A DNA stretch of 34,982 nucleotides, from the IMG/VR virus record IMGVR_UViG_3300001528_000074, one strand, 5' to 3'. Origin of the DNA: an uncultured virus (IMG/VR IMGVR_UViG_3300001528_000074). Taxonomy: Duplodnaviria > Heunggongvirae > Uroviricota > Caudoviricetes. Below are positions 1 to 34,982 of this stretch, one piece after another; the first letter of the stretch is position 1; every line of letters starts with the position of its first letter. The notes beneath the pieces are model-generated. The model saw nothing but the letters and a program-made list of their open reading frames with translations. It was not told the DNA's origin and searched no databases. A program made the position numbers and the translations under genes.

Positions 1-552
1 CAGAAGTTCTGTTGTTGACTCTACATCGTTGACATTGTAAAATATCATCTCGTCTATCTTTTCAGTAGCAAGAGGTTTTGTAAAATCACCATCAAACTCT
101 AGTACATTTGGATAATGCATAGTCATTTGCATTTCCTTTAGTCCTACTCTTAACTTTGATGAAAGCATTATAGTAAGTATATCCATAGATTCAAAGAAGT
201 GTGCGTATTTCCACCTTTTAAATTTAGAAGTATCTCCTTCATCAGACATGACTATTGTCTGAGATAGATTAAATATAGAATCACATACTCTCCATACTGG
301 TGTATTAGATAATAACGAACTATACTCTATAATATAGTTAATCACAACATCATCATAATGGTGATTATTGTAACCACAAAACATATTCTTAATATCTAAG
401 AAATATTTTGCCATATCATCCAATTCGTTCTTTCTTACAGAACATTCAAACTTCTTAAGTTCTCCCGTTTCTGTATTCTTACAAGTACAGTGAAATACGT
501 TTGGAAATACTTCAATATCGTATACATTTACGACTTTGTTGTGTATTAACAT
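1..552 (-). CDS. DNA polymerase (crAss-type family B), N-terminal 3'-5' exonuclease domain; truncated by the window edge
   Basis: Not in the ORF track (no stop in the window). Manual translation from ATG 552 gives MLIHNKVVNVYDIEVFPN...FCGYNNHHYDD...YNVNDVESTTELL, showing ExoI (DIE), ExoII (GYNN..YD) and ExoIII (YxxxD) motifs. Confidence 0.85.
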   Translation of the reverse strand, partial: MLIHNKVVNVYDIEVFPNVFHCTCKNTETGELKKFECSVRKNELDDMAKYFLDIKNMFCGYNNHHYDDVVINYIIEYSSLLSNTPVWRVCDSIFNLSQTIVMSDEGDTSKFKRWKYAHFFESMDILTIMLSSKLRVGLKEMQMTMHYPNVLEFDGDFTKPLATEKIDEMIFYNVNDVESTTELL

Positions 553-589
553 GACTTATAGTTCTTGTTAATGGTTTGTGTTGTCATCT

Positions 590-1510
590 CTATGCAGCCA
601 TTTGACCTCGTAGGGCTCCGAACTTATCATAGACTCTAAAACCTATGATACTTTCACCTTTCTGGGCATTTTTCAATGCTAACTGCAATTTCTTTTCAAT
701 AAACTCTTTTGAAGGATAATTGGCTACATATCCAGCAAAAGGATATCCGTATATGTATGGGTCACATTCCTTCTCGAAAATGACTTTAGTTCCACTATAT
801 CCATCTACTTTGTGTACACTGTACATTCTAATGTTTGGTGTACTGATTGGCTTACAATGATAATACTTTTCACTTAAGACATTACGAATATGTTCCAGAG
901 CAATACTTCTTCTTGTCTTGTAGGAAGCCATAGTTTCCTCCGGAAATAGTGTAAAGGCTAACTCAACACTAGTCGGTACCGGGTGTTTCGCATCCCATTT
1001 AGCCATCTTATGAAGTTCGTACAGATGACACTTTTCAGCCAATCCCATACGAACACTTTCCCTATTTCTTCTACGATATATAGGAATGTTCGTATGTGCA
1101 TTCCATAAGAATTTACCATGGTGATCCGTCTTTTGGATTGGATGTCCGCCGGTATCCCTTACTAAAGGATGGTGTATGTTATACATTTCCTCCTTCGTAA
1201 GGCTCTTTGGAAGCTTCAATTTTCCAGCCTTTTTAGCCTCTCTAAGACGCTTTTCATACTCCTTTAGTATAATTGTGCGTCGCATGATTTTGCACGCTGT
1301 AGCGCCGTATTTGTAGCAATTTAGACGCTGCTGCTCATCTCTTACAGATGTCTTAGGAGCCTGGAAACGTTTTACTAACTGATCGATTGGTTCATATCCC
1401 AGTCTCATTGCAAACTGGTACCCTTTTGGAGTTGACATGAACTTCTTTATCTTATCTAACTCAGCATACTGAGTATTAAGGTCTTTTAATGCTTTAGTTA
1501 TACTTTTCAT
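590..1510 (-). CDS. hypothetical basic protein
   Basis: Long ORF; probable start at ATG 1510 (MKSITK) after an AT-rich leader (the track gives 1588). Ends at TAG, with TGA two codons later. Confidence 0.75.
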   Translation of the reverse strand: MKSITKALKDLNTQYAELDKIKKFMSTPKGYQFAMRLGYEPIDQLVKRFQAPKTSVRDEQQRLNCYKYGATACKIMRRTIILKEYEKRLREAKKAGKLKLPKSLTKEEMYNIHHPLVRDTGGHPIQKTDHHGKFLWNAHTNIPIYRRRNRESVRMGLAEKCHLYELHKMAKWDAKHPVPTSVELAFTLFPEETMASYKTRRSIALEHIRNVLSEKYYHCKPISTPNIRMYSVHKVDGYSGTKVIFEKECDPYIYGYPFAGYVANYPSKEFIEKKLQLALKNAQKGESIIGFRVYDKFGALRGQMAA

Positions 1511-1609
1511 ATTGATTATGTATTTAGTTAAACGGTGATTATAATTGGTCTCGATCCAATTCCATCTTTCGATGGCGCCCATCAGCATATATAATCTATT
1601 ATAATATTA

Positions 1610-2161
1610 TTAGCAAGTTACCATATCCTTAATGAAATCGTCATTATCAATAGTCAACGTAGCCTCGTTATTAAAACGAGCTATCTCCTCGTCAACCTTA
1701 TTGATCTCCAACTGAAGTTTATTCTTAATAGATCCAATCTTAGCCGAAGTAAATGTCTCTTTCTTGCCTGTTCCAGCTTTACCGGCTTTAGCTTTTGTAG
1801 CGGGATTAATAGTGGCTTTCTTAAGTATCTCCTCCCAGTGGGCAAGTTGCTCTTTTAGCTCACATGCTCTATAAATATTATAATAATGGGTTTTCTTTGC
1901 ATCATCATAATTAAACGTCTTAATACCATTATTAATGGCATTAAGCATGAGTTTAAGTTTGATTAGTGTCTCAGACATCTGTAGAATCTTATTGTACAAT
2001 ACAGCAAGATCCATACCAGAACCCACTTTAGCCTTCTTTGCCTTTATGGTCATAACATTCTCTGCCTGTATGATACGCCAATAACGTGTCTTTGTAAGAC
2101 AGATTTCGTTACGAAGTGCAATGATATCTTTTGATGTATATATGTTTGATTTCTTATCCAT
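1610..2161 (-). CDS. hypothetical coiled-coil protein
   Basis: 183-aa ORF with AT-rich leader and TAA stop. Confidence 0.8.
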   Translation of the reverse strand: MDKKSNIYTSKDIIALRNEICLTKTRYWRIIQAENVMTIKAKKAKVGSGMDLAVLYNKILQMSETLIKLKLMLNAINNGIKTFNYDDAKKTHYYNIYRACELKEQLAHWEEILKKATINPATKAKAGKAGTGKKETFTSAKIGSIKNKLQLEINKVDEEIARFNNEATLTIDNDDFIKDMVTC

Positions 2162-2214
2162 TGTTGTAAAGTTTTAGTTAAACAAAATGAATTTGAGATC
2201 GTTTACCGTTTAAT

Positions 2215-2260
2215 TAGTCGCTCTATTAGGAATCGAACCTAATCTGGTACCATAAGAGCG
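2215..2260 (-). ncRNA. tRNA-like mini-element (acceptor stem plus T-arm only)
   Basis: Minus strand reads CGCTCT-T-ATGGTACCAG-ATTAGG-TTCGATT-CCTAAT-AGAGCG-A-CTA: canonical T-loop, paired acceptor-like stem, no D or anticodon arm. Confidence 0.55.
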
Positions 2261-2300
2261 TAAAAGAGAAGAATATTGACAAACAATACTCTTCTCCTTT
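2261..2300 (-). terminator. intrinsic terminator
   Basis: Hairpin GAGAAGAGTATTG-TTTGT-CAATATTCTTCTC followed by TTTT on the minus strand. Confidence 0.65.
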
Positions 2301-2952
2301 ATGTGTACATGTTAATAGGAATGGCATACTTTAACTCCAATTCTCCTGAATCTTTGTCGTTTCTGTACATTCGTTCATCTTGGTACTAATCACCTGACTA
2401 GTCCTCACCAAGATATTGAACTCCTGTAGGTCCTATTTTAACACGCAATATGGGGTCACCTGAGCCCGGAAGCTCAAATGTTCTAATTTCTTCATTCACT
2501 TGGAGTTTTACTTCAGTAGGTCTATTACTGCTAGCGAATCCTTCCGCCCCTAATGCTGTACAAGACCATGTTGTTTTAACCCCGATATAGCCGACTAAAA
2601 ATAGTCGATCAATTACGTCATTGGAACGTCCTTCACGGCTTAGAAGATCTGATAGGTCTTTTAGGAGCCCTGCTCCCACCATTCGACCATGACCTTCATC
2701 TTCCGCTTTAGACGATAATGCTCCAATAACTTTGAATGTGAACTCTGCTAACGAAATTCTCTTTTCTGCTCCAATAAGACTGTTCCACCATAAGAACCGT
2801 GTCTTTCCTAAGACAATATCACCAGTATTGGTATCTACAGTCACTTTAGAATAAAGATTACTCTCATTCTCATCTATTATCTCCTTACGGATAGACGGAT
2901 CAGAAAACATTATTTGTATGAACAGAGCACTTCTCTCTGTTAAATGCTGCAT
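2299..2952 (-). CDS. hypothetical protein; probably extended past TAG 2398-2400 by readthrough to TAA at 2299-2301
   Basis: The track ORF stops at TAG (2398). The frame continues (Q)SGD(Q)YQDERMYRNDKDSGELELKYAIPINMYT to a TAA that abuts the terminator. Confidence 0.65.
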
Positions 2953-2954
2953 AA

Positions 2955-3575
2955 TTAGTCTGCTGCGTTAACGTGGATGTTAATTGTTGTATCGCCACCT
3001 TTTCGGTCAAGCTGACGGTAATAAGCGTCCGCATAGGCAGAGTTCTTCTCAGAAGTTGTCTCAATCATCATGGACATCTTCTTAAGATTCTCTGTCAATT
3101 CGTCGATCTTAGCCTTCTCCTTAGCATTTTCCTGATTAAGGAATTCTGCCAACTTCTTACCTGAAGAGAAGTACACATTATTAGTATTAGTAGGATCCTT
3201 CATGAGAGCATCTCGCAAAGAGTCCACTGTTACGTCCTTAGTAAACTTATTGTTTGCTATAGGACAACGAACTTCAATACTGTTACCAGTTTCATCTACC
3301 TGGTCCTTATTAATAACCACTTCATATTCATCAGGATTCAATCCTCGTTCAAGTGTTATACCAGTAATATCGATAGCAAGAACCTTATAACGGTTGACAT
3401 TACGTGTTATAAATATCCCATTATTGTGTTCGGCATGTTCTTTCTGCTGATTATAGTCGGTAATTATTACCTCCTTTGCTGCTTTAAAGATTCTTTTACC
3501 AAAAAGTCCACCGAATGCTGCAAGATTTGGACGATTCTCTTCTACTACCTGAATGTTAATTTTAGTGTTATTCAT
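2955..3575 (-). CDS. hypothetical protein with C-terminal coiled coil
   Basis: 206-aa ORF, tightly packed with the downstream gene. Confidence 0.8.
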   Translation of the reverse strand: MNNTKINIQVVEENRPNLAAFGGLFGKRIFKAAKEVIITDYNQQKEHAEHNNGIFITRNVNRYKVLAIDITGITLERGLNPDEYEVVINKDQVDETGNSIEVRCPIANNKFTKDVTVDSLRDALMKDPTNTNNVYFSSGKKLAEFLNQENAKEKAKIDELTENLKKMSMMIETTSEKNSAYADAYYRQLDRKGGDTTINIHVNAAD

Positions 3576-3579
3576 AATT

Positions 3580-5655
3580 TACTATCCTTTTTGATATCGT
3601 GGTTGATTCCACCAACGATAGTTAATTTACTATGTAGGACTTTCACCTACGTTAATTATTAAAAAAGTTTCTCTCTCTAACTCTTTTTATACTCACATTA
3701 GCATATATTGTAACCTTATATTAAGGCTCGTTTTATTCAATCATGCGCCATTCAGCTTTATATTCCTTTATAATTCTCTCTCGGTATATGAAGCTCAATC
3801 ACTGAATTTGGGAATCCAACGGTAGGATATGCTACGCCCTTGTGTACATGAATCCTGTTACGGCAAAACTACAAAATACAATATACAAATTCAATTGCTG
3901 TTACTAATTTGTGAACTTTAATTTAATTGTTAAAGTACAATATTGACATTACTAAGCGCTCTGAAGTTTCAGGAATCGCAGAGAGTTCACTAGTTGAGTC
4001 TTTATTGTTTAATATAAAATATGTCCGGTTCTGATTGTTTAATGAGCCTAACAGTACCTTTAACGTGCTCACCCATTGATCGGGACTCCTATATTACTAC
4101 GTGCGTGTGTAGCTTTTTACGTGTAGGGTACACGTTTCATTATCGAACAGTCTTTCTCTTCCAGAGGAGATGTGACTCTACGGCTTGTTTATTACTCTTG
4201 GCAAGTGCTTGCCTCATTGTTTATAGTGCTCGAATACTGTATACTTTAAATACATACTATCATAGCCCTCGGTACGCTTTTGCACCCGATTCTTGTGGTC
4301 GTCATAGGCTGTTTATGTTTCAAAACACCCACCTAATCGCCTCTAACATCCTCTATAGAGACAGTATAGACGATGCGCTAAGTATAGGCTTCTACCTCTA
4401 TGCTTTACATATACACTTTCACATGTATACTTTAGGCTGGTTAGCCGTAACGGTTGGCACTCAGTTTCCTCACTTCAGTACTTCCTACTTACAACGTAGG
4501 TTCTTCCCTATGAGGGGACACTAATTTTTATAGTTAAACATGTTAATTACAGTTGATAAGTAGTTTCGCTACTCTGGTCGGTAATCGTGATATCTGCTCA
4601 TACAGGACATATACTCATTTGTACGTCTAACGTAATGTTATGTAGTACTAAGAATATGTAGTATAGGAATCATACATACTTGCCAGCATTAGAGGCTCTT
4701 ATATATTACCGGAATGTAATAACTCGAATCAGTCTAATGTAATATCAAATGTTTTGCGCCTTCAGATATCAGGAAGGCTCTCCTCACATAAATGCTTCGG
4801 ACGTTATCTCGCATTTCTGGATACTCTTTCGGTACAGCCATTAGGTACCTTTTACGAACATCTCTTTAACATCAGTCTTATGTGTGCGGACTCGTGTCGC
4901 TAAGTGTTGCATCCACTTCCTGTCATTCTACTTTTATATACCGCATGAACGACGAAGGCCTGGCGGTTGTTGTATTTGTTTCAGCCGTTTTACCTCATCC
5001 CTGGCTCCCCTTCAATGGAGATGTGCTGAATCGAACAGCAAGGACTTACATAGGCAGCATATTTACGATACACTCCGTGAGTCGATTCTCACGGTCTGAA
5101 GAATATCTATCATTATTCCCAGCAGGTTCTTTCTCTTTCCACATACAACGTACCCTTCATAATGTTAGTTGGTGCTAACGTGAACACTAGTACATGGCAT
5201 TTTACTCAATTTGACACTCATTATGTGTTGGCGTACATAATGTTTCAACTCGTGTAAGTTATGCACAGATTCGTGTCTTAATCTGTGTTTGTCCGATACT
5301 CTTATTCCTTTTGCTCATCTTGAGACTTATGTGCAGTTCTCTGTGTATATCACCAGACGGTTCTCATATACAATGTTGCGCAGTTATACATATCTTTCGA
5401 TCAGAAGGGGTTGAATAAGGTCACTATCCCCTATACAAGTGAGTTTTTCACGCTCATCATGTCTTCCATCCTACCTTTTGTGCTCTATTCTCAAGCATTA
5501 TCGTCATCAGTGATGATTTACATATTCTCAGATCAAGTATAATTTTTCGACGTAGGCTAATGAGACCTACTGTATGTCTAACACCTATTACTATGAAGAC
5601 GTATTCTTTAATAATATAAATAATATCATCCTAAGGCTGGGATTTACTAACGGTT
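3580..5655 (-). ncRNA. candidate large structured non-coding RNA region (~2 kb)
   Basis: No credible ORF; many short hairpins including T-loop-like and GNRA-like loops, plus a long-range complementarity (3601-3610 with 3811-3820). Strand inferred from the flanking genes. Confidence 0.45.
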
Positions 5656-5661
5656 TTCAGA

Positions 5662-6024
5662 TTATTCAGAGCTGTCGACTGCATCATGAATTACATACTT
5701 TCGAGGTATGCTATCTGGAGCTGTTCCCTTCCGAGGCTCACGAGTCTTTATGTACAAGATCGAGACAGTATCTCGTACAGCATATGGCACTCGCTTGGTT
5801 CGTATGACTTGTTTTGTTATTACTTTGGTGTGATGTACAGTGTCTCTTATAGTGTCACAGGGTGTGATCGTATCATGTACCACCTTTTCTACATACTTTG
5901 GTAACTGGAATGGAGGAGATTCCGCTGCAGTTATCGTATTAGTCGGCTCATAATGGATTTTAGCCAATTGTGAACCGAACGCACACATTAGTGCGCACAC
6001 TATTATAGTTGCTGTAGTTTTCAT
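5662..6024 (-). CDS. membrane-anchored/exported protein with repeated D-T/S-I/V motifs
   Basis: Probable start ATG 6024 after the TTATCAAAATG leader; hydrophobic N-terminus; DTI, DTI, DTV, DTV, DSI. Confidence 0.7.
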   Translation of the reverse strand: MKTTATIIVCALMCAFGSQLAKIHYEPTNTITAAESPPFQLPKYVEKVVHDTITPCDTIRDTVHHTKVITKQVIRTKRVPYAVRDTVSILYIKTREPRKGTAPDSIPRKYVIHDAVDSSE

Positions 6025-6159
6025 TTTGATAATGTTATGAACCATAATGCCATACTTCATATTGTTCCTTCATACAGCAGAAGAAACTTTTCAGAGTGTC
6101 TAAAGGATTCCGGATTCCCTTAAACACTCTGGAACGGGTTCTTTTATGCTGAAGTATGG

Positions 6160-7584
6160 CTAGTCTTTTTTTGATTCAGCTTTCTTGGCTTCTGCAGCAG
6201 CCTTGTCAGCCTCTTCTTTACGCTTAATATATTCTACATAAGGTATTTCCTTTACTTCAGTGAGATTCTCCTCACCATATGCAGAATTCTTTTCACCTGG
6301 GTTGCGGAATAGATTAAGAATAATACCACCACGAATCTTCATGTTCTCATATATACCATCATAATGCTTATCGAGAGCACATTCTGGGTAATAGAGTTTA
6401 CGAAGACGACCAAACGCCATATTCATGATGGGTTTAAGGTGTTCGTCCTTAAAGTCGGGGTTGTTATAATTGTCTACTATAGTAAATGAGATGTCATGTA
6501 GTGATTTCATAACCTCCTCATTACGTTTAATCTGATCTTCATGAGCCTTGGCAAGCTCACGATAACCCTTCTTCTTCTGATCAAGTTCTCCGAGAGCAAC
6601 CTTCTCCTTTTCAATATTGTCCATGCAGATGAGCTCTACAAACGCCCTAACTGTATCGGCAATAGATTGATCATCCCAGCAGGCTTTCTTAGTTTCTTTG
6701 TCGGTAAGAGCACCTCGCAGAATAAGGAATGCTGACAATGGAGAATGTTCTCTTTCAACTAGAGACCACATACCTTGTCCAATACCTTTCATGTGAGTGG
6801 TTGGCTTCACATAATAGAAGATATCAGACAACCATTCGTACATAGTACGATCTTCATATTTGTTCATGGCTTCCGTAGAGTTCTCTGCTTGACGGGCAAG
6901 TTCTATACGATAGTCATGCATAAAGTCTACTGTTTGTACAAGAGCATCTTTAATACTCTTGCTGTGCTTCAAACTGGTCACGAGAAGGTACTTCAGAGCC
7001 TCTCTAAGCGCATTTTCATCAAGATGTGCTACCTTGACTGGGTCAAGTTCAATAGAGCCTTCAGAACCCTTCTTTTCGGTTTCGTTTTCAGCTTTAAGTT
7101 CTTTCTTTGTTTCTTCAGATACTTCAACATCTGAAGAGTTTACTGTTACTGTGTCATCTTTTACTTCAAGTTTCTTTATTTCTGGAAGTTCAATTCCCAT
7201 ATCTTTGGCAACATTTACCAGCATTGGATAGACACTTTTACTCATTACTGCACTAAAGAATGAGGTGCCATTTACTGCTTCATCTGCCAAAGCCACAACA
7301 ATACCAGCAGCTGTAATACGATTCATATTGTCTACCACATCTTTACCGAATTTGTCAGATGCATCAGGATCATCGTGGAAGAATCTCGACGCAAGTCCGA
7401 GCAATTCTACTTGATGATTAGCATCAAGTCCACTGTTCTTACGACTTGCGATATTCTTAGGAGTAACGTCTTTAGGAGTTACTTCCTGTATCACTTCTGC
7501 CTGCACCTCCTCTACTATTTCTGTCTTTGGAGGAGTTGTCGTCTTTACTGAATTCTTCTTAGTGTTATTTACTTTCTTAGCCAT
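6160..7584 (-). CDS. hypothetical protein (474 aa, helical)
   Basis: Long ORF with TTATCAAAAATTATG leader; TAG stop followed by a long hairpin (~6092-6132). Confidence 0.85.
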   Translation of the reverse strand: MAKKVNNTKKNSVKTTTPPKTEIVEEVQAEVIQEVTPKDVTPKNIASRKNSGLDANHQVELLGLASRFFHDDPDASDKFGKDVVDNMNRITAAGIVVALADEAVNGTSFFSAVMSKSVYPMLVNVAKDMGIELPEIKKLEVKDDTVTVNSSDVEVSEETKKELKAENETEKKGSEGSIELDPVKVAHLDENALREALKYLLVTSLKHSKSIKDALVQTVDFMHDYRIELARQAENSTEAMNKYEDRTMYEWLSDIFYYVKPTTHMKGIGQGMWSLVEREHSPLSAFLILRGALTDKETKKACWDDQSIADTVRAFVELICMDNIEKEKVALGELDQKKKGYRELAKAHEDQIKRNEEVMKSLHDISFTIVDNYNNPDFKDEHLKPIMNMAFGRLRKLYYPECALDKHYDGIYENMKIRGGIILNLFRNPGEKNSAYGEENLTEVKEIPYVEYIKRKEEADKAAAEAKKAESKKD

Positions 7585-7671
7585 AATTTTTGATAAATTA
7601 AAGTGTTAACGATAAATTTTAAGTTTGTTTAATAAAAAGCGAGCAGATCATATCTTAGGCAGATTATGTAC

Positions 7672-8043
7672 TCAACTTGTATTAAACGGGTTACAACTGT
7701 CTCCTATATATGTAGGGTTTACAGTTATTAAGGCGTGAGCAGTTTCCTCAGTGATGGGGTTAGCCCATGAGAGATCGATGTCACTGTCAATCTTTATTTC
7801 TTCGTTAGGAAGTATAGCATCAAGATGCATTATACTAATTAACGAAGTCATGGGAGCCTTGTCCACTACTACAGGAACGCTCTTTTTGGTAGGCGTTGTC
7901 AATGCCTTACCAGCTTGCCCACATGCGAAACCAAACAGGAGAGCCATAAGCAACTGCCAAAATAGCTTATTGCTCCTGTTGTAACGAGCGATTGCGAAGA
8001 TCATTATCCCTGCAATCATCAGTGGTAGAAGAGTCGTCAACAT
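7672..8043 (-). CDS. membrane protein with two N-terminal hydrophobic segments
   Basis: LLPLMIAGIMIFAIA and LFWQLLMALLFGFACG segments; overlaps the 3' end of the sigma factor gene. Confidence 0.7.
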   Translation of the reverse strand: MLTTLLPLMIAGIMIFAIARYNRSNKLFWQLLMALLFGFACGQAGKALTTPTKKSVPVVVDKAPMTSLISIMHLDAILPNEEIKIDSDIDLSWANPITEETAHALITVNPTYIGDSCNPFNTS

Positions 8044-8596
8044 GTTCAAGGTTTAAAATTGATTTTATTTTATTACGTACTCTATGAAGTCTCGACTTAA
8101 TAGTTCCCTTGGACACATGGAGCGCCTTACTAATTTCTGCAATAGTCATACCATCTCTATAGAACATGTAAGCAGTATCTCTATACGAGGGAGTTACTTC
8201 TTCCATCATATCTAAGAGCCTTTGATAATAATCGCTATTAACGAGATTGTCTTCAGGATCTACATAATCATCTAAGGAACCTACAAATGTTTCTTCTGTG
8301 ATTGATGCACTGTCTTTGACAGTTCTTAGGTAATCAATTGCTACATTCTTAGTAAGAATTCTTAACCATCCGCCAAATGACGAATAGTCTTTAAATTTAG
8401 ATAACTTAGCATGAACTTTTAAGAATACTATATTAGTAATATCCTTTGCTTCATCTTTGTCTCCTATATAAGAGGTTAACAACTTGTCGACAAATACTTT
8501 ATACTTATTAAACAGTTGTGTAAAAGCATATTCATTGCCAGTTTGCGCCTTTTTGATGATCTCAATCTCCTCTGGGGTAATTTTGGTAATCATCAA
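7967..8596 (-). CDS. RNA polymerase sigma-70 family ECF sigma factor
   Basis: Region 2 (GNEYAFTQLFNKY...EAKDITNIVFLKV...SFGGWLRILTKNVAIDYLR) and region 4 HTH (DGMTIAEISKALHVSKGTIKSRLHRVR). Confidence 0.92.
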   Translation of the reverse strand: MMITKITPEEIEIIKKAQTGNEYAFTQLFNKYKVFVDKLLTSYIGDKDEAKDITNIVFLKVHAKLSKFKDYSSFGGWLRILTKNVAIDYLRTVKDSASITEETFVGSLDDYVDPEDNLVNSDYYQRLLDMMEEVTPSYRDTAYMFYRDGMTIAEISKALHVSKGTIKSRLHRVRNKIKSILNLEHVDDSSTTDDCRDNDLRNRSLQQEQ

Positions 8597-8602
8597 ACAT
8601 CA

Positions 8603-8917
8603 TTAAAATGGTAAATCGTCTTCCATTCTCAGGTAGACAGCATTGTGTACATTCGCTGTAAGATTCCCATGAATCTCCCTCTTCTCCTCATCGGTCAAAG
8701 AAGTAAGCTTATTTAACATCCCTGTTGCAATGCGCAACTTTACCATTGTTGTGTAATAAGAGTCTCTTTCGAGATTATTGTCACAAATATTTCTATTTAC
8801 CCACCACAACCATTGGATAAGGCTATGATTTCTCATAACTTTCAACCAGCTATACGGATAAATGGCATGTGATGTATATTCACAATGACTTAATCTATTA
8901 TCTATTCGTCTATCCAT
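8603..8917 (-). CDS. hypothetical protein
   Basis: 104-aa ORF ending DDLPF, packed between its neighbours. Confidence 0.65.
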   Translation of the reverse strand: MDRRIDNRLSHCEYTSHAIYPYSWLKVMRNHSLIQWLWWVNRNICDNNLERDSYYTTMVKLRIATGMLNKLTSLTDEEKREIHGNLTANVHNAVYLRMEDDLPF

Positions 8918-9228
8918 AATCCAATCTGTTTAAGAATGAACTCAGCCAGTTTGTGGTTCTTCCTAGTATAACGTTCTGCAATTTCATTACAGAGATTCTC
9001 GTTATCTGATCCGCAAAATATTGCAACATCTGCTGCATTTTTGATGTAGGGTATGTTCTTACAAAACCATTCATTCCATGATACAACATGACTCCAGAAG
9101 GTGTATTCCTGTTTACCATACTGTAATAGATTGGTTAAGTCTATAGCATCAGCCATATTCTTTTTAGGGTTTATGTAAGAAACTATCTTCTTCTCTTTTT
9201 CCTCTTCGTTTTGTTTCTTCGTACGCAT
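8902..9228 (-). CDS. hypothetical protein
   Basis: Probable start ATG 9228 (MRTKKQ); the track's upstream extension runs through a tRNA. Confidence 0.65.
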   Translation of the reverse strand: MRTKKQNEEEKEKKIVSYINPKKNMADAIDLTNLLQYGKQEYTFWSHVVSWNEWFCKNIPYIKNAADVAIFCGSDNENLCNEIAERYTRKNHKLAEFILKQIGLWIDE

Positions 9229-9386
9229 AACGTTGCTATTCAGAGGTCTAATATGTACGTCATATACACGTTCGATGAATTTGTTTCTACATTTACACCA
9301 TCTTAATGTAATATCCCATGTAGACGGGATACGGTGTGAAATCATGTTTCTATATCCTGTCATAACTATTTTGTATTTTGTGGCAA

Positions 9387-9463
9387 TGGAGTGGTAGTGG
9401 GACTCGAACCCACAGTTGTACTGATTACGAATCAGCCGTGTCTTCCATTTCCACCATACCACC
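9387..9463 (-). tRNA. tRNA-Thr (anticodon CGT)
   Basis: GGTGGTA/TACCACT acceptor, GTG..CAC D-arm, GCTGA-TTCGTAA-TCAGT anticodon arm, GTGGG-TTCGAGT-CCCAC T-arm. Confidence 0.8.
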
Positions 9464-9464
9464 C

Positions 9465-9619
9465 GTCACCTCTCGTTGGTGCTACGTGACTTAAATGCGA
9501 TTACTCAAGCAACCACTTACGCTACGCAAGTGTAGTCAACAATGTTATTTACATTGCCAGTTAATTTAAAAATGAGTCTTGTACTTATCTCTGTATATCG
9601 TCAAATCCAATATTCCCCC
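9465..9619 (-). ncRNA. ssrA: tmRNA, coding piece of a permuted two-piece gene
   Basis: 5' end GGGGGAATATTGGATTTGAC; resume context TAACT-GGC; tag ORF 9558-9517 GNVNNIVDYTCVA-stop, with the stop in a hairpin. Confidence 0.8.
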
Positions 9620-9863
9620 TAATAAAAACTACACTATCTTCACAGACCGTGTAGCATGTCTAACCTAAATAAAAAACAAATAATCCAATGACAGATCTTA
9701 TTTTCACAAACTTAATCTGTAATACATAACAAATGCCTAACTAATTGACTTTATAAACAAAATAATATATGTAGGGTGGAGTGGAGTCTCGGCTATAAAA
9801 TTGCTTTTATAGACAAAAAAGAAAATTACGAGTACTGATTAGTTATGTGAGATTGTCCACTCC

Positions 9864-9925
9864 TAGTGGAGGAAGAGGGATTCGAACCCTCGTCCGATAT
9901 ACTCGCATCATACTCAAACGACTCT
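9864..9925 (-). ncRNA. ssrA: tmRNA, acceptor piece of a permuted two-piece gene
   Basis: GTATATC-GGAC-GAGGG-TTCGAAT-CCCTC-TTCCTCC-A-CTA pairs with GGGGGAA to give a G3:U70 Ala determinant; GTATATC pairs with GATATAC of the coding piece. The 5' boundary is approximate. Confidence 0.8.
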
Positions 9926-10351
9926 TAGAAACTATAAGAGCGATCAAACTCTTATAGCATGAGTGTAGAATATGCACAATTGATCAGATTGTACACACTC
10001 TACACCAGATATTTTGTATAGTGACTAAGTTGGTCTAGCCTAATCTTAATATATACTAAAGAACTTTGATGTTGGCGTGTCATCATACGAATCGGCTCAT
10101 GGCTCTCACGCTTAACATGATTCATGCACATTTAACTCCTGTGTTGGAGGTCTCGTCCATACTGGCTCAAGGCTCTTGTATTTCGTGTCAATTCACGATA
10201 TTTCCCTCACGCAGAACTCTTGTCCGGGTCGCTAACCTAATACCGTCTGCCGATCTTGGTACTTACACACGGTTCAAGACTCTAGTGCTGGACTTAAAAT
10301 TTGTATTTGCACCCTTCTTGATATTGTCCTTGATTGGACTAACGGTACGAT

Positions 10352-10867
10352 TTACCAGTTAGAAGAGCAACGACGCTCAAACTCCCAGTCATAGCAATAA
10401 TATGCTGGATAGTTGTCACGAAGTTCACGTACAAGTTCACGATGCTTATCATCAATCTCAGAGAATGCCTTACGCTTCTCACGATCATTCTCACCAAGTT
10501 GCTTCTCATACTCTGTAGGAGTAATTTTACCTGAAGTAAGATTGTCGAGAAGTTCCTTAGACTTGGTCAATGCAGCCTTAGTTGCATTCTCCTCCTTACG
10601 ACGTTTACGAAGTTCAAGGAGTTCACGCTTGTTAATATAATCAGCCTTACAGATAGCATTACGGAGGATATTAGCCTTACGCTCATCCTTCTCCTTCTGT
10701 ATCTGCTCCTTAGCCATATCGAGAGCCTTATCATCCATCTTATTCTCGTTCTTGATGGTGTCCTCGATGTTTTCTACTACATCAACCTTAGCTGTTGACT
10801 CTACCTGTGCGTTAGCTACGTTCTGTGTGTTCTCTACGTTCTCTACTGAATTGTTCTTTTTAGCCAT
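10352..10867 (-). CDS. hypothetical coiled-coil protein
   Basis: 171-aa ORF with TTATCAAAATTATG leader. Confidence 0.8.
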   Translation of the reverse strand: MAKKNNSVENVENTQNVANAQVESTAKVDVVENIEDTIKNENKMDDKALDMAKEQIQKEKDERKANILRNAICKADYINKRELLELRKRRKEENATKAALTKSKELLDNLTSGKITPTEYEKQLGENDREKRKAFSEIDDKHRELVRELRDNYPAYYCYDWEFERRCSSNW

Positions 10868-11004
10868 AATTTTGATAATTTAAAGGGTTAATGAAATGTT
10901 ATTAAGCGACATATTCGTCGCAGTTGTTAATGTTAATTTTTACTCTTTTAGAATGAGTAAGGTGGACTTTACGTCCACGATACTCTTGTTGTTTACGATA
11001 TGTC

Positions 11005-11436
11005 TTAGCCATTATTCCAAGCTTGATAAAGTCGTGTTATAATCTCTATTGTTTCGTTATTGAAATCATATTTCTTTCTTGCTTCAAGAGAGATTGGTTT
11101 CTTTTGTGAGATAATAGAACATGCTCTAACAAAAGCATCGTTCTCACGAGTATGATCTCTTGTGAAATCATTAAGCTTGGTTATTACATCAAAGGTTAAT
11201 TTAGATAAGTCTTTGACATCTCGTACTGTGCCTGCAATGAATGCGGCTGCGTGGTCGCCATCTTCTGTGTCTAACTTTGGAGGGCGTACTGACTGAACTA
11301 ACAGTTTAGTCAACTGTTCTTCTGATACAGAACTAACTGATGCTGTACCTACAATGAACGGACATTCTTCTATAAGTCTGTCCAACTGGCTCTTTGATGG
11401 AGCCACGCCGTTGTAAATAATTACTACTGCTTTCAT
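11005..11436 (-). CDS. hypothetical protein
   Basis: 143-aa ORF followed by a hairpin at ~10962-10978. Confidence 0.75.
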   Translation of the reverse strand: MKAVVIIYNGVAPSKSQLDRLIEECPFIVGTASVSSVSEEQLTKLLVQSVRPPKLDTEDGDHAAAFIAGTVRDVKDLSKLTFDVITKLNDFTRDHTRENDAFVRACSIISQKKPISLEARKKYDFNNETIEIITRLYQAWNNG

Positions 11437-11439
11437 TTG

Positions 11440-11898
11440 TTAATTGTTTTGAGGTTGTACATTGATTGTATCTGGTTTGTAATGTTCATATTCTTCTAAA
11501 GGCGGTAAATCCTTTAGTTTGTATGCTGCATTACTAATGTTACTATATAGTGTAGTATTACTTCGATACTGTGCTAAAAATGTCTTCCAATCACATGTTT
11601 TGTGTTTAGATATAACATCTTGAGCACATTGTCCTATTGCTGTAGGATGTAGTTTCGAGACTATTTGAATGAATTCATTATACTCCGCTTCAGTCTTCGC
11701 ATAATTAGTAAATTCTACTATATTATTGAATTCTGGATTAGTATATTCTTCAAATCGTTCTGTTAAGACCGAATCTTGTTTAAGATTAAATCCTGTCTTA
11801 CCTGACTCATGATTACATGAGAATAACGTTGCAAAAACGAGAATTAAGGCAATTATGCCTACGATTGTACCGAAAATTGTTAAAAATCTGTCTTTCAT
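11440..11898 (-). CDS. putative lipoprotein
   Basis: Hydrophobic signal ending in the lipobox-like LFS-C. Confidence 0.7.
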   Translation of the reverse strand: MKDRFLTIFGTIVGIIALILVFATLFSCNHESGKTGFNLKQDSVLTERFEEYTNPEFNNIVEFTNYAKTEAEYNEFIQIVSKLHPTAIGQCAQDVISKHKTCDWKTFLAQYRSNTTLYSNISNAAYKLKDLPPLEEYEHYKPDTINVQPQNN

Positions 11899-12054
11899 AC
11901 TTAATTTTGATAATTAAATAGTTAATGAATTTAGTTAATAATGTATAAAATGATCTGCTCGCTCCTAATTTTGCATCCAGGGCTTGCGATTTCCTGGCAT
12001 TGGTAAGTTCTACAGACAAGCCCCTACCCTTGATTGAGTAGAGGCCTGAGGGAA

Positions 12055-12366
12055 TTAGTTAAGGATTAATCTTTTAGGGATAAATCCTGTCTTGGTCTTC
12101 GTGCCAATAAGTGCTAATGCACATCTTGCACCATACTGAGAACATAGTTCTACTTTCTCTTTCACGTTCTTAGTTGTTTGTACTAAGTAACCTTGATACA
12201 AGGCAAAGTATTTGATAGTTTCTTTGCCTTTAGAGTTAGTAGATTTGTGTTCTACGAATTTTACGATACCTTTTTGGTCTATACCAATAGTATCGTTTTT
12301 AACAACAGCCTGTGTCGATAAAGCTGTCATCATCATTAAACAAACAAAAATACACTTTTTTATCAT
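12055..12366 (-). CDS. putative exported protein
   Basis: Signal-peptide-like N-terminus ending TQA, followed by NDTI. Confidence 0.7.
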   Translation of the reverse strand: MIKKCIFVCLMMMTALSTQAVVKNDTIGIDQKGIVKFVEHKSTNSKGKETIKYFALYQGYLVQTTKNVKEKVELCSQYGARCALALIGTKTKTGFIPKRLILN

Positions 12367-12815
12367 AGCAGTTCTATACCTTCTAGTATGACACGTTTTA
12401 TTATACTATATGACGCGGTAGATTTGTGATCGTTCATGTTTACGATACTTGTAATACGTGCAGCATCTACTTTAACGTATCTAATATTACCCCATCCATC
12501 ATTTAAACGCAATATATGTATACCGTCATTGATTTTATCAATCAATGGACCCCATACTTTGTATGACCATTGTATTGCGTTCGTTTGACGATCTATTTGT
12601 ACGATTGTTATACGAGAACAGCGTGTCTTAATACAATGTTCTACATTGTAGTCACGTTCATCAATAATGTAGTCATACAGTTCAATTTCTTTGCCGTTAC
12701 GTATGTGGTGTACATAATATTTTCCTTTGTGTAGGTTACGTAAAACTACATATGGGTCAGTCTTATGCTCATCCATTTTGTGATATACAATATCACCAAC
12801 CTTAATTCTTGTCAT
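12363..12815 (-). CDS. hypothetical protein
   Basis: 150-aa ORF overlapping its neighbours by a few bases. Confidence 0.7.
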   Translation of the reverse strand: MTRIKVGDIVYHKMDEHKTDPYVVLRNLHKGKYYVHHIRNGKEIELYDYIIDERDYNVEHCIKTRCSRITIVQIDRQTNAIQWSYKVWGPLIDKINDGIHILRLNDGWGNIRYVKVDAARITSIVNMNDHKSTASYSIIKRVILEGIELL

Positions 12816-13125
12816 CTGTATTGTTGATTATAGGTGGGACATTATCACTCTTTTTGACATAGGCACGGCATGCATTACACATACTTGGCGATACACCAAG
12901 TGCACACCACTGACGTTTTTTCCTGTAAAAGATACAGTCAGTATATGTAATACTTTGCGCATTGGCAGTCTTTGTCTCTTGCTCTGCTGTTGCAGATTGT
13001 TGGATCTGTTGGTTGTTGTTAATGCTACCATTTGATTTTTTGATTTGTTTGTTTTTGTTTTTCTTTTTGCTCATCTTTGATAGATTAAAGCGTTTTACTT
13101 GGTTACTATAAAGCGACCGTGCCAA
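12802..13125 (-). CDS. hypothetical protein with a Cys cluster (C..C..CxxC); start uncertain
   Basis: ORF track; possible Zn-binding segment. Confidence 0.55.
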   Translation of the reverse strand: MARSLYSNQVKRFNLSKMSKKKNKNKQIKKSNGSINNNQQIQQSATAEQETKTANAQSITYTDCIFYRKKRQWCALGVSPSMCNACRAYVKKSDNVPPIINNTDDKN

Positions 13126-13286
13126 TCGTGGTACATTTGGCGTAATGCGTTCGCTCTTTGTATTGCTTGATGGGCAAGTAACTTGTCAAATAACAAGATA
13201 CTACACCCATCATGCTTAAAGAATACCTTGTAGCAGAACTTTGATTTGTCCGGCTTAGGTGTGATTAAAACATTTCCTTTACGCAT
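13095..13286 (-). CDS. hypothetical protein
   Basis: 63-aa ORF in a tightly overlapping series. Confidence 0.5.
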   Translation of the reverse strand: MRKGNVLITPKPDKSKFCYKVFFKHDGCSILLFDKLLAHQAIQRANALRQMYHDWHGRFIVTK

Positions 13287-13477
13287 AACATCATTATAAA
13301 TCCTATTTTGAATAAGAATGCGAACAATAGTAAGCAGAAATAAAGTTCAGAATTAGTGTAATCATTCTTATGCTTACATATTAACTGAGTTAAAATATTA
13401 CTCCAGAATACTGATAGTAGTGTGGCTACTATTCCTGATAACCACACTACCCAAAAACATACATTATTCATCACCAT
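13265..13477 (-). CDS. small membrane protein
   Basis: Two hydrophobic segments. Confidence 0.55.
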   Translation of the reverse strand: MVMNNVCFWVVWLSGIVATLLSVFWSNILTQLICKHKNDYTNSELYFCLLLFAFLFKIGFIMMLCVKEMF

Positions 13478-13736
13478 TTACATCGTTAGATTGTTCTTCG
13501 TTATAATTATCTTCATCAGCATCCATACAGCTTTTAGCAAGCGATACAAATATTTTGTTGTGTATGTTTATAAGATTACAAAGATCCTCTTTTCCAACAG
13601 TGATATAATCACTGTCATCTTCCTCCATTAGTTCTAAGGATTTCTTACAGAATGCTGCAATCATACCGACCTTCAATATGTCTATTGCGCTTAATACTAA
13701 TACAGAAATGTTTGGTTTTTGTGTTAATGCGATCAT
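13464..13736 (-). CDS. hypothetical acidic protein
   Basis: 90-aa ORF with TTATCAAAAGTTATG leader. Confidence 0.65.
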   Translation of the reverse strand: MIALTQKPNISVLVLSAIDILKVGMIAAFCKKSLELMEEDDSDYITVGKEDLCNLINIHNKIFVSLAKSCMDADEDNYNEEQSNDVNGDE

Positions 13737-13767
13737 AACTTTTGATAAGTTTAATGGTTAATAATGT

Positions 13768-13965
13768 TTAAAGTGATTGCGCTCCGTTCATACAGTATTT
13801 ATCATACTGTTCCCAGAACTTTGAGATTTCTTTGTTCGCTTCTGCTTTTTCTGCAGGTGTTAACGAACCGGTTGCTGACTGTGAGGTTTTGAGAACCTCG
13901 TCCACACTAGTGCATCCCATCGCTATCGCAAGATGTAGATACAGTTTCGTTGTTGGGTTTGACAT
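13768..13965 (-). CDS. hypothetical protein
   Basis: 65-aa ORF with A-rich leader. Confidence 0.6.
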   Translation of the reverse strand: MSNPTTKLYLHLAIAMGCTSVDEVLKTSQSATGSLTPAEKAEANKEISKFWEQYDKYCMNGAQSL

Positions 13966-14266
13966 CTTTGTTTTTGTTTAACATGTTTGCTATTCGTACT
14001 CTTGCACCTTTTAATGTGCCATATGCATCATTTAATACAGATTGCATAGTCTGAAGACATTTTTCTTGATTAGCAAGCATCTTCTGTGTTGCTACTAATG
14101 CTTGATAATAAGGATACTCTTTTTCTTCAGGTTCGTTTGTCTCGTACGAAGTTATTTCAACAGGTTGATTTTGCTTTATGCAAATTGCTACAATCTGTAT
14201 AGCATTATTGAAATCGCTTACGTATACAGGAGCCTTGTCTTTTGGTGTTATTTTGTACTTTTTCAT
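13907..14266 (-). CDS. hypothetical protein
   Basis: 119-aa ORF with AT-rich leader. Confidence 0.65.
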   Translation of the reverse strand: MKKYKITPKDKAPVYVSDFNNAIQIVAICIKQNQPVEITSYETNEPEEKEYPYYQALVATQKMLANQEKCLQTMQSVLNDAYGTLKGARVRIANMLNKNKDVKPNNETVSTSCDSDGMH

Positions 14267-14359
14267 TTTAATAATGTTAAAAATTAAATATAAAACCTAC
14301 ACTATTCTCACGAACCATGTAGGACTGAATTAAAGTAGTTGGGATCTAATCAAATATTT

Positions 14360-14623
14360 TTAAACCTCTTCGGATTCGTCATCACGAGATATAAGATCTA
14401 ACATTGGACCATATATAGTATCAAGTCTATTAATACTACGTATTACATCTTCAATGGCTTGATTAGCGCATGTGTAGTAGTTTACAACTGTCATCCATGT
14501 TGTTCTATCTTTACCATCCGTGCTATCAGCATTACTTTGTGCTGATGTTTGTTTGTCTACGTTCTTTGTCAAGAGGTCTTGTAGATTTTTCTTGACATGT
14601 TCCATTGATGTTTTCGGATACAT
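14360..14623 (-). CDS. hypothetical protein
   Basis: 87-aa ORF with TTATCAAAATTATG leader. Confidence 0.7.
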   Translation of the reverse strand: MYPKTSMEHVKKNLQDLLTKNVDKQTSAQSNADSTDGKDRTTWMTVVNYYTCANQAIEDVIRSINRLDTIYGPMLDLISRDDESEEV

Positions 14624-14730
14624 AATTTTGATAATTTAAAAAGTACGCATTAATACTTCAATCTTCTTTATTGAAGAATAGTTTTATTCTGTTGCCAAGA
14701 AAAACTATAAAAAACTCCGAGTAGGGATTC

Positions 14731-15057
14731 TCAATCATCAAATCCCATAAACTCACTTGCCGTACACGGATCGATAGTGACAAAAGAAGTCATCATAGGA
14801 TACGTGACACAATGATACTTGCCATGCATAAAGACTAATATCTTTAATACACATTTAGGCATTGTGTCGTTAGGATCCTGACCTTCTAAGAACCATGCAT
14901 CGATACCGCTCACGGGACGTGCGTCTGGATAAAGGTATCCAAGTTTCTTAAGAAACTTGTCCTTATGACCCATGTACGATTTTACTCGTCCGCTGTCACA
15001 TACCTTTACCCTAACGTACGTCTTAGATGTTGGTATATACGTCATACTAATATCCAT
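14731..15057 (-). CDS. hypothetical protein (start may be ATG 15045)
   Basis: ORF track. Confidence 0.6.
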   Translation of the reverse strand: MDISMTYIPTSKTYVRVKVCDSGRVKSYMGHKDKFLKKLGYLYPDARPVSGIDAWFLEGQDPNDTMPKCVLKILVFMHGKYHCVTYPMMTSFVTIDPCTASEFMGFDD

Positions 15058-15400
15058 ATTTTTCAGTACACTCCTCCATGAGTTCTAAGAACTCATTCAC
15101 CTTCTTGTTGTATACATTCAAGAAAGTGTCGAACTTATTCTCGTTTTTTAATGCATATAGATCATCATAATCAATAGCATCTGCAACACTTTCTTTTGGA
15201 TAAGTTGCTTCGATGTTTTTCTCTAAACATTCAAGAGAATGTATACAACTATCCATGTATGCAATATTGTCACTGTCTACATTTGCTGTAGTTACAGGCG
15301 TCTTGCATGTTGTAAGTTTTTTTGCTCTTGTTTCGCCAGAGCATGCGCTTGTTATGCAAACTATCGTAAGCATTACAATGAAAAGAATTGATTTCTTCAT
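15047..15400 (-). CDS. putative lipoprotein
   Basis: Start ATG 15400 (MKKSILFIVMLTIVCITSA-C), lipobox-like; TAG stop. Confidence 0.7.
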   Translation of the reverse strand: MKKSILFIVMLTIVCITSACSGETRAKKLTTCKTPVTTANVDSDNIAYMDSCIHSLECLEKNIEATYPKESVADAIDYDDLYALKNENKFDTFLNVYNKKVNEFLELMEECTEKYGY

Positions 15401-15421
15401 GACTTTATAGTTCTTGTTTAT

Positions 15422-15484
15422 TACTCCCATCTGTATTTATAGAGGCTTTGGACTCTCATACTTTCGTATGGCTACATTAAAGTA
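15422..15484 (-). ncRNA. twister self-cleaving ribozyme (type P1)
   Basis: P1 TACTT/GAGTA, L1 TAA, P2 TGTA/TACA, GC, P3 CATAC-GAAA-GTATG, P4 AGAG/CTCT with loop TCCAAAGC, linker ATAAA, then GA-TGG pairing with loop CCA; matches the twister consensus element by element. Confidence 0.85.
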
Positions 15485-15559
15485 CTCGTCTTATTTTTGA
15501 AAATTGAACAAAAGGCTATATCTTAATCGGTATTCCGAAGGGATGTTTCACTCATAATG

Positions 15560-15591
15560 AAAAAAAGGGTGACCTCCGAAGAGGTCAACCC
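15560..15591 (-). terminator. intrinsic terminator
   Basis: GGGTTGACCTC-TTCG-GAGGTCACCC-TTTTTTT directly after a TAG stop. Confidence 0.85.
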
Positions 15592-16065
15592 CTAATCGTT
15601 CACAATACGGTAACGGTTGTCGTTGGCGGCGAGGTGTCTCTGAATTTGCGCACGCTTTTTCTGCTTGAGAACCTCAGGCGGCAAACAGCCGCCTAAGGGC
15701 AACAAGTCAGCACGAACCCAGTCTCCGTTCGCTGTGAAATACTCAAAATGTTGACCCTTTTCGCAGAGTTCGTGTGTATCAAAATCCACAAGGTTGACGA
15801 GTTCTAAGTACTCGTTGACTTCAGTAGGTAAGTTTTCCGTCTTTCCTATTGCAGCCTTGAACACTTCCAAATCTTCGTTCATACTACTTTCTGAATCTTC
15901 AGAGAGGGTAACCTTGTATATTTTGGACGTGTACTCCTTGGCTGCGTATTTGTTTGCAGCCAAAGAAATATGCAAGGTAATATGGTACTTAGTTATACCG
16001 TTTACCGCCTTACCGTCTCTTGAACCAACCACGTTTACGATTACTTTTTTCATTTTCATTTTCAT
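15592..16065 (-). CDS. hypothetical protein
   Basis: 157-aa ORF with its own terminator; several in-frame ATGs at the start. Confidence 0.75.
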   Translation of the reverse strand: MKMKMKKVIVNVVGSRDGKAVNGITKYHITLHISLAANKYAAKEYTSKIYKVTLSEDSESSMNEDLEVFKAAIGKTENLPTEVNEYLELVNLVDFDTHELCEKGQHFEYFTANGDWVRADLLPLGGCLPPEVLKQKKRAQIQRHLAANDNRYRIVND

Positions 16066-16178
16066 TTAATATTTTGCAAATCCGCTGCAACGGGGGTTGG
16101 GGGTGTCCCATTCCGATAATACGTACAGGGGTGTAATTTGTTGCTGTTTCTGATTTCTGCACACTCGATACAACTTTG

Positions 16179-16224
16179 AAAAAAAATAAAAAATAAAAAA
16201 ATAAAAAATAAAAAAATAAAAAAT
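16179..16224. repeat. A-tract tandem repeat (A5-8 T)n
   Basis: Visible run of AAAAA(A)T units. Confidence 0.8.
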
Positions 16225-16251
16225 CCGGAAGACTTAATTGTCCCCCGGATC
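16218..16251 (-). terminator. intrinsic terminator
   Basis: ATCCGGGGGAC-AATTAA-GTCTTCCGGAT followed by a long T-rich tract. Confidence 0.7.
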
Positions 16252-16325
16252 ATCTGGCCATGCTAATATAATCATAGCTCCTATAAATGTCATCAAATAT
16301 ATAGATAACACATGTTGTATGTCAA

Positions 16326-16550
16326 TCATTTCTTTTTATCGTATAGTTCTATATATTTATTAAGATACCATTGAGCTTTCTTAATGTCTTCTATAGGTGT
16401 ATCATGTTTCTTAGCACATCTAAAGAGGTATTTAAAAGCATTGCATCTACAGAACGATAGCACCGAAGGTATTCCGTACTGTTGTATCATTGCATCTATA
16501 CATTCTATATTACCTGTATAATGAGAAGGGTGATTTACATTATCTATCAT
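16326..16550 (-). CDS. DUF3310 / T7 gp1.7-like protein
   Basis: DNVNHPSHY..IECID...NAFKYLFR...EDIKKAQWYL signature. Confidence 0.85.
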   Translation of the reverse strand: MIDNVNHPSHYTGNIECIDAMIQQYGIPSVLSFCRCNAFKYLFRCAKKHDTPIEDIKKAQWYLNKYIELYDKKK

Positions 16551-16613
16551 TGTCCATCCAATTATTTATTATACACACTGTCATATATCCAAGCACTATC
16601 ATAAGCGCTACTG

Positions 16614-17474
16614 TTACTGCTCCAGCCATTTTTTATCAATAAATTCGTTCATTAATGGTTCTGCTAACTCTTTAGCTTGTGGGTGTGGTTTACCTGTAGT
16701 ACCCTTAGCACGTAGATCAAAGAAATGCTTCCAATCACTTACAAAACCTGTCATTACTAACTCTGTTTTCAACGCATTTGGGAGCACTGTAGATGCTTGT
16801 TCAGGTTTCCATCCCTCATTAAGTAGGAAGAAATAATACGTTTCAGCATACTTTAAAGCCGATGTAAGCTGTTCATGTCCAGCTTTATCGTTCTTAGCCC
16901 AACAAGGGTCTATAAAAGTTAACTCATTACCAAACTTATCCTTACTGTAGTTACAGTATCTTGTAGATTCTTGAGCAAATGAGAATACTCTGTGTCTTAC
17001 AAATTCATGCGATACTTGTCTATTACAAGTAAACTTAACAGTTACTCTTTTTTCATGACATTTTGTAGACTCACACCAATGTCTTTCAAGGAAGGCTTCC
17101 CAATCATCTGGGAGTAACTCTACAATAACTCGTAAGTTTGTAGTATAATAGGTGTATCCTTCGTTATCGTAATCAATTCCGTATCTTGTGTAAGGGGATA
17201 ATGAAAGATTTAGTCTTACATCATAAGGATCATTCTTATAGTAATCTTCTTCTTCATTATCAGATTTTTTAAAACGTAAATAGCAAGTACCATGCTCTAA
17301 CATAGCCAGATGACCCGATTTGATCATCATTTTAACGAACTTTTCAGCACTGTCATCAGTGATTTTATCTTCACTTTTATAGCATGTACGACCTGCAAGC
17401 TCTATTTGTTTGTACATACCTTGAATGCCAGGCTCTTGTTCGATTATTTCGTATGAAGGATCAATATATTTCAT
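16614..17474 (-). CDS. thyX: flavin-dependent thymidylate synthase
   Basis: AGRTCYKS, GHLAMLEH, HEFVRHRVFSFAQESTRY (RHR-x7-S motif), HPQ. Confidence 0.95.
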   Translation of the reverse strand: MKYIDPSYEIIEQEPGIQGMYKQIELAGRTCYKSEDKITDDSAEKFVKMMIKSGHLAMLEHGTCYLRFKKSDNEEEDYYKNDPYDVRLNLSLSPYTRYGIDYDNEGYTYYTTNLRVIVELLPDDWEAFLERHWCESTKCHEKRVTVKFTCNRQVSHEFVRHRVFSFAQESTRYCNYSKDKFGNELTFIDPCWAKNDKAGHEQLTSALKYAETYYFFLLNEGWKPEQASTVLPNALKTELVMTGFVSDWKHFFDLRAKGTTGKPHPQAKELAEPLMNEFIDKKWLEQ

Positions 17475-18023
17475 TTATCGTTTATTAGTTTTAATAATTT
17501 TTTCTAACTCTTGTTCAGAAAATTTACTGCTTTTATCCATGCTGGATTCTATACGGCGTCCTAAAGATGCTTCTACATGTGCATAGTACTTGTTACATTC
17601 TGCTAGTTGGGGGTTTCCGTCATCGTCTTTGATTATGTGTTTGAAAGTTAATGATTTCTTCCAGTTATTGTACTTATTAAGTGCTTCATAGTACTGGTAA
17701 CGTGGTGTGAATTGGTATATATAAGCAAACATGCGTTCAGGGGTAACACAACCACAAGAGCTGAGATTACATATACGACCAATAAAGGACTGAACACCAT
17801 CATCACCAAACTGTTTAGCGAGTGTTTCAAATTCATCTTTACTTTTCTTGAAGTATTCATTATCTTCGTCATATGTAGGTTCTACTTCTGCTAAATAACA
17901 TGCATTCATTGGTGTACCATGTATGAAGAAGTACTTACATGTATCAGTAACAGGGGTACTAGTAGCCTGCATACTAAGGAAATCAGCATAGTAGAGTATT
18001 AAATTTAATTTGACAATGTTCAT
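17475..18023 (-). CDS. hypothetical protein
   Basis: 182-aa ORF abutting thyX. Confidence 0.75.
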   Translation of the reverse strand: MNIVKLNLILYYADFLSMQATSTPVTDTCKYFFIHGTPMNACYLAEVEPTYDEDNEYFKKSKDEFETLAKQFGDDGVQSFIGRICNLSSCGCVTPERMFAYIYQFTPRYQYYEALNKYNNWKKSLTFKHIIKDDDGNPQLAECNKYYAHVEASLGRRIESSMDKSSKFSEQELEKIIKTNKR

Positions 18024-18041
18024 AAGTAAGTTATTTCTTTA

Positions 18042-18069
18042 TTAACGTAGAAAATATCATTTCGGTTCC
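18042..18069 (-). promoter_or_regulatory. ECF-sigma-type promoter candidate
   Basis: GGAACC-N16-CGTTAA just upstream of ATG 18023. Confidence 0.55.
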
Positions 18070-18075
18070 CCAACC

Positions 18076-18420
18076 TTACAAATAAGTGTAACTTTCTTCA
18101 GATTTTGTAGACTCTTCTAATCCTACATATCTTGCTGTATCTAGTACAAAGTGTAATGCTTCATGACTACAAGTATTTACTTTTTGTAAGACATCCTTAG
18201 TTTTTATCAATTCATCAGATAGTAGAACTATAGATACACGTTTATTATCTCTATAAACCCCTGTTACTGTAACAGCCCAACTATGATCTTCATCATATTC
18301 AAACTCTATATTATACAATTTCTTTAGTTTTTGCATATCTGGATATCTTACTACATGTAGTTCTATTGGATAAATAGTAGGACTATACTTATCTATAGTC
18401 ATCTTGTTATTACTCTTCAT
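18076..18420 (-). CDS. hypothetical protein with HExxH motif (possible metallopeptidase-like)
   Basis: TCSHEALH followed by EE. Confidence 0.65.
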   Translation of the reverse strand: MKSNNKMTIDKYSPTIYPIELHVVRYPDMQKLKKLYNIEFEYDEDHSWAVTVTGVYRDNKRVSIVLLSDELIKTKDVLQKVNTCSHEALHFVLDTARYVGLEESTKSEESYTYL

Positions 18421-18476
18421 ACTAATTACTTAAGTTATTTGTATATAGTATATTATATATATTATTTTATTATATA

Positions 18477-18519
18477 GTCTTACTAATTAGTAGGTCTTAC
18501 TAATATATTAGTCTTACTA
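18477..18519. repeat. three direct repeats of GTCTTACTA with 17-bp periodicity
   Basis: Copies at 18477, 18494 and 18511 in the AT-rich divergence region. Confidence 0.7.
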
Positions 18520-18570
18520 TTTATATAGTTTATATAACTATACTATATCCCTCTACCCCCTATATCCCCC

Positions 18571-18599
18571 ATAACGGGATATAATAACCAAGTGGTTTC
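18571..18599 (-). promoter_or_regulatory. ECF-sigma-type promoter candidate (leftward)
   Basis: GAAACC-N17-CGTTAT. Confidence 0.5.
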
Positions 18600-18665
18600 A
18601 TGAAAATTAAAAAAATTATAAAAAATTGCAGAAAATAAAAAATTTTAAAAATTTTATATCGTTTT

Positions 18666-18694
18666 GGAACCACTACCCCTAATTTTTACGTTAT
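18666..18694 (+). promoter_or_regulatory. ECF-sigma-type promoter candidate (rightward arm)
   Basis: GGAACC-N17-CGTTAT upstream of ATG 18720. Confidence 0.55.
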
Positions 18695-18719
18695 AGGGGT
18701 GTATTTAAATTAATTTGAT

Positions 18720-19121
18720 ATGACAAACAAATTGAAAGTTATTAAGCCTTTCTTCATTATGGAAAAGGGTGATGAGTTTGAAAAGAACGCAGACAATATG
18801 TATGTAAGTACTTATTCTTCAGAGTATAGTCTGAATGATGCTTATGATCATGCTGATTCTACATACAAGTCTTCCTTTGAAATATCTGAAGATTATGCTA
18901 AGTCTTTGATAGAGGAAGGTTACCTACAGGAGGTAACTCCCAAAGAAAAACACACTAACGTATTCGATGAGATTAGTTTGTTGAAGAACGAGTACACTAA
19001 GCAGTATGCTAATCTTGATAAGGATTTTGCAGAGCTTCCTGCTTGTCTCAAAGTAGAGAAAGAGACTACTCTCTCTAACATGATCAAACTTCTCTCTCAT
19101 CTGGAATCACTTAAAAAGTAA
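18720..19121 (+). CDS. hypothetical protein
   Basis: First gene of the rightward arm, 133 aa. Confidence 0.8.
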   Translation: MTNKLKVIKPFFIMEKGDEFEKNADNMYVSTYSSEYSLNDAYDHADSTYKSSFEISEDYAKSLIEEGYLQEVTPKEKHTNVFDEISLLKNEYTKQYANLDKDFAELPACLKVEKETTLSNMIKLLSHLESLKK

Positions 19122-19126
19122 TAATT

Positions 19127-19534
19127 ATGAATCAGAAACCGCTAGCGGAAGATGTTTCTTCTAAGATTAATTACGAGTTCTCTAAACAATTCTTGATAAA
19201 ACCACTTGACCCAATCATGGTCAAGAAAGTAGTATCTACTCCAATCCCTGCAGAAGAGCAGAAAGGTGATGTAGACGGTGTAGAAGCTACAGACTATGAT
19301 GAAGTTAAAGAGGAAGTTAAGGAAGTAGAGAGTAGATACAAGAAGGGTATTATCCTCAAAGTTCCTAAGGACTATACATCCTCAAGAGAACTTGCTGAAA
19401 AGAAGGGTGAAAGCTCTTTCTACTTAGATCTACATGTAGGAGATACAGTAGTGTATGAATACTCAAAAGATTTCGATCTTGTTAAAGATACGCAGATTAT
19501 ATCTCTATACGATATTATTGCAGTTAATCGATGA
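19127..19534 (+). CDS. GroES-like co-chaperonin
   Basis: IKPLD..., GIILKV, LHVGDTVVY, ISLYDIIAV resemble the GroES beta-barrel pattern. Confidence 0.6.
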   Translation: MNQKPLAEDVSSKINYEFSKQFLIKPLDPIMVKKVVSTPIPAEEQKGDVDGVEATDYDEVKEEVKEVESRYKKGIILKVPKDYTSSRELAEKKGESSFYLDLHVGDTVVYEYSKDFDLVKDTQIISLYDIIAVNR

Positions 19535-19740
19535 ATATAAACAAGACTTGTAGAGAGTTGGCTAAGAAATACAATATAGATCCTACAGTTGTACACGATA
19601 TTGTAACATACGAATTTGAATATACGAGAAAAGTTATGCAAGATCCTACGGAAACTAAGGACATACTTTTTAATAAGTTATTTAAGTTTAAGCTTAAGAC
19701 TCGCTACAAGACTGATAAAACTAGAGAATACGGATTATGA
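19531..19740 (+). CDS. HU/IHF-like DNA-binding protein
   Basis: Small basic protein, two helices then ILFNKLFKFKLK strand pattern. Confidence 0.5.
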   Translation: MNINKTCRELAKKYNIDPTVVHDIVTYEFEYTRKVMQDPTETKDILFNKLFKFKLKTRYKTDKTREYGL

Positions 19741-20072
19741 TGAAGTACATACTGTCCAAGTCAAAGGAATATTCACCAAGCGTTGTGACATTTAATCCAG
19801 AGACAGAAGAAGCTGATTACCCAGAATCATGTTGGATTGGATATGCAAACACTTACTTGATTAAGAAGGGTGATACCGTAAAAGATTCTGATGACAATAC
19901 TCTTACAGCATTGGACGACGGAATACTCTTTACATTCTACAAAGACTCTAAGTATTCTGCTACAATCGTTTATGACAAGAATATGATAGAGAACGTTCTC
20001 TATCGGAGAGAAAAGAACGCAAATAAAGAGATAGTTTCATGTAACGGAGACGCTTGTGAATTATGCCGTTAA
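19737..20072 (+). CDS. hypothetical protein
   Basis: ORF track; ATGA overlap with the upstream gene. Confidence 0.7.
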   Translation: MMKYILSKSKEYSPSVVTFNPETEEADYPESCWIGYANTYLIKKGDTVKDSDDNTLTALDDGILFTFYKDSKYSATIVYDKNMIENVLYRREKNANKEIVSCNGDACELCR

Positions 20073-20091
20073 TCTAAAAATAATTATTACT

Positions 20092-20421
20092 ATGGCTACA
20101 AAGAAGACTATTAAACCAACATTTATTCCAGCATTCACAGTAGATCTTACAGATTGTGAGAATGCTCGTGATGCTTACAGTGCATTCCTTTCAGCTAAGG
20201 TTGAGGCTTACATTCTACCAGCTGAGGAGCTTTGCAATAATGCAGCTGAGGAAGAGTATCAGAATGAGATTGATAATCTCAACTGTTCACTTCAGGAGAT
20301 GATCGATGATCTCACAAACAAGTTGATCAATACAATTAAGGAAGCTGTTAAAGCTGAAGAGAAGCCTAAAAAGCCCGGAATGCTTAAGCGATTCTGGAAC
20401 TGGATTACTCGTAAAAAGTAA
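20092..20421 (+). CDS. hypothetical protein with C-terminal amphipathic helix
   Basis: Probable start ATG 20092 (MATKKT); ends KPGMLKRFWNWITRKK. Confidence 0.7.
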   Translation: MATKKTIKPTFIPAFTVDLTDCENARDAYSAFLSAKVEAYILPAEELCNNAAEEEYQNEIDNLNCSLQEMIDDLTNKLINTIKEAVKAEEKPKKPGMLKRFWNWITRKK

Positions 20422-20453
20422 TCAAAAGGTTTTCGGTCCTCAAAACCGAATAT

Positions 20454-20515
20454 GCCGGTACTACGGGGTATACACTGTAGCAGGAGTAACGGGAGTTCGA
20501 GTCTCTCTACCGGCG
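20454..20515 (+). ncRNA. aberrant tRNA-like RNA
   Basis: GCCGGTA/TACCGGC acceptor and GGGAG-TTCGAGT-CTCTC T-arm, but only one internal hairpin. Confidence 0.55.
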
Positions 20516-20538
20516 CCTCATTTTCATACTTGTAATAA

Positions 20539-20602
20539 TCCCCTGAGCAACCTGACAAGTTTGAGTCCACATGCGTTGTAGGTTTGAGTCCTACCAGGGG
20601 AA
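20539..20602 (+). ncRNA. aberrant tRNA-like RNA
   Basis: TCCCCTG/CAGGGGA acceptor, GTAGG-TTTGAGT-CCTAC T-arm, no recognisable D or anticodon arm. Confidence 0.5.
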
Positions 20603-20760
20603 CATATAGTCAGAGTAGTGTGCATATCTCTGAATCGTAACAGCCGAAGGCCTCTGAATATGCTTAAAGTTCGGTTCTACATCGTAGGGTAGACCAGTTA
20701 GCGCACTGGTGATATAAGCGCACATTGCCCATTTGTGTAACAGCTAGCACACAAGGCTCT

Positions 20761-21741
20761 TTTATCCAATGAATAATTGAATATATATGCAAAATCAGAT
20801 ATATAAACTTACAGATGAACAATTTGTAGAGTTACTCAAAAATAGTTCAAATATAGCAGAAGTTTTATTTAAGTTAGGATATTCTGTAAAAGGAAATTCT
20901 TGGGGGTATTCTCAAGTGAAAAGGAGAATGACGGATTTAAATTTAGATTATTCCGTCTTTAAAGGAAAAAGTGTTGTATATGACAATATACGGATACAAA
21001 AAATAAATCCAAATGACATACTTAAAGAGAATTGTAAACACTCAAGAACAGTATTAAGAAGGTATATAATTAAACATAATTTAATCCCGTACAAATGTGC
21101 AATATGTGGATGTACAGAATGGCAAGGGCGTACATTAAGTCTTGAATTAGATCATATAAACGGAATCAACAATGACAATCGATTGGAAAATTTAAGATTT
21201 TTATGTCCTAATTGTCACAGTCAAACTTCTACATATGGAAGTAGGAATCAGCAACTTAACAATTCTGAATATGAAATAACCGACGAGCTTAGAAAACTTG
21301 TTGAAGATAAATATGACGAAGTTAAGAGTGCGAAACGCGTTTCAGCCATACTCGGTATACGTAGAAACGTTGTAACAAGAATTGTGAATGAATCCGGTCA
21401 AAAACACTCTAATCAAAAATATGTCATTCGTTACGATAAAGATTGGAAGGAAGTTGCAAGATATGGATCTTTAGTAGAAGCTGCTAAAGATCTGATTAGA
21501 AAAGAAGAAGTTCGTACAAGGCGAGTTAAAACATGCACTAGGACAATTATGTATAACAAAGATAACTTCTGGCTGAACAGTCATTGGAAAATATTGGATG
21601 GTAGTGGGATAATAGATAATCCACTATTAGAATCTCCTCTAATTGACTCGGAAGACACTGTTGACGAGGCGCAAGCGAAAGCAGCGTGACAGACTGAACG
21701 AGGAGACTGATCTTAGGATTGGATGCAACAGTCGATAAACG
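20761..21741 (+). mobile_element. group I intron with homing endonuclease ORF
   Basis: 5' exon ends in U and the intron ends in G; P3 TCTCCTC (21633)/GAGGAGA (21700); P7 GACTG (21692)/CAGTC (21729); ATCCAAT/ATTGGAT pairing encloses most of the ORF. Confidence 0.85.
20787..21689 (+). CDS. intron-encoded HNH homing endonuclease with a C-terminal NUMOD1-like DNA-binding region
   Basis: CAICG...LELDHINGINNDNRLENLRFLCPNCHSQT; VIRYDKD...YGSLVEAAK. Confidence 0.9.
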   Translation: MQNQIYKLTDEQFVELLKNSSNIAEVLFKLGYSVKGNSWGYSQVKRRMTDLNLDYSVFKGKSVVYDNIRIQKINPNDILKENCKHSRTVLRRYIIKHNLIPYKCAICGCTEWQGRTLSLELDHINGINNDNRLENLRFLCPNCHSQTSTYGSRNQQLNNSEYEITDELRKLVEDKYDEVKSAKRVSAILGIRRNVVTRIVNESGQKHSNQKYVIRYDKDWKEVARYGSLVEAAKDLIRKEEVRTRRVKTCTRTIMYNKDNFWLNSHWKILDGSGIIDNPLLESPLIDSEDTVDEAQAKAA

Positions 21742-21808
21742 AACCCTTGGGGAGTGGGGGCAGCACCCACATGGGCTACTAATTACTTTTTCATTTTCAT
21801 TTTATAAT

Positions 21809-22324
21809 ATGCAGTTAAACATTAAGAAACTTTCAGACAAAGCAGTATTACCAGTAAAGGCGCATGCATCAGATGCAGGTCTTGATCTTACTGCTACTTC
21901 TATTACTACTACAGTTAATGAATGTGGTCAGTTACTTCTTACATATCATACAGATATTGCAGTAGAGATTCCTGAGGGATATGTAGGTTTGATATTCCCA
22001 AGATCTTCTATCTACAAGAAGTCTTTGATACAGTCAAACTGTGTAGGTGTTATTGACAGTGGTTATCGTGGTGAGCTTATGGTAGTATTCCGTAACACTA
22101 CAGATGTAATACCTGCTGTTTACAAAGAAGGTGAACGATTCGCTCAATTGGTAATTGTACCAAATCCTCAGATCGAGGTTGTTGAAGCTGAAGAGCTCAG
22201 CGAATCAGACAGAAACGAAGGAGGTTTTGGTTCTACTGGTGCTGAAGCTAAGGAGGAACAACCTGTTGAACAGAAGGTTGAGACACCTAAGAAGAACAAG
22301 AAGAACAAGAAAGCTGCAAAATAA
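21809..22324 (+). CDS. dut: dUTPase (trimeric)
   Basis: AGLDL, PRSS, GVIDSGYRGE, RFAQL, RNEGGFGSTG motifs; start ATG 21809. Confidence 0.95.
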   Translation: MQLNIKKLSDKAVLPVKAHASDAGLDLTATSITTTVNECGQLLLTYHTDIAVEIPEGYVGLIFPRSSIYKKSLIQSNCVGVIDSGYRGELMVVFRNTTDVIPAVYKEGERFAQLVIVPNPQIEVVEAEELSESDRNEGGFGSTGAEAKEEQPVEQKVETPKKNKKNKKAAK

Positions 22325-22326
22325 TA

Positions 22327-22363
22327 GGTAAAGGGGATATCCGAAAGGGTGTTCCCTTTTACC
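22327..22363 (+). terminator. intrinsic terminator-like hairpin
   Basis: GGGGATATCC-GAAA-GGGTGTTCC-CTTTT right after the dut stop. Confidence 0.7.
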
Positions 22364-22380
22364 GTATAATCACATTTGAT

Positions 22381-25300
22381 ATGACAAACAATTGCACATG
22401 TGATCCTAGGAATGTTACAAGAACGACGCTTGAAAGCCACATTGGGAATACCACTGTGCATGTCACGTCAGAGGATCATACAAAAATAAATAAAGTACCA
22501 GAGTTAGAATCCTCAGTCTCTGGTATTGCATCTAGAGTATCTGCATTGGAAACGGCTATAACAGACCCTGTAGATCTTAGTGGCTATGTTACGAACAAAG
22601 ACTTGAAGGCACTAGATTATGTTACTAAAGCGTCTGTTAGCACTATAGTGGCTGCAGATATTGATTCTAAACTGGATGACTATTATACTAAAAGTCAAAC
22701 TGACAATGAAATCAGCGAAGCGATTTCTAATATAGACGTAGAATCTTCTTATCCTGAAATAACTGTTAGTACTAACAATAATAGCAGGTTTGTATCTATC
22801 GATGGTTCTGTGTCTGGTACGAAAAGTAAACCTGTTGTTAATATAAATATTAGTGACAAAGGTTCTGCGATATTGGTGAACGAAGTATCATATGTAAACA
22901 TTTACACTACTACAGATACTATCAACGAACCTACCATTGACAGAAAGAACACGAACCCAGGGTCTAACTGGAGTCAGTCTATAGACAAAGATGGCGTATA
23001 CCTTTGGAGTTCTAGAGGTATGAAAGATGTAAATGGCAAACGTATTACATTTGCAGACGGAGCTTACTGGACAGATCCACAGTTCTGCGGAGCTGTAAAT
23101 GATACTACATCAGATACAGGTGTTGATACAGATATATTTAATTATATATACTGGCTTACAGCTTCAGAAACAGGCGGTACTACTAAACCTGCATTCTCTG
23201 TAGAAGATGCTAAGACTGCATTTGATAAAAACCAATCTATCACTGATAAATCTGGCACTACAGTAAGAATGTGGAACGATCATCCTTCTGGAGTTACAAG
23301 TACTTTGCAATACGAGTATTGTTCATTTGCTAAGTATGATTATTCTACAGGTAAGTGGGGAGAGTATTCAATCCCATTTATATTCTCACATTACGGTATA
23401 GACGGTAGAGATGGTGACGGTGTGGAATATGTATATAAATTGTCACAATTAGAATCAACTCCTGTAATCCAATTCGATAATACGAGTCCTACGTATCAAG
23501 AAGACGATTATATCCCAGATGGATGGAATGACGATCCTCAATCCATGTATGATCCATACTTGTATCAATACTGCTCAGTACGTAAGAAGAACAATGGCGT
23601 ATGGGGAGATTTCTCAACACCTGTATTGTGGTCTGTGTATAAGAAACCTGATGATCCAGTTGATACGGAATCTACTTTAAGTTTATATAAAGGTGGTGCA
23701 AAAAATGCATCTATGATTACAGAGGACGAACGTAAGAGTAACGAGATACCAGAAGGATGGATTACTACATTTCCAGAAGTCGGAAAAGATACGTATGTGT
23801 ACACGATAGTTGCGAGAACTATAAACGGTAAAGTATCATTAAACGACGACTCGTATTACTGGTCTATTCCTATTAGAATAACTAGTGCGGATGGCGAAAA
23901 GGGAGAACCAGGAACAAGTGCTACAGGTTCGGATGGATCTGACATAGATTTCGTATACTGCAGAACTACTAACAATACAAGACCTACTACTCCTACATTT
24001 ACGGTAGACCGTATAAACAAAGAAGGATCTATAACAGAAGGAGGTTATACATGGACAGATAATCCTCGTGGAGTTACACAAGATATTATGCATGAGTGGA
24101 TTTCTGTAAACACAAAACCCGCTGGTATTAATACTTCATGGGCAGGATATACAACTCCTGTGTTATGGTCTAAATACGGCGAACGTGGTACAGACGGAGA
24201 TACTATAGAATATATATACAAACGTACATCTACAGATACTGCTCCGGATACCCCAGTAGCTCCTATAAAAGATTCTAAACTTGACGACAATTTTCCAGCA
24301 GACTGGACGGATAATCCTAGCGGCGTAAATCTTGAAAAGCCTTACGAATGGGTATCGTTACGTAAGAAGGATGGATTAAGCGGAGAATGGGGTGTATATA
24401 CTGACCCTAAGTTGTGGTCTAAATACGGTAAGGATGGTAAAGATGGTAAAGATGGCACATCTGCCCAAGGGTATTCATTAGACTGCGACAATCCTCATGT
24501 AATTGTAGATGACGATACTATAACATAGTTTGGTACCGCAGCTAACGCTACTTATACATTAACTGACACTACAAATGTTAGTGGATTGTATAAGTTTGAA
24601 GTTGTGGTAGATTCATCTTTATCAGGTGTTACTTGTAAGAATACCAATAGCGAATATAGTAGTGCAAAGACGACAACTCTCGTGTATACAGCTACTGAAA
24701 AAATACCTGTTGGAGATTATGTTACTGTAGTTACAGTAAAAAAGAAAGATGAATCTAGCGGTACGGAAACCACTATAGCTACATAGAAACAGCATATTGT
24801 CGTAAAAGATTTCAGTTTGGGAGATGCTTACAAGCTTAATCAGCAAACATACACTTTATATGCTACTTACGATGGCAAACTAAAGGATACTACAACGATA
24901 AAAGCTAGTTACACAAAGATGACAAATAACGGTTCTTCTTTGAGCGATTGTAAGTATAGGACAGCTGATGACAATAAGATATATTTCTTGCTATACCCAG
25001 AGTCCAGCGATATTGCTTTATCTACAGATACTATTGCTGAAGGAACATCTTTATCTAACTATTATGTAATCAAATTGTATCTTGTTACAGATTCTGGTAT
25101 CGATATAGTCGATGAAGGTATAATAGGCGTTTCAAAAGACGGCGAGCAAGGCGCCACTGGCGATAAGGGCGATAATGCCGTTTATCTAAAAGCTACCCCA
25201 GACACGCTTGCTTTTGCTGCAGATAATAACGGAATGCATTTGAATGACTCTAGTTCTCAAACGGTTGATTTGGTATTATACAACGGAGGTACTCCCATAA

Positions 25301-26598
25301 AGTACACCAATTATACATTAGAATATAGAACTGCTGATCATCAAACATGGGAGTCTGATTATGAGAAATGCAACAATGGCGATATAACAATAGATGACGC
25401 ATTAGAATCATCTGATGATATAACTACAAGTATTACTTTATCCATAGACAGTTCAAATTGGCCTAATGATAATGCGTGGTCTGAGTATAGGGCGACATAC
25501 AACGGTAATAAATATGTTGCTAGAGTGAACTGGATAGGACATCGTATGGGCGAACCTGGAAAAAGCGGTCTACCAGGAACGAATGGAAAAAACGGAGCTC
25601 AGATTGTCTATAATATAAGAAAGTTCTCAGACTGTGTAACAGATGCTAAATTTAAAGACGGTACGCAAGATGAAGTTCCGTGTGTATTAGATGTAGTAAT
25701 AGATGATTCTGGTAATTATTATAAATGTATAAAAGCTTACACTCTTATCGATAAGTCTACGCAAGGACCTACTAATACTACATATTGGGAGAAATTTGAA
25801 ACATTTACTAACATAGCAACAGATCTTGTATTAGCCAAAAAGGCGTATATACAGAACTTATTGTTAAACTATGCGACTGCAGTAAACCGCACAACAAATA
25901 CTACTACCATCAGTATAGACGGCGATACAGGTATACTTACTGCCAATGGTCTACAAGCAAGAAATGCTACAGTAAGTGGATCAATAGAAGCTAATACCAT
26001 CGGTTATTCTATAAATACGCCACAAGCTGTAACATATAAACAGCCTACAGAGGACAATGCCACATGGATTCCTGCAACATTGCCTAACGGTTCTGGTACA
26101 CAATGTGCAGCACAAGTATTAGCTTGCAATTCATCTGTATATGTAATGCCACAAGTATTGATATCATCGGAGCCAGATGTAGATGATGTATGGGAAGCAT
26201 GGAGTGGCAATTGTGTAACTTATGTAATACTTCCTCCTACAAAAGTAGGAAAGATTGCGTTGGATATATATTTCAGAAATGAGATAACCGACTGGGATGG
26301 ATACAACACAGATACTGTATACTATCTTGCTGTAATGAACCCTACAATATCTAAATCATATATAGAGGATGGTGCGTATGCTAAATCAGTAATATCTAAT
26401 CTTACATCGTATTACCCGTCTTTAGTAGATTTACAATCTGCTGGTAGCACTCGCAGAGTAACCACAAAGAATTATATAATTCTTACAGAGAAATATAATA
26501 ATGGAGATATTGTAACGTGTGACAGACCGTCTCATATAAAACTCATGTCTGATGGTACAAATTGGTATATTGTACAAGTTGACGAATTTGATAAATAA
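22381..26598 (+). CDS. large tail fibre/receptor-binding-like protein (1405 aa with TAG readthrough)
   Basis: Three track ORFs lie in one frame, separated only by TAG at 24526 and 24784; repeated W.D.P.GV...YE/W...P.LWS.YG modules and collagen-like G-x-x runs. Confidence 0.75.
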
Positions 26599-27116
26599 TG
26601 TTTGATATAAAAGGCGATCAGATAATGCTAAGTACAGAAGACTTAGCAATACCTCCTTTCAAAGACCATTATAATAAGTCTACAGATAAATCTAAAGCGC
26701 TTAAAGAGATAGAGTATGTAGTATGGTTATACAAATGGAATACACCATATGAGGCATACCCTGAGAAAGAGCGATCTAAGAGAGTTGCTTTAGATGTATT
26801 TAAGGATAAAGATTACCCGATAACTGAGGAGATTAAGGAGCTCGGCAAGAGATTTGTCGAGTTCCAGGAAACTCCAGGTACAAGACTTCTATCAGCTTCT
26901 AGAGTTGCAGCAGAAGGTCTTACTGAAGCTTTAAATACATACTCCTCAGATACTATGGATATAGATGTAGCTATTAAGATTACACGTATTCTTAAAGATG
27001 TAGGTAATATAGTGAAGTCTTTGGATATGACAATGAAACAAGCGAAAGCTGAACAAATGGAAACAGGTAAGATTAAAGGCGGTGGACAGATCGGTCTTTA
27101 TGAAAAACCTAGGTAA
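26598..27116 (+). CDS. hypothetical protein immediately upstream of TerL (possible small terminase subunit)
   Basis: 172-aa helical ORF; function inferred from position only. Confidence 0.6.
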   Translation: MFDIKGDQIMLSTEDLAIPPFKDHYNKSTDKSKALKEIEYVVWLYKWNTPYEAYPEKERSKRVALDVFKDKDYPITEEIKELGKRFVEFQETPGTRLLSASRVAAEGLTEALNTYSSDTMDIDVAIKITRILKDVGNIVKSLDMTMKQAKAEQMETGKIKGGGQIGLYEKPR

Positions 27117-27122
27117 TAAGTT

Positions 27123-30100
27123 ATGGTAGACTTTAATAAAAGAATTAAAAATTCTGACAAATTCAGATAGTCAGCAATCTTTTATCAAAAGCATGGTTGC
27201 TACACTCTTGCTCCGAGAGGCACTACCGATTATATATAGTTTTGGGAGCAAGAGACGAATAGATGCTTAAATGGTTATGTAGCACCTGATGGTGATGAAA
27301 TAACTGGTTATCATTATTTCTACTTAAACTATAGTCCTATTATGAAATTGGATGAAGTAGAGTATACTGATAAACATGGTAATAAGAGAAAGCGAAGAGA
27401 GCGTATATTAGGTTTTCCTAGGTTCTACGATTATGATTACTATTACTTTAATGCAATAGAAGAAGCAGAGACTCAAGGAAAACATATGGCTGTATTAAAA
27501 GCTAGACAGAAAGGATATTCGTTTAAAGGAGCTTCAATGCTTGTACGTAATTACGAGCTTATACCAGGATCTAAAAGTTTTGCTGTTGCATCTGAGCAGA
27601 AGTATCTAATAGGCGATGGTCTTCTTACTAAAGCTTGGTAGATAATGGATTTCATAGATCAGAATACAGAATGGTCCAAGTAGAGACTTACTAGTACTCG
27701 TATGGAAAGAGTATCTGGTTTTAAGGTTACTGACGAGTTTGGTAAGCAGACAGAAGACGGTTACTTATCTAGTATTACAGGTATTACTCTTAAGAATGAT
27801 CCAGAACGATTGAGAGGTACTCGTGGTAAATTAGTACTGTTTGAAGAAGGTGGTAAGTTTCCTAATCTAGAAACAGCATGGCGTGTAGAACAGCCTGCTG
27901 TAGAAACAGATGATGGTGTAGCATTCGGACTTCTTATTGCATTTGGCACAGGTGGTACAGTTGGTGGTTCGTTCGACGGTCTAAAGAACCTATTTTATCA
28001 GCCAGATGCTTTTAATGTACTAAGTTTTCCTAACATATGGGACGATAATGCAGGAGAGTTGAAATGTGGTTTCTTTGTACCTTCTTGGGCTAATATGGAA
28101 TCATTAGACGAGAACGGTAAACAAAGATTTATGGATGAAGACGGCAACTCTTACAGAGAGAAAGCTTTAGAAGAATTGATACATTAGCGTAATGTTATTA
28201 AAAATGGTGGCGCATCACAGACTTCTATAGATAGATTTGTATCAGAGAGACCGTTAAAACCTTAGGAAGCTGTACTCGAATTAGGTAAGAATATATTCCC
28301 CAGAAAGCTGTTGATGGATCAACTTACAAGGATTCGTACTAATAAGAAATTATAGAGTATGAAACATATAGTTGATTTAAGTTGGGGACCTAATGGAACT
28401 GTAGAAGCTCGTGAGAAGAAGAGTGGTGATATTACTACGTATCATCTAAGAAAAGATGATAAACCTGAAGGAAGTGTTGTTATATGGGAGTATCCTATGA
28501 GTGATCCTCCATTTGGGTTGTATATAGGTGGATGCTTAATACCTGGGGAAAAGGTGTGTACACAACACGGTTTAGTAAATGTCGAAGATGTTACTCTTAA
28601 TGACAAACTTATTAATAAGGATGGTAAATTTGTAGAGATAAAAAACTTACAAAGATACGAAAAGGAGAATGAGCCTATTTTTGAAATCAAACCCTATGGT
28701 TCTTTTAGAACAACAACATTTACAGGAGAACATCCTATATGGGTACACGATAAAGGTTTTGTAAAAGCGAAAGATTTAAAGGAAGGTGACTGTTTGGAGA
28801 TTCCGAATTTGTATCGAAATCTTGATATGAAATTTGACGACGAACGATCATTGAAACTTTATTATTTTTACGGTCTTTGGGTCGGAGACGGATTTTGTAA
28901 CAAAAACGGAAAGTCTTGTGACATATACCTTTCTATAGGAAAAGACGAAGAAGAATTTGCATAGTTTTATGATAATTTAGTGGCAGATCTGTTCGATAGA
29001 AAATGTATACATGTACGCAAAGAGAATGAATAGACAAGACGCTTTACAAATAAAAAACTGTTTAAAGAATTACAATCCACATTTGGGAAAAATGCATACA
29101 CTAAAAGAATTCCTGAGTTTATAAAAAAAGCCCCTTATAATTATAAAAGAGCTTTTTTACAAGGATATCTAGATACTGATGGGTCTGTATTTAAAGATAA
29201 CAGTAAGATTCGTACAAATTTTACGAGTGTAAACCTTGAACTTCTTGAAGATATACAAGACATGTTATTTGGTATGAATATTGCAAATAACATTGTCATA
29301 CATCAAAAAGAATGTACGAACAAACAAGGTATTCATTCCAAGCAGTCATATAGAATAAACGTAAGTAGATCAGACCAACACTAGTTGAAATTCGCTCCGA
29401 TATTTAAAAGTAGAAAGATAAAACTTTTAGAACAGTCGTCGATCACATCTACTTCTAGAATGGGTATTACTTTTAACAACGACCGAATTCTATTAAAAGT
29501 AGAATCCATAAACAAATCTTCTTATACAGGAGTTGTGTATAATTTTGAATGTGATACACATACATATATGTGTAGAAATATACTTACACATAATTGTGAC
29601 CCGTTAAATGTCGGCGGGGTATAATCGGGTAAAAACGGTAAACATCTAGAACAGACAATACCGTGCTAATCTTACAGATTGCGAAAGGCTGTAAGACAGT
29701 GTAACGCATAGGAGGTGAATAAATATAATCCTCCCACGAGTGCCTGACTACCAATCAAGGAGATAATATATGCTGAACTACATAGGGATATGTAGAAGTT
29801 AAGATAAAAAGCTTAGCGATAACACAATTGACGACCATGATGAATCGTTCACTAACTCATTGGGATCTACATTTATATTTAAGCGTGTCAGAGCTGGAGA
29901 AGCTTGGCAAGATGTAATTGTAGCAGAGTATACAGGAAGACCTGCTACAGCTGAAGAGTATTATGAGAATGTAAGAAAACTATTGTTGTTCTACAACGCT
30001 AGATTACTCTTCGAGAATGAGCGTAAAGGAATTTACCCTTATTTCACTAATAAACACTGTGACTATCTGTTGGCGGACCAACCAGATAAGATCATATCGG

Positions 30101-30471
30101 AAGTGTTTAAAGATAGTAAAGTGCAGCGTAGAAAAGGCTGTCACATGACTAAACAAATACGTGCTTACGGGGAAGGTTTGATACTCGAATATTTAATGGA
30201 AGAGTATGAACCAGGACATCTTAATCTAGAACGAATCTATAGTGAACCACTTATAGAAGAGTTAATAGAGAACGATGGTGTAAGAAACGTAGATAGAGTC
30301 ATTGCCTTATGTATGGTAATGATATATAGAGAAGAGCTGTACTAGGTTAAAGTATCTGCTTCTAAAGAAAGTAATAAATAGGCTGAACTCTTTGACATGC
30401 CGTTGTTTGGTAATGATTACTGGAATGACGAGCCTTAGTCGGACGAAACTATGCCTACATTTTCATTTTGA
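27123..30471 (+). CDS. terL: terminase large subunit (TAG-recoded; contains an intein and a group I intron)
   Basis: ATG 27123, Walker A-like KARQKGYS, Walker B LVLFEEGG; nuclease motif GGCDPYDHD is reconstituted after removing the intein and intron; 13 in-frame TAGs; TGA stop at 30471. Confidence 0.9.
28533..29594 (+). mobile_element. intein with LAGLIDADG homing endonuclease (354 aa)
   Basis: Begins CLIPGEKV, block B TGEHPI, LAGLIDADG-like YGLWVGDG and LQGYLDTDGS, ends VYNFEC...ILTHN followed by Cys. Confidence 0.92.
29605..29830 (+). mobile_element. ORF-less group I intron (226 nt)
   Basis: Splits Tyr codon T|AC; P1 CCCGT/GCGGG with a U:G pair at the splice site; P3 TCGGGTA/TGCCTGA; P7 GCATA/TATGC; terminal G; removal restores the frame. 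Confidence 0.88.
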
Positions 30472-30473
30472 TT

Positions 30474-32954
30474 ATGGTAGAAGATAATTTATACAATTCA
30501 CGGTTTCCGCAACAAAAGTTACCTCTCTCAAAGAAAACCGAGAAGTGGCAACATGATTGCGTAAACTATATTATAGGCGAAGGTAATATTGTCTCAGGGG
30601 GCTAGACTCATACTAAGTTTGGAGAGTTGTAGACCTATTATAACTTATACAATAGTATCTTTGACGAAAAAGACTTTAAGAAGATTACTAATCCTTTTAA
30701 AGTTAAAGATGGATTTCCTGCTACTCCTTAGGACTTCAATATCATAAGACCTAAGATAGACATACTTATAGGTGAAGAGACTAAGAGGCCTCTTAATTTT
30801 AGAGTAGTAAGAACATCACAAGAAGCTGTATCAGACCTACAGAATACACAGAAAGATCTTTTGATTAATTATATGTATTCTGCAATGATGGCCAAACTCG
30901 GCCCTGAAGAAGCTGAACAGTTTCAGCAAGGACTACAGGATGGTTCTATAATGCCTCCTGAGGATATAGCTAAGTATATGGATAAAGAGTATAAGGATGT
31001 AGTGGAGAATACTGCATATCATACTCTTGTATACTTGAGAGAGAAACTTAAGATGGATAATGAGTTCATAAAAGGTTGGAAGGATGCTCTTATAGCAGGT
31101 CAGGAGATCTACTATGTAGGTGTACTTAACGCAGAACCTTATATGGAACGTGTTAATCCATTATACTTCTCATTTGATAAAAGTCCAGATCTTGAGTTTA
31201 TAGAAGATGGTTCTTGGTGTTGTCGTAGAATGAGACTTCCTATTACAGAAGTATATGATAGATACTATGACAAACTCACAGAGAAAGACCTTAAGAAACT
31301 TGAAGAGATGATGAATGCTGTACCATCTAATAATCTCGGAGAACATAATCCTGTAGATGATTTTAGAGGTATATAGCTTCATATATATGACAATCCCATA
31401 TTTGACGAAAAGAGTCAACACTGTGTTAATGTATGGCATTGTTGTTGGAAATCATTCAAGAAGATCTACTATGTAACTACACAAGACGAACAAGGCCAGT
31501 TACAAACAGATATAGTAGATGAAACATTCCAACCATTTGGAGATGAAGTATCTATTGAACAAGATTGGATAATAGAAGTATGGGAAGGTTATAGATGTGG
31601 TAATGATCTATATTTTGGTATACAACCAGTAGAGTACCAACATGTATCTATAGATAATCCTAACTCACAGAAACTTCCTTATTGTGGTGCTGTGTATAGT
31701 AATACAAATAGTAAACCTAGAAGTCTTGTAAGTATTCTTAAACCATTACAATATATGTATATTGTATTGTGGTATAGACTAGAGCTTGCAATTGCACGAG
31801 ACAAAGGTAAGGTGGTTAATATGGATATCACACAAATACCTAAGTCTATGGGCATTACTCCTGAGAGATGGATGCATTACTTGTCTTCAGTAGGTGTCAA
31901 CTTCATAAACCCGTATGATCAGAGTTGGGATATACCTGGTAGAGAAGGTGGTAAACCTGCACAGTTCAATCAGATTACATCACTCGATCTTACAATGTCT
32001 AACGTAATAGCTGAGTACATACAGTTAATGGATAAGATAGAACAATTAGCTGGTACTATATCAGGTATTACATCACAGCGTGAAGGTCAAGTATCTACAT
32101 CAGAAATGGTAGGTAATGTAGAGAGATCTGTTGTGCAATCTTCACATATTACAGAACCTTTATTCTGGGTACACAATCAGTGTAAGAGAAGAGTGATGAA
32201 TATGCTTCTTAACACAGCTAAAGGTGCTTGGGAGGAGACTGGTAAACAGAAGTTATCTTACGTATTTGATAATGGGGAGCGTGCTTTCTTAGATATAGAT
32301 AAGAAGTTCTACTTTGAAGATATGGATGTATTTGTAAGTGATGCTTCTAAAGATATGGAGAACATACAGAAACTGCAACAGCTTATACAACCAGCTATGC
32401 AGAATGGCGCATCTCTATTAGAAGCTGCTGAGATACTTACAAATGATAACTTTAATATCCTTAAACAGAAACTTAAGGACATGCAGACCAGACAAGAGCA
32501 ATTACAGCAGCAGCAACAACAGGCTGAAGCTCAGAATCAGCAACAGTTACAGCAAATGCAGAATGAGGCTAAACAGCAAGAGCTTATGCTTAAAGAAGCT
32601 GAGATGGATCTTGAGAGATATAAAATAGATCAAGATAACGCTACAAGAATAGCAGTTGCTGAGATTAGTGCTTATAGAGGTACTGAAGAGAAAGATGCTG
32701 ATAATAACGGTATACCAGATCCTATAGAAATAGGTAAGCAAGCTATTGAACAACAGAAGATAGATCGTGAAACTTACACTAAGAGATACGAAGCTAAACA
32801 AAAAGCTGAGATAGAGAATCAGAAGATTCAACTCGAACGTGAGAAGATGAAACATGAATCTGCATTACAGAAACAAAAGGATGATGCTGCTTATAAGCGT
32901 GAAGAACTTAAAGCTAAAACAGCGTTGAAGAATAAAGTAGTAGGAGAAAAATAA
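30474..32954 (+). CDS. portal protein (826 aa with TAG readthrough)
   Basis: Single frame from ATG 30474 with TAG at 30603, 30630, 30729 and 31374; follows TerL; FNIIRPKIDILIGEE motif and Q-rich coiled-coil C-terminus typical of crAss-like portals. Confidence 0.85.
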
Positions 32955-33840
32955 TGATACTTTCATATAGACCACAAGATATGGTACAAGATGGACGTCG
33001 TAGTTATATTAGACGTGAGGACGGTTCTTTGTACAGACTGTCAAAGAAAGAAATGAAGAGAATGGCTGCACAACAAGCAGCTCAGCAACAGGCACTTGAA
33101 GAAGAATACGAAGGAATAGCTTCTCAATATAATCAAACTAATCTCGGTGCTGCAGAATACGGCATCAAAACTGGTCGTATTGCCCCCCCCCCAATGTTCC
33201 GGTAGAAGTTGCAGCAGGTATGTCACAATACGACGATCCATATTTAAGAGTGTAGGATCAGATACAACGAAATTATAATGCACAGTCTTATTACAATGAT
33301 CGCCTGAGCGAAAATCCGTACCAAGATTCATATTTGGACGGTTATGATTATAGTGATTTACACAACGTATTAAACAATGTGAATGCACAAGGTTTTGTAG
33401 ACACAAATAATCAACCTCGTGCTGTATATGCGAGAAGTGTTCAAATTAGAAAACCTAAAGGAACTACTAACATAACTGTTGCCAGAACACCTGCGACATC
33501 TCAAACATCGCAGCAGTATACAAATAATAGCCGACAAACAAGGTATCGTCCGGATCTATATTATTCTCCGCTATTATATCGTGATGCAAATCATGCTCTG
33601 CCAAGATACTTAGTAGAAAATAATATTAAAGGTATGGCAAACTATGTTCGTATTAATTCAATTTATGGAAACACAAAAGCTCCTGATAGAGGATGGATTA
33701 TGAAGAAAGACGGTACGATGTATAATAGATTTCATCCAAAACGTGATAGTTCAGATAAACGTAGAAAGATGAGCGAAAGAACCGCTAGTAGAGAGAGAGA
33801 TGGCGTGCTGCTTAGACTGCTAAAAAAATTAATTCATTAA
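32954..33840 (+). CDS. hypothetical protein interrupted by a frameshift in a C10 tract
   Basis: One extra C at 33183-33192 joins ORF 32954 to ORF 33334-33840 through an open frame containing one TAG. Confidence 0.55.
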
Positions 33841-33841
33841 A

Positions 33842-34612
33842 ATGGTAAAGAAATTAACATAGTCTGTTCGTTCTAGAGTACATAACCACATAGCTAAATG
33901 GGAGGGCTCGGACTTTGCAGGTTAGAACAAGAAATTTAGAGGAGATGCTGTTGGTGCTAAACGTAAAGAGCTTGTAAAAAGTTATCCACGTGTAACAGAA
34001 TTACCTCAAGAAGAACAAGATGCCATATTGTCTACATATTACAATATGAGTCCTACAGGTTTTGATAAGAACTTCGGTAACGCTATGCAGAACCACTTAA
34101 ATAATAGAACTCTAGGTTCTTTTGATAAGTTGTATAATAAACTAGCCAACCGTCATACACTTGCTCCTAAAGAGTACAGAAAAGGTATTAAACGTAGAGC
34201 AGCTGCTGATGTAGAATTAGCACAGCCTGCTAGAGGTAGATATATAGATGTTAATAAAGCTCCTATAGAGAAGGATATATACTATCGAAAATGGCGTAGT
34301 TCACTACCAAAGAACTTACAACAAGAAACTCCTACGTACAATTTAAGAGGTGCTTATGAAGCTGGTGTGCAACCAGAGTTGTCAGATGACGGCTTTTATC
34401 ATCTACCTACTAGAAATCCTGAAACAGGCGAGTATTTTAAATCTGCTGTACATCCTACGGTATTGAAAGGTTTGATGGAGGATATGAAACTTGGCTATAC
34501 TCCTACTATGATAAATGGTCACCTAGGTACAGAAAAGGATCCTTTTATAGAAAAGTTTGAAAGATAGATTAATATGCCTAAGTTTAGGTTCGGTAAGATG
34601 TGTAGAATATGA
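33842..34612 (+). CDS. protein with a divergent GH24 lysozyme-like N-terminal domain (256 aa with TAG readthrough)
   Basis: ATG 33842, three in-frame TAGs, TGA stop; IAKWEG, LPQEEQDAILSTYYN, KGIKRR resemble phage lysozyme motifs. Confidence 0.55.
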
Positions 34613-34713
34613 ACAGAGATACTAAAAATGAAGAAAAGTCTTCTGATTATATTACTGTAGGTAGTTACAGGATGTATAAGTCAGAATGGTTACTCCTACA
34701 TACTAAACATTAA

Positions 34714-34748
34714 GATTACAGGAGGTTCGACTCCTCCTGTGGTTACTA
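34714..34748 (+). ncRNA. 12-bp T-loop minihelix (tRNA mimic)
   Basis: GATTACAGGAGG-TTCGACT-CCTCCTGTGGTT-A-CTA. Confidence 0.5.
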
Positions 34749-34773
34749 TTTAATCTAATTATAATATATAATT

Positions 34774-34982
34774 ATGGCAAAGAAAAAGAGCAATCTATCA
34801 GCATTTGAGTCATTGCTTGGAGACATGGGTTATGGTAACACTATGTCACAGCCTGAAACTACCGATGTTTCAGATATACTCGATAATGATGATATTGAAA
34901 ACTTAGATGAAACAAATGACACCGGTGATAATACCGAGGATGTGAATAACAACAATTTAGATGACGTTGATAACAACAATGT
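34774..34982 (+). CDS. acidic protein, partial (possible capsid scaffold-like)
   Basis: MAKKKSNLSAFESLLGD... D/N/E-rich and open to the window end; function inferred from position downstream of the portal. Confidence 0.6.
   Translation, partial: MAKKKSNLSAFESLLGDMGYGNTMSQPETTDVSDILDNDDIENLDETNDTGDNTEDVNNNNLDDVDNNN

What the first reader, a model, noticed from the sequence alone, without database searches (positions are those of the whole stretch)
3580..5655. ~2 kb ORF-poor, hairpin-dense region: candidate giant structured RNA
Seen: in a densely packed genome, ~2.07 kb has no ORF of 60 aa or more on the transcribed strand and is not simple AT-rich spacer. It holds many short stems, e.g. TGCTG-TTCGATT-CAGCA (T-loop, 5040-5024), CCGTGAG/CTCACGG (5075-5094), GTAGG-TGAAAGT-CCTAC (~3650-3634), several TGAGAA motifs and recurring CCAAC loops. 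A hairpin loop at 3601-3610 is complementary to 3811-3820. Known: phages carry large ornate RNAs such as GOLLD and ROOL, which are well under this length. Inference: one very large or several tandem undescribed ncRNAs.
Basis: partly seen in the sequence, partly recalled or inferred. Interest (0 to 1): 0.8.

Follow-up and report, generated by a model that had tools for sequence, protein, structure and literature searches.

The report
Giant structured RNA in crAss-like phages
A two-kilobase stretch without genes in this gut phage is conserved across a whole phage family and folds into dozens of evolutionarily maintained RNA helices, so it most likely encodes an unusually large non-coding RNA of unknown function.

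Summary
Window 3576-5661 (minus strand is sense) has no ORF of 60 aa or more under code 11, TAG=Q or TGA=W, and no Rfam family matches it. It is not junk. The same ~2.0-2.2 kb gene-free gap sits at the same place (three genes downstream of a sigma-factor gene) in crAss-like phages of four Suoliviridae subfamilies. Its DNA is better conserved than the flanking genes.

On 22 non-redundant homologues, 187 proposed base pairs in 44 helices are 91-96% paired (shuffles 75-80%, slid controls 25-52%). Of these, 126 pairs show changes on both sides. A structure derived from those 22 stays 88% paired in 19 held-out sequences. Substitutions show no codon periodicity, and only 16 of 167 indels are multiples of three.

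Three things are not shown: transcription (no RNA run was listed), whether it is one molecule or several, and function. A covarying hairpin that occludes the start region of the downstream gene ends the element. I found no published description in the library searched.

The parts
3581..5569 (-). Whole conserved structured non-coding locus, from the first conserved hairpin to the hairpin in front of the downstream start codon
   Evidence: RNAalifold on 22 homologues gives 46-49 helices between 5569 and 3580. Energy is -261 against -4 to -11 for column shuffles.
5553..5569 (-). First conserved hairpin, loop UCUCAUUAG nearly invariant
   Evidence: Helix 1: 97% paired, 3 of 5 pairs changed on both sides. 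Alignment.
5344..5540 (-). 5' domain: helix 5536-5530/5471-5465, hairpins 5520-5501, 5456-5440 (GUGAAAAA loop), 5432-5406, and 5370-5346 whose loop GAGAACCGUCUGGUG is almost invariant. It is the most widely conserved part.
   Evidence: Covariance model R1 finds it in Loutivirinae (E 1.9e-20), Bearivirinae (1.2e-6) and Uncouvirinae (2.8e-6, 6.7e-6). nhmmer gives E 3e-22 to 3e-14.
5151..5335 (-). Central hairpin set: 5326-5313, 5299-5275, 5240-5219, and 5192-5151 with the conserved TAGTGTT and CCAA loop
   Evidence: helices 9, 10, 12, 13. TAGTGTT is kept in all four subfamilies.
4869..5094 (-). Central domain: hairpins 5094-5075 and 5074-5056, junction 5055-4984 holding the T-loop-like hairpin 5040-5024, then 4962-4873 enclosing 4956-4919 (loop GGUAUAUAAAA), 4918-4901 and 4901-4885
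   Evidence: helices 14-23. This is the best DNA-conserved block against distant genera (5082-4926, 77-84% identity).
4540..4868 (-). Variable linker with two covarying hairpins (4779-4763, 4721-4704)
   Evidence: helices 1 and 2. It is poorly alignable otherwise.
4119..4534 (-). 3' domain: 4500-4484; multi-branch domain closed by 4461-4457/4229-4225 and 4452-4447/4237-4231, holding 4430-4409, 4377-4268 and others; 4213-4200; 4182-4144 followed by the invariant GUUCGAUAAUGAAACG; 4135-4119
   Evidence: 67 pairs, 90.7% paired, 49 with changes on both sides. The motifs GCCAACCG and CCGTAG...TTCGATAA are collinear in Loutivirinae.
3810..3898 (-). Two conserved hairpins in the weakly conserved 3' part (3898-3885; 3839-3810 with loop UACCGUU)
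   Evidence: helices 1-4.
3660..3668 (-). T-run (CTTTTTTAA), a possible 3' end or terminator tail. Weak evidence.
   Evidence: A T-run lies 38-154 nt before the downstream motif in 15 of 22 homologues. A hairpin of dG <= -8 precedes it in only 7 of 22, and the window's is -3.4.
3581..3622 (-). Hairpin covering the AAAAAGGA stretch just upstream of the ATG of the downstream gene. The outer helix covaries; the inner part is almost invariant (TCGTTGGT..AATCAA..ACGATATCAAAAAGGA).
   Evidence: helices 5 and 6: 97-98% paired, 5 of 8 outer pairs changed on both sides. Alignment.
2955..3575 (-). Downstream gene, 206 aa, no known family. Flank, not part of the RNA.
   Evidence: AlphaFold model pLDDT 86.7. 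No fold match.
5662..6060 (-). Upstream gene, 132 aa, with an N-terminal hydrophobic segment. Flank, not part of the RNA.

Best explanation
The gap encodes a very large, multi-domain structured non-coding RNA read from the minus strand. The conserved core is 5569-4119 (about 1.45 kb), and conserved elements continue to 3581.

Shown:
- The stretch is non-coding.
- It is conserved in place, length and domain order across Suoliviridae crAss-like phages.
- Selection maintains about 44 helices and many unpaired motifs.

Inferred:
- It is transcribed with, or just after, the sigma-factor gene block.
- It folds into separate 5', central and 3' domains joined by variable linkers.
- It works as RNA in trans during infection, as an RNA-only or RNA-protein assembly of the kind seen for the ornate phage RNAs ROOL and GOLLD. 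A scaffold, cage or decoy that binds a host or phage factor would fit.
- Its last hairpin occludes the translation start region of the next gene, so folding or processing of the RNA could set how much of that protein is made.

My odds: functional structured RNA, about 0.9. One molecule of 1.4 kb or more rather than several, about 0.5. Trans-acting assembly rather than a cis leader, about 0.5 given the first. The confidence given for this entry (0.5) is for the whole statement, that is, one large trans-acting RNA.
For: Non-coding:
- No ORF under three codes.
- No conserved ORF in 22 homologues.
- Mismatches by position mod 3 are 690/653/705 (p=0.35), against 333/214/853 (p=3e-108) in the next gene.
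- 16 of 167 indels are multiples of 3, against 7 of 7 in the gene.

Conservation:
- Against distant genera, DNA similarity over 9 kb concentrates inside the gap.
- RNA core identity exceeds that of the neighbouring gene in 9 of 9 pairs, while the flanking protein is only 26-29% identical.
- Same-synteny gaps of 2026-2224 nt occur in Oafivirinae, 2126-2148 nt in Loutivirinae, 2081 nt in Bearivirinae and about 1850-2050 nt in Uncouvirinae.
- Profile or covariance-model hits fall in all of these.

Structure:
- Block 5600-4860: 97 pairs, 90.7% paired against 75.5% shuffled (0 of 500 shuffles reach it). 61 pairs change on both sides against 39.6 expected. Slid controls are 34-45% paired.
- Block 4859-4080: 67 pairs, 90.7% against 75.1%, 49 pairs against 29.9.
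- Block 4079-3560: 23 pairs, 96.2% against 79.9%.
- Hold-out: 3434 of 3910 cells are paired in 19 sequences not used to derive the structure, against 36-42% when slid. 635 of 747 doubly changed cells stay paired, against 38% for random re-pairing.

Strand: with a model that forbids G-U, G-U exceeds A-C by 27:16 in the training set and 41:18 in the held-out set. The sense alignment folds better than the antisense one (-261 against -222).

One unit: 5' and 3' motifs stay collinear within a gap of nearly constant length across subfamilies.
Against: - No expression data: no RNA run was listed for the sequence, so transcription, ends and processing are unknown.
- No recognisable promoter lies upstream of 5569 (the sigma-70-type scan is at chance, 10 found against 9.4 expected).
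- There is no consistent terminator (7 of 22).
- No long-range helix linking the domains has solid covariation apart from 4461-4457/4229-4225, so a single fold is not shown.
- Single-sequence folding energy is ordinary.
- The structures were derived from the same or related alignments, and the held-out sequences are 72-91% identical to training ones, so the controls overstate independence.
- Model R1 holds only 12 base pairs and acts mostly as a sequence profile.
- Nothing tested bears on what the RNA does.
Confidence: 0.5

Rival explanations
1. The gap holds a tandem set of separate, smaller structured RNAs (for example a 5' RNA of about 230 nt, central RNAs of about 200 nt each, and a 3' RNA of about 420 nt). 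They would be made from internal promoters or cut from one precursor, each with its own role.
For: - Conservation is blocky, with variable linkers at 4868-4540 and 4118-3900.
- No covariation-supported helix joins the blocks.
- The 5' domain is far better conserved across subfamilies than the rest.
Against: - Block order and the total length of the gap are kept across four subfamilies.
- No internal terminator or promoter stands out: on the sense strand the scan lists no terminator-like site, and promoter-like sites are at chance level.
- Large RNAs such as GOLLD also have a well conserved part and a variable part (PMC12286853, passages read).
Confidence: 0.25
2. The stretch is a giant structured leader or intercistronic spacer acting in cis. 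Its fold would control transcription read-through, stability or translation of the downstream genes, starting with the 206-aa gene whose start region is held in the last hairpin.
For: - The covarying hairpin 3622-3581 ends 5 nt before the ATG and covers the AAAAAGGA stretch.
- There is no consistent terminator between the RNA and that gene (7 of 22).
- All genes here share one strand.
Against: About 1.9 kb and about 44 conserved helices is far more than any known leader needs. The most conserved parts lie 1.5-2 kb from the regulated start. The hairpin at the start codon can be explained on its own as a protein operator.
Confidence: 0.15
3. It is a catalytic RNA or degenerate mobile intron (group I or II like, or a new ribozyme) lodged between genes.
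For: The size range and multi-domain look resemble large ribozymes. Many invariant unpaired motifs sit in junctions and loops.
Against: - No match to any Rfam intron or ribozyme model at E<=10 in the window or E<=1 in six homologues.
- It lies between complete genes with their own start and stop, not inside one.
- It is fixed at one site across the family rather than patchy, as mobile introns are.
Confidence: 0.05
4. It acts as DNA: a replication origin, packaging site or other single-stranded DNA hairpin field.
For: It lies in the replication and regulation arm of the genome. Hairpins that covary would also form in single-stranded DNA.
Against: - The cumulative GC-skew minimum and the divergent gene switch lie at about 18-19 kb of the window, not here.
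- G-U exceeds A-C about two to one in paired columns, which points to one folded strand.
- The loops are RNA-like (GNRA-type GCAA/GAAA, T-loop-like UUCGA).
- There are no repeats of the iteron kind; this was not searched with the repeat finder.
Confidence: 0.03
5. It is cryptically coding: many small ORFs, an unknown recoding, or a gene broken by frameshifts.
For: Public records annotate small ORFs in the gap, for example 12 'hypothetical protein' features under the match in Dulem virus 42. Crassvirales are known to reassign stop codons (Yutin et al. 2021, PMC7886860; only a word search of the text was made here; the recoding statement is recalled).
Against: - ORFs of 60 aa or more are sporadic and at different places in 22 homologues under three codes.
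- There is no third-position bias, and 151 of 167 indels are not multiples of three.
- Compensatory changes explain the substitution pattern.
Confidence: 0.02

Closest known systems
GOLLD and ROOL RNAs (large ornate RNAs of phages and prophages)
   Same: Phage-encoded, non-coding and of unknown function. There is an elaborate covarying secondary structure with many conserved loops and junctions, and a well conserved part plus a variable part. tRNA genes lie nearby in some genomes: tRNA-Thr 3.7 kb upstream here, and a tRNA about 1.3 kb downstream in cr4_1 and cr114_1. The comparison rests on PMC12286853 (passages read).
   Different: No sequence or structure match to their Rfam models. It is two to three times longer (about 1.45 kb core, about 2 kb in all, against 659 nt for the ROOL studied and just over 800 nt for GOLLD). 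It is fixed at one syntenic site in one virus family, in a virulent-type crAss-like genome of Bacteroidota-associated phages (host recalled, not tested). Multimer formation is untested.
OLE RNA
   Same: A large structured RNA that works with dedicated partner proteins encoded nearby. Here too, conserved genes of unknown function flank the RNA on both sides in every genome looked at.
   Different: OLE is bacterial, about 600 nt, and its partners are known. Here the flanking 206-aa protein has no recognisable RNA-binding fold, and no Rfam match was found.
Translational operator hairpins of phages (the kind that hide a start region, as for coat-protein or RegA-type repression; named from general knowledge)
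   Same: The hairpin 3622-3581 pairs the stretch just before the ATG. It combines a covarying outer helix with an almost invariant inner sequence, as expected for a protein-recognised operator.
   Different: No binding protein is known. Bacteroidota translation initiation depends little on Shine-Dalgarno pairing (recalled), so occlusion may act differently. It applies only to the last 42 nt of the element.

Membership tests
Any Rfam 15 family (including GOLLD, ROOL, OLE, HEARO, group I and II introns, RNase P, tmRNA, rRNA) | Match to the family's covariance model | tested here: not met
   cmscan of window 3400-5800, both strands, at E<=10 gave only snoR145 at E 2.3 (20.6 bits against a gathering score of 57). 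The whole window at gathering scores gave only a tRNA. Six homologous loci at E<=1 gave nothing inside the gaps.
Large ornate non-coding RNAs of phages (as a kind, not a homologous family) | Extensive secondary structure supported by covariation | tested here: met
   187 pairs in 44 helices, 126 with changes on both sides. 0 of 500 shuffles reach the observed values for four of five measures in each of three blocks; the fifth (further pair types) is reached by 16 of 500 in the smallest block. Hold-out sequences are 87.8% paired.
Large ornate non-coding RNAs of phages (as a kind) | No protein-coding capacity | tested here: met
Large ornate non-coding RNAs of phages (as a kind) | Expressed as a discrete, abundant RNA | not testable with these tools
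   The one look-up for sequencing runs listed no RNA holder, so no reads could be laid.
Large ornate non-coding RNAs of phages (as a kind) | Homo-oligomeric RNA-only assembly through kissing loops | tested here: inconclusive
   Loop 5036-5028 carries a self-complementary tetranucleotide in 18 of 22 sequences (UCGA 11, UGCA 6, AAUU 1). All variants also fit a T-loop pattern, so this does not decide.
Cis-acting leader or riboswitch-like control element | Structure that occludes the start region of the downstream gene | tested here: met
   Hairpin 3622-3581, 97% paired, 5 of 8 outer pairs changed on both sides.
Cis-acting leader or riboswitch-like control element | Alternative (on/off) pairings or a known aptamer | not tested
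   No search for mutually exclusive helices was made. No Rfam aptamer matches.
Independent transcription unit | Own promoter and intrinsic terminator | tested here: inconclusive
   The sigma-70-type scan is at chance (10 found against 9.4 expected). No TAnnTTTG motif lies upstream of the first hairpin in 28 of 29 homologues that have the hairpin motif. A hairpin plus T-run occurs in 7 of 22. Phage-specific promoters are not covered by the tools.

The most novel reading that the evidence does not exclude
A single RNA of about 1.5-2 kb, the size of a ribosomal RNA, is conserved across the Suoliviridae, among the commonest viruses of the human gut. It would fold into a defined three-dimensional machine or multimeric cage with a role of its own in infection, for example capturing ribosomes, RNA polymerase or a defence factor. 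That would make it the largest structured non-coding RNA known in bacteria or phages apart from rRNA and intron RNAs, and a new class unrelated to GOLLD, ROOL or OLE.
Probability: 0.4. Interest if true: 0.9.

Novelty: new variant of a known kind. Interest (0 to 1): 0.8.

Why it matters
Very few large structured RNAs are known outside ribosomes and introns, and each new class (OLE, GOLLD, ROOL) has shown new RNA architecture. This candidate is two to three times longer than those. It is family-wide, and it sits in crAss-like phages, which are abundant in the human gut and whose biology is mostly unknown.

The finding also corrects public annotation: several records carry spurious small or antisense ORFs in this gap. 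It gives a precise target (coordinates, alignment, helices) for RNA-seq, probing, cryo-EM and deletion once a Suoliviridae phage is cultured. If it proves to be one folded molecule, it extends the size range of natural RNA machines in viruses.

Tried and rejected
- Recoding: TAG=Q, table 4 and TAA=Q open no long minus-strand frame.
- Antisense gene: the 167-aa plus-strand ORF is open only in this genome. Its one PHROG hit is E 0.005 over 16 residues.
- Known RNA families: none.
- Expression: for window 3400-5900, no RNA holder was listed by the look-up of sequencing runs, so read laying could not be used.
- The window's own assembly is not held.
- Earlier findings of this scan: nothing by place, sequence or words.
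- Origin of replication: the skew minimum is elsewhere.
- Long-range helices: a scan of all column pairs more than 150 nt apart found conserved complementarity but no solid covariation beyond 4461/4225.
- Terminator before the downstream gene: 7 of 22.
- Bacteroides-type -7 motif upstream of the first hairpin: 1 of 29. A recurring motif there turned out to be the coding C-terminus of the upstream protein in several genomes, so I dropped it.
- Flanking protein as an RNA-binding partner: the AlphaFold model is good (pLDDT 86.7), but Foldseek against the PDB has no match at E<=0.001, and VIA-align's best is Z 4.6 on the long helix. No conclusion.
- Pfam and PHROGs on the neighbours: only the sigma factor, ThyX and HNH are named.
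- Other families of Crassvirales: model R1 found nothing in crAss001, cr111_1, cr127_1, cr107_1 or cr271_1 (best E 0.098-0.54). With a model of only 12 base pairs, this does not exclude distant relatives.
- Bacterial genomes: of 5 pattern matches in genome contigs, 4 are chance. One (L127) is a crAss-like contig inside a bacterial bin.
- Literature, ten searches: none turned up a description. One search was badly framed and uninformative. Subscription journals are not covered.
Full report
**What is there.** In the window the genes from 1 to about 18,400 lie on the minus strand. Between the 132-aa gene 5662-6060 and the 206-aa gene 2955-3575 there are 2,086 bases. The only minus-strand ORF of 40 aa or more in them is 49 aa long. 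Reading TAG as Q, TGA as W or TAA as Q opens nothing that spans the stretch. The composition is ordinary for this genome (GC 0.32-0.44), and the sense strand is rich in purines. That purine bias explains why the antisense strand carries a chance 167-aa ORF (4021-4524). This ORF is open only in this genome: the 21 other homologues have 46-131 stop-free codons there. Rfam 15 finds only a tRNA elsewhere in the window and nothing credible in 3400-5800 at E<=10.

**It is conserved, and more so than its neighbours.** A sensitive blastn against 50,697 phage records found 9 records. Seven of the eight whose taxonomy I looked up are crAss-like phages of the Suoliviridae subfamily Oafivirinae; the eighth, Dulem virus 42, is filed only under Caudoviricetes. 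Each of these has an annotated-gene-free (or spuriously annotated) gap of 2,026-2,224 nt in the same gene order. When 9 kb of the window were compared with these loci, the matches to the distant genera fell almost only inside the gap, in blocks at 5577-5520, 5367-5240, 5082-4926, 4548-4391, 4257-4087 and 3623-3571. Most flanking genes gave none. The flanking 206-aa protein is only 26-29% identical to those of cr130_1 and cr131_1. In nine pairs of moderately diverged genomes, the RNA core was 75-90% identical and the adjacent gene 66-86%. The core was the better conserved in 9 of 9 pairs.

**More relatives.**
- A longer gapped pattern matched 97 metagenome contigs, of which 79 are truly similar.
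- The same pattern matched 5 contigs of bacterial genome bins, of which 1 is similar: a 39-kb contig, probably a mis-binned phage.
- Many hits lie on contigs of 92-103 kb, the size of these phage genomes.
- After removing sequences 95% or more identical, 22 full-length sequences were used for analysis, and 19 further ones were kept aside.

**Not coding.**
- In the 22 sequences, ORFs of 60 aa or more on the sense strand are sporadic and at different places under code 11, TAG=Q or TGA=W.
- Mismatches in the core fall evenly on the three phases (690/653/705, p=0.35).
- Only 16 of 167 indels are multiples of three.
- In the next gene the figures are 333/214/853 (p=3e-108) and 7 of 7.
- Caveat: frequent indels scramble the phase, so the first test alone could miss a mosaic of tiny ORFs. 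The indel pattern and the ORF survey speak against that.

**Structured.** The alignments show many hairpins whose stems change by compensating substitutions around constant loops. RNAalifold on the 22 sequences gives 46-49 helices between 5569 and 3580. The energy is -261, against -4 to -11 for five column shuffles and -222 for the antisense strand. For three blocks I kept helices of 3 or more pairs that were at least 80% paired, and counted them with the tool's controls.

| Block | Pairs / helices | Paired, observed | Paired, shuffled | Paired, slid | Pairs changed on both sides (observed / expected) |
|---|---|---|---|---|---|
| 5600-4860 | 97 / 23 | 90.7% | 75.5% | 34-45% | 61 / 39.6 |
| 4859-4080 | 67 / 15 | 90.7% | 75.1% | 25-46% | 49 / 29.9 |
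| 4079-3560 | 23 / 6 | 96.2% | 79.9% | 36-52% | 16 / 9.7 |

In each block, 0 of 500 shuffles reached the observed percentage paired or the observed number of pairs changed on both sides. Because the structures came from the same alignments, I also ran a hold-out test. The 223-pair structure from the 22 sequences is paired in 3,434 of 3,910 cells (87.8%) of 19 sequences not used to derive it, against 36-42% when slid. Where a held-out sequence differs from the window on both sides of a pair, 635 of 747 cells still pair, against 38% (sd 2%) for random re-pairing. The held-out sequences are 72-91% identical to training ones, so this is not full independence.

With a model that forbids G-U pairs, G-U still outnumbers A-C by 27:16 in the training set and 41:18 in the held-out set. 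That points to the minus strand as the folded one.

A result against 'hairpin-dense': the window's own sequence folds no better than shuffles. The z-scores are -0.58 (6 of 20 shuffles as good) and -1.18 (8 of 100). The case rests on comparison, not on energy.

**Anatomy.**
- First hairpin 5569-5553, with an almost invariant loop.
- 5' domain 5540-5344, ending in a hairpin whose 15-nt loop GAGAACCGUCUGGUG is nearly invariant.
- Central hairpins 5335-5151.
- Variable linker 4868-4540.
- 3' domain 4534-4119, with a multi-branch part closed by the covarying long-range helices 4461-4457/4229-4225 and 4452-4447/4237-4231, followed by the invariant GUUCGAUAAUGAAACG.
- A poorly conserved tail with two conserved hairpins (3898-3885, 3839-3810).
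- A T-run near 3665.
- A hairpin 3622-3581 that covers the AAAAAGGA stretch 5 nt before the ATG of the next gene.

The window and its closest relatives carry two extra hairpins in the 5' domain. Loops include GNRA-type (GCAA or GAAA at 4426-4413) and T-loop-like sequences.

**Breadth.** The protein upstream of the gap (474 aa) finds 15 phage records; every one of them for which I saw a taxonomy line, apart from Dulem virus 42, is a Suoliviridae crAss-like phage.
- In three Loutivirinae genomes the same position holds gaps of 2,126, 2,148 and 2,148 nt. A profile of the Oafivirinae 5' block hits them at E 3e-22 to 3e-14, and their sequences align with compensating changes.
- A covariance model of the 5' domain (R1; 154 positions but only 12 pairs, so mostly a sequence profile) was run over whole genomes. 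It gave strong or clear hits in cr52_1 (Loutivirinae, 1.9e-20), cr6_1 (Bearivirinae, 1.2e-6), and cr114_1 and cr125_1 (Uncouvirinae, 2.8e-6 and 6.7e-6).
- It found nothing in 5 of 5 genomes of other families: Steigviridae crAss001 and cr111_1, Crevaviridae cr127_1, and Intestiviridae cr107_1 and cr271_1 (best E 0.098-0.54).
- In cr6_1 and cr114_1 the hits lie at the start of gaps of 2,081 and about 1,850-2,050 nt, again three genes after the sigma-factor gene.
- Motifs of both the 5' and the 3' domains keep their order in Loutivirinae. GAGAACCG and TAGTGTT are kept in all four subfamilies.

**What it most likely is.** The evidence fits a functional structured RNA (my odds about 0.9). It cannot show whether this is one molecule.
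- For one unit: constant total length and constant domain order over a whole virus family, and no sense-strand terminator-like site inside the gap.
- Against: no covariation-supported helix joins the domains, and conservation is blocky.
- Ends are unknown. No promoter of a type I can recognise precedes 5569. A hairpin followed by a T-run precedes the next gene in only 7 of 22. Co-transcription with the sigma-factor block and with the downstream genes is therefore possible.

By analogy with the ornate phage RNAs ROOL and GOLLD, which form RNA-only cages and whose role is also unknown (PMC12286853, passages read), I take a trans-acting RNA or RNA-protein assembly as the leading reading. The terminal hairpin would couple the RNA to translation of the next gene. 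A giant cis-acting leader, a cluster of separate RNAs, a ribozyme and a DNA element are the rivals. The DNA reading is weakened by the skew minimum lying at about 18-19 kb and by the G-U excess.

One lead: the loop 5036-5028 switches between UUCGAUU (11), UGCAANU (6) and UUAGAUU (3) among close relatives. UCGA and UGCA are both self-complementary, the pattern reported for intermolecular kissing loops in OLE and GOLLD. All variants also fit a T-loop, so this is a hypothesis to test, not a finding.

**Context.** The neighbours give no help. Only a sigma factor (7967-8596), ThyX and an HNH protein are named by Pfam or PHROGs. The upstream 132-aa protein family starts with a hydrophobic segment. 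The downstream 206-aa protein models well (pLDDT 86.7) as a beta-rich domain plus a long helix, but matches no solved fold convincingly.

**Novelty.** Ten full-text searches found no description of a large non-coding RNA or a conserved non-coding region in crAss-like phages. The Yutin et al. 2021 text holds none of the words non-coding, noncoding, ncRNA, intergenic or devoid. Subscription journals and supplements were not covered. The absence from Rfam 15 agrees with this. I rate it a new class within the known kind 'large ornate phage RNAs', unusually long and family-wide, with function open.

Noticed in passing
window 9426-9956 (-), next to tRNA-Thr 9389-9463 (-); also L226 (cr53_1) 1149-1384: A probable phage-encoded permuted (two-piece) tmRNA-like gene. 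ARAGORN calls a permuted tmRNA with tag peptide GNVNNIVDYTCVA. Rfam tmRNA_permuted scores 30.5 bits here, below its gathering score of 47 (E 7e-4). It scores 50.3 bits, above gathering, at the matching place in cr53_1.
   Followed up: partly
window 3581-3622 (-): A hairpin just before the ATG of the 206-aa gene. Its outer helix covaries and its inner sequence is almost invariant across 22 phages. It looks like a protein-recognised translational operator and may be worth study on its own.
   Followed up: partly
window 5024-5040 (-): The hairpin loop alternates between UUCGAUU, UGCAANU and UUAGAUU among close relatives. 18 of 22 loops hold a self-complementary tetranucleotide (UCGA 11, UGCA 6, AAUU 1). 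Either a T-loop or a symmetric kissing loop would fit.
   Followed up: partly
public records: L001 3025-5033; L010 2807-3289; L011 3287-3793; L228 8099-8536; L253 4442-4603: Public annotations place small or antisense 'hypothetical protein' genes inside the gap (12 features under the match in Dulem virus 42). They are not conserved in place or frame and are probably spurious.
   Followed up: partly
L127 (contig of 39,490 bases in a bacterial genome bin): A contig filed in a bin labelled Lachnospiraceae carries this crAss-like RNA locus and its flanking genes. It is probably a phage contig binned with a bacterium.
   Followed up: no
window 5662-6060 (-) and its relatives: The gene upstream of the RNA encodes a 117-171 aa protein with a conserved N-terminal hydrophobic segment containing cysteine (MKKLTTILCS...). 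This suggests a membrane-anchored or secreted protein.
   Followed up: no
window about 18,400-18,700: Divergent switch of gene orientation, coinciding with the lowest GC (0.31) and the minimum of cumulative GC skew. It is a candidate replication origin or early promoter region.
   Followed up: no
L084 about 60-190 nt after its first hairpin; L010/L012 likewise: Some homologues carry lineage-specific insertions in the 5' part. One in L084 contains GGTTCGATTCCC, a sequence typical of a tRNA T-arm. It was not scanned for a tRNA.
   Followed up: no

Follow-up and report, generated by a model that had tools for sequence, protein, structure and literature searches.

A mobile group I intron probably splits the CUA suppressor tRNA gene of a TAG-recoded crAss-like phage

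How does a phage whose late genes are strewn with in-frame TAG codons translate them when the usual searches find no tRNA that could read TAG? Recoded crAss-like phages without a detectable suppressor have been described before (Yutin 2021, PMC7886860; Zeta crAss, PMC12386605; a Crassvirales preprint, 10.64898/2026.08.21.746148). In the accessible parts of these three texts the missing suppressors are ascribed to host suppressors or to very divergent tRNAs, and an intron in a suppressor tRNA is not mentioned. The stretch of DNA analysed here in its entirety (34,982 nt, hereafter the window) comes from the genome of a crAss-like phage, and its fragmented plus-strand ORFs fuse when TAG is read as a residue. 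We consider it highly probable that the CUA suppressor tRNA of this TAG-to-Gln phage is split by a mobile group I intron that carries an HNH endonuclease gene. The genes that would depend on such a suppressor, and their neighbour, are as follows:

21809..22324, dUTPase (PHROG match)
22381..34612, plus strand, block of genes with TAG as sense, downstream of the split tRNA (ORFs, PHROG matches)
22381..26598, plus strand, fused ORF of 1405 aa with 2 in-frame TAG codons (ORF reading with TAG as sense)
27123..29624, plus strand, fused ORF with 10 in-frame TAG codons (ORF reading with TAG as sense)
30468..32954, plus strand, fused ORF with 4 in-frame TAG codons (ORF reading with TAG as sense)

PHROG matches place TerL in two pieces, with 10 and 3 TAG codons, and assign 4 to the portal gene; three smaller downstream ORFs contain 1, 1 and 3. 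A preliminary description of this DNA had claimed that the downstream virion genes require TAG readthrough; this holds for virion and packaging genes, with 10 codons in TerL, 4 in the portal gene and 2 in the 1405-aa ORF. At the four portal sites Gln is found in 89, 120, 120 and 118 of 120 database homologues, some of which may have been pre-translated with TAG as Gln by their source, a pattern that fits the published TAG=Gln code. The split tRNA gene heads this TAG-containing plus-strand block and lies just upstream of dUTPase and the packaging genes. Scans for sigma-70 promoters and terminators gave no more matches than chance.

Relatives of the locus define both the tRNA gene and the element within it. 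A blastn search against phage records recovered the same element, of about 980 nt, in PV686213 (Bohxovirus, Suoliviridae; locus L001) and MT835539, and the match to PV686213 spans 20764-21746 of the window, in agreement with the intron limits given below. Searching with the HNH protein yielded 16 IMG/VR loci, and a 3'-junction pattern yielded 29, 16 of them already known. In each of the 19 loci whose discovery did not depend on the junctions (the window and 18 others), tRNA halves flank the element; the 5' exon ends in CTCT in every one of these, and the 3' exon starts with AAC in 18 and with AAA in one. In the window the two exons are:

20726..20760, plus strand, 5' exon of the suppressor tRNA, ending in CTCT (in-silico joined fold; homologous 5' halves in 19/19 loci)
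20726-32, 20735-50 and 20752-56, plus strand, parts of the 5' exon: acceptor, D arm and anticodon stem 5' strand
21742..21778, plus strand, 3' exon, beginning AAC, that is A36 A37 C38 (joined-exon fold, stem parsing)
21745-49, plus strand, anticodon stem 3' strand in the 3' exon, which also contains the variable GGGA, the T arm and the acceptor 3' strand

When the exons are joined, unconstrained MFE prediction for the resulting 72 nt returns a cloverleaf with the loop CUCUAAC and the anticodon CUA at 34-36, the 5' exon supplying the loop bases CUCU, of which the last two are C34 and U35. The division of a CUA tRNA between positions 35 and 36, proposed from the start, is thus placed at exact coordinates. 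The acceptor has seven pair positions (20726-32 with 21771-77) and a U1xU72 mismatch; the D stem has 4 bp (GTGT/GCAC), the anticodon stem 5 bp (CAAGG/CCTTG) below a 7-nt loop, the variable region 4 nt and the T stem 5 bp (GTGGG/CCCAC). A21778 is the discriminator, and CCA is not encoded in the 3' exon. The elbow is non-canonical, with the T-loop GGCAGCA where the canonical sequence is TTCRANY and a D-loop, AACAGCTA, that lacks GG. We refer to tRNA bodies with the T-loop GGCAGCA as type B, and the window tRNA belongs here.

Among 22 distinct tRNAs interrupted in this way, the anticodon stem is paired at all five positions in 20, with its two strands about 1 kb apart, and stem positions 1-3 each occur as three to six different pair types. 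This covariation across about 1 kb argues that selection acts on the joined RNA. In six tRNAs, whose variable loops have 5 nt, a simple cloverleaf parser set the T arm in the wrong register; five of these had ARAGORN calls anyway and the sixth, L294, had none. At 1-72, 20 of the 22 distinct tRNAs have U x U, U.G or U-A. A weak first acceptor pair favours GlnRS, and glutamine is most likely the amino acid with which the suppressor would be charged.

What kind of element separates the two exons? Its core, from P2 to P8, was threaded by hand in a register taken from a weak Rfam alignment on one related locus, L002, and was evaluated in two alignments, A1 with 12 tRNA introns and 7 distant introns and A2 with 19 tRNA introns. 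The features of the insert are:

20761..21741, plus strand, group I intron of 981 nt between anticodon positions 35 and 36 (blastn ends, empty alleles, core covariation)
20766..20781, plus strand, tentative small hairpin of the expanded P1 loop, close behind the 5' splice site (by eye)
20787..21689, plus strand, HNH homing-endonuclease ORF, 300 aa, TAG-free, stop codon TGA at 21687-89 (ORF reading, PHROG)
21594..21598, plus strand, candidate guide sequence (from its position)
21602..21626, plus strand, P2 hairpin (8 pairs, 4 compensatory, 100% of cells paired)
21633-39 / 21700-06, plus strand, P3 (all 7 pairs change on both sides in A1)
21647-50 / 21665-68, plus strand, P4 (threaded, covariation-supported)
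21654-56 / 21660-62, plus strand, P5 (threaded, covariation-supported)
21669-72 / 21684-87, plus strand, P6 (threaded, covariation-supported)
21675-76 / 21681-82, plus strand, P6a (threaded, covariation-supported)
C21690, bulged A21691, 21692-96 / 21729-34, plus strand, P7 (100% paired in 19/19 loci)
21707-22, plus strand, P8 hairpin, then J8/7 (threaded, covariation-supported)
21741, plus strand, terminal G (omega-G) of the intron (G in 18/19 loci collected without using the junction sequence; A in L001)

The helices follow one another in the order P3, P4, P5, P6, P7, P3', P8, P7', which is the group I pseudoknot. In A1, 98.7% of 598 cells are paired, as against 36-49% in slid controls, and both sides change in 19 of 32 pairs, values that were reached by none of 500 shuffles; L008 has one G.G mismatch in P3. 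A2 gives a similar picture, with 99.5% of cells paired against 31-52% when slid and compensatory changes in 13 of 39 pairs, four of them in P2. In group I introns a bulged nucleotide beside a conserved G-C pair in P7 is the architecture of the guanosine-binding site. Here, on the far side of the bulge, the P7 pair is C-G in 11 loci, A-U in 6 and G-C in 2, and the next pair is an invariant G-C in 19/19. The seven distant introns of A1 came from a scan of other viral contigs for the core motif, in which the full core was confined to these seven loci and most matches were chance GC-rich sequence.

The Rfam model Intron_gpI (RF00028, gathering threshold 50 bits) gives no match in the window at E values up to 10 and none in eight related loci at E values up to 0.01; submitting the 3' core by itself yielded no usable match either. 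It aligns end to end, weakly (13.6 bits, E 0.31) and in the same register, on L002, the locus whose ORF ends before the ribozyme core. We class the insert as a group I intron because of its core structure, while the curated Rfam model stays below threshold. The initial assignment of the insert to this class is therefore retained on core pairing, the P3/P7 pseudoknot, the P7 bulge and omega-G, without the Rfam model. Such an intron would splice as RNA and leave the exons joined with the anticodon CUA.

Recognition of the 5' splice site can be sketched from position. A candidate P1 would pair GGA at 21596-98 with UCU of the exon (3 bp, with U.G at the splice site; the assignment is position-based and the sequence invariant), and a candidate P10 would pair UU at 21594-95 with the two bases that open the 3' exon (2-3 bp). 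The motif TTGGATG around the candidate guide is invariant in 19/19 loci, and two of the distant introns, L103 and L033, have by eye, likewise directly 5' of P2, a P1 guide of 4 bp. An exon pairing of 3 bp is also found in the Azoarcus tRNA-Ile intron. The small hairpin at 20766..20781 shows one compensatory change, in L017/L018. Two other pairings were considered and set aside: that of ATCCAA (20764-69) with TTGGAT is poorly kept in L017/L018 and competes with the candidate guide, and the second GACTG (21704-08) was rejected as P7, the L002 register and covariation placing P7 at the first GACTG and the second in P3'/P8.

The ORF within the intron matches phrog_10822 (E 4.8e-45) and six further families at E values up to 1e-5, five of the six being named HNH endonuclease. 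It starts 27 nt into the intron, within the expanded P1 loop, and runs over the candidate guide, P2, the 5' strand of P3 and P4-P6, its TGA overlapping the last P6 pair. The early reading of an HNH ORF that has no in-frame TAG and whose 3' end passes through the ribozyme core is correct as it stood, since 20787-21689 reaches P6. Intact HNH ORFs of 298-304 aa are present in 29/29 related loci and end in TGA (25) or TAA (4), and thus none contains an in-frame TAG; among them are ORFs from a genome with about 2% TAG codons in its late ORFs. An endonuclease encoded without TAG can be made without the suppressor. Overlap of ORF and core is not universal: in L002 the ORF has ended where P2 begins. 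Copies of the intron that lack the ORF were also sought in CUA tRNAs, and all 21 matches proved to be chance.

If the element is mobile, intron-free alleles of the same tRNA genes should be informative, and a search for them had been proposed in the preliminary description together with a check of the junction. Scanning viral contigs for the junction motif uncovered at least 112 intron-free CUA tRNA loci, some of them with exactly the sequence that occupied relatives have after exon joining; among the matches listed, all intron-free CUA tRNAs have canonical T-loops. The intron itself is present at the CU|A site in 31 further phage loci, in at least a dozen tRNA backbones. Of 31 occupied alleles that were parsed, at least 7 recur without the intron, exact over 70 nt, among the matches listed, where a further three occupied alleles differ from an intron-free allele by 1-4 bases. 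These exact empty counterparts fix the insertion limits at CTCT|AAC without ambiguity, give the anticodon CUA and indicate that gain or loss of the intron was recent. For the canonical backbones, empty alleles outnumber occupied ones among the matches listed. A FastTree phylogeny of the introns, read with support values left aside, interleaves the tRNA backbones, with the commonest canonical backbone in three separate places and type B also in three. Together, the interleaved tree and the coexistence of empty and occupied alleles point to the behaviour of a homing element.

Type B differs. It accounts for 8 of the 29 viral intron loci and for 25 genuine occupied alleles among 36 pattern matches in metagenome contigs, two collections that overlap, whereas the number of empty type B alleles is zero in the viral contigs and zero in the metagenome contigs. 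The tRNA type of the window thus occurs only with the intron in the two contig collections. Its members have four different anticodon stems, each with all five positions paired.

Standard tRNA finders do overlook this gene, as had been predicted for such suppressors. ARAGORN and Rfam report no tRNA at 20500-22000, Rfam even at E values up to 10, and the sole tRNA that they call in the window is a tRNA-Thr(CGT) at 9388-9463. Removing the intron does not help: no tRNA is called by ARAGORN on the joined exons, at 120 neighbouring junctions or with thresholds lowered to -ps50. ARAGORN rejects the joined tRNA because of its T-loop, GGCAGCA, and its D-loop without GG. Relatives with canonical loops are detected after joining in silico, which produces a CTA tRNA in 11 of the 19 and in 19 of the 29 loci; the misses among the 29 are the eight type B tRNAs, the odd body of L294, and L296, whose 5' site was misplaced by the script. 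In the set of 19 the script put the 5' site of L008 in the wrong position.

Is another suppressor present that would make the split gene superfluous? An intact CUA tRNA elsewhere would have spoken against the proposal, and a survey that took in the window as one piece of its own genome together with five 100%-complete relatives revealed no CUA anticodon among the Rfam tRNA matches and ARAGORN calls in those relatives. The closest guide is G003, a 96.5-kb genome with a type B split gene whose 3' exon is nearly identical to that of the window. It is heavily TAG-recoded (one ORF of 5280 aa has 105 in-frame TAG codons), and with default settings ARAGORN finds only a tRNA-Leu(TAA) in it. Relaxed settings give 47 calls, two of which are cta (26401-26475, minus strand, and 47477-47541, plus strand); both lie within long ORFs and we take them as probable false positives. 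The record nearest to the window, G001 (62% complete), lacks this region. The split gene is the only credible CUA tRNA in the five complete relatives.

We envision a scenario in which a plus-strand precursor is transcribed immediately upstream of dUTPase and the packaging genes and in which the ribozyme core, with its guide, P2-P8 and terminal G, folds so that the intron can leave by two guanosine-initiated transesterifications. Joining of the exons would create the anticodon CUA and with it a whole tRNA, which, once charged, most likely with glutamine, could read TAG as sense in TerL, portal and other late genes. The TAG-free endonuclease presumably cuts the intron-free suppressor genes of co-infecting relatives and would in this way spread the intron. 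What the sequences show is the anatomy, covariation in the ribozyme and in the tRNA stems, occupied and empty alleles, the requirement for TAG readthrough and Gln at TAG sites; splicing itself, the pairings P1 and P10, the identity of charging and homing are, we infer, parts of this scheme. In this scenario the intron would be primarily a selfish passenger; as consequences of its presence, the code switch would depend on splicing and the gene would go unseen by tRNA finders.

It had also been suggested that splicing gates the genetic-code switch. One part of this stands as a matter of logic: if the split gene is the only suppressor, it must be spliced first and suppression depends on splicing. 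The other part, an evolved gate or timer, does not follow, given the many backbones that carry the intron, the common empty alleles and the interleaved tree. On that reading the intron is kept since translation of the HNH ORF runs through the core and slows splicing, which delays the suppressor and so times the switch to the TAG-containing late genes. The position of the split gene at the head of the TAG-containing plus-strand block would suit a timer, as would an ORF that spans the candidate guide and P2-P6 and might, when translated, delay folding of the ribozyme; the absence of empty type B alleles from both contig collections, set against the occupied ones, speaks for it as well. However, canonical backbones are mostly empty among the matches listed, in some cases with sequences identical to joined exons, the mixing of backbones in the intron tree, support values aside, suggests repeated homing, and the ORF of L002 stops before P2, so that the overlap on which the delay would rest is not universal. 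We regard such a timer as unproven, unlikely and, overall, less probable than a tolerated selfish intron. For the type B lineage by itself a related view is rather doubtful without being far-fetched, namely that the intron is no longer dispensable there and that competition between splicing and translation of the ORF sets the time of the TAG=Gln switch. Were it true, type B would represent a ribozyme-gated change of the genetic code that is doubly hidden, behind the intron and behind an elbow of the tRNA that search programs reject.

A bleaker possibility is that the intron has killed the tRNA, or splices no more, and that a suppressor of the host or an undetected one of the phage decodes TAG. 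The blank Rfam and ARAGORN results in the window, the non-canonical T-loop, the absence of the terminal G in L001 and the partial state of the window as a genome could all be read in this way. Yet in the occupied alleles pairing is preserved by compensatory changes, in the helices of the ribozyme as well as in the stems of the tRNA, the four anticodon stems of type B are all paired at 5/5 positions, and relatives that are complete and heavily recoded have no other credible CUA tRNA. We therefore hold a dead gene to be highly improbable and favor a functional suppressor interrupted by a mobile, mainly selfish intron.

Group I introns in anticodon loops are familiar from bacteria and plastids: they occur in cyanobacterial and plastid tRNA-Leu(UAA), cyanobacterial tRNA-fMet, Azoarcus tRNA-Ile and Agrobacterium tRNA-Arg, and the intron of the cyanobacterial tRNA-fMet encodes a homing endonuclease whose target is the anticodon region. 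The phage element resembles these in being an intron of the self-splicing type in an anticodon loop, with a candidate pairing between exon and guide that is likewise very short, and it shares the homing endonuclease with the tRNA-fMet intron. It differs from them in its phage host, in its site at 35/36, in a 300-aa HNH ORF that lies in the P1 loop and extends over the candidate guide and P2-P6, and in the tRNA that it interrupts, a stop-codon suppressor needed by the late genes of the phage itself. Its core also belongs to a family that is common to seven other phage-contig introns and is missed by RF00028. Mobile group I introns with HNH endonucleases are likewise known from protein genes of phages, such as those of I-HmuI in Bacillus phage SPO1 and I-TevIII in T4, and translation affects the splicing of T4 introns. 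A possible conflict between translation and ribozyme folding is thus something that the window intron and the SPO1 and T4 introns have in common. Unlike in those cases, the interrupted gene here is untranslated, so that no ribosome comes from the upstream exon, and the RNA that is restored changes the genetic code.

Phages offer closer comparisons on the side of the tRNA. The intron-free CUA suppressor tRNAs of TAG-recoded crAss-like phages, in the accessible parts of the papers that describe them (PMC7886860; 10.1101/2021.08.26.457843), share with the window gene the loop CTCTAAC, the kind of phage and the role. Some of these alleles equal the joined exons of occupied relatives; the window gene differs from the intron-free suppressors in being split by 981 nt and in its non-canonical T-loop and D-loop. 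Introns in tRNA genes have been described in another TAG-recoded phage group of gut Bacteroidota, the Lak megaphages, in what is accessible of Devoto 2019 (PMC6784885): these introns, named for tRNA-Tyr and tRNA-Thr, are short, unexplained and predicted with eukaryote settings. They are unclassified, and in that portion of the paper no group I structure, endonuclease or location in a suppressor is described. A 2026 jumbo-phage survey (PMC13037316) repeats the Lak tRNA introns in its accessible part. The part available of Borges 2021 (10.1101/2021.08.26.457843) mentions Agate phages, in which the endonuclease of a group I intron has in-frame TGA, and no tRNA intron. Hausner 2014 (PMC3984707), in its accessible text, assigns every phage intron known at that time to a protein-coding gene. 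Full-text searches of openly accessible articles turned up no group I intron in the suppressor tRNA of a phage.

A suppressor split by a 1-kb intron would offer a concrete answer for part of the recoded crAss-like phages that appear to be without one, including the annotated Suoliviridae genome PV686213. It would contradict the 2014 generalisation, as given in the accessible text of PMC3984707, that group I introns of phages occur only in protein-coding genes, and it would put a genetic-code switch downstream of a ribozyme reaction. Annotation pipelines need a suppressor search that is aware of introns.

The unusual elbow of the window tRNA occurs outside suppressors as well. The type B T arm is identical over 22 nt in two intact UUC (Glu) tRNA-like genes on unrelated viral contigs. 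In bacterial and archaeal genomes, a 17-mer of this T arm has 78 matches, two of which contain the extended motif, and neither of the two is tRNA-like. The T arm common to both kinds of gene suggests that a phage tRNA of Glu type may be the ancestor of the type B body, and the presence of the GGCAGCA elbow in other phages, in tRNAs resembling Glu(UUC), suggests that more phage tRNAs are being missed.

The T arm of the split suppressor, the CUA tRNA gene whose two exons are separated by the group I intron, departs from the canonical form, and the same arm is found, base for base, in two tRNA-like genes on unrelated viral contigs, both of them intact and with anticodon UUC:

window 21752-21773, T arm of the suppressor (stem GTGGG/CCCAC, loop GGCAGCA, with GGA just before), non-canonical
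L027 and L028, the UUC tRNA-like genes, each at about 1230-1330 of its locus

Both UUC genes go undetected by ARAGORN, and none of the 78 matches to the T-arm 17-mer in bacterial and archaeal genomes is a tRNA. The arm with the GGCAGCA loop appears to be a tRNA elbow specific to phages, one that tRNA finders reject. A further occupied suppressor allele, on a 21.7 kb IMG/VR contig (L294), has a T arm that is also non-canonical but different, together with an 11-nt D-loop; its joined exons likewise give no tRNA in ARAGORN.

What standard tools do report in the window is a single tRNA and an overlapping call that is probably spurious, and in a relative genome (G004) a tRNA-like gene whose anticodon loop has 6 nt is called close to that genome's own split suppressor:

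window 9388-9463, minus strand, tRNA-Thr(CGT)
window 9426-9956, ARAGORN "tmRNA*" call overlapping tRNA-Thr(CGT)
L162 1586-1658 (G004), tRNA-like gene, ARAGORN "tRNA-???" with anticodon "ca"

The last of these lies about 150 nt upstream of the split suppressor of G004, which flanks it on one side, with a tRNA-Met on the other.

The intron itself belongs to a wider group. Seven distant introns from other viral contigs (L033, L067, L101, L103, L106, L116 and L133) match the core of the window intron in nearly every motif, and helices P5 and P8 covary fully across them. An Rfam scan of six of the seven (all except L116) returned no match at E up to 0.01. Together with the window intron they form a group I sequence family that is poorly covered by RF00028. 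In the annotated Bohxovirus genome PV686213 (L001), an A stands where the terminal G of the intron is expected (site 3464-3472), which could mean that the intron is dead, that its 3' site is unusual or that the base was misread in sequencing. The annotation of this genome lists the HNH ORF as a hypothetical protein and leaves the split tRNA unannotated.

Several genes in the TAG-free minus-strand block of the window use TAG as their terminal stop:

window 590-1588, minus strand, TAG-ended ORF
window 2398-2952, minus strand, TAG-ended ORF
window 6160-7584, minus strand, TAG-ended ORF
window 8902-9462, minus strand, TAG-ended ORF
window 15592-16065, minus strand, TAG-ended ORF

Read with TAG as a sense codon, these ORFs would grow by 2 to 33 codons, up to the next stop, and late suppression would therefore make these early proteins longer.

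The large terminase (TerL) is divided between two ORFs (window 27123-29624 and 29860-30471), which carry 10 and 3 in-frame TAG codons, respectively. The first encodes TerL residues 24-470 and, after them, an endonuclease-like insert at residues 568-768 (phrog_4645), and the C-terminal part of TerL picks up again in the second, past a gap of 235 nt. What interrupts TerL here is either an intein or another intron.
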